A stretch of DNA of 64,000 nt from Candidatus Kapaibacterium sp. (GTDB lineage: Bacteria; Bacteroidota; Ignavibacteria; Kapaibacteriales; UBA2268). Positions 1 to 64,000 of this stretch are shown here, in pieces. Positions within the stretch are counted from its first letter, which is position 1; every line of letters begins with the position of its first letter. Made by a program: the position numbers and the translations under genes. Location: the NCBI GenBank assembly GCA_963665665.1, contig OY762428.1, positions 928,001 to 992,000 of the forward strand, in the 5' to 3' direction. The notes under the pieces are model-generated. The model was not told where the DNA came from, ran no database searches, and was given only the letters and a program-made list of their open reading frames with translations.

Positions 1-606
1 ACCATTTCTATTCCCAGGATAAAACCGGCAGCGGATGCTCCTATCTCTCAGCATATTCCACACCAGGTTTCGGACAGAAATTTCAAGAAGCTGATAGCTG
101 TGTTAAGGTGTGCTGTTCCATATACCGGTATGATACTTTCAACAAGGGAAACTGCCGAATTACGCTCTGAAATTCTTGACCTCGGAGTATCACAGATAAG
201 CGCCGGATCTAAAACAAACCCCGGAGGCTACAAACAGGCTCTGCACCTGGATATGGAAGCCGGTCAGTTCAGCCTGAACGACTGCCGTACATCCGGGCAG
301 GTAATCCATGATGTTATTCAGCAGGGATTTGTTCCTTCATTCTGTACTGCTTGCTACAGGCTTGGCAGGATTGGAGAGGATTTTATGGACCTTGCAAAAC
401 CGGGCCTGATAAAACTGAACTGCCTGCCTAACGGATTAACAACACTGAAGGAATACTTAGTTGATTATGCAGATGAAGAAACAAAAAAACTTGGTAACGA
501 GCTGATTGAAAAAGAACTCGAAAATATTCCTTCTGAAACCAGGAAAAAGAAAACCAAAGAATATCTCGGAAAGATCGAGAACGGTGAAAGAGACCTTTAT
601 TTCTAA
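1..606 (+). CDS. hydG: [FeFe]-hydrogenase maturase HydG, C-terminal part (5' end outside window)
   Basis: Frame open from base 1 (TISIPRIKPA...). Contains VPYTGMILSTRE, GQFSLNDCR and the auxiliary cluster motif PSFCTACYR...C. Adjacent to hydE. Confidence 0.92.
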   Translation, partial: TISIPRIKPAADAPISQHIPHQVSDRNFKKLIAVLRCAVPYTGMILSTRETAELRSEILDLGVSQISAGSKTNPGGYKQALHLDMEAGQFSLNDCRTSGQVIHDVIQQGFVPSFCTACYRLGRIGEDFMDLAKPGLIKLNCLPNGLTTLKEYLVDYADEETKKLGNELIEKELENIPSETRKKKTKEYLGKIENGERDLYF

Positions 607-621
607 AATTTAAAAAACTTT

Positions 622-1719
622 ATGACTATAGACAAAATCCTTGAAAAGGATAAATTTACAAAAGAAGATATTATTTCCATGCTTTCGGCTGATGATGCGG
701 AAAGCATGGAAAAACTTCGGATAGCAGCCCACAATGTATTGATAAAATATTCAGGCCATTCAATTAATCTCCGAGGCCTTGTTGAATTTTCTAATTATTG
801 CACCTGTGATTGCAATTATTGCGGAATAAGGAAAAGCAATACTCATATAAAGAGATATAAGCTTTCCAGGGATGAAGTTGTTGAAATGGCTAAACTCGCA
901 GTAAAAAAAGGTTTTGGCTCTTTTGTACTTCAATCGGGTGATCGCTCGGATCCTGAATTTATTAATTATACTATTGACCTGCTGAAAGCCGTAAAAGAAG
1001 TATCAAAATCTGAACTACTGCCCGAAGGCCTCGGTATCACTCTTTGTATCGGCGAACAGACTCTTGACATATATAAAAGAATTTTCGAAGCAGGTGCACA
1101 TAGATATTTACTAAGGATTGAAACAACCAACAGAAAATTATTCTCACAAATTCACCCGGACTACCAGGATTTCGACAGCAGGATGAAATGCCTTGAGTAC
1201 CTGGACCAAGCCGGATACCAGGTTGGAACCGGAGTAATGATAGGCCTTCCGGGCCAGACAATAGAAGACCTTGCAAATGATATACTCTTTTTCAAATCCA
1301 GAGATATTGATATGATTGGCATGGGGCCGTATATAGTTCAGAACGATACTCCCATGGCCAGATTCAGGAACGAATGGGAAAAACAGAAATATTCCATTTA
1401 CCAGCTATCACTCAGGATGATTGCCGCAACAAGATTAGTCCTGAAAGATGTTAATATCGCATCTACCACGGCACTGGAAACAATACACCCAAGTGGCAAG
1501 AAAAACGGGCTTGCTTATGGCGGAAATGTGATAATGCCTCTGCTTACTCCGGAATCCATAAGAAAAGAATACAACCTTTACGACCAGAAACCGGTTAACG
1601 ACCCCTATGCCTGGCAGCTTGACCTTGACACCATGGATATCGGATATGGTATAACCAGGCCTATATCTAAAAACCAGTGGGGAGACGCAAAACATTTTGC
1701 AGCAAGGAAAGCTAAATAG
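622..1719 (+). CDS. hydE: [FeFe]-hydrogenase maturase HydE (radical SAM)
   Basis: RGLVEFSNYCTCDCNYCGIR (CxxxCxxC), YLLRIET, GTGVMIGLPGQ, ASTTALET, YNLYDQKP. Follows hydG. Confidence 0.9.
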   Translation: MTIDKILEKDKFTKEDIISMLSADDAESMEKLRIAAHNVLIKYSGHSINLRGLVEFSNYCTCDCNYCGIRKSNTHIKRYKLSRDEVVEMAKLAVKKGFGSFVLQSGDRSDPEFINYTIDLLKAVKEVSKSELLPEGLGITLCIGEQTLDIYKRIFEAGAHRYLLRIETTNRKLFSQIHPDYQDFDSRMKCLEYLDQAGYQVGTGVMIGLPGQTIEDLANDILFFKSRDIDMIGMGPYIVQNDTPMARFRNEWEKQKYSIYQLSLRMIAATRLVLKDVNIASTTALETIHPSGKKNGLAYGGNVIMPLLTPESIRKEYNLYDQKPVNDPYAWQLDLDTMDIGYGITRPISKNQWGDAKHFAARKAK

Positions 1720-2058
1720 CAGTTGTAATCCGGGCGAACAACAGCAAAAAACTCCTGAGCTGGAAATTTTTCCATGTACATTATATCATAATCCTGTTAT
1801 TGGCAGGCATCTCAGTAATTTCATACCTCGTCCGGTAGAAATTCCGTACAAAAATATTATTACCATTGCCGGGCATAGCAAACTTCAATATTTATAAACC
1901 AAATATTTACACGGCCAAATCGAATTCCGGAACTTCCTGATCAAAAAATCAATTGATAAAATGGTTCGACAGGACTAATAGATCGAAAATCTATATCAAA
2001 AAAGTGAAATTCGGTGTTTTCTGAGTAAAATTTTACCTGAAAAAGTGTCTCGGAAAGG

Positions 2059-2283
2059 ATGGGGGAACGCTCGGCAGACATGAGGGAACGCTCGGCAGAC
2101 ATGAGGGAACGCTCGGCGAGCATTAGGGAACACTCGGCAGGCATGGGGGAACGCTCGGCAGACATGGGGGAACACTCGGCAGACATGAGGGAACTCTCGG
2201 CAGGCATGGGAGAACGCTCGGCAGGCATGGGGGAACGCTCGGCAGGCATGGGGGAACGCTCGGCAGACATGAGGGAACGCTCG
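2059..2283. repeat. 21-bp tandem repeat, 10 full units plus a partial (consensus ATGRGGGAACRCTCGGCAGRC)
   Basis: Head-to-tail units start at 2059, 2080, 2101, 2122, 2143, 2164, 2185, 2206, 2227, 2248 and 2269. No spacers. Confidence 0.95.
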
Positions 2284-2947
2284 TATAACACAAAACTATG
2301 GTTTTCCGGTTTAGAAAACTGTTACAAAAAAACGTATAAGCAGTATTAAGACCCATAATATCATACAATTACATCAATGGCAACCTATTCAGCTAAATTC
2401 CTAAATAAAGATGATCCGTAACGCCGAAATAATAATATAACCGGGCACTGGTTTATCAGAATTTAATTAATGAAAGCCCCGGGAAAACATATAATGCTCC
2501 CGCAGGGGGAGTATGGCAATTGAAAATTTTCCTGCCTGCCGCCTTTGTCAAAAATTGATTTCTTCCCCATGCTTGATAAAAGATAACTACCTTTCAGCGA
2601 AGTAGCATTTTTCTATTAATTTTAAAAACATCTTACATATTTTTCTTTTTATGCTGAGTTGTAACAATAAAACTGATTTAAAAAAAAGTCAACAGATAAA
2701 AAAAAGCATACGCCCGAATTATCATTACGCAATGGAATTAGCCCGAAATTAAGTTATAAGGAGCCTAGTACATTTCAAAATTAATATTCTCGCTGCAATG
2801 ATTTTAATTTTTTCTAAAATTAATGAATAGTATACAACAAAACATTTTTTTAACGTCATTAACTGTAGTTTTTGAATTCTGTAACGGGGAATAGAAGAAA
2901 CCCTTTAAAAATGATAATAAATTTGTATCACAATAATTGTTAGAAAA

Positions 2948-3934
2948 ATGATTGATTTAACCACAAAGTACATGGGCCTTACGCTCAGAAACCCGATAAT
3001 TGTGGGTTCATCCGGTTTAAGCGAAACACTTGACGGCCTGAAAGACCTTGAAAAGCACGGAGCAGGTGCTGTAGTATTGAAGTCACTTTTTGAAGAAGAA
3101 ATTATTCTTGAAATGCAGCAGGCAGCTGCACAAATGAATGCTCCCGGGAATATTTACCCTGAAATGAACGATTTCTTTGACCTTGATACTGTCGAGGACA
3201 GCGTTAGTAAATATCTTCGATTGATTGAAGATGCCAAGAAAGAACTTTCTATTCCTGTTATTGCAAGTGTAAACTGTGTCAGCTCCCACGAGTGGCCTGT
3301 TTTTGCAAAAAGAATTGAAAAAGCAGGCGCCGATGCACTTGAGCTAAACGTATTCCTTCTTCCTTCTGATTTTGAACACACCAGCGAGGAAAATGAAAAA
3401 GTTTATTTCGAAGTTATTGATAAGGTGAAAAAGGAAATTTCCATACCTGTTTCACTGAAAATCAGCTATTTCTTCTCCAATCTTGGTTCGATGATCAAGA
3501 GATTATCCGAAACAAATGTTGATGCACTCGTGATGTTCAACAGGTCGTATAATCCGGATTTCAATATTGATAACTTCTCGATTACATCAACCAACGTTTT
3601 AAGTACCCCGGGTTCACTGTCAACTTCACTCAGGTGGATTGCTATTATGAGCCAGCGCGTAAGCTGCGACCTTGCAGCTTCAACAGGCGTACATAGCGGC
3701 AGGGCTGTTATCAAGCAGATACTTGCCGGTGCACAGGCAGTGCAGGTTGTATCAGCGCTTTACAGGCACGGCAACCATAAGCTGAGCGCCATACTTGACG
3801 AAATGGTAGAATGGATGAAGGAAAAAGGCTACGACAGCCCGGATGAATTCCGCGGACGTATGAGCCAGGCACGCAGCGGCAACCCCGCCGCCTACGAGCG
3901 CGTTCAATTTATGAAGTATTTCTCCGGAAAATAG
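2948..3934 (+). CDS. Dihydroorotate dehydrogenase-like flavoprotein
   Basis: LTTKYMGLTLRNPIIVGSS, GAGAVVLKSLFEEEI, GADALELN, AASTGVH, ILAGAQAVQV, YERVQFMK are typical of the DHOD-like family. Confidence 0.88.
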   Translation: MIDLTTKYMGLTLRNPIIVGSSGLSETLDGLKDLEKHGAGAVVLKSLFEEEIILEMQQAAAQMNAPGNIYPEMNDFFDLDTVEDSVSKYLRLIEDAKKELSIPVIASVNCVSSHEWPVFAKRIEKAGADALELNVFLLPSDFEHTSEENEKVYFEVIDKVKKEISIPVSLKISYFFSNLGSMIKRLSETNVDALVMFNRSYNPDFNIDNFSITSTNVLSTPGSLSTSLRWIAIMSQRVSCDLAASTGVHSGRAVIKQILAGAQAVQVVSALYRHGNHKLSAILDEMVEWMKEKGYDSPDEFRGRMSQARSGNPAAYERVQFMKYFSGK

Positions 3935-3954
3935 TAAGCTGTTAAGAATAATTT

Positions 3955-3990
3955 AACCTCCTGATTGCATTAGCCTTCAGGAGGTTTTTT
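3955..3990 (+). terminator. Intrinsic terminator
   Basis: AACCTCCTGA...TCAGGAGGTT stem followed by a T-run. Confidence 0.85.
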
Positions 3991-4180
3991 AATTGACAGA
4001 ATCAATATAGAATGTATAAAATCTGTAATCAGGAATACTATATCTGTTTTTTTACAAATCTTAAAAATTGATATTAATTCCAACTTGTAGCCGGATTTAA
4101 TGTAAGCAATAATTATATTGATCTATTTTTTTGAAAAAGTTAAAACCAATTTTATCCCTTAATCTTTCCCGAATTTTTCA

Positions 4181-4188
4181 TAATTTTG
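4181..4188 (+). promoter_or_regulatory. Bacteroidota-type -7 promoter element (TAATTTTG) upstream of leuS
   Basis: Matches TAnnTTTG. Similar elements precede surA (8481), valS (29423-29430, minus), uppP (37263-37270, minus), sufC (58920) and rpoZ (61637-61644, minus). Confidence 0.55.
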
Positions 4189-4224
4189 AGGTTTGTTTTA
4201 TTCAACATAATTATAAAGATAATC

Positions 4225-6819
4225 ATGGCATCATATCCTTTCAACGAGATCGAGCCTGAATGGCAAAAGTACTGGGAAAAAAATGAAGTTTACAAAATAG
4301 AAGACGATTTCTCGAAACCCAAATATTTTATCCTTGATATGTTCCCCTACCCGAGCGGGGCAGGACTGCATATAGGCCATCCTGAAGGGTACACGGCAAC
4401 CGACATTGTTGCGCGATATAAAAAAATGAAAGGATTTAACGTTCTCCACCCAATGGGTTTTGATGCTTTCGGGTTGCCAACGGAACGTTACTGCATGACA
4501 AAAAAAATTCACCCAAACGAGGCTACTGAGATAAACATCGGCGTATTTAAGTATCAGCTTAAAAGCCTTGGCCTGGGTTACGACTGGAACAGGGAAATTA
4601 ATACTACCGACCCCGAATACTACAGATGGACACAGTGGATGTTTCTGAAAATTTATAATTCCTGGTTCGATGAAGAGCAGCAGATTGCCCGCCCGATAGA
4701 AGAACTTCCTATTCCCGAACATCTTACCGACGAGAAGGAAATTCAGGATTACGTGGACGAATACAGGCTGGCATACATTGCTATGATACCTGTTAACTGG
4801 TGTGAAGAGCTGGGAACTGTTCTGGCAAACGAAGAAGTTGACGAGTGGCGCGAAAAAGGCTACACAGTGGAACGCCGCCCCATGCGTCAGTGGATGCTCC
4901 GCATAACTAAATATGCACAACGCCTTCTGGATGACCTTGACCTGGTGGAATGGCCGACTTCCACGATGGATATGCAGAAAAACTGGATTGGCAAAAGCAG
5001 CGGTGCAGAAGTAACATTCAAAGTAAAGAACAGCGACGAGGAAATACTTGTTTTCACCACCAGGCCCGATACTTTGTTCGGTGCAAGCTATGTTGTTCTT
5101 GCCCCGGAACATGAACTGGTTTCAAAAATTGTTGCTGACAACAAAAAAGAAGAAGTAGAAAAATATATTGCCACATCAGCATTGAAGAGCGATCTGGAAA
5201 GAACCGAACTCAGCAAGGAAAAAACTGGTATTTTTATCGGATCTTACGCTGTTAATCCCGTTAATGGTGAAGAGGTTCCAATCTGGATAGCCGATTATGT
5301 ATTGGCTCATTACGGAACCGGCGCTATTATGGCAGTTCCCGGACACGATTCGAGAGATCATGAATTTGCAACTGCGATGGATATGCCGATTAAAAAAGTA
5401 GTTGCTCCGGCTGACGGAAGCGAATGGGATATAAAAGCCGAAGCCATGACAGAATACGGTGTTGGCGTTAATTCCGATTACGGCGATCTGAATATTAACG
5501 GAATGCCCACGGCAGAAGCCAAGGAACACACAAATAAATGGCTTGAAGAAAAGGGAATCGGCAAGGCAAAAATTCAGTATAAACTCAGGGACTGGCTATT
5601 CTCGCGCCAGCGCTACTGGGGCGAACCGATGCCAATAATGTTCTTCGAGGACGGAACGCGCCGCGCCCTGAACGAGGATGAGCTACCACTGACTCTCCCG
5701 GATGTTATTGATTTCCACCCGGCAGGTACAGGCGAATCTCCATTGGCAAAAATTGATTCCTGGATAAATTTCACTGATCCCATGACAGGTAAAAAAGCAA
5801 GGTTTGAAACAAATACAATGCCGCAGTGGGCGGGCTCATGCTGGTATTACCTGCGCTATACTGACCCTCATAACCATGAGATTTTTGCTGATCCTGAAAA
5901 GGAAGAATACTGGATGAACGGTGGCGGAGTTGACCTTTACGTTGGTGGCGCCGAACACGCCGTACTCCACCTTCTTTATGCCCGTTTCTGGCACAAAGTT
6001 CTTTACGATTATGGCTACGTAAGCACGAAAGAGCCATTTAAAAAACTTTTCCATCAGGGGCTGATAATGGGCGAGGACGGACGTAAAATGAGTAAATCTC
6101 TCGGGAACGTCATCAACCCGGACGATGTGGTTGCTGAATTCGGAGCTGATTCTCTCAGGATATTTGAAATGTTCCTCGGGCCTCTGGAACAGTCAAAACC
6201 CTGGTCCAAAACAGGTATTGACGGCGTTAACCGCTTCCTTGCGCGCGTATGGAGAATGATCATTTCTGAAGATAAAACAGACGAAAACGGAAACAAAATA
6301 TATACTGCTATTGTTGATGATGTTGATATGACCGCCGAACAGGAATACATTCTCCACAGCACTATCAAAAAAGTAGGCGAGGACATTGAAAACCTGCGTT
6401 TCAATACCGCAGTATCACAGATGATGATATTCGTTAATGAATTTACAAAATCCAAAACCAAACCGCGCGAGGCGATGGAGAAATTCGTTCTTTGCCTCGC
6501 TCCGTTTGCTCCGCATATAGCAGAAACGCTTTGGATGGCATTAAAAGGCAAAACATCTTACGAATCTCCCGAAGAATCAGTTGTTTTCCGTGATTTCCCG
6601 GATTTCGATGAGGCTAAGACCAAGAAGCAGGAAATTGAATTTGTTGTCCAGGTATTAAGCAAGATCAGGGCAAAGATCAAAGTTCAGCCGGGCTTAGCAC
6701 AGGAAGAAATGGAAGAAATTGCCAAAAATGACGAAAAGGTTAAAAAGCATCTGGAAGGCAAGACAATTCGAAAAGTGATCTTTGTTCCAAATAAATTGAT
6801 CAATTTTATTGCAAATTAA
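4225..6819 (+). CDS. leuS: Leucine--tRNA ligase
   Basis: [14 protein letters not shown] (HIGH), KMSKS, editing domain [26 protein letters not shown] at 4225 preferred over TTG at 4186. Confidence 0.98.
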
Positions 6820-6845
6820 AATTATTATAATGATAAAAAATGTTG

Positions 6846-6874
6846 AAGCCCGGTAAAAATTATCGGGCTTTTTT
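6846..6874 (+). terminator. Intrinsic terminator after leuS
   Basis: AAGCCCGGTA-AAAAT-TATCGGGCTT followed by a T-run. Confidence 0.85.
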
Positions 6875-7093
6875 CTTTGATAAATTTATAAAATATCATA
6901 TATTTATAAATAAGATCATTCAGTCAGGGAATAATAATTACGTTCAGGCAATAATTGAATAATAAGCACTAATATTTTGATATGGACTTATATTACTATC
7001 ATGCCGAATGTGTATGATAGCAGTAAGTTTCACCTTTTACACTTTTATAAGTTTTTTAAAGGCTAAAAATTAATTTTTTCAAAAGGGTTTATC

Positions 7094-8275
7094 ATGAAGA
7101 ACTATTTTACAACATTGATTTGCTTATTTGCTTTAACGTATTTCTCATCCGCACAATGGCAGGAATGCAACAACGGTTTGGGCAATTTAATGACAAGCAG
7201 CATTACTAGTAGCGGCAACAATCTTTTTGTCGGGTCTTTGGACGGGATTTTCTGCTCAACTGACATGGGAAATTCATGGACTCAGAAAAACAACGGCCTG
7301 AGCAATAAAATGGTTAACGCACTGGCAAGCCTGAACGGGACAATTTTCGCAGGTTGCTTTCAGGGCGGTGTTTACTGTTCAACAAATAATGGTGAATCCT
7401 GGAAAGCCAAAAATAACGGCCTTGGAACCCCGACAATTCTTACATTTTTCACCGTTGAAAACAGGATATATGCCGGAACCAACGGAAGCGGTATATATGT
7501 TTCTGATAATTACGGCGAATCCTGGACACAAAAGAATAACGGCCTGGAAAATCATGGTATCTGGTCGATTTACATGAAAGGCAGTACGCTCTTTATCGGT
7601 ACGGCTCTTGGAATTTATGTTTCCGATAATAACGGCGATAACTGGACAAATAAAAGTAACGGGATTGAAGATAAAGTAATCAGGGCTATTGTTGAGATTG
7701 AAGGGATTCTTTCTGCCGGAACAGACGGAGCCGGAGTTTATATTTCCACCGATAACGGTGAGAATTGGACTGAAAGCAATAACGGATTGGATAATAAAAT
7801 TGTCCTGTCGCAAGCAGTTTACGGCAACAATATATTTACGGGAACAAGTGGGGGCGGAGTTTACTTATCGGAAGACGAAGGTGATTCATGGAGCCAGGTA
7901 AATACAGGCTTGTCAAATCTGACAATAAAGGTTTTAATGATCGATGGTGATAATATTTATTGCTGTACATCAGGAGGAGGATTATTCAAAGCTAATGTCT
8001 CAGATTTTATTACCGGCGTTGAAAATAAGGAATTATCATCCGATATAAATATATTTCCAAATCCGGCAGATGATTTTATATCTATTCAAACACAAGAGAA
8101 TAATATCGGTTATGATTTGGAAATACTGGATTCCAGGGGACAATCGGTAATGATATTTAACAGCATTTCTATTTTATCAGATAAAATTGATATATCAATG
8201 CTTCCGGCAGGTTTTTATATCGTAAAAATATCATCTGAATCAAAAATTGAAACAGGGGATTTTATTAAATATTGA
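7094..8275 (+). CDS. Secreted BNR/Asp-box beta-propeller protein with T9SS type A sorting domain
   Basis: Signal peptide, repeated G(I/V)YxSxDNGxxWxxxNNGL motifs, C-terminal IFPNPA...LPAGFYIVKI. Confidence 0.88.
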   Translation: MKNYFTTLICLFALTYFSSAQWQECNNGLGNLMTSSITSSGNNLFVGSLDGIFCSTDMGNSWTQKNNGLSNKMVNALASLNGTIFAGCFQGGVYCSTNNGESWKAKNNGLGTPTILTFFTVENRIYAGTNGSGIYVSDNYGESWTQKNNGLENHGIWSIYMKGSTLFIGTALGIYVSDNNGDNWTNKSNGIEDKVIRAIVEIEGILSAGTDGAGVYISTDNGENWTESNNGLDNKIVLSQAVYGNNIFTGTSGGGVYLSEDEGDSWSQVNTGLSNLTIKVLMIDGDNIYCCTSGGGLFKANVSDFITGVENKELSSDINIFPNPADDFISIQTQENNIGYDLEILDSRGQSVMIFNSISILSDKIDISMLPAGFYIVKISSESKIETGDFIKY

Positions 8276-8530
8276 TATAATATTTCGAAAATTTTTATTC
8301 TGTTTGATGCATATTTCCCGCGAGGTAATAAATTCTTTTAGGCGGCATATTTCATAATTCATTTATCAATAGTTGAATTGAACTTCGATACAAATTACTC
8401 GCAAGCATAAAATAAAAGCCCATGCTTATCCGATATCAATAAATGGATAGCATTTTTTTCAATTAGTGAACGAAATTGCGTAAATTTGTTCTAACTGGAT
8501 TATTGTGAAATTTAATGAAACGCGTTACTC

Positions 8531-9832
8531 ATGATGAAAAGCCTAAAATTGTTGATTATCCCGGCATTATTGCTAACTTTCGTGGTATTCAAATCAAATG
8601 CCCAGGTGGAAGACGGGCAGACTATAGATAAAATTATCGCCATAGTCGGCGAGGAAATAGTAATGAAATCCGACCTTGACGGATCGCTTATGTTCCTTGC
8701 CTCGCAAAATCCCGGCATAGATATTAACGATCCTGAAGTCAGGAAAATGGTTCTGGACAACCTTATTAACGAAAAAATACTCGTTACTAAAGCTATTGAA
8801 GATTCTATTGAAGTTGCAGACGAGGAAGTCAATCAGCAGCTCGACTACCTGATACAGCTGAAAGTACAGCAGCTTGGATCTGAAAAACGCGTTGAAGATG
8901 TTTACGGAATTTCCATTAGCAGGCTGCGTTATGAATACCGCGAGGAAGTGAAAAAGCAAATACTAAGCGAGAAATTCCGACAGCAAATGTTGGGTGAGAT
9001 AACAACTACTCCTAAGGAAGTTGAAGAATTCTACCAGGAATATATTGACTCGCTCCCCATGATACCCGCTCAGGTGGAACTTTATCATATTGTTAAGAAT
9101 ATTGAAGCAGATAATACAGCTAAAAAAGATGTATTTAAACTTGCCCGTGCAGTCAGGGACAGCATAATAAACGGAGGGGATTTCGCGGAATTTGCAAAAC
9201 GCTACAGCAGCGACCCCGGAACTAAGGATGAAGGCGGCGACCTTGGTTGGGTAAGCAAAGGCAAATTCTATCCCGAATTTGAAAAAGCCGCATTCTCGCT
9301 TAATAAAGATGAAATTTCCATTCCTGTTGAAACACCTTTTGGCTTCCACATCATTCAGACTCTTGAAAAAAGAGAGGATGCAATGCACTCCAGGCATATA
9401 CTTTTCCGTGTAGGGCAATCCACAGAAGACAGGGACAAAGCAAAGAACGCTCTGCTCGACCTGAAAAAGCAGGTGGAAGAAGGCGCATCGTTCGAAAATT
9501 TAGCTAAAGAACATTCCGATGATAAGGACACAAAGGGGTTTGGCGGTTTCATCGGCAGGGTCAGGATGAACGAAATGCCGGCAAACTTCCGTGAAGCTAT
9601 CCAGGGGCTTGATGATGGCGGTGTTAGCGAACCTTTGCCCTACAATGGCGACCCAACCAAGCAGGCATACCATATTATCTGGAAGAAACAAGAGATACCT
9701 GCCCATAAGCCTTCGCTTAAAGAAGATTATAAGATAATTGAAAAAATGGCGCAGAACAGTAAGAAAACCAATGAATACCAGAAAAAGATGGATGAGCTGA
9801 GGAATGAAATTTATTGGGAAATAAAAGAGTAG
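8531..9832 (+). CDS. surA: SurA-type peptidyl-prolyl isomerase chaperone
   Basis: Signal peptide, IDKIIAIVGEEIVMKSD N-domain, two parvulin domains (FAEFAKRYSSDPG...GGDLGW, ETPFGFHIIQ, FENLAKEHSDD). Confidence 0.88.
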   Translation: MMKSLKLLIIPALLLTFVVFKSNAQVEDGQTIDKIIAIVGEEIVMKSDLDGSLMFLASQNPGIDINDPEVRKMVLDNLINEKILVTKAIEDSIEVADEEVNQQLDYLIQLKVQQLGSEKRVEDVYGISISRLRYEYREEVKKQILSEKFRQQMLGEITTTPKEVEEFYQEYIDSLPMIPAQVELYHIVKNIEADNTAKKDVFKLARAVRDSIINGGDFAEFAKRYSSDPGTKDEGGDLGWVSKGKFYPEFEKAAFSLNKDEISIPVETPFGFHIIQTLEKREDAMHSRHILFRVGQSTEDRDKAKNALLDLKKQVEEGASFENLAKEHSDDKDTKGFGGFIGRVRMNEMPANFREAIQGLDDGGVSEPLPYNGDPTKQAYHIIWKKQEIPAHKPSLKEDYKIIEKMAQNSKKTNEYQKKMDELRNEIYWEIKE

Positions 9833-9855
9833 CACTATTCTTAATAGTATAGAAC

Positions 9856-9893
9856 AATCCCCTCTATAGAATAATATAGCGGGGATTTTTTTT
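9856..9893 (+). terminator. Intrinsic terminator after surA, bounding the convergent RHS array
   Basis: AATCCCCTCTATA...TATAGCGGGGATT followed by a T-run. Confidence 0.85.
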
Positions 9894-10075
9894 GCTGTTA
9901 TTATTTTGGTAAAACTACAGGATAGCAAACCTGCCATGCGCCGCTGATTCTCGGGTCATTCATGCGGAATTCAGTAGTCAGGCTGTTCCCTGCGCCCTTT
10001 ATCTTATCATCCTTTTCCATGCCGTTAAAGCCCCACCTGTTGCTGCCGCCAAAGAACCTGCCTTCCTCCATAAAC

Positions 10076-10180
10076 CCATTGTCTGAACTATGATTTTTGG
10101 GATGGGCAGGATTAATAGGATAAGAAATCTGAACATCCTATAATCCTTCTTTATCCTATACATCCCAGTGCAGAAAATGG
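10076..10180. mobile_element. 105-bp imperfect-palindrome element replacing ~70 bp of the RHS arm (copy 1)
   Basis: Ends CCATTGTCTGAACTATGAT and ATCCCAGTGCAGAAAATGG are inverted repeats, with internal GGAT/ATCC repeats. Second copy at 13950-14054. Confidence 0.75.
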
Positions 10181-10368
10181 AAACAGTGGCGCGCACATTA
10201 CCGAGGTGGTCAGTTAAGTGATATTGCTTTTCGCCCACAATGCGGTAAAACTGGCTGCCCCGGTCATACTCCAGTGGCTCGTATGCCAGTTCTTCCTTCG
10301 GCTGGCGAATGGCAAACTTACCATGCGCCGCCGAGCCGTATATATCCCACTCGGAGAGGATGGGGTTT

Positions 10369-10381
10369 GTTTTCAAAGAAC
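10369..10381 (-). promoter_or_regulatory. Cassette-start motif GTTCTTTGAAAAC (boxA-like), C8
   Basis: Exact 13-mer, 27 nt after the upstream immunity stop codon. Confidence 0.65.
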
Positions 10382-10408
10382 TGGAGAAATATCTGCATTT
10401 AATAAAAA

Positions 10409-10915
10409 TTAATAAAAATAATTATTTTTTTGATTTCCAATAAAATCAATTTTTGCCTTAACTTTTTTCCAATTTTTGGAATAAATATAAAATATTGTAT
10501 CATTTTTAGGTTTCATTATCAAATCATATTTGAAGTAACGGGTATATTCTCTGGGTATTCTGATTCTTATTGAATTTGAATCAATTACCTTAATAAAAAA
10601 GTAATTAAAATTCAATAAACTATGATTTATACAAGAATCAAGTGAAATCATTATATTTGAATATGAACTATGATAACTATTTTTTATACTATATATTTGA
10701 CCGATTATTATATAATTTAAAAAGGCTCTATTGCATGAATCAGATACAATACTTTTTTCATTTGATGTTAGGTATCTAATATTGTAAGGTTCACTATACA
10801 TTTCTTCTTCATTAATAATTGATTGTCTAATAACAAAAATGGCAAATACCACCCCAGATATTGCAATGATAAATGTTAAAATTGTAATTAAACATCCATT
10901 TTTTTTCTTTACCAC
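10409..10915 (-). CDS. Putative immunity protein for C7 (N-terminal membrane anchor)
   Basis: Start overlaps the toxin stop by 1 nt. Very AT-rich, with a hydrophobic N-terminal helix. Confidence 0.75.
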   Translation of the reverse strand: MVKKKNGCLITILTFIIAISGVVFAIFVIRQSIINEEEMYSEPYNIRYLTSNEKSIVSDSCNRAFLNYIIIGQIYSIKNSYHSSYSNIMISLDSCINHSLLNFNYFFIKVIDSNSIRIRIPREYTRYFKYDLIMKPKNDTIFYIYSKNWKKVKAKIDFIGNQKNNYFY

Positions 10916-12219
10916 TAATTACCTCTTAAATAATCTTTAATATCATTAGTAAAATTATTAATATGTGTCCAGGGAAACACCCCTCCAGTCATCATTTCAA
11001 TATGCTTTCCTAATATATTTATTTGACCACTTGTTGAATTCATTAATTCTTTTGTTTTTACAGGATAACGATCTAATAGAAATGATACTGTTTTTGAATA
11101 AACATAATTCAATCGTGAACTTTTCCCTATTCCTACACCAAAACCGAAGCTAAAACCATACCAGTAATCTGCTTTCTCTGGAGGATCATTCCACCATTCA
11201 TATCCTTCTCTTGCAAAATAAGTTGCACCAACAGAAGCACCATATTTCTGAAATATTGCAGCAGATATTGATTGATTGGTGTTCGTTCCAGCAAATGATT
11301 CTGGAGTAATATCACTATCATCGCCTTGCCACCAAGCAGCAAAAGCAGCAGCCTGAATTGAAATATCCGCTCCAGCAATATCTTTAATTTTTAATGGCAT
11401 GTAATTTCCTCCTCCCAATTCTAAGTTCAAGTAGCGATATGGTACAAATGCATAATATCCTTTTGTAAAAATTACAAATGAAGCATCACCTATTGAAGCT
11501 TTTATTCCTGCAGCACTTACAAATGCATTTGCTTCTATTGAAATATCAATTCCAATAGCATCAGGAACATCATATTGATTTAGATTTTTGTATGAACTAT
11601 TTTCAATATCAAATGGTACTTCAAAATTCTTTTTAGCAAATGAATCATGTTCAAACATTATTGAATTACCATTATTGCCAGTTATCGAAATAGTATCCAG
11701 ACCGCTTGGATCTGCAAACCAAATAGGATTACCACTAAAAGAAGAGTATGGGCTTTCCCATTCCTTAACTACCATATCCTGTCGCCACCACTTTACAGTT
11801 CTTGTGTCTAACATCCGAAACTCAGTGTTCAGGCTATTCCCTGCCCCTTTTATCTCATCATCTTTCTCCATGCCGTTAAAGCCCCAGCGGTTGCTGCCGC
11901 CAAAGAAGAACCTGCCTTCCTCCATAAAGCCGAAGGGATAGAAGCTGGCAGCCGTAATGGTATTGGTAAGGAAGCCGCCGCCGCTCGGCTCTTTTATATC
12001 CGAAACAGTGGCGCGCACATTACCAAGGTGGTCAGTCAGGTGGTACTGCTTTTCGCCTACTATGCGGTAAAACTGGCTGCCCCGGTCATACTCCAGTGGA
12101 TCGTACACCAGTTCTTCTTTCGGCTGGCGAATAGCAAACTTACCATGCGCCGCCGAGCCGTATATATCCCACTCGGAGAGGATGGTGTTGGTTTTCAAAG
12201 AACGTATATATAAATTCAC
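10915..12219 (-). CDS. Orphan RHS cassette C7: intact core arm plus unassigned C-terminal toxin
   Basis: Full core ...YHLTDHLGNVRATVSD...NPIWFADPSGL (DPxG motif), then a variable tip. Start uncertain (in-frame TTG within the motif at 12198). Confidence 0.85.
   Translation of the reverse strand: MNLYIRSLKTNTILSEWDIYGSAAHGKFAIRQPKEELVYDPLEYDRGSQFYRIVGEKQYHLTDHLGNVRATVSDIKEPSGGGFLTNTITAASFYPFGFMEEGRFFFGGSNRWGFNGMEKDDEIKGAGNSLNTEFRMLDTRTVKWWRQDMVVKEWESPYSSFSGNPIWFADPSGLDTISITGNNGNSIMFEHDSFAKKNFEVPFDIENSSYKNLNQYDVPDAIGIDISIEANAFVSAAGIKASIGDASFVIFTKGYYAFVPYRYLNLELGGGNYMPLKIKDIAGADISIQAAAFAAWWQGDDSDITPESFAGTNTNQSISAAIFQKYGASVGATYFAREGYEWWNDPPEKADYWYGFSFGFGVGIGKSSRLNYVYSKTVSFLLDRYPVKTKELMNSTSGQINILGKHIEMMTGGVFPWTHINNFTNDIKDYLRGN
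12191..12203 (-). promoter_or_regulatory. Cassette-start motif GTTCTTTGAAAAC (boxA-like), C7
   Basis: Exact 13-mer, 12 nt after the upstream immunity stop codon. Confidence 0.65.
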
Positions 12220-12986
12220 TGTTTAAATGTTAGGGGAACAACTTTTTTTTCTTCCCTTGAATACAAAGCATCAAAAATATTTTTCATATCAACAGTATCT
12301 CTTTGGCCATTCTTCTCAATTATTTTTTCAAATAAGTAACTACCTCCTATAGTTTCCCAATCTCTATCTCTGAAATAAAATATACCATATTTATTGTTAA
12401 AATAATATTCGGGTACAAAAGGTATTGATCCTTGATTTTTTATACCGTACTCATTTTTGAATATTTTAAATTGAAGATTTGATGAAATTGAAATTTTCTG
12501 GAATTTTTCTAATTGATCATTAATCATTAGAGTATCAATCACCGCAAAAGTACTAAATTGGATATTACCATCTTTATCTAAAAGTCTAATATGATTATAT
12601 AAAGAATCAGTATTTGGATAAAAGTACAAAAGTGAATCATTTGTATTAAATATCTTAAATATATTCCTATCACTTAATTTACCGTGTAATTCATATTGTA
12701 GCTTGTCTTTTTTTATATAAACTGTATCCCGATAATAAATAAGTCCATCAGGCGTATATTTATAACAATTGTTATAATAATCGTAGTGCTTTATTGTATC
12801 AAAATAAAAGTCATTTGAAATTGAATCATATTTCTTGATCAAAGGAATTTCTGACGAACCATAAAAAAAAACTTTTTTTCTTAACAACCAACTTCGATAT
12901 ACTATTTCATCATATTCGTTATCTTCAGAACAGGAAGAAAATAATAAAATGTTAACAAAAAGCAAGATTATCGATTTTTTCACCAT
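12216..12986 (-). CDS. Putative immunity lipoprotein for C6
   Basis: Lipobox-like LLFSS-C. Overlaps the toxin stop. AT-rich. Confidence 0.78.
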   Translation of the reverse strand: MVKKSIILLFVNILLFSSCSEDNEYDEIVYRSWLLRKKVFFYGSSEIPLIKKYDSISNDFYFDTIKHYDYYNNCYKYTPDGLIYYRDTVYIKKDKLQYELHGKLSDRNIFKIFNTNDSLLYFYPNTDSLYNHIRLLDKDGNIQFSTFAVIDTLMINDQLEKFQKISISSNLQFKIFKNEYGIKNQGSIPFVPEYYFNNKYGIFYFRDRDWETIGGSYLFEKIIEKNGQRDTVDMKNIFDALYSREEKKVVPLTFKQ

Positions 12987-13949
12987 TTCTTTTTATAACC
13001 TCCTGATTCAAATTTTTTCTTTTTCTCATTTAAATGATCTCTAACAGTATCATCTGGATCTGGTTTATCTTTTATTCTATTTAAATTAATAAATTTTTTG
13101 ATTTCAGCTTTTAACTTTGCAGCTTTTAATATACTAATTATATGTTTGTCATATGTCGTTCCTTTTCTCCAATTCTCAGAATGTAACTTAATATATGCAA
13201 AGTAGTTAAAACACTCAATTTTATTAAAATCATTAAGTTTCTTATTATTTAACATTTCCCAGCCCAATTCCCTAAATTCAAGCCAAAAATATCTCCATTG
13301 ATCACCATGCAAATTTACTTCATGACTCCAAGTATTCACAATTTTTAATAATTGATAATCAGGATAATTATCATATGCAGACCATGCCCACAAATCCTTC
13401 TCAACGCGAAAATTGATTAAAAAGCGCCCATCTTTTTTTAGTTCACCAATGGCTTCACCAGCTCCATCATATTTGGTGTCTTGAATACTAAAATTAGCAT
13501 CCATACCATGATTATGATTCGTACCGTTTTCTTCAGCACTAATTGAAAAATCAATTATTTTTCCTTCCATTTTAAATCCTTCATGAGCATAAGATAATAT
13601 TGTCTTTCTGCCTTGTGGAGTTGATGCCCACAACTCAAATGCTTTCACTTGGATTTTATTCTTCAATTCACCTGTTTTTTCATCATAGTTATAAATTCCA
13701 TCAACATTAGCGCTATCACCCCTCGGATCGCTATAGAAAACAGGATTGTTGTCATATCCGGCATAACGGCTGATTGACGGATTTGGTTTGGGATCCAGGC
13801 TCCACCACCGGCCGCCAATTCTCGGATCATTCAGGCGGAATTCAGTAGTCAGGCTGTTCCCTGCGCCTTTCATCTCATCATCCTTTTCCATGCCGTTAAA
13901 GCCCCACCTGTTGCTGCCGCCAAAGAAGAAGCGGCCTTCCTCCATAAAA

Positions 13950-14054
13950 CCATTGTCTGAACTATGATTTTTGGGATGGGCAGGATGATTTGGATAATAA
14001 ATTGGAACATCCTATAATCCTTCTTTATCCTATACATCCCAGTGCAGAAAATGG
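13950..14054. mobile_element. 105-bp imperfect-palindrome element replacing part of the RHS arm (copy 2)
   Basis: Same length, ends and site as 10076-10180. Differences are confined to the central part. Confidence 0.75.
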
Positions 14055-14244
14055 AAACTGTGGCGCGCACATTACCGAGGTGGTCGGTCAGGTGGTATTG
14101 TTTTTCGCCTACTATACGGTAAAAAGCGCTGCCTCGTGGTATTTCACTCGGCGAGTACACAAGTTCTTCCTTCGGCTGGCGAATAGCAAACTTACCATGC
14201 GCCGCCGAGCCGTATATATCCCACTCGGAGAGGATTTTGTGTTG

Positions 14245-14256
14245 GTTTTCAAAAAC
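14245..14256 (-). promoter_or_regulatory. Cassette-start motif variant GTTTTTGAAAAC, C6
   Basis: One-base deletion of the 13-mer at the same position relative to the arm. Confidence 0.5.
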
Positions 14257-14347
14257 TTTAATACAAAAACACTATGGTAGTAATTAATGACTACAAATAA
14301 TATTATGGCAGAATATCAACGAATATTATCATCTATGATTTCGTTTT

Positions 14348-14710
14348 TTATGAAACTATCTCGCCAAGAATAAAAAGTAATATTATAATCATTAAAAATG
14401 CCATTAGTCTCAAATATAACATACTTTTACTCTGATATTTAAAATCAAATTCTTCTGCAATTTTTTTATGCTTTTCTTTCCATACATACATAAAAAAGTT
14501 TTTAAAAAACAGCAATATATAAGTAACAGTAATTACTATACTTTCAATATCCCATACAATATCAAATATACAGAAAATTAAATAAAACAAATTTATTAAA
14601 AAAACTAATTCAAAAAATGATATTAAAATAATTGTATAAAATTCGATATAAGTTTCTTCGCGACGAAATTTTCTATTGAGATAATAGATTATATAAAATA
14701 TTTCTTTCAT
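14348..14710 (-). CDS. Putative membrane immunity protein for C5 (paralogue of 17809-18171)
   Basis: 120 aa with about three hydrophobic helices. Near-identical to the C3 immunity protein. Confidence 0.8.
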   Translation of the reverse strand: MKEIFYIIYYLNRKFRREETYIEFYTIILISFFELVFLINLFYLIFCIFDIVWDIESIVITVTYILLFFKNFFMYVWKEKHKKIAEEFDFKYQSKSMLYLRLMAFLMIIILLFILGEIVS

Positions 14711-15766
14711 AGTGTATGTCCTTATTTAAAAATTGCGGTTTGTTTTTGATATTGGCCGAACCATATTTCCTAATTTTGATCCATCATACTGACTAAAATC
14801 ATAATCCTGATCAAAAATTCGTTCCCATTTTCGAATTGCATCTCCCATTCGTCGAGGAAGATGAACAACTTTACGAATTAATGCCCAATTACCATTTGGA
14901 TAATGTTCATCAGCTCTATACCAATAACGTGCATCGCGAGTATTGCTTAAAGCAAATTTTCCAATAGATAGTGTCAGTCCAGCTGGTGGTGAAATATATG
15001 CAACACCGCTAAACAAACCATCTAATGCAAGATCAGTTCCTGAAATATTATTTTCCCGATATTCATCTAAACTAAGTGCTGTTGAAAGTATAACCAATGA
15101 TGTTCCAATTGTTTTACCAGCTTTGGCAATATTGAATGATGATGATGAACCTAACATTGCAGATCCAATACTTCCAATTAATAAGCCAGCTTGTGCTGCT
15201 TTATTAAATTGATCTTGATCAGTAATTTCAATTAAAATATTTTCTCCATGACCAACAATAACTAAACCCCACTCATCCATCACAGCAGTCCAATACTTAT
15301 CTTCTGGGAATATATCAGCAACTTTTGGTAGACCGTATTTTCCAACAGCCTCTTCAACTCCTGATTGATCAAATCCTGTTATTTTATCAGCCTCAACCGC
15401 AACATCTTCTAATTTTGCATCATTCACCCAATTTCCATCTTGAAAAGTCCAATTAAATCCTTTATAATTACTTCTTGTATCTCCTTCATGTGGTGTTACA
15501 TCTTCTCCTGCGTTATATTTTGAAGTCAGATCTTCGAGTCCAGACGGATCAATAAACAAGATTGGATTATTCCCATATCCACTATAAGGACTCGTCCAGG
15601 GCTTCACAATAGGATCTCTTGACCACCACCTGCCGCCAATTCTCGGGTCATTCATGCGAAATTCCGTGGTCAGGCTGTTCCCTGCCCCTTTTATCTTATC
15701 ATCCTTCTCCATGCCATTAAAGCCCCACCTGTTACCACTACCAAAGAACCTGCCTTCCTCCATGAA

Positions 15767-15820
15767 CCTCCCGATTGTTTTATGGAATTGGAATGCGGTC
15801 GGGATTTCGCTTCGCTCAAC
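15767..15820. mobile_element. 54-bp REP-like in-frame insertion in the C5 arm
   Basis: Absent from the paralogous C3 arm (YPFG-FMEE versus YPF-VERSEIPTAFQFHKTIGR-FMEE). Contains a TCCCGATTG/CGGTCGGGA stem and TTCGCTTCGCTCAAC. Confidence 0.75.
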
Positions 15821-15841
15821 AAAGGGATAGAAGCTGGCGGC

Positions 15842-15943
15842 GGCTTCGCCGCAATTAACAATTGACAATGAACAATTGAAAATGAAGAGAAAAGAACAGC
15901 CGACCCAATTGTTAATTCTCAATTTTCAATTTTTAATTGGATA
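15842..15943. mobile_element. 102-bp heptamer-periodic inverted-repeat element replacing 168 bp of the RHS arm (copy 1)
   Basis: CGGCTTCGCCG mini-hairpin, then CAATTAACAATTGACAATGAACAATTGAAAAT ... AATTCTCAATTTTCAATTTTTAATTG. Second copy at 19292-19393. Confidence 0.75.
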
Positions 15944-16010
15944 CGGCTGGCGAATAGCAAACTTGCCATGCGCCGCCGAGCCATATATATCCCATTCGGA
16001 AAGGATGTGT

Positions 16011-16023
16011 GTTTTCAAAGAAC
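16011..16023 (-). promoter_or_regulatory. Cassette-start motif GTTCTTTGAAAAC (boxA-like), C5
   Basis: Exact 13-mer, 15 nt after the upstream immunity stop codon. Confidence 0.65.
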
Positions 16024-16038
16024 GGAATTATTTTGATA

Positions 16039-16464
16039 TTAATTTTCAATATAGGTTAATTCAAGATTGTTAATTTTTAACGAATAGTCTAGATTAATCT
16101 TTTGATATAAATCAACACATAAGGATAACTGGTCATTTACTTTAAAAATATACTTAAAAATTTCATCATGAATGATATAAACTTCAGAATAAAAACCATA
16201 TTTATCAAATAAATCTTGAAAAATAATCTCAAAAGATCCACCGATACTTAATGATTTTATTTTATTATTTTCAGTATGTAAAAAAATATTATTAAAAATT
16301 TTATTTTTAGGTTTAATAAAATATGTACCAATTCCATTAATACTATCAATATCACCTAATTGCCTGATTGTTTTCTCTATGTTTTTTGTCTCAACAAGAA
16401 ACAAAAAATAATCAATAAATTTTTGTAATTCTATAATATCAAGTTTAAATAATGTATTTATCAT
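16039..16464 (-). CDS. Putative cytoplasmic immunity protein for C4
   Basis: Starts 2 nt after the toxin stop. AT-rich, no signal peptide. Confidence 0.75.
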   Translation of the reverse strand: MINTLFKLDIIELQKFIDYFLFLVETKNIEKTIRQLGDIDSINGIGTYFIKPKNKIFNNIFLHTENNKIKSLSIGGSFEIIFQDLFDKYGFYSEVYIIHDEIFKYIFKVNDQLSLCVDLYQKINLDYSLKINNLELTYIEN

Positions 16465-16466
16465 AT

Positions 16467-17711
16467 TTAATCCACAATTTCGTATTTGACATTAGGTGAA
16501 AATAATTGAGTTTCACCACCCTTATAAATTTCTCCACTTCCATCTAAAGCTTTAAAATCATTTGCTGTACTTTGCAAGAATTCTGTGTTCTCTAATAGTT
16601 TAATTTTCACTTTTTTTCTATTTTTTAAAGAAATTCCAAGCTTGTTTTTATCTGCTCCCAATTTTGTGAAATAATTTCCAATTTTAACTTCTCCAGTATT
16701 TTTATCTACATAGGCCCATTGCTCAAGTATTGTCCCTTTTTCATAAGGTTTAGTAAATACTGGCTTATCAAAATCTATTCCCATTAAATGACTTGCTCTA
16801 TGATTATCATCCGTAAACCCATTAATTCTATAAAAATTATCAGCCAATGAATATCTCTTGAGGTTTGTTGTTGATTTGATTATTGACTTAAATACTTTCA
16901 TACTATTGTAAATGCAATAAGCAGAAGTTGCAAGATCTGCGGCTCCTCCCCAGAATCTTAAGTGTCCCTCAAAATCAGCATCCACAACATCATAGTGATT
17001 AGTTTCATATATGCCATTGTTTATTGACCAACCGTATGATTTCCCATCGCCTCCAGATGCTCCAGATACACCAATATCACCGAACAATTCATCAGCATTC
17101 GTTAAAAAGTAAACAATTCCATCAACAGTAGCTTCAAAAGTTGCCTTAAGATATGCTACTTCGGCTCTCTTGATATCATCACTTCTGTTTATCGGAAGGA
17201 ATTCCAATCCCTCCAATTCTACACCATCAATGACTCGATTTTCAGAAAACGCGTAGGATGAGTTATGTGGATATTTTGCCGCAATTGGGTCTATGGCGAA
17301 AAATCTTCCGGAACGTGGATCATACATCCTGTATTTATAGTTTATGATGTTTGCAAGGCCACGAATTTCGTCGTCCCGTTCCTGCCCCTGCATGCCCCAG
17401 CGGTTCTTGCCACCGAAGAAGAAGCGCCCTTCCTCCATGAAGCCGAAGGGATAGAAGCTGGCGGCCGTAATGGTATTGGTAAGGAAGCCGCCGCCGCTTG
17501 GCTCTTTTATATCCGAAACGGTGGCGCGCACATTACCGAGGTGGTCAGTCAGGTGGTATTGTTTTTCGCCTACTATCCGGTAAAATGCACTGCCCCTGTC
17601 ATACTCCAGTGGATCGTAAACAAGTTCTTCTTTCGGCTGGCGAATAGCAAACTTACCCTGCGCCGCAGAGCCGTAAATATCCCACTCGGAAAGGATGAGT
17701 GAGGTTTTCAA
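16467..17711 (-). CDS. Orphan RHS cassette C4: intact arm plus Ntox46-like C-terminal toxin
   Basis: Core ...YKYRMYDPRSGRFFAIDP...SENRVIDGVELEGL. Tip HLMGIDFDKPV...GNYFT...LGI...QSTA...GGETQLF resembles the Ntox46 pattern (recognised by eye, no HMM run). Confidence 0.82.
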   Translation of the reverse strand: MKTSLILSEWDIYGSAAQGKFAIRQPKEELVYDPLEYDRGSAFYRIVGEKQYHLTDHLGNVRATVSDIKEPSGGGFLTNTITAASFYPFGFMEEGRFFFGGKNRWGMQGQERDDEIRGLANIINYKYRMYDPRSGRFFAIDPIAAKYPHNSSYAFSENRVIDGVELEGLEFLPINRSDDIKRAEVAYLKATFEATVDGIVYFLTNADELFGDIGVSGASGGDGKSYGWSINNGIYETNHYDVVDADFEGHLRFWGGAADLATSAYCIYNSMKVFKSIIKSTTNLKRYSLADNFYRINGFTDDNHRASHLMGIDFDKPVFTKPYEKGTILEQWAYVDKNTGEVKIGNYFTKLGADKNKLGISLKNRKKVKIKLLENTEFLQSTANDFKALDGSGEIYKGGETQLFSPNVKYEIVD

Positions 17712-17716
17712 AGAAC
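17704..17716 (-). promoter_or_regulatory. Cassette-start motif GTTCTTTGAAAAC (boxA-like), C4
   Basis: Exact 13-mer, 92 nt after the upstream immunity stop codon. Confidence 0.65.
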
Positions 17717-17808
17717 TTTAATTCAAAAACACAATGGTAGAAATTATTGACAAAAAATAATATTATGGCAAAATATCAACGAATATTATTATCTATGATT
17801 TCGTTATG

Positions 17809-18171
17809 TTATGAAACTATCTCGCCAAGAATAAAAAGTAATATTATAATTATTAAAAATGCCATTAGTCTCAAATATAACATACTCTTACTCTGATATT
17901 TAAAATCAAATTCTTCAGCAATTATTTTATACTTTTCTTTTCTAACATACAGAAAAAAATTTTTAAGATACAACATTAACCAAATTATTGCAACCACAAT
18001 ATTTTCAATATCCCATACAATATCAAATATACAGAAAATTAAATAAAACAAATTTACCAAAAAAAATATTTCGAATAGAGATAGTAAAATAATCGTGTAA
18101 AATTCAACATACGTTTCATCTCTTCGAAATTTTCTATTAAGATAATATATTATATAGAATATTTCTTTCAT
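17809..18171 (-). CDS. Putative membrane immunity protein for C3
   Basis: 120 aa hydrophobic protein, paralogue of 14348-14710. Confidence 0.8.
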   Translation of the reverse strand: MKEIFYIIYYLNRKFRRDETYVEFYTIILLSLFEIFFLVNLFYLIFCIFDIVWDIENIVVAIIWLMLYLKNFFLYVRKEKYKIIAEEFDFKYQSKSMLYLRLMAFLIIIILLFILGEIVS

Positions 18172-19291
18172 AATTCTTTCTCCAATTTAATTCAATACAG
18201 TATAAGTAATATTTTAAAATATTGAAAAATTACCAGTTTCGCTTTACTCTATGAGTACGAACCATATTTCCAAGTTCAGATCCTTCATACTGACTTAAAT
18301 CATATTCTTGGTCAAATATCCTTTCCCATTTCCTTATTGCGTTTCCCATTCTTGTTGGAAGAAAAGCATATTTGCGTATCAATGCCCAGTTACCATTTGG
18401 ATAGTGTATATCTGCCCGATACCAATAACGTGAATATATTGAATGACTAAGAGCAAATTTCCCAATTGCTAAGGTTATACCTGCAACTGGACAAAAATAT
18501 GCTACACCTGTGATTCCCAAATCAATTGCAAAATCAGTTTTTGATATATTATTGTTTCTTAGTTCATTTAAACTAATTGCTGTTGACAATATTGCTAATG
18601 AATTTCCCAGAAATTTACTAGCTGTTAAAATATTAGCTTTACTAGAGCTACTTAGTACATTAGACAGAACACCTCCAAGTACTAAACCACCCCCCAAAGC
18701 TGTTTTATATTTATCCTCATCAGTAATTGAAAGTAATATATTATCACCATGACCAACAACAACTAATCCCCACTCATCCATCACAGCAGTCCAATACTTA
18801 TCCTTAGGGAATATATCAGCAACTTTAGATAGACCGTATTTTCCAACAGCTTCTTCAACCCCTGATTGATCAAATCCTGGTTTTTTATCAGTTTCAACCA
18901 CAACATTTTCTGATTTTACATCATTTACCCAATTTCCATCTTGAAAGGTCCAATTATACCCCTTATGATTTTGTCTTGTATCACCTTCATGTGGTGTTAC
19001 ATCTTCTCCTGCATTATATTTCGAAGTCAGATCTTCGAGTCCGGACGGATCAATAAACAAGATTGGATTATTACCATATCCACTATAAGGACTCGTCCAG
19101 GGTTTCACAATTGGATCTCTTGACCACCACCTGCCGCCGATTCTCGGGTCATTCATGCGGAATTCGGTTGTCAGGCTGTTCCCTGCCCCTTTTATCTCGT
19201 CATCCTTTTCCATGCCGTTGAAGCCCCACCTGTTACCACTACCAAAGAACCTGCCTTCCTCCATGAAACCGAAGGGATAGAAGCTGGCGGC

Positions 19292-19393
19292 GGCTTCGCC
19301 GCAATTAACAATTGACAATGAACAATTGAAAATGAAGAGAAAAGAACAGCCGACCCAATTGTTAATTCTCAATTTTCAATTTTTAATTGGCTA
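19292..19393. mobile_element. 102-bp heptamer-periodic inverted-repeat element (copy 2)
   Basis: Identical to 15842-15943 except one base, with the same junctions. Confidence 0.75.
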
Positions 19394-19463
19394 CGGCTGG
19401 CGAATAGCAAACTTCCCATGCGCCGCCGAGCCGTATATATCCCATTCGGAAAGGATGGTGTTG

Positions 19464-19475
19464 GTTTCAAAGAAC
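19464..19475 (-). promoter_or_regulatory. Cassette-start motif variant GTTCTTTGAAAC, C3
   Basis: One A shorter than the 13-mer, 21 nt after the upstream immunity stop codon. Confidence 0.6.
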
Positions 19476-19496
19476 GAAAGAAATATATATTTTAAA

Positions 19497-20177
19497 TCAT
19501 TTATTATTTAAAATTTGATCCAATACATCTTTAGGAAATTTGAAGTCGATATCTTCATTTGAATGAAAGAAACTAGTATCCTTTTTTACCATTTGAATTA
19601 AATTCAATATCTCAGATTCTTTATATGAAGCTCCTTCGATTTTTTTTATTTCATACATGAATCTCATTTTTGTTCCGACATAACAAATGAATCCGATATT
19701 ATCAACATAATAGGCTTCACATGAATGCATAGAATCTGATTTATCAAATAAGAATTTCGATACTTCAATTTCATCGTTAGAATTAATATTGAACAACTTT
19801 GTTTCTAAAAAGATTGATGTTTCTGGTATTACAGGCTTTAGCGAATAAACTATTTTATTCTTCCATTTTATGTACCGAAAATTAAATTCTGTAAAAGTTA
19901 AGGTATCTTTTCTAAAAAGTGATAATGATGTTATTTTATTTGTCGAATCAAACATATTATCATCAATCTTCAATTGATAGTAATGCTTGTATTCAGTCCA
20001 ATTATGGAATGTACATCTATTATAAAACACCCCCGAATTATTTTTATTAACTTCAATAATGAAAGACAAATATCCAGAATATGAATCCTTATATTCGATC
20101 TTAAAAGTTTTAGTATTGTCCTTATCATTACAACATGAAAATAATATTATCATCAATAAAATAAAATAATTTTTCAT
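19497..20177 (-). CDS. Putative immunity lipoprotein for C2
   Basis: MKNYFILLMIILFS-CC lipoprotein-like signal, immediately downstream of the toxin tip. Confidence 0.78.
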   Translation of the reverse strand: MKNYFILLMIILFSCCNDKDNTKTFKIEYKDSYSGYLSFIIEVNKNNSGVFYNRCTFHNWTEYKHYYQLKIDDNMFDSTNKITSLSLFRKDTLTFTEFNFRYIKWKNKIVYSLKPVIPETSIFLETKLFNINSNDEIEVSKFLFDKSDSMHSCEAYYVDNIGFICYVGTKMRFMYEIKKIEGASYKESEILNLIQMVKKDTSFFHSNEDIDFKFPKDVLDQILNNK

Positions 20178-21286
20178 AACTTCCTTTAATATTAATTATT
20201 TATTTTACTTAAAACCTTATTATTACTTTTTTTTAAATCATTTATATTCTTTACTGATAGATATTGAGTCCAGCAATGATTTAATACACCTAAATTCCAA
20301 ATATCTTCCGAAGTTAGACCAAGATTATAATTATTTGAAAAATTTCGTAACATGGGAAAAGCTTCTTCCTTAAGTCTTTGGATATGGAAAAATAACTCGA
20401 TATTTGTGCTCTTATAAAGTCCAAACAGCTGTGAATATAACCCGAGGAGAGCATCTTGTTGATTTGCTCTTTCCTGTTTATGATACCAGTCAAACCCATA
20501 TTTAATTATTGCTTCTGTAACAAAAAGTTGATGTACATAATTTTCGTGAACAATTGTCCCTAACCTATCCAATAATAATAGATTATAAGTATAATCATTT
20601 GGTGATTCTCTGAAAGCTTTATGTAATGGTTCAACAGTATGAAGTGATTTATTAAATAATACTTCCACTTGATACCGTCCTCCTACTATTGGTACGGTTT
20701 TAGTTCCTTCATAATCAAAAAGGTTTAATTGTGATGCTTCATCACCCATATATTTAGTAGTATAAACGGCATCAATTTTTGCCTTATGGAAATCCCCATC
20801 TTTATCAAATTTAACCTCTTTTCCACCAACTTTTAATATTTGATCTTTTTTTGCAAATTGAGCTAAATATGCTTTGCCTTCAGGTGAAACCATCCATTCT
20901 CCAAAAATTTTATCTGTTGATTTTTCTGGATCATCAAATCCATTTAGTATAATTTCCCTTCCATCAGGATCGGAAAACATTATCGGGTTGTCGCCGAAAG
21001 CTAAATATGAGGAAAATCCGGGATATTTCCCAATTAAAGGGTCAATATTTTGCCTCATGGCCTTGCGCGGGTCGTAGCCATAATCCCCAAAACTAAGGCG
21101 GTTGCCAATTCCACGCACTTCATCGTCCTTCTCGTGCCCACCAAAGCCCCAGCGGTTGCTGCTGCCAAAGAACCTGCCTTCCTCCATAAAGCCGAAGGGA
21201 TAGAAGCTGGCGGCCGTTATGGTGTTGGTGGTGAAGCCGCCGCCACTCGGCTCCTTTATATCCGAAACAGTGGCGCGCACATTGCC

Positions 21287-21306
21287 CCCGACAAGTCGGG
21301 GCAGGC
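21287..21306. mobile_element. 20-bp mini-hairpin insertion (CCTGCCCCGACTTGTCGGGG on the minus strand)
   Basis: Clean insertion between the DHL and GNV codons relative to the other arms. A related 21-mer is at 29584-29604. Confidence 0.7.
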
Positions 21307-21323
21307 AAGGTGGTCTGACGAGA

Positions 21324-21460
21324 GAGTTCCCCTCTTGAGGGGTGCCCGAAGGGCGGGGTGGATAAAAAGGCTGTAGGTTGAAGGCAGTATTTCCATATTT
21401 CGCAATACAAAAGAACCCCACCCCGTCTCGCTGCGCTCGCCACCCCTCCAGAGGGGAATT
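21324..21460. mobile_element. ~135-bp GC-rich REP-doublet element replacing ~100 bp of the RHS arm
   Basis: Inverted arms TTCCCCTCTTGAGGGGTGCCCGAAGGGCGGGGTGG and CCACCCCGTC...CACCCCTCCAGAGGGGAA. Confidence 0.78.
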
Positions 21461-21510
21461 TTTGCCATGCGCCGCCGAGCCGTATATATCCCACTTGGAG
21501 AGAATTTTGT

Positions 21511-21523
21511 GTTTTCAAAGAAC
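21511..21523 (-). promoter_or_regulatory. Cassette-start motif GTTCTTTGAAAAC (boxA-like), C2
   Basis: Exact 13-mer, 19 nt after the upstream immunity stop codon. Confidence 0.65.
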
Positions 21524-21542
21524 GGAATTAAGAAAGTTAATT

Positions 21543-22247
21543 CTAATTATCAATATATGTTCTGTCTTCAAATTCCCACTTTGCTTTAAGAATTTCTGAT
21601 AACAGATATATTTCTAAAAAGTGATAAGTCTTATATTTTGGATTATTTCTGTCATACATCTCATCCATATCTGTATATATGAAAAATTCATCATTTAATT
21701 TAATCCAGATATTTGTTTCATAATGGACTTTCGAAAAAAGTGGGATTTTGTTCGATGTTTTGAAACTTTTTAATATGTATATAATTTTTCCAACAAATTC
21801 TACCGAACTGATGCTGGCAATAAACTTTGGTAAGTCATGTTTACTAAAGCTATATATCTCAATATTATAAGAATTACCATCCAGAGAGTCCGGATTTGAA
21901 TAAATTCCATTAATTGGATTTTCAGTTGTATAACAATCTCTTTTAAATACAAACAAGTACTGCCTAGATTTGGGCCGGTTTCTCATGTCAACCATAGAAT
22001 TCCATTGACGTTGAATTAGTATAAAATCAAAACTACTTGAATCAGAATGAACAATCTTACTCTTTCCATTGATTTTAGGAATAATATTTTTTATTCTTTC
22101 AATAATATAATCAATATCTGTTTCATCAGCAATAGAAGAGCCTCTATCTAATAACTTATTGTTTTTATTTATATTAAAAGGATTGCACCCAAAAAAAAGG
22201 AGTAAAACAATTAAAAAAATATATGTGTTAATATTAACATTTTTCAT
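21543..22247 (-). CDS. Putative immunity lipoprotein for C1
   Basis: Lipobox LFFG-C. ATGA overlap with the toxin stop. Confidence 0.8.
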   Translation of the reverse strand: MKNVNINTYIFLIVLLLFFGCNPFNINKNNKLLDRGSSIADETDIDYIIERIKNIIPKINGKSKIVHSDSSSFDFILIQRQWNSMVDMRNRPKSRQYLFVFKRDCYTTENPINGIYSNPDSLDGNSYNIEIYSFSKHDLPKFIASISSVEFVGKIIYILKSFKTSNKIPLFSKVHYETNIWIKLNDEFFIYTDMDEMYDRNNPKYKTYHFLEIYLLSEILKAKWEFEDRTYIDN

Positions 22248-23326
22248 TTTATTAATCCTTGATCTCTCATACTATCAATAATGTCTTCTTCATCTTCATT
22301 ATGGAACTCTTTTGGATCTCCGCCAATGGGAACTTTTACATCCAAAGGATCAAGTCCAAAAAATACTCTAATGGGATTAAGGAAATTTTTTCTCCATCCT
22401 GATGGAACCTTATATATACTTCTAAATCTAATTTCCCAAAGAGTTGTTTCCATGCAATTATCTTTCATATAGAAACCTCTAGTTTGGAATACTTTCCAAT
22501 TGGGATGGGTAAGATATAGATACGAATGACCTAGTTCATGTAATGCGATTATTCCATATTCCCAACTATCTACTTCTTTTTGTTCTCTTTCATTCGCCAT
22601 TACTATATCTTTAAAATAAATATTTACACTTGTTAGATTTCCATTAGCGTCAAAAACCGGATCAGCAAGACCATTACCAAACAGATTATCCAATTTACGA
22701 GTTTTTCCTCCTCCCCAGTAATAGGTCAAATTAGCGCTGCCACTCTGGGTGACCATATTAACAAAAATCGGATCTTCAATATTTCTTTTTACCTTTTCAT
22801 AAACCTCTAATTGTTCGGAATTATAATTTGAAATATCAAAGTTATAATTGATTTCCCATCTTCTGGTTTTATTATTATACGAAAACGGATGATCTGGTCC
22901 AAGAGTATTTTTTAAACCTATATTTGTTTTATCCCATGAAGCCTGATCACTCACAACTGTATCACCCCTCGGATCGCTATAGAAAACAGGATTGTTGTCA
23001 TATCCGGCATAACGGCTGATTGACGGATTGGGCTTGGGATCCAAACTCCACCACCTGCCGCCAATTCTCGGGTCATTCATGCGGAATTCGGTTGTCAGGC
23101 TATTCCCAGCACCTTTTATCTCATCATCCTTTTCCATACCGTTAAAACCCCAGCGGTTACTGCCGCCAAAGAAGAAGCGGCCTTCCTCCATGAAGCCGAA
23201 GGGATAGAAGCTGGCTGCGGTAAAGGTTTTTGTGAAGAAGCCGCCGCCACTTGGCTCCTTTATATCCGAAACAGTGGCGCGCACATTGCCCAAATGATCT
23301 GTTAAATGGTATTGTTTTTCGCCCAC
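22244..23326 (-). CDS. Orphan RHS cassette C1: core arm plus HExxH zinc-metallopeptidase-like toxin tip
   Basis: Core to DNNPVFYSDPRGD, tip contains IALHELGHSY. The arm extends in frame to ~23449 but has no start codon there. Confidence 0.82.
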   Translation of the reverse strand: MGEKQYHLTDHLGNVRATVSDIKEPSGGGFFTKTFTAASFYPFGFMEEGRFFFGGSNRWGFNGMEKDDEIKGAGNSLTTEFRMNDPRIGGRWWSLDPKPNPSISRYAGYDNNPVFYSDPRGDTVVSDQASWDKTNIGLKNTLGPDHPFSYNNKTRRWEINYNFDISNYNSEQLEVYEKVKRNIEDPIFVNMVTQSGSANLTYYWGGGKTRKLDNLFGNGLADPVFDANGNLTSVNIYFKDIVMANEREQKEVDSWEYGIIALHELGHSYLYLTHPNWKVFQTRGFYMKDNCMETTLWEIRFRSIYKVPSGWRKNFLNPIRVFFGLDPLDVKVPIGGDPKEFHNEDEEDIIDSMRDQGLIK

Positions 23327-23454
23327 TATGCGGTAAAACTGGCTGCCCCGGTCATACTCCAGTGGCTCGTATACCAGTTCTTCCTTTGGCTGGCGAATAG
23401 CAAACTTACCATGCGCCGCCGAGCCGTATATATCCCACTCGGAAAGGATTTTGT

Positions 23455-23467
23455 GTTTTCAAAGAAC
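23455..23467 (-). promoter_or_regulatory. Cassette-start motif GTTCTTTGAAAAC (boxA-like), C1
   Basis: Exact 13-mer, 45 nt after the lead immunity stop codon. Confidence 0.65.
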
Positions 23468-23512
23468 GGGAATTAATGAATTTTAAAAATATTCAAGAAA
23501 AAACCGGATCAA

Positions 23513-24043
23513 TTATTTCCATCCTTCTGGTAAATTTAAAAAATCGTATTTATTCGAATCAAATACTACCATTATTAAACTTGAAGGACCAAGGATAAAT
23601 ACCTGGTTTTGTTCATAGTCTTCTGGTTGACCAGAAATTATTATTAGTTTTTTACCATTATCAAATTTTATTTTTATGCCTAATAATTCATGATTTTTCA
23701 TATAGGTGTCTGATAGCAAATCAATATTTTCTTCTTGATAACAAAAAGTTTTTTTTCTATACCAAAAATCTAACTCAATTATTTTTTTATTATATATTTT
23801 TTTCCAATTATTATCATTTCTCTTTGTATCATCATCAGAACAGCTATCAATTGTATCAATTTTTATTTCAGAGTAACTACCCTGCCAATAATCACTAAAC
23901 TTATAATAATTCCCATCATCTAATTTTATAATTAACTTATTTTCTATCTCATAGAAATCTAATTCTCCTTTAAAAGGAATTTCTTCATCATAATACACAG
24001 GCTCACAATAAGCCTCAATTATTTTTTTTAATTTAATATCCAT
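23513..24043 (-). CDS. Putative cytoplasmic immunity protein for the lead RHS toxin
   Basis: 11-nt overlap with the toxin end. Acidic, AT-rich, no signal peptide. Confidence 0.78.
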   Translation of the reverse strand: MDIKLKKIIEAYCEPVYYDEEIPFKGELDFYEIENKLIIKLDDGNYYKFSDYWQGSYSEIKIDTIDSCSDDDTKRNDNNWKKIYNKKIIELDFWYRKKTFCYQEENIDLLSDTYMKNHELLGIKIKFDNGKKLIIISGQPEDYEQNQVFILGPSSLIMVVFDSNKYDFLNLPEGWK

Positions 24044-26453
24044 ATTGCCTCGGGTTTTCTGGATGTACAGTTACTGTTTTCTTTCCTTTTATTGTAAAGA
24101 TATTTGATTCTCCACTAATTGTCCCATCCTTTACTCTAAAAGTTCCACTTACCTTTTCGTATTTTACAACAATTTCGTTTTTATTTACTACTTTGAGAAC
24201 AGTAGCGGTTCCAGAATGATAAGCATTAAGAACTCTTTGAGCATCCTCAATTGAATGCATTGTTCCTTTAGTTACGATTGTATTAGTCGGGACATTCATT
24301 TCTAAGTGCTTATGTGTTTTCATCTTTTGGATACTTACTGTTCGCCCAATTTGTAAATCTATTGAAGGATTGCTTGCTTCAATCTTAGAAATTATCTTTT
24401 TCGGTTTAAAAGCTCCAACGCTGGCTTTACCAACCTTACCCATGAAATAACCGTCAATTGCAAGCCGAATTGGATCGTCAAGACCAGATACTTCCCCGAC
24501 ACGTTTCCAGAAATCGAACTTATCATAATAATATTGATCAGGTTTTACCCCAATTTCAATTGCTGCATCAGGATTACTGGCAAAATCATCTTCTTTTTCG
24601 ATATTCCACGACCAAATCCATAAGTTATCATCTTCAGGATTTCTATCACTAAAAGTATAGGTGTTGCCATTATAGTGATAAATACTATAATTCCCTTCAA
24701 GTTCCTGCCCGTTTAGCTCATCAACTGTTTCTCCTTCAATTTTTTCAAAACTGCCATCTTCGTTTTTCTTCAGGGTATAATGAGTTGCATCGAGTCCCAT
24801 CGGATCAGCAAAAACAATCGGGTTGTCGCCGAAAGCTAAATATGAGGAAAATCCGGGATATTTCCCAATTAAAGGTTCAATATTTTGTCTCATAGCCTTG
24901 CGAGGGTCGTAGCCATAATCCCCAAAACTAAGGCGGTTGCCAGTTCCACGCACTTCATCGTCCTTCTCGTGCCCACCAAAGCCCCAGCGGTTGCTGCCGC
25001 TGAAGAAGAAGCGGCCTTCCTCCATAAAGCCGAAGGGATAGAAGCTGGCAGCGGTAATGGTATTGGTAAGGAAGCCGCCGCCGCTTGGCTCTTTTATATC
25101 CGAAACAGTGGCGCGCACATTGCCCAAATGATCTGTTAAATGATATTGTTTTTCGCCAACAATTCTATAAAAAGCGCTGCCTCTCGGTATTTCACTTTCA
25201 GTATATACCAGTTCTTCCTTTGGCTGGCGAATAGCAAACTTACCATGCGCCGCCGAGCCGTATATATCCCACTCGGAAAGAACATGCCGATCAGGAAACA
25301 GCAGCACATCATTTCCATCTGATGCATACAAATACAACTTTTCAGGCACAGTTTTTTTCGATTCATATATAGCGAGCACCTGCCCGTTGGCATCAAGCAT
25401 GTAGTAGGTGGAACCTACGCCAACCTGATCAAGAAGGAGGTTTAAAGACTCTGTCGGATCTGCAACAAAAGGTGCAACAACATTGTTGACTTCATGTATC
25501 ATCACATCCTTACCAACCCTGTTGCCAAATGCATCGTACATGAAGCTGATCTTCACGGGTTGGCTGACAGTATTGCTGTTATTAGAAACAATCATATCCT
25601 TTTCCACATAGCTGACCTTGCCGTCGGCAGTCCATTCTATGTGATTTATATTATCCTTCACGTCGCTGATCAGGTTTCCGGAAGCGTCGTAGGTATAAGC
25701 ATAAAAATCAGTTACAGGATTTGGGGTTTCCAGGTCGCGCGTACTTGCCGTAGTTCCGGGCATATCTTTAAGAATGCTTAGGCGGTTGGTTCTGTAAACC
25801 GGCCCTGACGGTGAATACCGAAAGTCCTGATAGAGATAATTAAGATCATCAAGCTGTACGCCGGAATTATCATTCCTCACCAGGTTCATCAGGTTGCCAT
25901 TGGCGTCGTAATTATAATGTGAGGAATTATTAGGGCTGTTTGCCCATGCTCCGGCAGTATAATTATAAGTAGTATTATCCTTCAGCCTGTTCAGCTTATC
26001 GTATTGGAACAGCCTTGCCCTGGAGCTTTCAAAATTTAGCGGGTCAGGCATCTTTGCTGATGTTTCTGAGCCGTAATACTCTTCCCATGCCGCTATATTG
26101 CCGTCATAAAGGGAATGATTAACGGCTCCGGCAGTAGGCAGCAGAGTAGCGCCGTTGCCAAAATCTGTACTGTTATGAACAAAATCCTTGTCGCCGCTGC
26201 CGTCATTGTAATAATCAAGAGTATATCCGTAGGCGTCGCCCGGAGTGGCCCCGGAAACGCCGTATTCCGGGTTGTTATGATTATCCTCGATATTAACGGA
26301 TTTAAGCCATCCGTTTATGGTGTAGAGGAAGTCAATACCCTGGATTTTGTCCTCGCCAAGCTCGATACGTTTCAGCGGGCCATGGAGGTAGTAGTAATAG
26401 GCGGCATCGCGATCCCAAATTTCCATATCCCGGTCGAGCATCAAAATCTCCAA
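24033..26453 (-). CDS. Lead RHS/YD-repeat protein (apparently N-terminally truncated) with Ntox50-like RNase tip
   Basis: YD repeats (YDKLNRL, YDANGNL, YDASGNL, YDAFGNRV), RHS core, DPMG. Tip DAQRVLNAYHSG...NIFTIKG...VHPENP resembles Ntox50 members (by eye). Confidence 0.88.
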   Translation of the reverse strand: MEILMLDRDMEIWDRDAAYYYYLHGPLKRIELGEDKIQGIDFLYTINGWLKSVNIEDNHNNPEYGVSGATPGDAYGYTLDYYNDGSGDKDFVHNSTDFGNGATLLPTAGAVNHSLYDGNIAAWEEYYGSETSAKMPDPLNFESSRARLFQYDKLNRLKDNTTYNYTAGAWANSPNNSSHYNYDANGNLMNLVRNDNSGVQLDDLNYLYQDFRYSPSGPVYRTNRLSILKDMPGTTASTRDLETPNPVTDFYAYTYDASGNLISDVKDNINHIEWTADGKVSYVEKDMIVSNNSNTVSQPVKISFMYDAFGNRVGKDVMIHEVNNVVAPFVADPTESLNLLLDQVGVGSTYYMLDANGQVLAIYESKKTVPEKLYLYASDGNDVLLFPDRHVLSEWDIYGSAAHGKFAIRQPKEELVYTESEIPRGSAFYRIVGEKQYHLTDHLGNVRATVSDIKEPSGGGFLTNTITAASFYPFGFMEEGRFFFSGSNRWGFGGHEKDDEVRGTGNRLSFGDYGYDPRKAMRQNIEPLIGKYPGFSSYLAFGDNPIVFADPMGLDATHYTLKKNEDGSFEKIEGETVDELNGQELEGNYSIYHYNGNTYTFSDRNPEDDNLWIWSWNIEKEDDFASNPDAAIEIGVKPDQYYYDKFDFWKRVGEVSGLDDPIRLAIDGYFMGKVGKASVGAFKPKKIISKIEASNPSIDLQIGRTVSIQKMKTHKHLEMNVPTNTIVTKGTMHSIEDAQRVLNAYHSGTATVLKVVNKNEIVVKYEKVSGTFRVKDGTISGESNIFTIKGKKTVTVHPENPRQYGY

Positions 26454-26548
26454 ACCATAACTAAATATCTAATTGCCAATTAAATTATGAATATATTAGG
26501 AAATTAAAAAATTTATTTTCAGTTTAATGGATGCTTTCACCAATATAA

Positions 26549-26579
26549 CAAAGCTATGCGAGAATTGAAACATATACAA
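26549..26579 (-). promoter_or_regulatory. Candidate housekeeping promoter for the RHS array (TTG-N20-TAGCTTTG)
   Basis: Matches the Bacteroidota -33/-7 consensus. Lies between the valS terminator and the lead RHS ATG. Confidence 0.5.
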
Positions 26580-26592
26580 TTATCAATAATCA

Positions 26593-26628
26593 AAACAGCC
26601 CGGCAATAATATTATCGCCGGGCTGTTT
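26593..26628 (-). terminator. Intrinsic terminator after valS
   Basis: AAACAGCCCGGCAATAAT / ATTATCGCCGGGCTGTTT inverted repeat. Confidence 0.85.
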
Positions 26629-26651
26629 CAATAATTACAAATAGCGTCGAT

Positions 26652-29369
26652 CTACAGGCCGAGGCTTTCCATATTTTTCTTCACCTGTTCCAGCGAGCCT
26701 TTCATGCTTTCGAGTTTTTCGCGTTCGTAAGCAACAAGGTCGGCAGGGGCGTTGGCCACGAATTTCTCGTTGCCGAGTTTTTTCTCTGTTCCCCTGATAT
26801 TTCCTTCAAGGCGTTTTATTTCTTTGTTCAGCCTTTCTCTTTCCTTGTCCATATCCAGGCTGCCGCCAACTTCCACGAAAATTTCAACCTCGCGTACAAC
26901 AGATGCAAGGCTGCCTTCCGGCTTGGGAGTATTCACGCCGGTTTTCACTTCGCTGCATTTACCGAGTGCTGCAATAATAGCTGCCTGTTCGCCCATGAAT
27001 TTTGCCTGTGCTTCATCCTTGCAGGAAATCGTTACGGGCAGCTTCTGCGAAGGAGCTATGGATGTGATTGAACGCATGCGGCGTATTTCCTCTACAACCA
27101 TCTGCAGGTGTTCGAACATTTCCTCGATTGCCGGATCGATCAGGGCTGTGTCGGCTACAGGAGAATCCTCGGTGCTGATAGACCTTTCATCGCCGCGGTC
27201 TTCCATCAGGTGCCATATTTCCTCGGAAATGAATGGCATTACCGGGTGGATCATTTTCAGTATGCCCTCGTATATCGAGAATGCAAATTTCATAAGGCCG
27301 CGCGGGTGGGCGCAACCTTTTTCGGCGTTGAGTTCCACCTTGAGAACCTCCACGAACCAGTCGCAGAAGTCGCGCCAGATGAAGTCGTAAAGTATTTTGG
27401 AATACTCGTTCACTTTGTAATCATCAAGCGCTTTGTTCAGCTTGTCAAGCGTGGAATTATATCTTGATAGAATCCATTTATCTGCATGGGAAAGCTCGTC
27501 AATACTTAAAGTCTTATCTTCATTATCCGGACATACGTCCGGCAGATTTACCATGTCCTGTTTCATCATCAGGAAGCGGCCGGCGTTCCATATTTTATTG
27601 TTAAAGTTGCGGCCAATTTCCATTGAAGGAATGTCCTGAGCCTTCACGTCAACATCCATTTTAATATCCTGCCCCAAAGGCGAAAGATATATCATGGTGA
27701 AGCGAACAGCATCAGAGCCGTATTTATCAATAATATTCAGCGGATCGGGAGAGTTGCCGAGAGATTTCGACAGTTTGCGTCCCTGTCCGTCCCTGATTGT
27801 GCTGGTGAAATAAACATCTTTGAAAGGAATTTCCTGTTTGAAATGTTTGCTGGCCATTATCATTCTTGCCACCCAGAAGAAAATAATATCCGGCGCCGTA
27901 ACCAGCAGGTCGGTGGGCAGGAATGCTTTCAGGTCGTCTGTTTCTTCAATATCTCCGTCTTCAAGCCATTTCATCGTGGTCATTGGCCAGAGCCATGATG
28001 AAAACCATGTATCAAGCACGTCTTCATCCTGGCGAAGCGACGTACCCGCGGGAAGGTTAAGTTTTTCCCTTGCGGCGTCTTCGTCGCGTGCAGCTGTGAA
28101 CTGTCCGTCCTCGGTATAAAATACCGGTATGCGGTGGCCCCACCATAGCTGACGTGAAATACACCAGTCGCGGATATTATTCATCCAGTGCTCGTAAGTT
28201 TTCACCCAGTGGCCGGGGTAGAAATTGATCTTGCCTGATTCCACGGCTTCGAGAGCTTCTTCTGCAAGCGGTTTCATTTTCACGAACCACTGATCGCTGA
28301 GATAAGGTTCGACGGGTTCTCCGCCGCGCTGCGAGAAACCGATGTTGTGAGTGTAGTCTTCTTTCTTTTCCAGCAGGTCCAGTTCTTCAAGTTTTTTCAG
28401 GATAGCTTTCCGGGCTTCGAACCTGTCCATTTTATTATAATCTCCGGTCAGTTCATTCAGGGTTCCGTCCGGGTTGATAGTATTCAGCATTTCCAGTTTG
28501 TGCCTTTCGCCAACCATGAAGTCATTCGGGTCGTGAGCCGGTGTGATCTTCACGCAGCCCGTACCGAATTCGGGATCGGCATGTTCGTCGGCAATGATTG
28601 GAACAACGCGCCCAACGAGGGGAACGATACAATTTTTGCCAATCAGGTGTTTGTATCTCTCGTCTTCAGGGTTAACAGCCACTGCAACATCGCCGAAGAT
28701 AGTTTCTGTACGAACAGTCGATACCTGTAGATATTCGTCGCTGTCCTCAAGGTAATAGCGCAATGTGTAGAGCTGCTCCTGAACTTCTTTATGCTCTACT
28801 TCCTCGTCCGAAAGAGCAGTAAGCGAAAGAGGCGACCAGTTAATAATTCTTTTGCCCTTATAAATAAGGCCTTCGTCAAACATGCGGATAAATACCTCGC
28901 GCACAGCGTTGGAGGCTGATTCATCCATTGTGAAAAGAGTCCTGTCCCAGTCGGCTGAAATTCCAAGCTCGCGAAGCTGTTTCAGGATAATGCCGCCGTA
29001 TTTTTCTTTCCATTCCCAGACTTTTTCAATAAATTTTTCCCTGCCGAGATCGTAACGTGTAAGGCCTTCCTCGCGGAGCTGTTTTTCAACCCTCGTCTGA
29101 GTGGCAATACCGGCATGGTCGGTACCCGGGAACCAGCATGCTTCATATCCCTGCATACGCTTGCGGCGCAGGTACATATCCTGAAGAGTGATATTCAGCA
29201 CGTGGCCGAAATGAAGGATGCCCGTAACATTCGGCGGGGGCATTAAAATACTGTATTTGGGTTTTTCGGACTTGTTGTCCGCCTTGTATATACCCATATC
29301 CTGCCATTTCTGATACCATCTTTTTTCAACGCTCTGGGGCTCGTAAGCCTTTGGGAAATCTCTTTTCAT
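26652..29369 (-). CDS. valS: Valine--tRNA ligase
   Basis: PPPNVTGILHFGH, GTDHAGIATQ, DWCISRQLWWGH, DVLDTWFSS, KLSKS, C-terminal coiled-coil arm. Confidence 0.98.
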   Translation of the reverse strand: MKRDFPKAYEPQSVEKRWYQKWQDMGIYKADNKSEKPKYSILMPPPNVTGILHFGHVLNITLQDMYLRRKRMQGYEACWFPGTDHAGIATQTRVEKQLREEGLTRYDLGREKFIEKVWEWKEKYGGIILKQLRELGISADWDRTLFTMDESASNAVREVFIRMFDEGLIYKGKRIINWSPLSLTALSDEEVEHKEVQEQLYTLRYYLEDSDEYLQVSTVRTETIFGDVAVAVNPEDERYKHLIGKNCIVPLVGRVVPIIADEHADPEFGTGCVKITPAHDPNDFMVGERHKLEMLNTINPDGTLNELTGDYNKMDRFEARKAILKKLEELDLLEKKEDYTHNIGFSQRGGEPVEPYLSDQWFVKMKPLAEEALEAVESGKINFYPGHWVKTYEHWMNNIRDWCISRQLWWGHRIPVFYTEDGQFTAARDEDAAREKLNLPAGTSLRQDEDVLDTWFSSWLWPMTTMKWLEDGDIEETDDLKAFLPTDLLVTAPDIIFFWVARMIMASKHFKQEIPFKDVYFTSTIRDGQGRKLSKSLGNSPDPLNIIDKYGSDAVRFTMIYLSPLGQDIKMDVDVKAQDIPSMEIGRNFNNKIWNAGRFLMMKQDMVNLPDVCPDNEDKTLSIDELSHADKWILSRYNSTLDKLNKALDDYKVNEYSKILYDFIWRDFCDWFVEVLKVELNAEKGCAHPRGLMKFAFSIYEGILKMIHPVMPFISEEIWHLMEDRGDERSISTEDSPVADTALIDPAIEEMFEHLQMVVEEIRRMRSITSIAPSQKLPVTISCKDEAQAKFMGEQAAIIAALGKCSEVKTGVNTPKPEGSLASVVREVEIFVEVGGSLDMDKERERLNKEIKRLEGNIRGTEKKLGNEKFVANAPADLVAYEREKLESMKGSLEQVKKNMESLGL

Positions 29370-29518
29370 AATTACCTGTAAAACTTATATGTACAATTTT
29401 ATTTTCAATATTAACCAAGTTACAAAGTTACGGAATTTTCAGGGAATTTATAAGTGGAATTAGATATTGTTGAAGGATAGTAAAATAGAAACGGGGCAGT
29501 CTCAAAAGGTTGAAAAAC

Positions 29519-29611
29519 TGTCATTCTGAGCGCAGCGAAGAATCTATAACCAGCATGAATACTGGATTCTTCACTTCGTTCAGCCTGCCCTCGGCTTGTC
29601 GGGGAATGACA
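29519..29611. repeat. REP-like palindrome TGTCATTCTGAGCGCAGCGAAGAATCT...GATTCTTCACTTCGTTCAG[insert]AATGACA
   Basis: Inverted repeat with a nested 21-bp insert at 29584-29604. Sibling without the insert at 41904-41974. Confidence 0.8.
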
Positions 29612-29682
29612 AATCGAAAATATTTCAAATAAAGAAACATCCCGATCAACAATCAAAAATTTTATCAGTATTATTTAACTCT

Positions 29683-30558
29683 TTATTTCTTTTTCAGTAT
29701 CTGGAACAGTTCATCAAGTTTGGGCGTCAGGATAATTTCCGTGCGCCTGTTTTGTGCTCTTATTTCGGGGGTATCGCCCTCGGTTACGGGGAAGTATTCA
29801 CCACGGCCGGAGGAAATAATCCTCGATGGATCAACTCCGCCGTCTTCAACAAGGTAGCGGGTTACTTCAGTTGCCCTTAGAACGCTCAGGTCCCAGTTAT
29901 CCTTGAACCTCGGGTTGCCTTTCACTTTTGCCACGTCGGTATGGCCTTCAACCACAATATTGATATCTGCCTGTTCATTCAGAACATCAGCAAGGCTTTT
30001 AAGGGCATTTTTCCCGTTTTTATCAATATTCGTGCTGCCAAGCCCGAAAATCAGCTGGTTCGCCAGAGTAACATAGATTCGCCCGTCTTTTACAGCAAGT
30101 GAAAGGCCGCTGTCCTTAAATCCAAGTAGAGACGTTTCAAGTTTTGCCATCAATCTTTCCAGGGCACTTTCTCTTTCTCTGAGTTTTGATTCGATATCCT
30201 TTATAAGCGCTTCCCTGGCGCTAAGTTCCTGTTTGCTTTTTTCCAGTTTGTCTATCAGAGACTGGATTTCGGCACTGCTGCTGGATTTCATGGACTTTAT
30301 CTGTTCTTCCAAAGATGCAATTTCCTTGCTCATAACTTCCCTGCTCAGGTTCAAAGATTCAATCTCTTTGTTCAGCTCTTCTATAGTCCTATTTCTTTCA
30401 GCAAGTTTCATCTCAAGGGATTTTCTTGTTTCCTGCTCACTCTGGAAATCCTTCAGAACGCCCTTGTATTTCAACTCAAGCTCGTCGTACTTTCCTGCGG
30501 TAACACAGCCGGTAAGAACAATCATAACCGCTATAAATAAAATGTTTACTGTTTTCAT
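29683..30558 (-). CDS. OmpA/MotB-family lipoprotein with coiled coil
   Basis: Lipobox LTG-C from ATG 30558. Motifs VEGHTD, DNWDLSVLRA, GRGEYFP, NRRTEIIL. Confidence 0.9.
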   Translation of the reverse strand: MKTVNILFIAVMIVLTGCVTAGKYDELELKYKGVLKDFQSEQETRKSLEMKLAERNRTIEELNKEIESLNLSREVMSKEIASLEEQIKSMKSSSSAEIQSLIDKLEKSKQELSAREALIKDIESKLRERESALERLMAKLETSLLGFKDSGLSLAVKDGRIYVTLANQLIFGLGSTNIDKNGKNALKSLADVLNEQADINIVVEGHTDVAKVKGNPRFKDNWDLSVLRATEVTRYLVEDGGVDPSRIISSGRGEYFPVTEGDTPEIRAQNRRTEIILTPKLDELFQILKKK

Positions 30559-30935
30559 TACAATTCCCCGATATGGTTTATTAATAATTATCAAAATTAA
30601 ATGAACTCTATTAATAGCAAATTGAAGTATTAATGTATATTTTATTGGGTAAACAGTTTCCAAATAAATTTTTTTGTTATTTCTGCACCCGATAACGAAA
30701 ATATTGCAAATTTCCGGTCAGTGCATATCATAACTTCTCTGCTACCCTAAAGATACACAAAATAAATCTCCAGCTCTTCAAAAATCCGAAAAATCAGTAC
30801 TTGTATGAAAGCTGCAATCCAAAGCTATGGAATGGTTTAGATTCAAATACAACCTTTGTTGTGTAAATACAAAACCTTGCGATAATATTATTTATGCCTG
30901 AAAGTTTAGTATATAAGTATATGAATTATCTTAAA

Positions 30936-31898
30936 TTAATTTATTTCTTCTCTCCCGCCTGTACTTGTTCTGAGTATCATTCCGAATTCGGAGCTTATCA
31001 CAAGGTTTTCCGAATCGATAGCAAAAATATCAAGCAGGACAAAGTCTGTATCAGTTTCCTGCAATGTCCATGTAGTACCGGAATCTTCGGTGTAATACAC
31101 AGCCCCGTTATGTCCGCACACCCAGCCATGGTCTTTGTCAGTAAAGCATATCCCGAGAAGTGTGGCTTCGGTGCTTACCTGTATAGTTTCCCAGGTCTGT
31201 CCGCCGTCACTTGTCCTGATTATATCTTTGGGATTGGATATAATAAAAGCATGATACTGGTCGGGAAATGCAATTTTCTGGTAGTTATCCAGTTCGTCTA
31301 TCTCAACAACATCCCAACTGGCACCTCCGTCATGTGTTATTATTACCTGCCCATAAGCACTGCTTACCATACCATGCAGCCCGTCGGCAAATGCAATATC
31401 ATTAACATAAATATCATCAGGAAATGTTTCATTCTCCTGCCAGATACCACCGCTGTTCGTTGAATAAAGTATTTTATCGCCGCAAACAGCCCAGGCATAA
31501 TTCCTTGAACTTACAGCCAGGCCGGAAACACTAAAATCCCCGGGATTATCCCATACTTTCATCCAGTTGGCTCCGCCGTCAACTGTCCTGTAGATATTTA
31601 CACCACACAAGATAGAATTATTCATGTCATAATTATGGATATTATAAAACTGCTGCAATTCCGGATGCCTTTGTTCAGACCAGTTTTTGCCGCCGTCTGT
31701 TGTTGTTGCTATCAGGCTGCTGTCTCCGCAAACGCGTCCAAAACTATAATCGATAAAATGGGAGGATATTACATAAGGCCTGCTGCCGGTCTCTATCTTC
31801 ACCCAGCCGTTAAAATCCTGAATATTACTTGTCGGATCATCGTCAGAACATGATACTATAACAATCAGTAAAAACAAAATTGATAATTTGGAATACAT
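30936..31898 (-). CDS. YCF48-like beta-propeller lipoprotein
   Basis: IVS-C lipobox and repeated TxDGGxxW motifs. Confidence 0.85.
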   Translation of the reverse strand: MYSKLSILFLLIVIVSCSDDDPTSNIQDFNGWVKIETGSRPYVISSHFIDYSFGRVCGDSSLIATTTDGGKNWSEQRHPELQQFYNIHNYDMNNSILCGVNIYRTVDGGANWMKVWDNPGDFSVSGLAVSSRNYAWAVCGDKILYSTNSGGIWQENETFPDDIYVNDIAFADGLHGMVSSAYGQVIITHDGGASWDVVEIDELDNYQKIAFPDQYHAFIISNPKDIIRTSDGGQTWETIQVSTEATLLGICFTDKDHGWVCGHNGAVYYTEDSGTTWTLQETDTDFVLLDIFAIDSENLVISSEFGMILRTSTGGREEIN

Positions 31899-32035
31899 AT
31901 TACTATCCGTTATTAATTACAAAATATATAACTAATATATTCAATACAGGCTAATATTCCAATCAAAATTGCTTATTGGATTCAACAATCTTTCTTTATT
32001 ATTAGGATATTATATTCTGATAAGATTGATAACGG

Positions 32036-32776
32036 CTATTCTGCCGGAACGGGAACAGAATGCAGCATATATCGGGGAGCAGCTATGCCGGTTCCGTTAA
32101 AGTAGCCTTTTGCCGTCATGGTATAAAGCCTGCCTTTTTCTAGGATTGCCTCGGTGCTTGTTAGCAGGCTGTCATTTGAAGAATTAATAATATCAATAGT
32201 GAAAATACCCGGATCAAGCTCATCGAATGAGGAAAAGGATGTATATTTCAATCTGCTATGTTCCGGAGTATCACTATGCAATACAAAAAGTAGTGGCGGT
32301 GATTCATCCGGGAAATTTGTCATAACGTGGAGAAACCGCAAATAGGTCTTTTCCTGTTTATATCCGTTATCAGGATCATCAAGCATTAGCATCCTGATCT
32401 TCCGCCCGCTTCCGGGGCCATACCCGATAAGTGTGTAATATTTATCCTTTTCAAAATTTGAAAGAAGGTTGAAAAAAGGATAATCTGCATCAGGTAATTG
32501 AAAACGAACATTATTATCACCGGCAGCAATCCTGTGATATAATCCTTCCCGGCCTGTATAACCCTGGTTCTCAATTGTTACCACATCAGTTACAAGGTTG
32601 ATCTGATCAATATCAGGCATAGCGTTGATAAATGTTACATTGGAAGCATCATCCGGATCAAATTCTTTATCAGTGTCAATTCCCGGAATACATTCACAAG
32701 CCGCTGACGCTATTAATATTAAAGCGCCAACGGCTAATTGTTTCCCCAATAAAATTATTTTACTGCCAATTTTCAT
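32036..32776 (-). CDS. DUF4397-like lipoprotein
   Basis: ASA-C lipobox. Two repeats (VTFINAMPD...KYYTLIGYG and LRFLHVM...LYTMTAKG). Confidence 0.7.
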   Translation of the reverse strand: MKIGSKIILLGKQLAVGALILIASAACECIPGIDTDKEFDPDDASNVTFINAMPDIDQINLVTDVVTIENQGYTGREGLYHRIAAGDNNVRFQLPDADYPFFNLLSNFEKDKYYTLIGYGPGSGRKIRMLMLDDPDNGYKQEKTYLRFLHVMTNFPDESPPLLFVLHSDTPEHSRLKYTSFSSFDELDPGIFTIDIINSSNDSLLTSTEAILEKGRLYTMTAKGYFNGTGIAAPRYMLHSVPVPAE

Positions 32777-32796
32777 GGCTGAAATTCTTTTTCAAA

Positions 32797-34176
32797 TTAA
32801 AAATGATAATTAAATCCGTAAGTTATTCCTGATTTCCTTGTGTTATAAATATTTCCGTCAACATTGTACAGCAAGGTTGAAAGCTCGTAGCCAAGGCTGA
32901 ACGAAATACCCCTGTATCTCATTGATAGTCCTGCCTGCCCCCTGAATACCGGCCCAAGTGAGGAATATGCCGCGAACACCTGCGAGTATGGTTTCAGCAT
33001 AAGCCAGTTTGTCAATCCAAGGTCATCCATTGTATATCGAACACCTGTACCAAGCCAGAATCTTTCGGGGCTTTGCTGCTGAAGGCCTGTACGGCCGTCA
33101 ATAACAGAAGTAAATTCCATCGGGAAGGCTTCATTTCCTGTTTCAAGCATCACTGCCCAATTATTGTTCAGCCTGTAAAAAGCTCCAATCGCAAAGTTTT
33201 TGCTGATAGCATTTTGCCCCGCTCCGGAATTGAAATCAACATTCGAATTCATTGAGAACCCGCGAACCTGAAGGAACATTTTTGTATTGTCAATATAAGG
33301 GTTATAATTAAGTGCACCGGGTGTATCGAAATAACTACCTGCCCCAGGCCCGTTAACATTTACAGGAACGGCTAATTCATTCGAAGCGTTGTTTCTGGAG
33401 ATCAAACCACCATTTTCGAGATGATTTGCAGATGCAATAAGTTCTTCACTATTATGAGTAGGAGTAATTATCGATATTGTATTCCCGTATTTTGTGTCGG
33501 ATGAATTTGTGATGTCATTATCGGCAAATCTATTATCGTTAGCAGGTTGATTCGATCTGTCCGTAATTCCGGAATTCGAATTAATTCCGTTTATATTATT
33601 CCGATAATTATTATCGGAACGGGAGTTTGAATTAGAATATTTCTTAGCAGCTGTAAATGAAAATTCATCGAAAGCTACCAGATTGTTTGCTGATATTGCA
33701 TCATCACTCCTGGTGTTAACATTATTTTCATCTTCATAAGAGCTTACAACAGGAATGGAATTTCTGCCTGAATTTTCCGCAAAATTCATATCCGTGGTAT
33801 TGTCCGGCCCTGTATAGAAAAGGGAGAATAATAGTGCTGTTACAGCCGAGGCCAGAAATGCGGCACCAAGAAGCGGATAATGCTTTTTGATCAGTGCCAG
33901 AGCGGCGGCATATTTCCCATTCCCCGATGGAACTTCTTCCATTGCTACATCGCCGGACGGTATAGAAAAACCGAGGGATGAAAACAGGGCGTTTGTTGTC
34001 TCGAGTGGTGGAGATATGGAATTCATATCCATTCTGGCGATATTATTAATACTCACCTGACGGTCGAATTCCTGCCTTATCTCCGGGTTTGCGGCAAGCT
34101 CGGAAAAAAGAGCCTCCTTCCGGGCTTCTTCAAGCCCCCCGTCGAGATATTCATGTATCAGTTTCGAATAAGACAT
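32797..34176 (-). CDS. Putative anti-sigma factor: N-terminal helical domain, TM helix, Asn-rich linker, C-terminal beta-barrel-like domain
   Basis: Directly downstream of the ECF sigma. LIHEYLDGGL...LFSELA start, one TM helix, amphipathic strands ending YGFNYHF. Confidence 0.65.
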   Translation of the reverse strand: MSYSKLIHEYLDGGLEEARKEALFSELAANPEIRQEFDRQVSINNIARMDMNSISPPLETTNALFSSLGFSIPSGDVAMEEVPSGNGKYAAALALIKKHYPLLGAAFLASAVTALLFSLFYTGPDNTTDMNFAENSGRNSIPVVSSYEDENNVNTRSDDAISANNLVAFDEFSFTAAKKYSNSNSRSDNNYRNNINGINSNSGITDRSNQPANDNRFADNDITNSSDTKYGNTISIITPTHNSEELIASANHLENGGLISRNNASNELAVPVNVNGPGAGSYFDTPGALNYNPYIDNTKMFLQVRGFSMNSNVDFNSGAGQNAISKNFAIGAFYRLNNNWAVMLETGNEAFPMEFTSVIDGRTGLQQQSPERFWLGTGVRYTMDDLGLTNWLMLKPYSQVFAAYSSLGPVFRGQAGLSMRYRGISFSLGYELSTLLYNVDGNIYNTRKSGITYGFNYHF

Positions 34177-34197
34177 TATAATTAACCTGCTATATAT

Positions 34198-34758
34198 TTA
34201 TTTCGACAAATCCTGCATATATGGTTCAAGTATATCCTTGATCTTTTCCTTTGCTCTCCAAACCCGGTTTTTCACTGCTGTAATGGAATCACCGGTGATT
34301 TTTGAGATTTCCTTGTAGCTCATTCCCTGGTATTGCCGGAGAATAAAAGCCTCGCGGTATTCGAAGTCAAGCAATTCAAGAGCCCTGGCTATCAATTCAA
34401 GCAATTCTTTTTGTTCATACCCGGTGTCAGTCGAGAAAACATTGTAGTCTTCAATATTGACGCTGATTTTCAAGTTACGCTTATAATTAATACACTGGTT
34501 TCTTGCAATTGTTATCAGGTATCCCGGAATATTTTCAAGGCGCTCTTTATTTTTTGAAGAATTATAGAAATTTGTAAATGTTTCCTGGAATATATCCCTC
34601 GCATCATCCTGGCTTCCCGTAACTCTTAGGCAGTAGGCATAAATCCTTTGTGAGTAGCGTGAATACAACTCGGCAAAAGCTGTTTCCGCTTCTTTCTTAC
34701 TACCCCGGAGCTTCGAGTAAAGCTCGGAATCGGAATATTTTCCTACAGGTTTTTCCAT
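34198..34758 (-). CDS. ECF RNA polymerase sigma factor
   Basis: Region 2 (DARDIFQETF, YLITIARNQCIN) and region 4 (REAFILRQYQGMSYKEIS...VKNRVWRA). Confidence 0.93.
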   Translation of the reverse strand: MEKPVGKYSDSELYSKLRGSKKEAETAFAELYSRYSQRIYAYCLRVTGSQDDARDIFQETFTNFYNSSKNKERLENIPGYLITIARNQCINYKRNLKISVNIEDYNVFSTDTGYEQKELLELIARALELLDFEYREAFILRQYQGMSYKEISKITGDSITAVKNRVWRAKEKIKDILEPYMQDLSK

Positions 34759-34807
34759 TTACACAATTCTCCAAAGTATCTAAAGGAGAAATTCAAAATT
34801 TCGATGC

Positions 34808-35896
34808 TTAGTACCAGTATCCTCTTATTACATTGTTGCCTATCACCATCTGAGATACAGTCTTATCGTCTTCATCCAGCCTGATAAGTATCAAAGTAGC
34901 GCCATTATATTCATTGTCCAGTATAAAACGGCTATTATAGAGAATCATTTCACCGTTTGCCGACCATTGAGGATATAAATTGCTTTCAGTAGAGTCTCTT
35001 TCGGTTAACAACCTGAAATCGGGGTCACCGTTTTCTAGTTTCATCGACCAGATATCACCGTTTCGGGAACTGAAACTAACCCTGTTTTTAACTGTCGGAG
35101 ACAGGTCAGGATTAATTGGCCCGAGATTATCAAGAAGAAATTCTTCGTAAGTCTTCCCAATAATATCATCAAGATAAATCACACCTGATTTCTCGGTTGT
35201 AATTCCGAAAGCAACAGAGCTGTTATCTCCGGACCAGTCAATTGACGGCGGCGCAATAAGTGCATCCTGCAAGATATCAATTTCCCTGCGATAAACCTCG
35301 TTCCTGATATTCTCTGTTTCTATCACCCTCAGAATCAGCTTGTTTTTTTCAGTATTGGATTCAAAAAAAGCAAGCATACTTCCGTCCGGAGAAAATGCCG
35401 GAAGAGTATTACCGGCGAGAACACTTGTCGGCCTGTCCGCAGAGCTACCGCTTATCGTCACCGTCCAGAGCTCGTTATTACCACCTGTGAAAGCTATAAG
35501 TTTGCCATTCGGAGATATAATTGGAGTGGAGATAATAGTTCCCACAAGCAGAGAGTTTATCACAGTTCGCGGATTATCTCCATTAATCCCGGCTACAATA
35601 ATCGAATCGTTACCAACAGGATCATCCCTGAGAAAAGCAAGCAAGCCGTTTTCAGAGGGCGGCGAATAAATCGAGCCGTTCTCAATCAACTGCATCAGCC
35701 TGCTTCCTTTCGGTGATATCCTGAATACTGATGGTATCTCTCCGTTGATGGGCCTGGCAGTGAAATAGATGTCTCCTTTCGAACCTCCCGCGCCGGAACC
35801 GCTTCCCGAACAGGGGTCATAACATCCCCAGGCTAACTGGCAAAGCATTAAAATTCCAAAGAACAATCCCTTAAATCCGGGTTTAGCATAGGCCAT
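34808..35896 (-). CDS. TolB-like (PD40) beta-propeller lipoprotein
   Basis: LAWG-C lipobox. Repeats ISPNGKLIAF, PAFSPDGSMLAF, PQWSANGEMILY. Alternative ATG at 35953. Confidence 0.8.
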   Translation of the reverse strand: MAYAKPGFKGLFFGILMLCQLAWGCYDPCSGSGSGAGGSKGDIYFTARPINGEIPSVFRISPKGSRLMQLIENGSIYSPPSENGLLAFLRDDPVGNDSIIVAGINGDNPRTVINSLLVGTIISTPIISPNGKLIAFTGGNNELWTVTISGSSADRPTSVLAGNTLPAFSPDGSMLAFFESNTEKNKLILRVIETENIRNEVYRREIDILQDALIAPPSIDWSGDNSSVAFGITTEKSGVIYLDDIIGKTYEEFLLDNLGPINPDLSPTVKNRVSFSSRNGDIWSMKLENGDPDFRLLTERDSTESNLYPQWSANGEMILYNSRFILDNEYNGATLILIRLDEDDKTVSQMVIGNNVIRGYWY

Positions 35897-35974
35897 GGTT
35901 TTAAAATCAATTAATTTCCAAATATCATTATTTTTATACCCGGCCGCAGCCATAATTACCTTTCTTCTAATTAC

Positions 35975-36003
35975 AATGACACACAAACATCAAAAAGGTC
36001 TCA
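35975..36003 (-). promoter_or_regulatory. ECF-type promoter TGAGACCTTTTTGATGTTTGTGTGTCATT
   Basis: The same 29-nt bipartite motif occurs at 47232-47260 and 55691-55719. Upstream of the operon encoding an ECF sigma. Confidence 0.7.
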
Positions 36004-36167
36004 GGAAATTATAATTTTTTTTTCAAAACCAGTAATTTTTTTTAATATTTTCAGAAAAAAGCTTAAAAATGGTAAATTGATATCAGTTGCCCGATGCATC
36101 TTAGCTATCTGACATTCTGAATAATACAAAAAAATATGCAAGAGCGTTAAAGGTATAATAAAAAAAA

Positions 36168-36268
36168 AGCGGCGTAGCCGCGACATTTTTGTAGAAAGGC
36201 AAACCCTGGAGAAATAAAAGCCCCGTCGGGGCGACATAAACAGAAACTGGTGTCGCTCCTACGGAGCT
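36168..36268. repeat. REP cluster of three short hairpins (AGCGGCGTAGCCGCGACAT, AGCCCCGTCGGGGCGACAT, inverted TGTCGCTCCTACGGAGCT)
   Basis: Two direct copies and one inverted copy of a hairpin-GCGACA unit in intergenic DNA. Confidence 0.75.
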
Positions 36269-36376
36269 TTTGTCTTTTTCATTTTTTAGTTTATAAAAAG
36301 GAGTCCGCTTGCACTTAAAAGAAAAATGAAGAATAATAAGTTGACCCCATCAGGGAAAATCAGTTTTGATTTTTAC

Positions 36377-37222
36377 CTACAAAATCCCTTTCATTGCCAA
36401 AGCTATCACTGCAATACCAAGAATAATCCTGTAAACAATGAACAGGAGCGTGGACCTGGTTCTTAGAAACTTCAACAGGAAAGCTATTGAAGCGTAGCCG
36501 CTGACCGCGGATACCAGAGTTGCAATAAGCAAGTTTAGCCCCTGAGAAGCGGTAAGGTAATCCAAACTTTGGTAAAATTCAAGCAGGCCGCTTCCCAAAA
36601 CAGCCGGAATGCTTAGCAGGAATGAAAACCTGGCTGCCGTTTCACGTTTCATACCAAGGAAAAGCCCCGCCGTAATAGTAGTGCCTGAACGCGACGAACC
36701 CGGGATAAGAGCCACGCACTGAGCCAACCCTACGCCAAGGGCATCTTTCCAGCCAATATCTTTAGCTTGCTTTGTGAATTTTGCCGTCAGTTCGGCCAGC
36801 CCGAGTATCAGGGCAAGGCCGATCAGGCTCCCGCCGATGATGTAGGGATCTTTAGTCAGTGAGCCTTCAATAATTTTTTTCAGGCCCAGGCCTATAAAAA
36901 CAATGGGAAGCGAACCAATAATTATATACCAGCCCATTCTGGACTGCTGCGACTGCTCCCCGAATTTCTTCCTTGAGCCGCCAATATTCTCTTTGAGGAA
37001 AGCAGTCGGTATCTCGCGAATTTCTTTCATGAAATAAAGCAGTACGGCAATCAGCGTACCCAGTTGAATTACGGCGATAAAGGCCGTCCATTGCTCGGGA
37101 TTCTCCGGGTTGGTAAGACCCATTAGCTTGCCGGCAATAGTAAGGTGGGCCGTGCTGCTGATTGGTATAAATTCGGACAAGCCCTGTATAATTCCAAGTA
37201 TTATAGCTTCAAAAATTGTCAT
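36377..37222 (-). CDS. uppP: Undecaprenyl-diphosphate phosphatase
   Basis: ILGIIQGLSEFIPISSTAH, QLGT, ALIPGSSRSGTT, ARFSFLLSIP. Confidence 0.96.
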   Translation of the reverse strand: MTIFEAIILGIIQGLSEFIPISSTAHLTIAGKLMGLTNPENPEQWTAFIAVIQLGTLIAVLLYFMKEIREIPTAFLKENIGGSRKKFGEQSQQSRMGWYIIIGSLPIVFIGLGLKKIIEGSLTKDPYIIGGSLIGLALILGLAELTAKFTKQAKDIGWKDALGVGLAQCVALIPGSSRSGTTITAGLFLGMKRETAARFSFLLSIPAVLGSGLLEFYQSLDYLTASQGLNLLIATLVSAVSGYASIAFLLKFLRTRSTLLFIVYRIILGIAVIALAMKGIL

Positions 37223-37564
37223 TTTCCGTTCCTGTACTTCATTTTGTCTTTTATCAATTCCTCAAAATTACGATTTAAAATAGTTTTCTATAGCTAAAAA
37301 AATCCGGTATTATTAAAAGAGGTATAAAAACTCCTGTGCAGTTATTCCGGTGAAGAATCAGATACCTGATTAAATTCTGATATCAAGATGATATAAATAG
37401 TGAGTACAGTTGCATTAGACGCTGTCTGATGAATTACGATTAAATATTGATCAGCCCAAATTCGAATGAAATACCTGGCTATTTGTTGAATTTTACACTT
37501 GCAGATTCAATTATTAATCACTATTTTGATTTAATTGATATTACTCATTAATACCCTGATCATT

Positions 37565-39649
37565 ATGAAAACTTTTATTACATTGATAGCCTTTTTCGTA
37601 GCAAACTCCCTTTTGTCCCAAACACCGGAATGGGATAATATCCAGTTCAATAACGATGTTTTTCACATTGACAAAAAGGACAGTATAGTATGGGCAGTAA
37701 CTTCTGCTGGTATAGTTAAATTAAATGCTAATACTGATGAAAACCGGCTTTATAACCGTGCCAATACTCCGCTGTCGGGCAACTGGCAGGACATTTCCGC
37801 AATAGCTATTGATTCCTCCGGCAATTTCTGGGCAGGCTACAGCGATTTTAAAGTTGACAGAATCATCGGCGACGAATGCGAGAGTTTTGATTTGATTGAA
37901 TTATTGAATCTATCAGATGTTCCTAATTTTACAACATATAGAACTGAAATAACTAATATACGAACAAGCCCAAATGGTGATGTTAATTTTTGGCTGCAAA
38001 CAGGCGGATTAGCCATTTATAATAGCGGGGAATGGTCACACCATTATATTGATCAGGATTTTTATAATTGTAATGATTTCGAAGTCGGTTTGAACAATGA
38101 GTTGTATCTTCTACACAGTCATAGTTTGAGTATTTTTTATAATGCTGATTCAGTAGAAAAAGTTTCTTTACCAATAGAAAATATTTTGTATTCAATTGCA
38201 ACACGGGGCGATGAAATTTTTATTGGCGATTCAAAGGGAAGGTTAAGTCTCTTTAAAAACGATTCTCTTAAAACAATTTTAGATGAAAACTCCATAACCA
38301 GCGGTAGGCAAATTGATGATATAATATATCAGCAAAATGTTAATAATTTTTATATTAATGCCGGGAACAGATATTTTGTACTTGGCGGAAATAATTTTGA
38401 AGAAGTGGAAAAAATTGAAAATTCTCTTCAACAAGATATACTGATAAACTGTATGATACCCGATATCTTTGGCAATATCTGGTTTGGAACTAATAAGGGA
38501 ATTTTTGAAGGAGAGGAAAATAAATACTTTGCCGAATCAAGAATATCTGATAACTTTATCTATGATTTATTCCCCGATGGGAAAGATGTTTATATAGCTA
38601 CAGAAAATGAAATTAAACGTTTCAATAGTGGAGAATGGATACTAATTACTGATGATGAAAAATATCTTGGTAGAAAATCAAATTTTGTGAAGTATAGGGA
38701 TGGGATCGTAATTTCAACTCTTAAAAACTTACTTTTTATTAAAAATGACAATATTGTTGCCTTTAGTTATCCTCTGAATTATGAAGCCACCTTTACACAT
38801 AAAATCTGTACCGATGATGAATATGTTTATATACCAGGATCGGATAATTTTTTTATGTTTGACTCTTATAACATAATTAGCTTATCCTATGAGGACGGCA
38901 AATCAAGATCAACATTTGATAACTATATGAAGTCCTGTTTTCTTGATGAAGATGGAAATGTATGGATTTGTACAAAAGATAAAATATTTAAATATGACAA
39001 ATATTCTTTGGAAGAAATTTTTGGAGAAGAAACCCAACCCGCCAAGCCGTTTATAAATGCTGATTTTATTGATAACAATTTTTGGATATTTAATTCCGAA
39101 GGAGCTTTCAAAGAGGAAGATGGCAATTTTATAAAATATGATTTTGGGCTGGATTATGGTACATGGCGTGAAAATATTATGGATATTATTCCAGCAGAAG
39201 ATGGAAATATGTGGGTAATTGCCAACAAACCCAGGCTATGGGACGGAGAGAAGTTTATTGACAGCGTTGATTATTCAAATTCCGGCATCCACTACGAAAA
39301 TATTGAGGGAATGCGTAAAGATAAATACGGAAATCTTTGGTTCTTTGATAGTAACAAGGGAATTAGTATGTATCGCAAGGGCGGTATAAACAGTGTTGAG
39401 GATTTGCCTGTTTATAACCCGGAAGTTTATATTTACCCTAACCCTGCAAACGGAAAGATCAACTTCGAATTACCAGAAGAGTTTAATGCTATCGAAGCCC
39501 GGATATATAATATAGAAGGAAAATTGGTATTGGAAGAAGAGCTGACAGGAAACGAAATAAATTTGAACAGTTTGACTTGCGGCTCGTATATAATCGAATT
39601 TTCGGATAAGAAAACAAGAATAAGTAAAAAGGTTGAGATTGTAAAGTAG
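37565..39649 (+). CDS. Secreted beta-propeller protein with T9SS type A sorting domain (paralogue 1)
   Basis: Signal peptide, DxxGNxW propeller repeats, C-terminal IYPNPA...GSYIIEF...SKKVEIVK. Confidence 0.87.
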   Translation: MKTFITLIAFFVANSLLSQTPEWDNIQFNNDVFHIDKKDSIVWAVTSAGIVKLNANTDENRLYNRANTPLSGNWQDISAIAIDSSGNFWAGYSDFKVDRIIGDECESFDLIELLNLSDVPNFTTYRTEITNIRTSPNGDVNFWLQTGGLAIYNSGEWSHHYIDQDFYNCNDFEVGLNNELYLLHSHSLSIFYNADSVEKVSLPIENILYSIATRGDEIFIGDSKGRLSLFKNDSLKTILDENSITSGRQIDDIIYQQNVNNFYINAGNRYFVLGGNNFEEVEKIENSLQQDILINCMIPDIFGNIWFGTNKGIFEGEENKYFAESRISDNFIYDLFPDGKDVYIATENEIKRFNSGEWILITDDEKYLGRKSNFVKYRDGIVISTLKNLLFIKNDNIVAFSYPLNYEATFTHKICTDDEYVYIPGSDNFFMFDSYNIISLSYEDGKSRSTFDNYMKSCFLDEDGNVWICTKDKIFKYDKYSLEEIFGEETQPAKPFINADFIDNNFWIFNSEGAFKEEDGNFIKYDFGLDYGTWRENIMDIIPAEDGNMWVIANKPRLWDGEKFIDSVDYSNSGIHYENIEGMRKDKYGNLWFFDSNKGISMYRKGGINSVEDLPVYNPEVYIYPNPANGKINFELPEEFNAIEARIYNIEGKLVLEEELTGNEINLNSLTCGSYIIEFSDKKTRISKKVEIVK

Positions 39650-39756
39650 ATACAACAATATCTGTAAATATAATTTTATGTATTAATATTTTGTTATTTT
39701 ATAAAAATATTATAAGTTACAATAAGTTATTATTAATAATTATCTGCCAGATCATT

Positions 39757-41859
39757 ATGAAAACTTTTATTACACTGATTACCTTCTTAGTAGCAAATTC
39801 CCTTTTGTCCCAAACACCGGAATGGGATAATATCCAGTTCAATAACGACGTTTGCCATATTGATAAAAAAGACAGTATCGTATGGGCAGTAACTTCTGCT
39901 GGTATAGTTAAATTAAATGCAAATACTAATAAAAGCCGGCTGTATAACCGTGCCAATACTCCGCTGTCGGGCAACTGGCAGGATATATCTGCCATAGCAA
40001 TAGATTCCTACGGAAATTTCTGGGCGGGCTACAGTGATTTTAAAGTTGACAGAATCACAGAAAACGGTTGTGAAAATTATAATCTTATAGAAATTTTAGA
40101 TCTGTATAATGTTTCTTCGTTTAGAACATATTTGAATTCCATATCAGAAATCATTGTCAACAGGGACGGCAGGGTTAATTTTTGGATAAATTCCGCGGGG
40201 TTTGCAACTTATGAAAACGGAAACTGGCACCATCACTTGAACGACGAATTAAATTACAATTACTGCTTTGATTTTGATCTTGGAAAAGATGACAAATTAG
40301 TTAGTTTGCATGGAGCCGAGTATCTAATTTATCATAGCGAAGATTCTGTTGAAATTGTAAATGTACCTGGTTATGACGGCCTGCTGAACGTTCTGTATTC
40401 AATTGAAGTTTGTGACAGTACAGTTCTTTTGGGCGATGACAGCGGCCGATTAAAAAGTTTCGACGGCGATACTACGATACTTTTAGAACACTTTAAATCT
40501 AACGGGCCGGCAATGAAGGTTTATGAAATAGATTATAATCAAAAATTAAACATTTTTTATATTGAGCTTTTTGGAGACGTTTTAGTATTATATGACGGAG
40601 AGAAATTTTGGGAACCGCCTTTCGTGAACGAATTAGCAAGATTTGCAATTTTTGCGGAATGTTTCTATCCTGACACAGATGGTATAATATGGATGGGATC
40701 AAACAATGGTATATTTTCAGAAAATATAGAGAGATATTCTAAAGAATCCCGGATTCCGGATAATGCTATCTACGATGTTTTTCCAAATGGAAAGGATGTA
40801 TATGTGGCTACAGCAAGCGAGATTAAACGCTTCAACAGCGGAGAATGGTTTGTTATTTCAGCCGACAAAGATCATTATGGCAGGAAATCCAATTTTGTGA
40901 AATATAAGGATGGCGTTGCCGTTTCGACTCAGAATAGCATTCTTTTTATAAAAAATGACGAAGTTATAACATACGATTATCCCTGGAATTACAAAGCAAC
41001 ATTTACTCATAAAATTTGTGCTGATGAGGAAAATATTTATATAGCCGGTACAGATAAATTTTTCATTTTTGACGGCACAAATATATCCACTATCGATTAC
41101 GATGATGGAAAAAATAGTTCTTATAAAGATAATTATATGAAATCGTGTTTTGTTGCTAAAGATGGAAATGTATGGATATGCTGTGCACAAAAAATTTTCA
41201 GGTATAACGGATTTAATATTGACGAAAAAGTTTTTAGTGGAACAGAACCTGAAGCGCCATACATTAATGTCGGATTAATTGACGGTTGTTTGTGGATGTT
41301 AACTTATGAAGGAGCTTACAAAGAAGAAGATGGCAATTTTATAAAATATGATTTTGGCCTGGATTATGGTACCTGGCATGAAAATATTATGGATATTATT
41401 CCGGCAGAAGATGGAAATATGTGGGTAATTGCCAACAAACCCAGGCTATGGGACGGAGAGAAGTTTATTGACAGCGTTGATTATTCAAATTCCGGCATCC
41501 ACTACGAAAATATTGAGGGAATGCGTAAAGATAAATACGGAAATCTTTGGTTCTTTGATAGTAACAAGGGAATTAGTATGTATCGCAAGGGCGGTATAAA
41601 CAGTGTTGAGGATTTGCCTTTTTATAACCCGGAAGTTTATATTTACCCAAACCCTGCCAGCGGAAAGATCAACTTCGAATTACCAGAAGAGTTTAATGCT
41701 AAAGAGGCCCGGATATTTGATATTGAGGGAAGAATTGTATTTGAAACAGAGTTGTCAGGAAACGAATTGAACCTCAACACACTGCCTTGCGGTTCGTATA
41801 TAATCGAATTTTCGGATAAGAAAACAATAATAAGTAAAAAGGTTGAGATTGTAAGGTAG
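39757..41859 (+). CDS. Secreted beta-propeller protein with T9SS type A sorting domain (paralogue 2)
   Basis: Tandem paralogue of 37565-39649. Confidence 0.87.
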   Translation: MKTFITLITFLVANSLLSQTPEWDNIQFNNDVCHIDKKDSIVWAVTSAGIVKLNANTNKSRLYNRANTPLSGNWQDISAIAIDSYGNFWAGYSDFKVDRITENGCENYNLIEILDLYNVSSFRTYLNSISEIIVNRDGRVNFWINSAGFATYENGNWHHHLNDELNYNYCFDFDLGKDDKLVSLHGAEYLIYHSEDSVEIVNVPGYDGLLNVLYSIEVCDSTVLLGDDSGRLKSFDGDTTILLEHFKSNGPAMKVYEIDYNQKLNIFYIELFGDVLVLYDGEKFWEPPFVNELARFAIFAECFYPDTDGIIWMGSNNGIFSENIERYSKESRIPDNAIYDVFPNGKDVYVATASEIKRFNSGEWFVISADKDHYGRKSNFVKYKDGVAVSTQNSILFIKNDEVITYDYPWNYKATFTHKICADEENIYIAGTDKFFIFDGTNISTIDYDDGKNSSYKDNYMKSCFVAKDGNVWICCAQKIFRYNGFNIDEKVFSGTEPEAPYINVGLIDGCLWMLTYEGAYKEEDGNFIKYDFGLDYGTWHENIMDIIPAEDGNMWVIANKPRLWDGEKFIDSVDYSNSGIHYENIEGMRKDKYGNLWFFDSNKGISMYRKGGINSVEDLPFYNPEVYIYPNPASGKINFELPEEFNAKEARIFDIEGRIVFETELSGNELNLNTLPCGSYIIEFSDKKTIISKKVEIVR

Positions 41860-41903
41860 AAAGCATATTTTTAAAATGAGGCTGTCCAATAAGCTTACAA
41901 TGT

Positions 41904-41974
41904 TGTCACTTAAACAAAGTGAAGAGTCCATAACCTGCATGAATACTAGATTCTTCACTTCGTTCAGAATGACA
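41904..41974. repeat. Degenerate REP-like palindrome, sibling of 29519-29611 without the insert
   Basis: GCATGAATACT.GATTCTTCACTTCGTTCAG...AATGACAAAT is shared with the 29519 copy. Confidence 0.75.
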
Positions 41975-42028
41975 AATTGAATAAATTAAGAATAAAAAGA
42001 CATCGCCATTATTATTTTTTAGCATTGT

Positions 42029-42835
42029 TTATTGTTCTATTTTTGTGTAATCAATTTCAGATCCTAAAACGCTGTGTGGTATAAGATAAACTGCCAGGAG
42101 GCCTATAGCAGCAATAATAGCCCACCATTTGTGAGCAGGGTTCTTCTTTATCCTCCATAAGGCAACAATCCAGAGAATAAATGCAGCAAGGGTTTTATTG
42201 TCTGTCAGGTCGTGTCCCCAGGGCCAGCCGGTCCAGAATTCCCCAAAAGCATATTTTTGAATTACAGGGCCAAGTATCATTCCCCCAAGGATCAATAAAA
42301 AAACGGTATATTTTGCCAGCTTAAGGGTATTTTCACCCTTAAATATTGCTTCCATACCTGTACGCATAGAAAACCACATTGCCGTAAACATAAATAATAC
42401 ATGCGGTATCAGAAAGTATAAAGGTACATAGCCTTTAAAACGAATGATAACTAATTCGTCAGAAAGCTTATAATCAGCCCCGTCTTTATTAAGAACGATA
42501 TCGTAAATCACTTTTCCTGCGGGTGGCTGATGTGGGATTTCAGTTTTAAGAATATTTCCTTTCCTTACCAAATCAATTGTGGTCCATTCATCGTGGCTTT
42601 TAAATCTCTTGTAAGTCATTTTCCCGTTGATAGTTTTATCAGCAGCCTCTATTTCAATTTCCTGGCCGCCATCTCCGCCATGAGAGCGTGGTAATTTGAA
42701 ATGGATATCAGAATTTTCAATTTTTATACATCCTTTTACAGGATAAGTCGGGCCTGTCATACGCTGGTAAATAGCAATAGACATCATTACTATCAGAGAT
42801 ATTATCCACAAGCTTATACTTTTACCCTTACTCAT
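42029..42835 (-). CDS. Conserved-looking membrane protein of unknown function
   Basis: N-terminal TM helix, soluble domain, four C-terminal TM helices. Motifs YQRMTGPTYP, WTGWPWGHDLTDNKTL. Confidence 0.8.
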   Translation of the reverse strand: MSKGKSISLWIISLIVMMSIAIYQRMTGPTYPVKGCIKIENSDIHFKLPRSHGGDGGQEIEIEAADKTINGKMTYKRFKSHDEWTTIDLVRKGNILKTEIPHQPPAGKVIYDIVLNKDGADYKLSDELVIIRFKGYVPLYFLIPHVLFMFTAMWFSMRTGMEAIFKGENTLKLAKYTVFLLILGGMILGPVIQKYAFGEFWTGWPWGHDLTDNKTLAAFILWIVALWRIKKNPAHKWWAIIAAIGLLAVYLIPHSVLGSEIDYTKIEQ

Positions 42836-42956
42836 AACTAATCTTTAATTTAGTTTGCAATAATATTTATCACCATGAGGAAATAAACATGGTTTTATTT
42901 TATAATTTAATCATAATTCCGGGAAAGTAAAAAAAGGAATGATTTTATTTTTCAAA

Positions 42957-42985
42957 TCACCCGACAGCATAATGCCGTCGGATGA
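42957..42985 (-). terminator. Hairpin after the IgGFc-domain gene
   Basis: TCACCCGACAGCAT / ATGCCGTCGGATGA imperfect stem about 10 nt after the stop. Weak U-tract. Confidence 0.55.
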
Positions 42986-42994
42986 ATTTACTAA

Positions 42995-45900
42995 CTACTT
43001 TGCAATTACAAGTTTTCGGACAGCAGAAAAAGGCCCGGATTTCATTTCAACCAGGTAAACTCCTGATCTTAATTCATCAATTGGCAGAGAGGCGGTATAT
43101 TTACCGGGCCTAAGATTCTGATCAATAATATTTGCTGCTAATTGTCCGTTAGAACAAAAAATATCTATTGTTGTTCGAGCTTCAAGCCCAACACTGTAAT
43201 TAATATCTGTTCCCATATTACCCACGGGGTTAGGGCTGATTTCCTCCAAAGAATAGTTTTCTGCTGAAAACAAAAGTTTCCTAATCTCATCGGCACAAAC
43301 AGGCTGCATAGCAATCCTGGCGCTTCTGGATTCAAATTCGGCACATAAAGTTCCAACAGGCACCACCGAATGAGTTATTAAAGCCACATTGTTCGTGTCG
43401 GTTGGAAGATAAGTTTCAAACTCAAAATCAATCAGATTACCACTACCATCAAGATAATTTCCGGCAATGCTTACAAGTGATAATGTGAAAGATCCTCCAT
43501 TTTCATTGATTTCGGGAGTACTCTCAAACATGAATAAACCATCAGCCATTTCTCCGGGAACAATAGATTCAGGAATTATCCTGATAAAAGAATTATCATA
43601 TTCCACCATGACATCAAGGCGATCGATACCGGCCCTGCTAAAATCTTCACCCGGATCAATATACACCGACATTTTAACTTTTTCGCCAATTTCTGCTTTC
43701 CTCGTGGCGGGAGTTATTGATGATAGTTTATCAATAATTATCCCTTTCCCTTTTATTTCCGACATTATTCTCGGTTTCAACGGTAAGGATGTTTCTGCAA
43801 CAAGATCAACAGACTTATCAACATCACCAACCGGTTCAAATATTAATTCAACTTCCTTTGACTCCCCGGAAGCTAAGCTGAAACCCGATGGTATCATATC
43901 GTCTGCAAAATAGAAATCCCTTTCAGGAGGATCTATTGATAATGAACGTACATCAACTTCAGAAGAACCGAAATTCTTGATCTTACAGATAATTGTATCT
44001 TTAAGGCCGAAACAAATTTCCGATGAATCAGCTAATATTTCAATACCGTTTACCAATCCCCTGCCCTGCCAGTTTGATACAATTTCGGACTCTGCATCTG
44101 ATAAAATTTTTAGCTGAGTGCTAACATCGTCGGAAACAACTGCTTTGAAAGACGCATTAACCTGAAGGGCGGTTCCGGGAGCTAACAAATTAAAATCAAA
44201 CAGGTTAGTATCGAGACGGAAGCCCTTGTTAAGGCTGAAATCCGGACTAAATGATATATCACCAATATTAATGTTTTCAAAATCAATTAATTTCAAAGTG
44301 TCACAAAACTCCCATTCATCCATACCAAGGTTTTTTATTATCAATTTTTTATTCGAAATACTGTAAACATCATCAATTACAGTTGCATCGAAAGTAATAT
44401 CATTTACCGTGATAATCGGAACTACGCCAATTCCTTCGATAATGGTTCTTGTTTTGCTGTTACCGTCGTTATAATATTCAATAACCAGCCGGTGATATCC
44501 CGCTTCAAGGGGTTTAAAAGAAACAGGCAAATAAAATTTATCGTTTACATTGATCGTACGGTTCACTAAAAGGGAACTATCTATTTTAAAAGCACTGCCT
44601 TTATCATTTTCAATAATCGAATAGCCGGACAATTTAACGGGGGCAGAACCTTTATTTTCCAGGATAATTCCTCCGCCTTCACCCGGAAAATCATAAGGCC
44701 CGGCAGGAAATAAATCCCTGTGTATCCTTTTTCTGCCAAAATTACAAGATGTTGCTACCAGCCCGGGCTTAAGCCCTTTTCCGTCAAGATATGCAATACT
44801 GTCTATTCTAACAGCATTGCTGAAAAATACTATTGAATCCCGATAAGTTACCTCGTTGTCAGGAGAAAATTGAACATTAAATGAAACGTCAGGAGCTCCG
44901 CTTTTAATAATAAAAGGCACAGAGGGAGAACAATTTCTAAGACCATTGGGCATAATTGCTGTAAATTCACTACTGAAAGGGCCTTCATAACCAGTAATCA
45001 GCAAATCGGCTTTACCGGCATTGCTGATAATTACTTCTCCGTTCTGATTATCTGATATCAGGATATCGCCATACTGGATATCGCTAACATATATTTCCGG
45101 CCCGCCAATTTCTGCCTTTACTTTCGATTTAGGATAGTAAATGCAGGTATCCCCCAATCCTATAGAATCAACAAAGACCCCGTCCTTATCAGACATGAAT
45201 GAAATTTCAATATTTTTAGTTCCCAGTGGGGGAAGAAGAAACGGAAGATCATCTGATTCAATGCTGAATCCCTGGTCATCTGTTTTGAATCCTATCCTGG
45301 TGATAATTGCCTCGGATGTTGAAGAAAGATTCCTTACGGTGATATTGCTTTTAACTTTCTGATTTGGAGAAACAAAACCAAAATCAATATAATCAGGTTC
45401 AATATCAAGTTTTACTGCTTTATATTCAATAGTAACAGTCGAATCATTCCCGGCCTGGTCGGTAAATCTCAGAGTTGCAACAGCATCTCGGCTTCGGTCG
45501 CCAACATTAAGTTTCCACCAGGTAGATCTTGTCCTGCCGGGTTCGAACTCTCCGTGGCTAAAATCAAAATTATCATTGTCGTCAAGGAAATTGAATATTG
45601 TAGCAAGGTTTGATCTGAAATTTTCATCCTCAGGCATATCTGTTACAAATCCCTCTACTGTTCCGTTACAATTCACGGTCCATGTTGGCACGGGTGCTTC
45701 AGTATCTGTTATCTCAATATTATTAACATTCGCGCTGGCAGGATAACCAAACGACCCATAGTTGGAAAATCCATAAACATATACAGCAAAAGGACTGTCG
45801 TTCTTTAATTTGTAAACACCCTTTTCGCTGATAGGCAGGATAAGAGAAGCATATTTATGGCCGCTAAGATCGAAAGCAAATTTATTAACATCTTCAACCT

Positions 45901-47194
45901 GCGGCTGATAGGCTACTTTACGCCAATAAAGAGGGCCATTTGTAACCTTAGCTATTTGCAGGCTGTCGGAAGGGTATCCGTCAAATCCGCATTGATAAAT
46001 AATAACGATATACTGGTCATAATATGATTCCTGAGATTTTATTTCCGGTAAGGCAAAAGTAAGCTCTTTTTGGAATTGCTCTTCAGGAACTAAAGCCATT
46101 TGGAACGGGTCGCTCTTGGGTTTGGGGTCATCATCCTCTTCTTCGCCGGTATTATAAACCGTTACTCCGATATCATTGTCGCTCCAGAAAACAGCATTAC
46201 CGGGCACTGAATCAGGTGTAACTCTGGCTTCGTAAAATCCCGGTTCTTCCAACGTGGCTAATTCAAAATGATCACGATATATGATAGTATTTGGCTCGCG
46301 CGTAAAAATTCTTACTATTGAACTATATTTCCTGCCCCTGACACTAATAGCCGGATAATTCTTACCCCAGGAATGAGCGGGAAATTCCATCTCGGCAATA
46401 TAATCGCAATAATCATTTCCAATAGGAATACTTGCACATTGATTCCCGGATATTACGGCCACAGGTTTTGTTGAAAATATAAGGCTCCCGGAAAGATCTT
46501 TATCCGGGCCGCCGGAAGAAAACAACCAGACATCACCGCTATTCAATACTTTGGTTAAAGTATCTCCTGCTATCAAGCCACCCGTACTACTGTTTGTGCT
46601 GTCCCCGTGAAGAACAAAACTTACCTCGCTGTTGTCATAAGGAGCCACTACACCGGAAAGGCTGGGAAGCCTCAGCCCCGGATGAGACCCGCTTCCATCG
46701 CCATAAGAAGAAACATAATACCTGTTTCCAAGGGCTGAAACCGGCAGAGCCAGGAAGCCCTCTGTTACATAACGGTAATTAACCATAACATAAACCAGAA
46801 TTGGCACCGAAGAATAAACATGAACAGCCTGTTTCATGGCAATGGCATTGCTTATTTCAGAAACATAACCATAACGTGTATAAATCTGTGCTTCCTCGGG
46901 AGTAAGAATAAATTCAGATACCTCGTAGGGTAGTGCATTTATTGTCGAAATTCTGTTCGGAAGCTCAAGTGTTACCTTTGCTGGTTGAGACGAAACAACA
47001 AAAACCTTTACAACATCTCTCAGGTCATAATCAAGCTGGAAAGCCGGAGGTACCGAAAACCAGTAATCCCTTCCTATATTGGTAATCCCCAGCATAGAAG
47101 GTAAATCTTCTTTTTGAATAATATCTTTCTCCTTGGCATTCATTACCAATGAAGAAATTATGACAATAAGAATAAGGTTTACAATTGTTTTCAT
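42995..47194 (-). CDS. Large secreted protein: IgGFc-binding-like N-domain, Ig-like (ASH/choice-of-anchor D) repeats, cohesin-like domain, T9SS sorting domain
   Basis: EGFLALPVSALGNRY, DLSGSLIFSTKPVAVISGNQC, VYVYGF..YGSFGYP, repeated DFG...I.N.G...L.I motifs, C-terminal ISPNP...SGVYLVEMKSG. Confidence 0.82.
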   Translation of the reverse strand: MKTIVNLILIVIISSLVMNAKEKDIIQKEDLPSMLGITNIGRDYWFSVPPAFQLDYDLRDVVKVFVVSSQPAKVTLELPNRISTINALPYEVSEFILTPEEAQIYTRYGYVSEISNAIAMKQAVHVYSSVPILVYVMVNYRYVTEGFLALPVSALGNRYYVSSYGDGSGSHPGLRLPSLSGVVAPYDNSEVSFVLHGDSTNSSTGGLIAGDTLTKVLNSGDVWLFSSGGPDKDLSGSLIFSTKPVAVISGNQCASIPIGNDYCDYIAEMEFPAHSWGKNYPAISVRGRKYSSIVRIFTREPNTIIYRDHFELATLEEPGFYEARVTPDSVPGNAVFWSDNDIGVTVYNTGEEEDDDPKPKSDPFQMALVPEEQFQKELTFALPEIKSQESYYDQYIVIIYQCGFDGYPSDSLQIAKVTNGPLYWRKVAYQPQVEDVNKFAFDLSGHKYASLILPISEKGVYKLKNDSPFAVYVYGFSNYGSFGYPASANVNNIEITDTEAPVPTWTVNCNGTVEGFVTDMPEDENFRSNLATIFNFLDDNDNFDFSHGEFEPGRTRSTWWKLNVGDRSRDAVATLRFTDQAGNDSTVTIEYKAVKLDIEPDYIDFGFVSPNQKVKSNITVRNLSSTSEAIITRIGFKTDDQGFSIESDDLPFLLPPLGTKNIEISFMSDKDGVFVDSIGLGDTCIYYPKSKVKAEIGGPEIYVSDIQYGDILISDNQNGEVIISNAGKADLLITGYEGPFSSEFTAIMPNGLRNCSPSVPFIIKSGAPDVSFNVQFSPDNEVTYRDSIVFFSNAVRIDSIAYLDGKGLKPGLVATSCNFGRKRIHRDLFPAGPYDFPGEGGGIILENKGSAPVKLSGYSIIENDKGSAFKIDSSLLVNRTINVNDKFYLPVSFKPLEAGYHRLVIEYYNDGNSKTRTIIEGIGVVPIITVNDITFDATVIDDVYSISNKKLIIKNLGMDEWEFCDTLKLIDFENINIGDISFSPDFSLNKGFRLDTNLFDFNLLAPGTALQVNASFKAVVSDDVSTQLKILSDAESEIVSNWQGRGLVNGIEILADSSEICFGLKDTIICKIKNFGSSEVDVRSLSIDPPERDFYFADDMIPSGFSLASGESKEVELIFEPVGDVDKSVDLVAETSLPLKPRIMSEIKGKGIIIDKLSSITPATRKAEIGEKVKMSVYIDPGEDFSRAGIDRLDVMVEYDNSFIRIIPESIVPGEMADGLFMFESTPEINENGGSFTLSLVSIAGNYLDGSGNLIDFEFETYLPTDTNNVALITHSVVPVGTLCAEFESRSARIAMQPVCADEIRKLLFSAENYSLEEISPNPVGNMGTDINYSVGLEARTTIDIFCSNGQLAANIIDQNLRPGKYTASLPIDELRSGVYLVEMKSGPFSAVRKLVIAK

Positions 47195-47231
47195 ATCTTT
47201 ATTTAATTATTATTTCAATCTTACTAATATT

Positions 47232-47260
47232 AATGACACATGAATGGCAAAAAAGTCTCA
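47232..47260 (-). promoter_or_regulatory. ECF-type promoter TGAGACTTTTTTGCCATTCATGTGTCATT
   Basis: Second copy of the 29-nt motif, 37 nt upstream of the ATG at 47194. Confidence 0.7.
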
Positions 47261-47340
47261 GAAAAAATTAAAAAAAATATAATTTCCTGATAATATGTGC
47301 TAATTATTTTTGAAATTCAGTACAGAATACAAATTTGGTA

Positions 47341-47464
47341 AATCCTGCCTCAGGAATGAAAATGAACAAGTCGGTGGAATATTCGCAGGTTATCACCCCA
47401 AAGTAAACCTTGAAACGGTAACGCATAAAGCTTCAGGATGTTTGCATACCTCTCGATCAGGATC
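47341..47464. ncRNA. Candidate structured small RNA (unassigned, possibly 6S-like)
   Basis: GC-richer island in AT-rich intergenic DNA. The ends ATCCTG/CAGGAT pair, and there is an internal CTTGAA...TTCAGG stem. Confidence 0.3.
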
Positions 47465-47493
47465 GTTCCCCTATCCAATTCCGAATTTTTTAA

Positions 47494-49392
47494 TTATTTT
47501 ATTCTGTCTATCCAGCTTTGAGTGAAACCATATTTTTTTGCTGCTGCTTTAGCCTTTTCTTTAGTATCAAATTTACCAAACCGCACACGATACCATACCT
47601 GATCCCGTATTTTCTGGCTGCTGATACGAGAGTCGCTGATATTCATATTCTTTATCCTGGCAAGCCATTCCAGGGCATCTTTCTTCGAAGGTGAAGAATA
47701 CACCTGCACGGTAAAAATACCAGTCGAAGCAGGTTTCTCCGGTAATGGCAAATCCTTGTCTTTATAAGTTGTTTTTCGCGGTTTCGTTTTTCTCTGAACT
47801 TTCTTTGTAGTCTGAGCAGGCTTTGGAGTATGTTTAACAGTTTTTTGCGCTGTCTCCGGTTTGGGTTTTTCCAGAGGAATCACTGATTCTTCTTTTTGCT
47901 CTTCCTCAGGCTGGGTGTGAGAGGAATCTTCCGCAACTTCCTGATGTTCAGGCTGTTCTTCAACAATAGGCTCTTCTTTCTTCTCTTCATGTTTGGGTTC
48001 AGCATGATGTTCGGGGCCAACGGCATGGCTATCAACCGGGTGAATATCTTCAACCAAAGTGGAATCACTGCCACCAATTATACCTGCCTTTTCCAATTCC
48101 GGTTTGAAAAGATAGAAATAAGATAATATAATAACCGACAGAATTGCAATACTTCCCGCAGAAACAACACCGATCTTCATCCAGGGCAAAGGTTTACGAT
48201 TCTTTCTCTTCTTTTTGCTATCCCCCTTCTTTACAGCAGGCTTATGAGCGGGCTGCGACATTTTAAAATCTTCTTTTTTCTCCTCATCAAAAGTTGAGGG
48301 ATGCTCAGCTTCAATATCACTTATATCAATTACTTCCGATTCTTTGTCATCAATAGGGGCAAATTCTTCTTCAGTTTCATCTTCCGGACTATCTTCAATA
48401 TCATCTGATTCAGTTTCTTTCTTTTCTTTCCTTTTCTTCGACCTTTCAAGTTCACCCTCTATCAGGTTCATCAGGTCATTATCAACTTCAGTATCATCTG
48501 AAATTTCATTTTCAGTGTCATCTGATTCAGTTTCAGTATCGTCAGAAAATGATACAGATTCATCCATAATTTCTTCTTCGGCTTCAGGTGCGGGGGCTTC
48601 ATCTTCAATTTCGGTTTCTTCTTCCTCAAAACCAACAAAATCATCCTCCTCTGCAATTTCCTCTGCAACGGCTGAATCTTCTTCTTCAACAACAGATTCA
48701 TCATCCAGATTCTGGCTGCCGTCTTCCTCTTCTTCAAATAAGTCCCAGACCGAACCGCCTTCCTTAGGAACATCAATCTGTCCAGCCATACTTACTTCAT
48801 CACCATCTATATCGGAGTCCGCAATCCCTTCAGCAGCCTCATCACTGTCGATTCCGGATTTTTCATATTCTCCTGTATCATCTGTTTCAACTCCCGATTT
48901 TTCAGGAGTTCCAAGATCATCGTCATCATCAAATAAATCTTTTTCTGCATCGCCAATAGGTTCATCTTCATCTGCAATAGCAGCATCATCCTGATCATTT
49001 TCATTATCGGCAGCACCCGTAAATTGAGCTGCAAGGGCAAGCAAGTCATCATCTCCGTCCATGCTTCGATTATCAGCAGCATCTGGCGAACCTTCATCGG
49101 ACTCTTTTTTGTTAGCCGTATTGCTGTCATCTTTATCAGCAAACATACTGATTATATCATCCGTATCAGCATCTTCAGCAATATCATCATCTAATTCAGT
49201 AATACCGTCCAATTCATTATCATCAAAAGAATCATTGCCGGCCGAATCTTCGCTAACGAAGCCCATATCAGGCTGGTCACCCGGATAGAAGCCGGTTTCT
49301 TCAACAAGAAAAGACTCATCATTTTCTTCCCCGGCATCAAAACCCGATAGTTTCTCTTCTTCTTTTAATTCTTCGTTGTCGAATGACGACAT
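47494..49392 (-). CDS. SPOR-domain membrane protein with a ~370-aa acidic N-terminal region
   Basis: D/E-rich tract, basic patch, one TM helix, C-terminal FTVQVYSS...WYRVRFGKFDTKEKA. Confidence 0.85.
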   Translation of the reverse strand: MSSFDNEELKEEEKLSGFDAGEENDESFLVEETGFYPGDQPDMGFVSEDSAGNDSFDDNELDGITELDDDIAEDADTDDIISMFADKDDSNTANKKESDEGSPDAADNRSMDGDDDLLALAAQFTGAADNENDQDDAAIADEDEPIGDAEKDLFDDDDDLGTPEKSGVETDDTGEYEKSGIDSDEAAEGIADSDIDGDEVSMAGQIDVPKEGGSVWDLFEEEEDGSQNLDDESVVEEEDSAVAEEIAEEDDFVGFEEEETEIEDEAPAPEAEEEIMDESVSFSDDTETESDDTENEISDDTEVDNDLMNLIEGELERSKKRKEKKETESDDIEDSPEDETEEEFAPIDDKESEVIDISDIEAEHPSTFDEEKKEDFKMSQPAHKPAVKKGDSKKKRKNRKPLPWMKIGVVSAGSIAILSVIILSYFYLFKPELEKAGIIGGSDSTLVEDIHPVDSHAVGPEHHAEPKHEEKKEEPIVEEQPEHQEVAEDSSHTQPEEEQKEESVIPLEKPKPETAQKTVKHTPKPAQTTKKVQRKTKPRKTTYKDKDLPLPEKPASTGIFTVQVYSSPSKKDALEWLARIKNMNISDSRISSQKIRDQVWYRVRFGKFDTKEKAKAAAKKYGFTQSWIDRIK

Positions 49393-49411
49393 GATTTTTC
49401 CTTTTACTGAT

Positions 49412-51043
49412 TTAGAACTTCAACACGGCGCCTGCTTTGGCAAACAAATTCCGGCCCTTGTAATTCTGCCAGATAAATTTATCGGAATTCAGCAAGTTCT
49501 CCAGGCTTAAAAATACACAGAAATTGCCGCTTACCCAATAATCAGAGTAAATTCCAATATCCGGAACAGCATCCAGCTCTACCTTATTATCAATATCGGC
49601 ATATCTGCTGCCAAAATAAAGTATTTCAATTTCCGTGCCAAAGTCAGAAGTCCATAAGTGCCTGTATTTCAAGTATATATCCAATGCTGGCATATATGGC
49701 AACTGATTATTATTATCCATATTTGTAATATTGAAACTTAATCCGCCGGATAATTTGTTCTTATCGTCCACTTGCCAAAAACCACTGCCGGATATTTTTA
49801 AAATATCAGCATCAGGATAAATCAGACTAAAGGTTCCGGTATCGGCTAAAGCAAAAACCGGCTGACGCTCGGACATCTTGTAGGTAAGCCCGGTATAAAA
49901 CCCCTTCTTATCATCGGGATGATAATTATAAAAAAGGCTGATATCTGCCAGGTTATATGCAAAATCGATAATTGCCGAATCAGAAATATAGGGATTCCGC
50001 CTGTACATTTCGGAAAAGCTGTTTATATCAGTTCCCGATGAAATATTGCCATCAATTGTAGATCTTTCATTAAGCTTAATTTCGATATCGGCATCAAGCA
50101 ACAATCCGCTTCTGTTTATATCAATTGAATTGCTTGCTGTACGGAAACCGGCCTGAAGGCTTATCATAAAGTTATCGTTCCTATATGCCCCAAAAGCACT
50201 TCCTTCAAGAAAATTCATTCCTGTTCCGTTATATGAACGCAGATCGATATTAATTTTCCCACCCATGGAGAATTTATTAACCATATTTCTTATCGAAAGG
50301 TAACCGTTCAGCCCGTTATCAGAAGCATCTGCACTCTTGCCGCTAAGCGACAGTGATTCAAAAAAAGCACCTGTACTGAACTGATAGCCTTCATATTCAC
50401 CCTCTGAATCAACACCTGCTTTGATATCCATTGCATTTCTGTCCGGAGCATTTTCCAGTGCATAAAGATTGTAAGCATCATTTTTCAGATTTAAAAATAT
50501 GCGGGTTTTACTTCCTCCGAATATCCAGTATTTATCCGGAGCTATATAATCTGATTTAGCATTCAGGAATATCTTATTATAATCGGCATTATCAATATGC
50601 CCCTTGCTTATCTCAAGCCCTCCGTTCATAAAGAATTTATATCCATTCAAATCAAAACCATAGCCGCCTTCAAATTCAGGTGTGGAAAAGCGTCCGAATG
50701 ATCCTTTCAGATATCCTGCCTTTACAGGTTTTTCTTCCAGCCCGTCTGGTAGTGGCTCTGGCGGCAGAAGCAGTGACTGGAGTTTTTCCAGTGAATTCAG
50801 CGAATCAAGATCCCGGCCTGACATAGACTGAGGCTTATCAGGAAACTGCTTTATACCCGAACGGATGTCGATATTGGCTTTGCCAACAATTATCATCTCA
50901 GGCATCGGAAGCGGCTCGCTATTGGATTCTCTTTCCTGGGCAAAAGCCTGTCCAATTGCAATAATCGCTGTTATCAATATTACAGGAAAATATCTCATTC
51001 TGTTTTCGAGTATTATTTTTTCTTTTATTTTCATAATAATCAT
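49412..51043 (-). CDS. Outer-membrane beta-barrel protein (TonB-dependent-receptor-like)
   Basis: Signal peptide (start may be ATG 50998), amphipathic strands, LENLLN...GRNLFAKAGAVLKF terminus. Follows the TPR gene. Confidence 0.72.
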   Translation of the reverse strand: MIIMKIKEKIILENRMRYFPVILITAIIAIGQAFAQERESNSEPLPMPEMIIVGKANIDIRSGIKQFPDKPQSMSGRDLDSLNSLEKLQSLLLPPEPLPDGLEEKPVKAGYLKGSFGRFSTPEFEGGYGFDLNGYKFFMNGGLEISKGHIDNADYNKIFLNAKSDYIAPDKYWIFGGSKTRIFLNLKNDAYNLYALENAPDRNAMDIKAGVDSEGEYEGYQFSTGAFFESLSLSGKSADASDNGLNGYLSIRNMVNKFSMGGKINIDLRSYNGTGMNFLEGSAFGAYRNDNFMISLQAGFRTASNSIDINRSGLLLDADIEIKLNERSTIDGNISSGTDINSFSEMYRRNPYISDSAIIDFAYNLADISLFYNYHPDDKKGFYTGLTYKMSERQPVFALADTGTFSLIYPDADILKISGSGFWQVDDKNKLSGGLSFNITNMDNNNQLPYMPALDIYLKYRHLWTSDFGTEIEILYFGSRYADIDNKVELDAVPDIGIYSDYWVSGNFCVFLSLENLLNSDKFIWQNYKGRNLFAKAGAVLKF

Positions 51044-51053
51044 TTACAATCAA

Positions 51054-54000
51054 TTATAATTTCTTTTTCAATCGTTTAATTCTTCTATTGGCTGTTTTGC
51101 CAAAATCACTTTCCGGGTCAAGGGCTTCAAGGCTCTGATAAGTTTCAATAGCAGTATTGTAGTCCTCAATTTTTTCATAGCATTCGCCAAGATTCATCAG
51201 CGACAGGGAATACCACTCTGTAAATTCCTGGAAGTTATCACAATATTTTCTGAAAGCGAAAATTGCTTTGTCGTACTCTTCCTCTCGGAAATGAAGTTCT
51301 CCAATCCTGTATTGTGCCTCGGCAGCAATTTCAAGATTATATTTATTATCAGCCAGGATTTCAAATTCCATGCGAGCGGAATCATTCATTCTTTTCGACC
51401 TTAGATACATGGCAATTTTCCACCTGCTCTGCAACCCGTGGTCAAGATTTGGATAAGTATCGGCAATTGTTCGGTATATATTCATTGCCGCAACGGTATC
51501 GCCAATGGAGTATTTGATAACAGCTCTTTCAAATCCAGCCTGTGCTGCATTCTGATCTTTCGGGTATTCCCTTTGCAATATTGTAAAAATTGAATCTGCA
51601 CGATCAATTTCACCTATACTTTTTCGCATCAATGCAAGCTCAAGCATACCGGCAGGCACATATTCGCTATCGGGAAATTTTCTTTTCAGACTATTGAATA
51701 CTTCAGCCGCCTTATCATTTTCATTCATAGAAATATAACTTTTCTCCATCCAGTAAAGAGCTTCGGCAGTTTTTTCTCCTGAAGGATATTTCCTGACAAA
51801 TTCATCAAATTCCTTGATTGCATCAGTATATTTTCTGCCGGAATAAAACATATTTCCCTTTTTGAATTTGAATTCTTCAGCAAAAGGAGAATCCGGATTG
51901 ATAGCAATATAATTTTCAGCAATGGCAATTGCCTGCTCCGTCATATCCAGTAGCTCATAAGCCTGCTGTATATTTTTCAAAGCCTCGGGGGCCAGCGGAT
52001 TGGATGGGTAGGAATCAATTATTATTTTGTAAAATTCGATAGCCTTCTCATAATTTTCCATATTATAATAAGAATCGGCAATTGAATAATAGGCTTTTGC
52101 TACCAGTTCACTCTGTGGATATGCCTGGATGAGGTAGTTGAAATCTGCTATTGCTTCGTTATATTTACCCTGCTGAAAACGAATCCAGCCTATCAGGTAA
52201 AGAGAATATGGTGCAAATTGGGAAGAAGGGTAAACCCTTACGAAGTCTATCAAAGAACTGATCGATTTCTCGTATGCGCCCTTTCGATAATAAACAAACC
52301 CAAGCTGATAGGCAGCATATTGCCCCTCGTTAGTATTCGGTGCCATCCTTTTTGCCTGCTCGTAAGCTGCCGCAGCCCTGCTGTAACTCCTGACATAAAA
52401 GTAACCATCCCCCTGCCGGGCAAGAACTTCTATTTTAAATTTTGTTTCCGGAAAATCTTTAATAAGCTGGTCAAAAGCCTTAGAGGATTTTGAAAATTCC
52501 TGAAGACGGAACCGGCTCCAGCCAAGGCCGTACAAGGATTCTTCCTTCCTCGGGCTGGCAGGATATTTCTTAAGTAAATTGGCATAGGTAAGCGCTGCAT
52601 TTTTTAGCATCTCGCTGCGGAAATATGCCTCTGCAAGCCAGAACATTGCCTCATCTTCCTTTGATTTATGGCCTTTTTCTCCAATATATGACAAAAGAAC
52701 CGGTATAGCCTCGCCACTTCTGTGATTTTTCACCAGTGCAATACCTCTTTTCAGCCTTGCCTCGGCAATATACCAGTCTCTTTGCGGCATTAGAATCTTA
52801 CTGCTTTTAAGTGCTATCTGTTCAGCATTATAATACTGTGTTTCTGCTTTGGACCAACGGCCAATTTCCATGTAACTTGCACCAAGAAGTAAATTTATCC
52901 TGACCATTGCCATTGCATCAAGCGCCTCCCTGTTAGCTCTTTCAAGTGTTCTTCTTGCCTGCTCGTAATCTCCTTCCTCGTAATATATCTGGCCAAGTTC
53001 AAGCAATACAAGCCCGAGATAGAGATAGTTCGGCTGAACAGAAAGTGCAGACAATTCATTTCGTGCGGTATTTTTTTCGCCGGTACGGGACAAAGCTATT
53101 GTTCTGTATAATTTTGAAATATCTCTTATTCGTGACAGGTCATCATCCTTCAGGTCATATATAATTTCATCATAATAGTTCAAAGCCTGCCCGTATTGGC
53201 CCTGGTTCATGTGTGCCCATCCAAGTCCAAGGCGAACGTAATTTTTCAATGGTGATTCGTAGAAGGTATTCAGGAATACTTCAAAGTTGCTTATTGCCAG
53301 CTTAAAATTAGCAGAAAGGTTATAAGCCTCACCCTTAAGATACTGGATATCCTCGAAAGGATGCGAAATATAGGTTTGTTTTTCGTAGAGAAGGCCTGTT
53401 GAATCCTTATCCGCAATATGTCGGTAGGCTATTTCAGCTTCCTTCAACAACACGAGTGCATGGTTCGGATCCCTGAGCGACAGACGGTTATTAGCTTCCC
53501 TGATAAGTGAAGCAATAAAAGAATTTGATTTTTTATAATTCCTTGATATTGTTGAGAAATGCTCTATGGCATTTTCATATTTCCTGTTTATCTCGGCGCT
53601 TTGCCCGAGAGCAAAAATCGCATCATCAGAATATTGGCCGCCGGGATAAACCTGGCTGCAATTGTCAAAAACCGGAACGGCATCCTGATATTTCCCCTGC
53701 TGAACCATTGATATTCCCTGCCAGTACCTGGCGGCATGCATCATTGTTCTGTAATTGGTATCATTCCTTTTTTTAAACTCTTCGCTGTTAACAAGAAAAG
53801 CTGATGCAAAATTAATTTCAGAATTCTTATAATCTTTTGCCTGAAGAGAGATATAACCTTTCAAAAGTGCAGCGTAGCCCCTCAGTGGAGAATTAGTCCT
53901 TTGTTTAATAAAATTTGCCAGATTTGCCTGTGCAATTTTATTATTGCCCTGCTTTTTATCAATAAGAGCCTGGAGTATGATCGATCTGTCAGAATTAAGT

Positions 54001-54197
54001 GTGGTTTTGTAATTATCCAGATCCGATAGCAACTCCATCTCAGCCAGGTTAATCAGCCCCTCGTCATATAATATTTGAGATTCATCAACAGTCCCGTATT
54101 CGGCAGGTATAAGAATACTACCGAATTCGGCATGAACCGGAATGGTGTAGAGAAATACAAGTGTTGTAAAAATCAGATACTTCATTCGCATTATCAT
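51054..54197 (-). CDS. Large periplasmic tetratricopeptide-repeat protein
   Basis: Signal peptide and many TPR units (YPxS...A.Y.LG). Confidence 0.9.
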   Translation of the reverse strand: MIMRMKYLIFTTLVFLYTIPVHAEFGSILIPAEYGTVDESQILYDEGLINLAEMELLSDLDNYKTTLNSDRSIILQALIDKKQGNNKIAQANLANFIKQRTNSPLRGYAALLKGYISLQAKDYKNSEINFASAFLVNSEEFKKRNDTNYRTMMHAARYWQGISMVQQGKYQDAVPVFDNCSQVYPGGQYSDDAIFALGQSAEINRKYENAIEHFSTISRNYKKSNSFIASLIREANNRLSLRDPNHALVLLKEAEIAYRHIADKDSTGLLYEKQTYISHPFEDIQYLKGEAYNLSANFKLAISNFEVFLNTFYESPLKNYVRLGLGWAHMNQGQYGQALNYYDEIIYDLKDDDLSRIRDISKLYRTIALSRTGEKNTARNELSALSVQPNYLYLGLVLLELGQIYYEEGDYEQARRTLERANREALDAMAMVRINLLLGASYMEIGRWSKAETQYYNAEQIALKSSKILMPQRDWYIAEARLKRGIALVKNHRSGEAIPVLLSYIGEKGHKSKEDEAMFWLAEAYFRSEMLKNAALTYANLLKKYPASPRKEESLYGLGWSRFRLQEFSKSSKAFDQLIKDFPETKFKIEVLARQGDGYFYVRSYSRAAAAYEQAKRMAPNTNEGQYAAYQLGFVYYRKGAYEKSISSLIDFVRVYPSSQFAPYSLYLIGWIRFQQGKYNEAIADFNYLIQAYPQSELVAKAYYSIADSYYNMENYEKAIEFYKIIIDSYPSNPLAPEALKNIQQAYELLDMTEQAIAIAENYIAINPDSPFAEEFKFKKGNMFYSGRKYTDAIKEFDEFVRKYPSGEKTAEALYWMEKSYISMNENDKAAEVFNSLKRKFPDSEYVPAGMLELALMRKSIGEIDRADSIFTILQREYPKDQNAAQAGFERAVIKYSIGDTVAAMNIYRTIADTYPNLDHGLQSRWKIAMYLRSKRMNDSARMEFEILADNKYNLEIAAEAQYRIGELHFREEEYDKAIFAFRKYCDNFQEFTEWYSLSLMNLGECYEKIEDYNTAIETYQSLEALDPESDFGKTANRRIKRLKKKL

Positions 54198-54332
54198 GTC
54201 CGCATTATCATAAAAATATAAAGATAAGTCTGACTGTATATAATATTTATATCAATCAAGACATTATGCTGCGTTTAAAATTAAGAAATATTTATTTCAA
54301 ATGCTAAATATTAATGATGCTGTAGAAGATTT

Positions 54333-54383
54333 TATACACGGTATAGCGTGGTTATTTCTTATACCCACGGTATACTGCGGATA
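54333..54383. repeat. Two degenerate CACGGTATA hairpin units (REP-like)
   Basis: TATACACGGTATAGCGTGGTTA and TACCCACGGTATACTGCGGATA in tandem. Confidence 0.4.
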
Positions 54384-54490
54384 GTTAGGTGGTGGAGCTA
54401 ATTCTAATAGAACAATATGTTTAAAAAATAACAACTATATAGCCGAACAGTAATTTTGCTTATATGATTAATTTTTCATTTCCAGTAATT

Positions 54491-54868
54491 TTATTTTTCG
54501 GGGGATTCAAAGCCACAGGATTTGGCTAAAATATCGCATAGCTCCCGCTTTTGACGGGAAGAAAGTTCTTCGGCGCATGATGAACCAGTGCTTTCCACGG
54601 TATTCCGTTGAACAATTTTATTTTTCGATCCACTTGCTGCCATTTTGTCAGTACATTTTTTATTCCCAAAATTTATCCCGAAAAATATAACATATACAAA
54701 TGCTACAATTCCGGCGGATTCAAGAAATCCGGGAGGCCTGACATCAAGGTATTCACTTAGAAGCAATTCAAAACCATACGAGATAATAAATGACAGAACA
54801 CAAAGAAGCCCGGCCGTGAAAAGTATAAATATCACTGACCGGGCTGCATTATTTAAAAATGTGTTCAT
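54491..54868 (-). CDS. Small membrane protein downstream of the ECF sigma
   Basis: Two hydrophobic helices and a Cys-containing tail. Confidence 0.65.
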   Translation of the reverse strand: MNTFLNNAARSVIFILFTAGLLCVLSFIISYGFELLLSEYLDVRPPGFLESAGIVAFVYVIFFGINFGNKKCTDKMAASGSKNKIVQRNTVESTGSSCAEELSSRQKRELCDILAKSCGFESPEK

Positions 54869-54950
54869 ATCTTCCGTCTTTAATACTGATTCATCAACTA
54901 AATGAACTGACGAAGTTCAATTAATAATATTGACGGAAAACTGCAAAAGC

Positions 54951-55562
54951 CTAATTTTCGCTCAAAGACTCGTACAAATCTTTCAGGCGTTTGCGCAAAT
55001 GAAGCACTGCATAACGTTTACGTGCAAGCAGAGTGTTAATATTAACGCCTGTTTCTTCGCTCATTTCCCTGAAAGAAACACCTTCAAATTCATTACGTAC
55101 AAACACTTCTCTTTGCTCGTCGGGAAGTTCTGCAAGGCCTTCCTGAACTGATTCCCAGATTGTCTTCCTTACCAGGTCGCTTTCAGGATCAGCTCCTACA
55201 TCGCTGAGAAAATTCTCGAAAGTATCAACGCCGTCTTCAGCCTGGCCCGGAGTCTGCATATCCGAGAAGGTTTCTGCGCGTTTTTTTCTGTATGAGTCAA
55301 TAATTCTGTTTCTTACCGCTGTGAATACCCAGGAAGCAATATTTTCAATTGGTTTCTGTACATTCTGGGATGCGGCAAGAACGTTTGTGAATACGTCCTG
55401 CAGAATATCTTCTGCTTCTTCCTGGCTTCTTACTCTCTGGCGAATAAAACCAAGGAATTTCTTGCGGTCTGTTTTGAACAGGTTTTCTATTTGCAAGGTT
55501 AAATCCATAACACCCCTCCTGTCTGAGATTTCATTTTGACAATTATTTTTAAGTTCGGCCAT
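54951..55562 (-). CDS. ECF RNA polymerase sigma factor
   Basis: EAEDILQDVF, WVFTAVRNRIIDSYRKK, LPDEQREVF...GVSFREMSEETGVNINTLLARKRYAV. Confidence 0.93.
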   Translation of the reverse strand: MAELKNNCQNEISDRRGVMDLTLQIENLFKTDRKKFLGFIRQRVRSQEEAEDILQDVFTNVLAASQNVQKPIENIASWVFTAVRNRIIDSYRKKRAETFSDMQTPGQAEDGVDTFENFLSDVGADPESDLVRKTIWESVQEGLAELPDEQREVFVRNEFEGVSFREMSEETGVNINTLLARKRYAVLHLRKRLKDLYESLSEN

Positions 55563-55690
55563 ACCTTATTTTCACCCTGCTTTGCCGTGGCAAAGCTTCT
55601 TGTTACCGTTAATTAATTCTGTATAAAAAATATCATCCGACCTCTTTTTTATGTCAACGAAACCTGGTTTTAAAATAGGTGTCTCATAAT

Positions 55691-55719
55691 AATGACACAT
55701 ATTTAATCAAAAAGTTTCA
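55691..55719 (-). promoter_or_regulatory. ECF-type promoter TGAAACTTTTTGATTAAATATGTGTCATT
   Basis: Third copy of the 29-nt motif, upstream of the second ECF sigma. Confidence 0.68.
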
Positions 55720-56060
55720 AAAAGAATAATAAATTTTTTTAATTTTTCAAATACATGACAAACTGTCATATCAAAACTACTCTACAGTAATACATGAAAT
55801 TATTGTGCCAATTTTCTCTTTGTTGATAACTACCTGCTTCGTCCAAATATAATATTTAACATTAGAATTCAATTTATTTTAATAAATTGAACCAAAACCC
55901 TTTAAAATTGTCAAAAAACAACAATTTACAAGTGTAAAATTAAGATATTTTCATAAAAAAACAAAAAGAACATGAAAAATTTATAAAATCATGTTCTTCG
56001 CATTTACTTATTTGAATTTCCGCTACGCATAAGATTGCCAAAATGTCCTGACAATTTTTC

Positions 56061-57383
56061 CTATACTTTTTTAATAAATCTGCCGAAAAGGTCGTAGTAA
56101 TCAGCTTCCTCAATTTCAGCAATAATAAAATCGCCGGCATTCAGCTCATCATCAGAACGAATATAAACTCCGTTATCCACCTCCGGGGCATCCCATTGCG
56201 TTCTGCCAACATAATAATCTTCAGATTCGCCGTCAATAACGATCTTTAATTGTTTTCCTACAAGAGCTTCATTCTTTTTTAGTGATATTTCAGATTGAAG
56301 CTTCATAATTATATCAAGTCGTTCAGCTTTTCTGCTTTCTCTGACACTATCACCCAGTTCAAAAGCAGGAGTATTTTCTTCCTGCGAATATGTAAAGACT
56401 CCTACCCTTTCAAGTTCAATATCAGCAACAAAATCTTTCAGCTCTTCAAATTCTTCCCGGCCTTCATTCGGATAGCCAACAATGAAAGCTGTTCGTATCA
56501 TTACATCATTAATTCTGTTTCTTATCTCTGCGATTAGATTTCGTATCCCTTCGCCATCAATTCCCCGAAGCATTGAGCGGAGCACTTTATCGGAAATATG
56601 CTGCAAAGGTATATCAACATACTTGCAAATATTATCTTTCTCGTTGATCACATCAAGAACATCCATTGGAAATTTGGTTGGATAGGTGTACATAAGCCTT
56701 ATCCATTCCACGCCCGGGATTTCCGACAGGTCTGCCAGGAGTTCGGCAAGTGCAGGCTTGCCGTATATATCGCGCCCGTAGTAGGTTGTATCCTGGGCAA
56801 CAATACAAAATTCTTTAGTACCGTTTTCTGCAAGGAGGCTTACTTCTTTAATAATTCTTTCCCTTGGTATTGACCGGTGTTTGCCCCTTATATGGGGAAT
56901 AGCACAGAAAGAACAGGGGTGATCGCATCCTTCGGATATTTTTATATATGCATAATGCCTTGGTGTAAGCTCTCGTTGATTACCAATATGATCATATTTA
57001 TAAACTCCTGCAAGTTCAGTTACAATATCCTCTGTGCTGTCAACCCCGAAAAATCTGTCAACCTCAGGCAATTGCGCTTCAAGCTCTTTTTTATATCTTT
57101 GGGAAAGACAGCCGGTAACGTATACTCTTTTCAAAATGCCCTGCTTTTTCATTTCGCAGGCTTCCAGTATCATACTGATATTTTCTTCTTTTGCGGGCTT
57201 GATAAAACCGCATGTATTGATAATAATTGCATCAGCATTGTGAAATTCCTGTGTATATTTTATCCCGTTTATTTTCAATTGAGAAATAAATTCTTCAGAA
57301 TCAACCACATTCTTGCTGCACCCGAGAGTTAAAACGGCCACATTTTCTACTCTGTCTTTTTCCTTAATTTTATTTTTAGCCAT
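56061..57383 (-). CDS. rimO: Ribosomal protein S12 methylthiotransferase
   Basis: TLGCSKNVVDSE, INTCGFI, YIKISEGCDHPCSFCAIP, DAPEVD TRAM domain. Confidence 0.96.
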   Translation of the reverse strand: MAKNKIKEKDRVENVAVLTLGCSKNVVDSEEFISQLKINGIKYTQEFHNADAIIINTCGFIKPAKEENISMILEACEMKKQGILKRVYVTGCLSQRYKKELEAQLPEVDRFFGVDSTEDIVTELAGVYKYDHIGNQRELTPRHYAYIKISEGCDHPCSFCAIPHIRGKHRSIPRERIIKEVSLLAENGTKEFCIVAQDTTYYGRDIYGKPALAELLADLSEIPGVEWIRLMYTYPTKFPMDVLDVINEKDNICKYVDIPLQHISDKVLRSMLRGIDGEGIRNLIAEIRNRINDVMIRTAFIVGYPNEGREEFEELKDFVADIELERVGVFTYSQEENTPAFELGDSVRESRKAERLDIIMKLQSEISLKKNEALVGKQLKIVIDGESEDYYVGRTQWDAPEVDNGVYIRSDDELNAGDFIIAEIEEADYYDLFGRFIKKV

Positions 57384-57470
57384 TTGATCACCATTCCAAA
57401 TCATTACACAAACAATGCCATTAAAACAACCCTATTCTTCATTCATCCATTTATGTAAATATAATAAATT

Positions 57471-58109
57471 TTATTCAGTTATAGTAATAAATTCACTAAC
57501 ATTATCATAACCTGCACCAGCCCTTATCAATTCAAATTCCCCGGATGTCATGTCTATCACAGTAGATGGGCCGGTAAATGAATATTCGTCAGAACTTACA
57601 ACAAGATCAACACGTTTTTTAAAAATATCGATTACTTCATCCGGATCGTTAATATATTCATCATTATGCTTTGCTGAAATTGAGATCATAGGAGCATCAA
57701 GTTCTTTCAATATAAGTTGATTAAGAACTGAATCAGGAACCCTGATCCCCGCAGTTTTTCTTTTTGGGTTCTGTGCAAAGTTTGGAACATTCCTCGAAGC
57801 CGGCAGAATAAATGTGTAAGGCCCCGGTATCAGGGCTTTTATTGTTTTATAGGCATCATCATTTACTTTTGCAAATTCGGAAATATTCGAAAGCGAACTA
57901 CAAAGAAAGGTCAACTGATTTTTTAATGTCAATTTCCTGAGCTGACGGATACGGTTGATCGCATTTTTATTCGAGAGCCTGCAACCGAGAGCAAAACCTG
58001 TATCGCTGGGATATAATATTACCGCGCCTTCTCTCAGCTCATCGGCAACTTTTTTTATTTTTCTTATTTCCGGAGTTTGGCTGTGAATATTGAGTAACAA
58101 AGCTTCCAT
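57471..58109 (-). CDS. L-threonylcarbamoyladenylate synthase family protein (SUA5/YciO/TsaC)
   Basis: ILYPSDTGFALGC, IPGPYTFIL, AGIRVPD, PSTVIDM...RAGAG. Confidence 0.9.
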   Translation of the reverse strand: MEALLLNIHSQTPEIRKIKKVADELREGAVILYPSDTGFALGCRLSNKNAINRIRQLRKLTLKNQLTFLCSSLSNISEFAKVNDDAYKTIKALIPGPYTFILPASRNVPNFAQNPKRKTAGIRVPDSVLNQLILKELDAPMISISAKHNDEYINDPDEVIDIFKKRVDLVVSSDEYSFTGPSTVIDMTSGEFELIRAGAGYDNVSEFITITE

Positions 58110-58355
58110 GACATCCTCGACAATCAACTTTTTATAATTTATCCAAATAATGGAAAGCAAATTACAAAAAAAACAGACATACAGTTTTATCTGTAATTCC
58201 TAAAATACTTTGGCATGGCTTGTAAATATTATGCAGTTAAGCAAAACTGCCAGGCATAAAAGTTAAATACAGGAAAGACTTCAGGTAAATCTGTCATAAA
58301 ATTTATTTCAGGCCCTATGATCAAGGTATCATAAAACGATATGAAAAACTGGTTC

Positions 58356-58805
58356 TTAGAATGTTATTATATTAATCACCAATTTTTTTTCTTTTTCATT
58401 TAATTCAAAAGAAGCATCCTCGAATGAAGGTGGCCCGAAATTACCTTTTGCATCATTCGATGTTCCAAGCCCCTCATTAGGAATACCGATCCAGTTAGTA
58501 TCTATCTCGCCGTCATTGTCCTCATCGTGATGAACACTGATAGCATATTTTCCATAAGGAATATTTTTTAAGATAAAAACTGCTTTCTTGTTTTTTATAT
58601 CTATTACTACTCTTTTCAAGGCATCATTCTGTTCACCGGGGAAAGAATCATCTTTATCGGGAGTAAAAAGAAGAAGCCTTGCCTTACCGCTATTATTCTC
58701 AAATCCTTTCACTACCACTTTCAAAGTACCTGTTTTATCCCCGGCAAAACTACTAACCGACGGGATTATAAGTATTATTAGAAGAAAAATGGGCATTAAT
58801 TTCAT
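58356..58805 (-). CDS. DUF2141-family exported protein
   Basis: GKYAISVHHDEDNDG...GIPNEGLGTSN...GPPSFEDASF. Confidence 0.88.
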   Translation of the reverse strand: MKLMPIFLLIILIIPSVSSFAGDKTGTLKVVVKGFENNSGKARLLLFTPDKDDSFPGEQNDALKRVVIDIKNKKAVFILKNIPYGKYAISVHHDEDNDGEIDTNWIGIPNEGLGTSNDAKGNFGPPSFEDASFELNEKEKKLVINIITF

Positions 58806-58979
58806 AATGAACCACCGCTAAATGTTTTCAAATTTTTTTAGTAGAACGAATTACAATATTAAATATGATATTTTTGCGGCTATTTTTCAGCTATATTTAG
58901 CTGATAAACAAAAAATGCTTAAATTTGTAGCTTGTATTAATTATAATTTTGTTTACCGGACAAATTACGGGCAAATATA

Positions 58980-59723
58980 ATGGGCAGGTTACGAATTAAA
59001 AACGTCAGCATAGCGTTCGGAGAAAGAAAGGTTCTTAATAACCTTAGCCTTGACGTGTGGGACGGACATATACACGCTATTGTAGGGCCAAACGGAGCCG
59101 GAAAATCCACTCTTGCATCAATTATTATGGGCAGGGAAGGATTTGGAAACTTCACCGGCGAAGTATTCTGGGAAGGCGAATGTATCAACGACTTAAAGAT
59201 AGATGAAAGAGCCAGAAGGGGTATTACATATACCTGGCAGGAACCGGCAAGGTTCGAAGGTCTTTCAATTGAAGCATTTATTAAAGCTTCAGCAAAAGAT
59301 AAATCCAAAGAAAACATCAGGAAAGCCCTTGAAACCGTAGGGCTCGATCCGGATAAGTACATGACAAGAGCCGTTGATAAAACTCTCAGCGGCGGTGAAA
59401 GAAAAAAAGCCGAGCTGGCTTCCATTCTTGTTATGGAACCCAAGCTTGTTCTCCTGGACGAGCCGGATTCAGGTATTGATGTGGCTTCTTTAAACAAAAT
59501 TTTTGATGTTATTAAAATATTAAAAGACAAAGGCGCTACGATCATAATGATAACTCACAGCGAAACAGTTCTTGAACAGGCTGAACATGCTTTCCTGCTT
59601 TGCAACGGGAAACTGGTCAGCAAGGGAGTTACAGATCAGATTTCATCCTTTTATCTTGATATGTGCAACCTTTGCGACCATAAAAACGAACCTATGTACG
59701 AAATCAACACGGAGATACAATGA
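58980..59723 (+). CDS. sufC: SufC-like ABC ATPase (minimal SufCB/SMS-type Fe-S system)
   Basis: GPNGAGKST, LSGGERKKAELA, LLDEPDSGID, C-terminal CxxC. Coupled to the sufB-like gene. Confidence 0.8.
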   Translation: MGRLRIKNVSIAFGERKVLNNLSLDVWDGHIHAIVGPNGAGKSTLASIIMGREGFGNFTGEVFWEGECINDLKIDERARRGITYTWQEPARFEGLSIEAFIKASAKDKSKENIRKALETVGLDPDKYMTRAVDKTLSGGERKKAELASILVMEPKLVLLDEPDSGIDVASLNKIFDVIKILKDKGATIIMITHSETVLEQAEHAFLLCNGKLVSKGVTDQISSFYLDMCNLCDHKNEPMYEINTEIQ

Positions 59724-60649
59724 TAGACCTGACAGATAAAATCATGCAGGAAGCTCATGTTTCACCGCATGTTGCCAAAGATCCGGATACTGCATACTTA
59801 TCAATCCACCTGAACAAAGTTACCGGGGCGAATCTTGTACCCGGTCTACATGTGGATACTGAAGAACTTGAAGACGGAGTAAGAGTTCATATCAACCTGG
59901 ATGAAGGCGTAAAGATTGAAAAAAAAGTACACATGTGTTTCGGAATTATTCCGGAAACAGGCGTACAGAGGATTGAAATGAAAGTTGACCTGAAAAAAGA
60001 CTCAAAGATTTCAGTTCTTGCACACTGTGTTTTTCCTAATGCCGTTGATATTCAGCACATAATGAATGCTGAAATTAACGTTGGTGAAAACGCCGATTAC
60101 ACATATCACGAAACTCATGTACACGGTAATACAGGCGGAATTAAAGTTATCCCGAAAGCTGTAATAAATCTTGAAGAAAATGCCCGTTTCAAAACCGATT
60201 TTGAACTTCTGGAAGGGCGTGTCGGATATATTGATATTGATTATCACATAAACAGCAAGGCAAATAGCGTTCTGGAAATGAATGCAAAAATATTCGGAAA
60301 GAAAGATGATATTATAAAGATAATGGAATCTGGAGCACTCAACGGCGAATATGCCAGGGGCGCTTTAACTTCCTATATTGCACTTAAAGACGACGCGAGA
60401 GCCGAGATAAACAGCAAACTTATCGCTAATGCTCCTTATGCACGCGGACACGTTGACTGTAAAGAGATAATTAAGGACAGGGCAATTGCTAATGCTGTTC
60501 CTATTGTTGAAGTAAGGGATCCGAGAGCTCATATTACTCACGAGGCAGCAATAGGAGCTGTGGACAGCAAACAACTTGAAACCCTGATGAGTCGCGGACT
60601 TGATGAAGATGAGGCTACTGACCTGATCATCAGCGGATTATTAAGCTAA
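59720..60649 (+). CDS. SufB/SufD-family Fe-S scaffold protein (SmsB-like)
   Basis: ARGHVDCKEI...AVPIVEV...AHITHEAAIGAVD...LETLMSRGLDEDEA. ATGA overlap with the sufC-like gene. Confidence 0.88.
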   Translation: MIDLTDKIMQEAHVSPHVAKDPDTAYLSIHLNKVTGANLVPGLHVDTEELEDGVRVHINLDEGVKIEKKVHMCFGIIPETGVQRIEMKVDLKKDSKISVLAHCVFPNAVDIQHIMNAEINVGENADYTYHETHVHGNTGGIKVIPKAVINLEENARFKTDFELLEGRVGYIDIDYHINSKANSVLEMNAKIFGKKDDIIKIMESGALNGEYARGALTSYIALKDDARAEINSKLIANAPYARGHVDCKEIIKDRAIANAVPIVEVRDPRAHITHEAAIGAVDSKQLETLMSRGLDEDEATDLIISGLLS

Positions 60650-60674
60650 AATACGATATAATCAATTTATAAAT

Positions 60675-60703
60675 CAGCCGATATGAATGTATCGGCTGTT
60701 TTT
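60675..60703 (+). terminator. Intrinsic terminator
   Basis: CAGCCGATA...TATCGGCTG followed by a T-run. Confidence 0.85.
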
Positions 60704-60852
60704 ATAATTTGTGATAATTATATTCAGAATTCCTTACTTCGGAAAAAATCAACGAGTTATAAGAGTAATGTCGTAAAATAATAAGTTGCCAATATTAATA
60801 ATTGATTACTACACTAATATAAATATATGAACTATAAATTATCGTCTTGCTT

Positions 60853-60955
60853 GGCCTCACCAAAAACCTTCGTAGGAGGGGCTTACTGCAAAGCCCTACC
60901 CTTTGGGGAAGTGCGGCCCCTTACGAGGGTTCCACACTGTGTGTGTTGGGAGGTG
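60853..60955. repeat. Degenerate GC-rich REP-like cluster
   Basis: Short hairpins CCTTCGTAGGAGG, CCCTTTGGG and CCCTTACGAGGG in an AT-rich intergenic region. Confidence 0.45.
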
Positions 60956-61228
60956 TCGGGGACTAAATTAGAATAATCAATAGCTGCGACTTTATAAATT
61001 GAGTAGATTCCGGATTGCTGATATTATAAAAGAATTTTCCTTGTCCCGAATATCAGCAGTAAAGCTCCAAATACAATTGCCACCCACTCTGAAACAATAT
61101 CACATATCGGCACTAAAATTGACGTTGGAAAATTCCCAGGAAGCAAGATGAGATAAATTTGCACCCTCATAAGCCGGATTATCAGGTTTAGATATTCGAT
61201 ATTATTTTCTAAAGTAATTGGGCTCACG

Positions 61229-61264
61229 AAAAAAAAAGCCTGGCAATAAAGTTACTACCAGGCT
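61229..61264 (-). terminator. Intrinsic terminator after rpoZ
   Basis: AGCCTGG...CCAGGCT stem with an A-run on the plus strand (U-tract on minus). Confidence 0.85.
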
Positions 61265-61286
61265 GAAATTCTTTTAAAAATGATAC

Positions 61287-61598
61287 TTACTCAGCTTCGC
61301 CGTCCGGCATCTGTGTGTAAGCCCATTTAATCTTATCGTCTTTCATTTCTTTCATTGCAAGGAAAGTAGGCTTAGGGTATTTGTCAAATTCCCTGCTGAT
61401 TGATATCTGGTCAAAATTTGCACCTTCGGATTCATCCGTGGTTGGAGTAATATCAGCCATTCTGTTGCCCAATTCTTCCTTAATATCGTCATTGATCTGC
61501 CTTGCACGAAATCCCATGGCAATTATTGACTGATAAACAGTTCCCTTCTCCGACTCTTTCATGCGAACCTGTACCGGATTTACAATATATTTTTCCAA
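61287..61598 (-). CDS. rpoZ: RNA polymerase omega subunit, Bacteroidota type
   Basis: VYQSIIAMGFRARQINDDIKEEL...QISISREFDKYPKPT. TTG at 61598 follows GAGGT (ORF track starts at 61625). Confidence 0.85.
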   Translation of the reverse strand: MEKYIVNPVQVRMKESEKGTVYQSIIAMGFRARQINDDIKEELGNRMADITPTTDESEGANFDQISISREFDKYPKPTFLAMKEMKDDKIKWAYTQMPDGEAE

Positions 61599-61755
61599 AG
61601 ATACCTCAATTAAAATTTCCAACAAGTAGAATTAGCAAATTTACGAAAATTTTTTTTATAATCAATAGAAATATATAGAAACAATTCCTTATATTTCGAT
61701 TATTGTGATAATTACGATTGAAATTGTAAATTCTTGAATATTTTTGATTCAACCC

Positions 61756-62175
61756 ATGCAAAAACTATATTATTCTATTAGTGAAATAAGTAAATTAATT
61801 GACGAAGAGCAACATATTCTCCGTTATTGGGAAAAAGAATTTGAACATCTTAAACCGAGAAAGAACCGTGCAGGCAACAGAATTTATTCCGACCGCGATT
61901 TCTCGCTGATTAAATTTATTAAAAAACTTTTACGTGACGACAAACTGGCGCTGAAGGATGCAAAGGAAGAGATAAATAAAGCAATAGACAAAGCCGGAGG
62001 AATTGATTTACTATTCGAAGAAAATTCACATGATTTGAATTTATTCACAAAAGAAATAAAATCAGATCATACCGATGAAAAAGCAGGAACAATTGCTTCT
62101 TTAAATCCTGAAAATATCACTATTATCAGGCAAAATCTGAAAGAGGCTTTGGACATTATCAGAAAACCTCTGTAG
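61756..62175 (+). CDS. MerR-family HTH regulator
   Basis: KLYYSISEIS...HILRYWEKEF..LKPRKNRAGNRIYS. Confidence 0.92.
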   Translation: MQKLYYSISEISKLIDEEQHILRYWEKEFEHLKPRKNRAGNRIYSDRDFSLIKFIKKLLRDDKLALKDAKEEINKAIDKAGGIDLLFEENSHDLNLFTKEIKSDHTDEKAGTIASLNPENITIIRQNLKEALDIIRKPL

Positions 62176-62225
62176 AAATTTTTTTTTATAAAACACATTG
62201 TTACATTCATCCGGGGAGAGAGCCT

Positions 62226-63227
62226 ATGCGAGCATTCAGAAAGATTCAGCTTTTGCTGATTTTAATGCTTTTTTCCACCAACTTTTCAGCCTATTCACAA
62301 GACTACAATTACGATATGAAAACTATCGGGAATCATGCCGATGAAGTTCTTGGCGTTTTTGTGAATGAGGACGACACAAAAGTGGCCACCTGCAGTCTTG
62401 ACGAAACGATCAAAATCTGGAGTTTGCCGGAAGGTAAAGAACTTATGCACCTGAAAGGCCATTTGGGACAGGTAAACAATATCTCATTCTCAGGCAATGA
62501 CAAATATCTTGCCAGCGGTTCCAGCGACAGAACTGTAAGGGTTTGGAATGTTGAAACAGGCGAACAGCTTTCAGTTCTGAAAGGCCATACCGATCAGGTA
62601 ATAGGCGTTTATTTCAGCCAGGACGACAGCAGTACATTTATTGCCAGCACAAGTTTTGATAAAACTGTAAAGCTCTGGGATACAAGGCTTGGCACTGAAG
62701 TTAAAACACTTCGCGACCACAGGATGCCCACAAATAATGTAGCATATAGCTACGACGGTAAATATCTTGCATCCTGTAGTGATGACAAAATGATCAAGAT
62801 TTGGACAACCAACCTTGAGGACAAAGAACCCATAATGACATTACTGGGCCATGATGCACCAGTTCTTACAGTACTTTATAGTTTCGACAGCAAGCGCCTG
62901 ATCTCATCAGATCAGCAGGGTGTAATTAATGTTTGGGAAATGCCAGGCGGAAAACTCCTGAAAACAATTAAAGCTCACGACGAGCTGATACAGGATGTTT
63001 CTTTTGCTACTGATAATAATACGATTGTAAGCGCCAGCCTGGACAAAAAAGTAAAATTATGGGATGCAACTACAGGCGAAAACCTTATGGATTTCGATGC
63101 CGGTGTTGAAATCTGGTCTGTTGACCTTGTTTCAGATGCAAGTATAATAATTATTGGCTGCGCTGACGGAACAGTTCGCTACCTGACAAAAAAAGAGAGT
63201 AAAAAATCGAAAAGGAGAAGAAGATGA
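62226..63227 (+). CDS. Exported WD40-repeat protein
   Basis: Signal peptide and about seven GH...SxDxTVKxWD repeats. Confidence 0.92.
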   Translation: MRAFRKIQLLLILMLFSTNFSAYSQDYNYDMKTIGNHADEVLGVFVNEDDTKVATCSLDETIKIWSLPEGKELMHLKGHLGQVNNISFSGNDKYLASGSSDRTVRVWNVETGEQLSVLKGHTDQVIGVYFSQDDSSTFIASTSFDKTVKLWDTRLGTEVKTLRDHRMPTNNVAYSYDGKYLASCSDDKMIKIWTTNLEDKEPIMTLLGHDAPVLTVLYSFDSKRLISSDQQGVINVWEMPGGKLLKTIKAHDELIQDVSFATDNNTIVSASLDKKVKLWDATTGENLMDFDAGVEIWSVDLVSDASIIIIGCADGTVRYLTKKESKKSKRRRR

Positions 63228-63964
63228 AATCAAAATTAATTCTCACATCGATTTTACTTCTAATGGTATTCTCCGGATTGAAGGCTCAAATTGGCGGTAT
63301 TGGTCCGGTTGTTGCATTAACAGGTAATGTCATCAATGAATTATCCAAAGAGCCAGAATCTGTATTCATGATGGTGCTTAATGAAAAAGGGAAAAGAGTA
63401 AACGCTACAAGAAGCAACAAGACCGATAACGGCTATTATTATCTTACGGGATTGAAACCCGGAAAAACCTACCAGATAGTCATTCGTCAGAAGGGATTCA
63501 TGAAAGAATTGATAGAAATGACAATTCCAAAAACCAAGAAGTATCTGGAAATATCTCATGATTTCCTGGTAAAACCTCTGGAAATGGATGCCAAATTTAA
63601 GCTACCTGTAGCTCCTTTTGAACTGAATAAATCCAAAATCAGATTTGGCGCTGATTTCCTTTTGGAGGAACTTGTTTCAACTCTGAAAAACAACGAAAAT
63701 GTCAATTTCCAAATTGTTTCATACCCTGATAATAACGATACTCCGGAAGAGAATTCCAAATTAACTGCTGAAAGAGCGGACGCATTGAAGAATTTCTTCA
63801 AAGAGCAGGGAATAGATGAAACAAGGATGACAACTAAAGGACATAACTCAACTGATCCTGATAATCCGCCACCTACAAAGAAAAGAGCTAAGGGTAAAAG
63901 GTATGTAGGATATAGTTATATAGTTATAACAGAGATCAAGCAGATTGAAAAGGATACAGAATAA
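63224..63964 (+). CDS. Exported protein with a carboxypeptidase-regulatory-like domain and an OmpA-like C-terminal domain
   Basis: Signal peptide, GYYYLTGLKPGKTY, FELNKSKI...NSKLTAERADALKNFF...GIDETRM. ATGA overlap with the WD40 gene. Confidence 0.8.
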   Translation: MKSKLILTSILLLMVFSGLKAQIGGIGPVVALTGNVINELSKEPESVFMMVLNEKGKRVNATRSNKTDNGYYYLTGLKPGKTYQIVIRQKGFMKELIEMTIPKTKKYLEISHDFLVKPLEMDAKFKLPVAPFELNKSKIRFGADFLLEELVSTLKNNENVNFQIVSYPDNNDTPEENSKLTAERADALKNFFKEQGIDETRMTTKGHNSTDPDNPPPTKKRAKGKRYVGYSYIVITEIKQIEKDTE

Positions 63965-64000
63965 TTATTTTTTTATTTCATGCAGGGGCGTTATTATACG

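Follow-up and report, generated by a model that had tools for sequence, protein, structure and literature searches.

The window, by which we mean the whole 64,000-nt stretch of DNA that was analysed, contains an array of RHS arms, toxin ends and immunity-like genes on the minus strand, which lies between a valyl-tRNA synthetase-like housekeeping gene and a convergent SurA-like gene (Table 1). The first member starts ∼200 nt after valS. It was called the lead gene in the preliminary description, which correctly stated that it lacks the motif discussed below, but it is itself a 5'-truncated RHS fragment; full-length RHS frames in this order are ∼2300–2900 aa long. Eight orphan cassettes had also been counted, of which seven stand, and the eighth (10369) is only a terminal arm remnant. 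At least four arms are broken by inserts, including that of cassette 2 by a genome-wide REP/MITE-like repeat (89 blastn hits of the element in the genome) and that of cassette 3 by an array-specific insert that replaces the arm middle. The toxin-end ORFs, at 321–434 aa, are still open, and in four cases the immunity ORF overlaps the stop of the toxin frame. The Rhs_assc_core model TIGR03696 scored above its cut-off in cassette 3 (36.0 bits), slightly below the cut-off of 32.5 in cassette 1 (32.3 bits) and below it in cassette 7 (28.8 bits), and no Pfam family matched the immunity-like ORF at 23513–24043. A full-length rhs gene with matching arms is absent from the genome. The sole long RHS frame of the genome, located at 1.36 Mb and 2757 aa in length, shares 49% identity at the core end and gave no match at the DNA level. 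The best explanation of the locus is an immunity island made of RHS leftovers.

Table 1. Features of the array, with window coordinates; putative boxA copies are numbered in the direction of the minus strand.
Feature	Position	Strand	Remarks
valS, valyl-tRNA synthetase-like, 905 aa	26652–29369	-	directly upstream of array; identity read from tRNA-synthetase class I motifs in translation
Hairpin + T-run	26591–26627	-	intrinsic-terminator-like, 3' of valS; sequence reading
TAGCTTTG	26549–26556	-	match to TAnnTTTG -7 motif; candidate promoter, predicted activity
Lead RHS fragment, 806 aa	24033–26453	-	5'-truncated, without boxA; weak RHS_repeat / YD_repeat matches
Immunity-like ORF, 176 aa	23513–24043	-	overlaps stop of lead toxin end; putative role, from position
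boxA copy 1, exact	23455–23467	-	45 nt past immunity stop; own TGA is in-frame stop of arm frame
Cassette 1	21543–23442	-	arm; toxin-end ORF 22244–23326 (360 aa); immunity-like ORF 21543–22247 (234 aa)
boxA copy 2, exact	21511–21523	-	19 nt past immunity stop
Cassette 2	19497–21498	-	ORF 20192–21421 (409 aa); immunity-like ORF 19497–20177 (226 aa)
boxA copy 3, GTTCTTTGAAACC	19463–19475	-	one A of A-run lost; 21 nt past immunity stop
Cassette 3	17809–19450	-	ORF 18230–19372 (380 aa); immunity-like ORF 17809–18171 (120 aa)
boxA copy 4, exact	17704–17716	-	92 nt past immunity stop; TTG in frame
Cassette 4	16039–17691	-	ORF 16467–17711 (414 aa); immunity-like ORF 16039–16464 (141 aa)
boxA copy 5, exact	16011–16023	-	15 nt past immunity stop; TTG in frame
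Cassette 5	14348–15998	-	paralogue of cassette 3; ORF 14726–15922 (398 aa); immunity-like ORF 14348–14710 (120 aa)
boxA copy 6, GTTTTTGAAAAC	14245–14256	-	decayed, C deleted; 90 nt past immunity stop
Cassette 6	12216–14232	-	arm with insert; ORF 12980–13945 (321 aa); immunity-like ORF 12216–12986 (256 aa)
boxA copy 7, exact	12191–12203	-	12 nt past immunity stop; TTG in frame
Cassette 7	10409–12178	-	ORF 10915–12219 (434 aa); immunity-like ORF 10409–10915 (168 aa)
boxA copy 8, exact	10369–10381	-	27 nt past immunity stop; TTG in frame
Terminal arm remnant	9940–10368	-	insert present; without toxin end or immunity gene
SurA-like gene	8531–9832	+	convergent, bounds array end

The terminator-like hairpin behind valS suggests that the array is not simply transcribed by read-through from that gene. 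Between valS and the lead ORF, TAGCTTTG is the only match to TAnnTTTG, the -7 promoter consensus of Bacteroidota, and a motif of the same type, TAATTTTG, lies upstream of the rrn boxA of this genome. No TAnnTTTG was found within 60 nt upstream of the eight motif copies, and no terminator-like hairpin was found on the minus strand in the gaps between cassettes.

A scan of the window for the 13-mer GTTCTTTGAAAAC recovered six exact copies and two with a one-base deletion, all eight on the coding (minus) strand, at the positions first described and at the same 12–92 nt past an immunity stop. Behind each copy come an A/C-rich linker and then the arm start CCTYTCCGARTGGGATATATACGG (LSEWDIYGS), and the linker varies in length and sequence while the motif and the arm on either side of it are constant. 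Among the 11 cassettes of the genome, the upstream homology boundary falls exactly at the motif. At the equivalent point the lead ORF has only GTTCTTT (25277–25283, coding V-L-S), within ordinary coding sequence (…PDRHVLSEWDIYGS…) that reads ...PDRHVLSEWD..., and the 13-mer is not the coding sequence of this longer RHS ORF. Since the TTG of the motif is in frame with the arm in only four of the eight copies, as had been noted, and its TGA is an in-frame stop bounding the arm frame in two (23455 and 21511), we conclude from the reading frames that the motif is not coding sequence and acts at the nucleic-acid level. The preliminary description also held that the motif is more conserved than its neighbours, which does not hold for the adjacent arm: by hand count, ∼2–3% of positions are changed in the motif within the genome, versus ∼4% over the arm's first 39 nt. 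Recent paralogues (those headed at 16011 and 19463, and one in the genome's second RHS array) have already diverged within the motif.

The exact 13-mer also precedes both 16S genes, on their strand and at a distance of 104 nt, where it is a 13/13 match with the rrn leader boxA. A further copy, again co-oriented, stands between cas2 and a CRISPR array of ∼37 repeats, ahead of the first repeat. Because the genomic copies include both rrn leaders and the CRISPR leader, the 13-mer is, judged by sequence, this organism's own boxA. Relatives (designated by G numbers) have a conserved rrn leader boxA, which reads GTTCTTTGAAAAC in G202 and G184, ends in ...AAT in G018, and reads GTACTTTGAAAAC in G084 and G097. 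Every rrn copy seen is followed by AGGGAGCA, in place of which the orphan-cassette copies have the A/C-rich linker. NusB is described as binding the B. subtilis rrn boxA AUGAUCUUUGAAA (PMC13753749), and genes for Rho and NusB are present in the genome.

The motif is rare, with 13 exact copies in the whole genome against 0.37–0.87 expected under Markov models of orders 0–3, and none of the 13-mer written backwards. In addition to the two rrn copies and the CRISPR copy, eight head RHS orphan cassettes in two arrays, all co-oriented with their cassette, and two lie elsewhere, one intergenic ahead of a long operon and one antisense within a likely gene. All 11 arm-linked copies, among them a decayed one in the second array (GATCTTTGAAAAC), are co-oriented with their own cassette and belong to one arm family. 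A looser scan of the window (up to two mismatches) was unimpressive, with 8 found versus 3.8 expected and 4 of 100 shuffles reaching 8. In a sample of 401 genomes of the phylum, more than three exact copies were found only in this genome (13) and in G033 (10).

Orphan cassettes headed by boxA occur in five or more further genera, from two families, with a different RHS-arm junction in each. In G033 and G101, an exact boxA followed by TATGAGGCATTTCG heads 12 units spaced 1.7–2.7 kb, in one case ahead of an RHS core end; G104 has a boxA variant, a 15-nt A/C-rich linker and a truncated core, in that order; in G202, boxA stands 19–21 nt ahead of a truncated arm; and G008, G059 and G084 have one boxA-linked cassette each. 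The distance from motif to arm ranges from 19 to 534 nt across these genera, and the frame varies. In 15 related genomes chosen by their RHS core hits, a same-strand motif with at most one mismatch lies within 600 nt upstream of 5 of the 62 core hits, compared with ∼0.19 expected from genome-wide motif density. The motif is missing from the other 57 orphan or core hits, including whole arrays (0/7 in G175 and 0/9 at loci L037/L038 of G202), and therefore it is not required for such arrays. No copy with at most one mismatch was found in 271 kb around more distant arm relatives. In G084, the orphan motif GTTCTTTGAAAAA and the rrn boxA of the same genome differ at two positions, and therefore the two do not co-vary.

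These results raise the possibility that the cell's anti-termination machinery maintains transcription through a library of immunity genes. RNA copied from the 13-mer would be the site where NusB, together with ribosomal protein S10 (NusE), starts assembly of the Nus-factor complex on RNA polymerase. A single promoter in the interval from valS to the lead fragment would probably drive transcription down the minus strand, and every cassette would supply its own boxA, located shortly after the previous immunity gene and immediately ahead of an RHS arm that is often broken. As each boxA emerges in the RNA, polymerase would be converted, or re-converted, to a termination-resistant form and could then continue through the arm and toxin remnant, which would be translated poorly or not at all, to the next immunity gene, much as rRNA and CRISPR transcripts appear to be handled in the same cell. 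We give about an even chance to the whole of this reading, in which the 13-mer is a working boxA and anti-termination acts per cassette across the array. The binding of NusB and S10, a single transcript, its sensitivity to Rho and a benefit to immunity expression are all predicted from the arrangement of the DNA. The RNA downstream of the motif would be A/U-rich (C 10–13%, G 12–21%), not C-rich and G-poor as are E. coli rut sites. That the toxin remnants are untranslated had simply been assumed; the toxin ORFs are open and immunity ORFs overlap toxin stops, so that much of the RNA may be covered by ribosomes in any case. The initial interpretation is accordingly supported in part, namely in the identity of the motif with boxA, its rarity and its non-coding position, and not in the untranslated state or the higher conservation.

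The foremost alternative, although unlikely, is that boxA came to lie beside an RHS arm in a single capture, perhaps through an illegitimate join, and was then carried along passively while recombination between arms multiplied the cassettes, leaving a relic that is now functionless. All arm-linked copies in the genome could stem from one capture event, as they belong to a single arm family, and hitch-hiking would also fit a motif that is conserved as well as the arm but no better, that has decayed at 14245, at 19463 and in the second array, and that most cassettes of relatives lack. A full match to the rrn and CRISPR boxA exactly at the homology boundary is, however, most improbable unless selection or a specific source was involved, and a relic does not sit well with a variable linker between constant flanks. 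Moreover, the motif recurs in at least five other genera at no fewer than five different junction points of the RHS core, and passive spread of one arm cannot account for this.

A second reading, which we would rank lower and also consider improbable, is that boxA acts as a repressor, the bound Nus complex blocking translation of a toxin fragment that has no means of delivery, with or without anti-termination. There is a precedent in E. coli and Citrobacter, where boxA within ∼50 nt of the start codon is described as repressing suhB and a ParE-like toxin gene, leading to Rho termination (Baniulyte et al., 2017; PMC5725501), and the four in-frame copies fit such a role, with a distance of 24–29 nt from the TTG to the W codon of the arm. 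In the other half of the copies the TTG is out of frame, and in two the motif provides a stop; the arms already broken by inserts leave little to repress. Rho termination as in the published cases would silence the downstream immunity gene, in conflict with the keeping of intact immunity genes.

Still less probable, in our judgement, is that the 13-mer, perhaps with a preceding pyrimidine-rich TYCC, marks the place in the DNA where a recombinase adds or removes cassettes, in the manner of integron attC sites or of the conserved intergenic motifs of rAID-1, the recombinase-associated acquired interbacterial defence arrays with orphan immunity genes of gut Bacteroidales. Such a site would be expected at an exact homology boundary like this one, flanked on one side by unrelated immunity genes and on the opposite side by sequence that varies, and in G033, G104 and G202 the motif bounds cassettes with very different downstream sequence and is often directly preceded by the short TYCC, which is absent at rrn and CRISPR sites. 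To our knowledge, however, the 13-mer does not fit the integron core-site consensus, and its identical copies in the rrn and CRISPR leaders are not cassette boundaries. No recombinase gene was found beside either array of the genome, the second being flanked by genes for an MFS transporter, a prolyl oligopeptidase and a DHODH-like protein, and three DNA runs of one sample gave only repeat-induced contig breaks at the arms, a weak indication. The rAID-1 intergenic repeats have been called "reminiscent of integrons" (10.1101/471110). Finally, a plain translation start region, in which the TTG and its context begin short orphan toxin proteins, is hardly credible. The ORF finder does begin three orphan ORFs there (9999–10376 and 16467–17711 at the TTG itself, 10915–12219 via an upstream GTG), but half of the copies are out of frame, the same 13-mer stands in non-coding rrn and CRISPR leaders, and its distance from the arm and its frame vary among genera.

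Read as an anti-termination signal, the cassette 13-mer has a close counterpart in the rrn boxA and its Nus complex (NusB-S10, NusG, NusA, SuhB): it is identical to the host's rrn leader boxA, and shares the core CTTTGAAA with that of B. subtilis as reported (PMC13753749). The orientation relative to the transcribed unit is also the same, but rrn boxA occurs once or twice per rRNA operon, whereas the cassette motif, with a function that is predicted, occurs once per protein-gene cassette, and the leader-trailer helices of rrn are absent from the cassettes. Stringer and colleagues reportedly found in 2020 that boxA upstream of CRISPR arrays protects long untranslated arrays from Rho. The logic would be alike, that of a long, horizontally fed, poorly translated array needing end-to-end transcription, although a CRISPR array has one leader boxA, and the RHS array has one per unit and a payload of protein-coding immunity genes. 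In the nut site of phage lambda, boxA is followed by a boxB hairpin. A GC hairpin 4 nt after the orphan-linked boxA gives G059 and G084 a nut-like layout, but a T-run behind it means that it may equally be a terminator, and the window copies have no such hairpin, nor is an N-like protein known here.

The suhB and ParE-like sites likewise place boxA outside rRNA, near a possible start codon and beside a toxin gene, but as described they are single gamma-proteobacterial 5'-UTR sites with the consensus GYTCTTTAANA and a negative action, whereas the cassette boxA is repeated and out of frame in half of its copies. Our literature search found no description of boxA-headed arrays of polymorphic toxin and immunity cassettes, nor, in work on Rhs orphan arrays, of a boxA-type signal per cassette. 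Those arrays, as far as their accounts describe them (PMC3150448, PMC3967940), likewise line up tandem cassettes in which a piece of conserved RHS core is joined to a C-terminal end that varies, with a small ORF downstream; here, in contrast, all arms begin at the same point, each behind a boxA. Unlike rAID-1, of which a 5' XerD-like recombinase is given as the defining feature (Ross et al., 2019, 10.1101/471110; PMC12247911), the RHS array was not found to have such an enzyme, but it resembles the rAID-1 described there in its long, co-oriented, AT-rich run of orphan immunity genes, in its conserved intergenic motifs and in its proposed function as an immunity library.

Each of the eight orphan cassettes in the window begins with the boxA-like 13-mer on its minus strand, as the preliminary description had claimed. 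Six of the copies are exact and the other two, at 19463 and 14245, carry one-base deletions, while the preceding ORF stops 12-92 nt before the motif in every case. A variable, A/C-rich linker of 6-11 nt joins the motif to the arm, the conserved RHS core piece (starting LSEWDIYGS) that opens each cassette; the TTG of the motif is in frame with the arm in 4 of the 8 cassettes, as noted before, and its internal TGA is an in-frame stop in two. The eight window copies, together with three from a second RHS cassette array at 3.37 Mb of the same genome (G000), all lie on the coding strand of their cassettes. When these 11 arm-linked junctions (8 window, 3 second array) were aligned, the upstream zone was unconserved, the motif nearly invariant, the linker interrupted by indels, and the arm at least 90% conserved. 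The earlier statement that the motif is more conserved than its neighbours therefore holds relative to the linker and the upstream sequence but not relative to the arm, which is equally conserved. Conservation of each cassette starts with the motif, whose presence once per cassette is well supported as an observation.

Features of the window array and of other boxA-bearing loci in G000 (positions without prefix are those of the window)
Feature	Position	Strand	Remarks
valS	26652-29369	-	upstream neighbour of the array
hairpin and T-run after valS	26591-26627	-	
TAnnTTTG promoter-like match	26549-26556	-	sole one in the AT-rich gap between valS and lead
lead RHS fragment	24033-26453	-	806 aa; abrupt start ~200 nt after valS
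CRISPR-leader boxA, exact	G000:C1:127106-127118	-	locus L002 4520-7118
intergenic boxA, exact	G000:C1:3808425-3808437	+	locus L003 6425
second array	G000:C1:3372800-3376900	-	locus L001 12800-16900; behind MFS transporter gene

The lead fragment, which lies directly behind the only promoter-like site, has no boxA. A small immunity-like ORF is found directly 3' of it, followed on the minus strand by seven units that each comprise an RHS arm, a variable toxin end (open frames of 321-434 aa) and a small ORF (120-256 aa), and the array ends in a terminal arm stub adjoining a convergent SurA-like gene. Core-end tblastn matches were obtained for the 8 cassettes and the lead. Three orphan ORFs were tested against the NCBIfam RHS repeat-associated core model (TIGR03696) and scored 36.0, 32.3 and 28.8 bits, so that one of the three exceeds the cut-off of 32.5 bits. 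Because no Pfam family matched the 7 toxin ends and 7 immunity-like ORFs, the labels "toxin" and "immunity" are taken from the architecture, which fits a toxin/immunity order; a search of the window and seven related loci likewise matched no Rfam family. At least four arms of the array are broken by inserts, of which one comes from a repeat family spread through the genome (89 blastn matches) and two others are confined to the RHS arrays. A GC-rich REP/MITE-like repeat (…CCCCTCTGGAGGGGTGGCGAGCGCAGCGAGACGGGGTGGGG…) lies within the arm of cassette 2 (window 21400-21470) and at ~89 other sites in the genome, and hairpin-rich elements resembling it come after boxA in G033, a genome from another family of the order.

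Within G000, arm DNA is restricted to the two arrays. The only long RHS frame elsewhere, of 2757 aa at 1.36 Mb, shows 49% identity in the core end and no match to the arm at the DNA level. Nor do the window cassettes follow a full-length rhs gene with the same arm into which orphans could be swapped, the lead being an 806-aa fragment. Since the sole long frame has diverged and lacks arm DNA, the window locus itself encodes no toxin that could be delivered, and it looks like an immunity island made of RHS leftovers.

The likeness of the motif to boxA was evaluated in the whole genome (5.46 Mb, 38.6% G+C, one contig), which contains 13 exact copies of the 13-mer compared to 0.37-0.87 expected, with 8 of the 13 heading RHS cassettes. 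The organism's own rrn leaders bear out the likeness: each of the two 16S genes is preceded, at a distance of 104 nt and on its own strand, by a 13/13 match that follows a TAnnTTTG-type promoter, and the same leader contains another two GAACTTTGAAAAC copies. Another exact copy lies in the leader that separates cas2 from the repeats of a type I CRISPR locus (Cas1, Cas2 and Cas3 by Pfam; ~37 repeats of CTTTAATCGAACCATATAGGAATTGAAAT); it is co-oriented with the array and ~145 nt ahead of the first repeat. The rrn boxA of relatives, ~100-135 nt upstream of 16S, is identical in G202 and G184 and differs by one base in G018, G084 and G097. Taken together, the rrn, CRISPR and relatives' 16S-leader matches, which are the best criteria available from sequence, indicate that the 13-mer is the organism's own boxA. 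G000 encodes both Rho and NusB, and in B. subtilis NusB has been shown to bind the rrn boxA, AUGAUCUUUGAAA (PMC13753749).

An exact intergenic copy (L003) lies in a 465-nt gap and precedes a 563-aa ORF by 164 nt; the ORF after that one encodes a secreted protein of 1621 aa that bears a type IX secretion sorting domain. This copy is co-oriented with both ORFs and may be another non-rRNA boxA target; one further exact copy, antisense within a likely gene, may be due to chance. The second array, which is smaller, has boxA-led RHS arms (two exact copies plus GATCTTTGAAAAC and GTTCTTTGAAAAT); instead of typical small immunity ORFs, it carries, among others, a RhuM-family and an ORF6N/Rha-like protein. 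About 20 copies of an insertion-sequence-like repeat carry GGTCTTTGAAAAC, with one mismatch to the motif and apparently inside transposase coding sequence (e.g., 119403, 165320, and 919030), and for this reason one-mismatch matches are not all boxA.

Among relatives, the motif is found with RHS core ends at some loci and is missing from most. A search of 40 relatives for arm DNA gave no match, a metagenome scan with a degenerate arm pattern returned 0, and no boxA (at most 1 mismatch) was present in 271 kb around the 21 loci whose arm proteins are 35-70% identical. We also examined 20 loci with at least 2 core hits (RHS core-end tblastn matches) from 15 genomes, drawn from 72 positive genomes and chosen without regard to the motif, save for L039, where its presence was known beforehand. 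A same-strand motif (at most 1 mismatch) lay within 600 nt upstream of 5 of the 62 core hits, compared to ~0.19 expected from motif density, or 3 of 59 when L039 is left out. The motif is clearly not universal in relatives' RHS arrays, since 57 of the 62 hits, whole arrays among them, are without it; k-mers shared at the arm boundary of boxA-less arrays form a messy pattern with no clear reading. The point at which the motif joins the RHS core differs by lineage (LSEWDIYGS in G000, KQYELTDHLGNVR in G008, LGNVRVV in G084, GNAYYTLFREYDP in G202, and LGQWLTRDP in G033), which is hard to reconcile with passive spread of one repeat.

In 200 genomes of the same order, most positive genomes carry 1-4 exact copies of the 13-mer and three are outliers, and in a 401-genome sample of the phylum more than three copies are found only in G000 and G033. 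G033, the first outlier, shares with its congener G101 same-strand arrays of exact motifs at 1.7-2.7 kb spacing, in which the motif is followed by TATGAGGCATTTCG..., GC-rich hairpins and then assorted small ORFs; the unit reads TCC-GTTCTTTGAAAAC-TATGAGGCATTTCGATTAGCCCC before the hairpins (loci L027-L031, L072, and L073). An RHS core end occurs in only some of these units, suggesting that boxA-led cassettes may reach beyond toxin/immunity cargo. At one such locus the core end (LGQWLTRDPVFQPWESPYS...NPILFSDPLGD) gave a tblastn match to the window core-end query with 59% identity over query residues 44-84, and the ORF bearing it matched no NCBIfam family. In G104, a third congener, truncated core ends follow one-mismatch motifs at a distance of 28 nt, and the linker is once more A/C-rich.

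Sequence and setting of the motif vary in other relatives. Comparing the orphan motif with the host's rrn boxA gave no informative co-variation: the rrn boxA of G084 is GTACTTTGAAAAC and its orphan-linked form GTTCTTTGAAAAA, and G008, G059, G033, and G101 have no assembled 16S. Orphan-linked GTTCTTTGAAAAA in G059 and G084 (L045 7873, L051 1880) is followed after 4 nt by a perfect GC hairpin and T-run (AACGGCAAG...CTTGCCGTTTTT), a layout that could represent a nut-like site, with boxA followed by boxB, or a boxA that immediately precedes an intrinsic terminator. Tandem units spaced 170-480 nt apart, each opening with exact boxA or GTTCTTTGACAAC, were detected in G018 (L032, L033, and L036) and G184 (L034 and L035); they lie in ORF-poor DNA that matched no Rfam family and no tRNA, and may be arrays of boxA-led small RNAs. 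Exact boxA also occurs in same-strand pairs ~5.4 kb apart in G175, G164, and G191, a spacing that exceeds the leader-to-spacer distance; such pairs may come from tandem operons, or from an operon with boxA ahead of its 16S gene and again past its end. No CRISPR array adjoins the fourth exact copy of G202.

The reading best supported by these data is an amended form of the antitermination proposed in the preliminary description, for which the sequence makes the mechanism plausible. Each cassette would carry a predicted Nus-factor loading site, at which polymerase leaving the preceding immunity gene would become, or stay, termination-resistant, and polymerase in this state would cross the broken or poorly translated RHS remnant and reach the next immunity gene. 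A single long transcript is consistent with the gaps between cassettes, where no terminator-like hairpins were found on the minus strand, with the lack of a promoter-type motif just upstream of any of the 8 copies, and with a lead fragment that has no boxA. A sigma-70 promoter scan gave more matches than shuffled sequence, as expected for AT-rich DNA, using a model unfit for this promoter type. Predicted accessibility of the 13-mer is unremarkable: the RHS copies have unpaired probabilities of 0.42-0.66 (percentile 41-89) and do not differ in this from the rrn copies, at 0.44.

Several properties of the array count against antitermination or fail to support it. The toxin frames are open, and in four cases the immunity ORF overlaps the toxin stop. 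The array RNA is not C-rich and G-poor, and across the 11 junctions changes have accumulated in the motif about as fast as in the arm. As a variant reading, the site might also, or instead, block translation of a toxin fragment that has no means of delivery, for which the suhB and ParE-like cases provide precedent (PMC5725501). The motif might also be a functionless relic. It might equally be a recombination or capture site, but no recombinase flanks either array: the neighbors are valS, the SurA-like gene, the MFS transporter, a prolyl oligopeptidase and a DHODH-like gene, with no tyrosine recombinase or integrase, and three DNA runs (one sample from one study) gave short contigs that break only at the repeated arms, with joints that are repeat artefacts.

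Orphan immunity arrays shield bacteria from the toxins of their neighbors, and AT-rich foreign DNA is classic Rho prey. A boxA in each cassette would offer a simple, testable account of how expression is maintained across a dozen AT-rich cassettes that have no promoters and are partly broken. If true, antitermination by Nus factors would extend from rRNA and CRISPR arrays to protein-coding defense libraries, and each genome's own rrn boxA would provide a sequence handle for finding such arrays and predicting their live genes. A broader, rather doubtful proposal is that horizontally exchanged cassettes of this order, and perhaps more widely, bring their own host-type boxA and act as "anti-polarity" cassettes on which polymerase is re-armed against Rho. 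These would include orphan toxin/immunity units as well as the other small cargo of G033, and wherever a cassette landed in an array, its useful gene would be expressed despite the junk upstream. Were this so, hypervariable cassette arrays in general, and not rRNA and CRISPR leaders alone, would use boxA as a portable component.

Among the literature matches listed, none linked boxA, NusB or antitermination to Rhs, polymorphic toxins or orphan immunity, and the Rhs and orphan-immunity papers among them contained zero mentions of boxA and NusB. The two known systems nearest to the motif-led array are the boxA of CRISPR leaders and the rAID-1 orphan-immunity arrays of gut Bacteroidales, which are described as having "conserved intergenic sequence motifs" (10.1101/471110, PMC12247911). 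Unlike rAID-1 arrays and integrons, the window and second arrays have no adjacent tyrosine recombinase or integrase. Like rAID-1, the window array consists of co-oriented, AT-rich orphan immunity genes with a repeated conserved motif in the intergenic gaps, a likeness in which the motifs are compared by description only, and by analogy the conserved intergenic motifs of the gut Bacteroidales arrays might represent the same solution as a boxA in each cassette.
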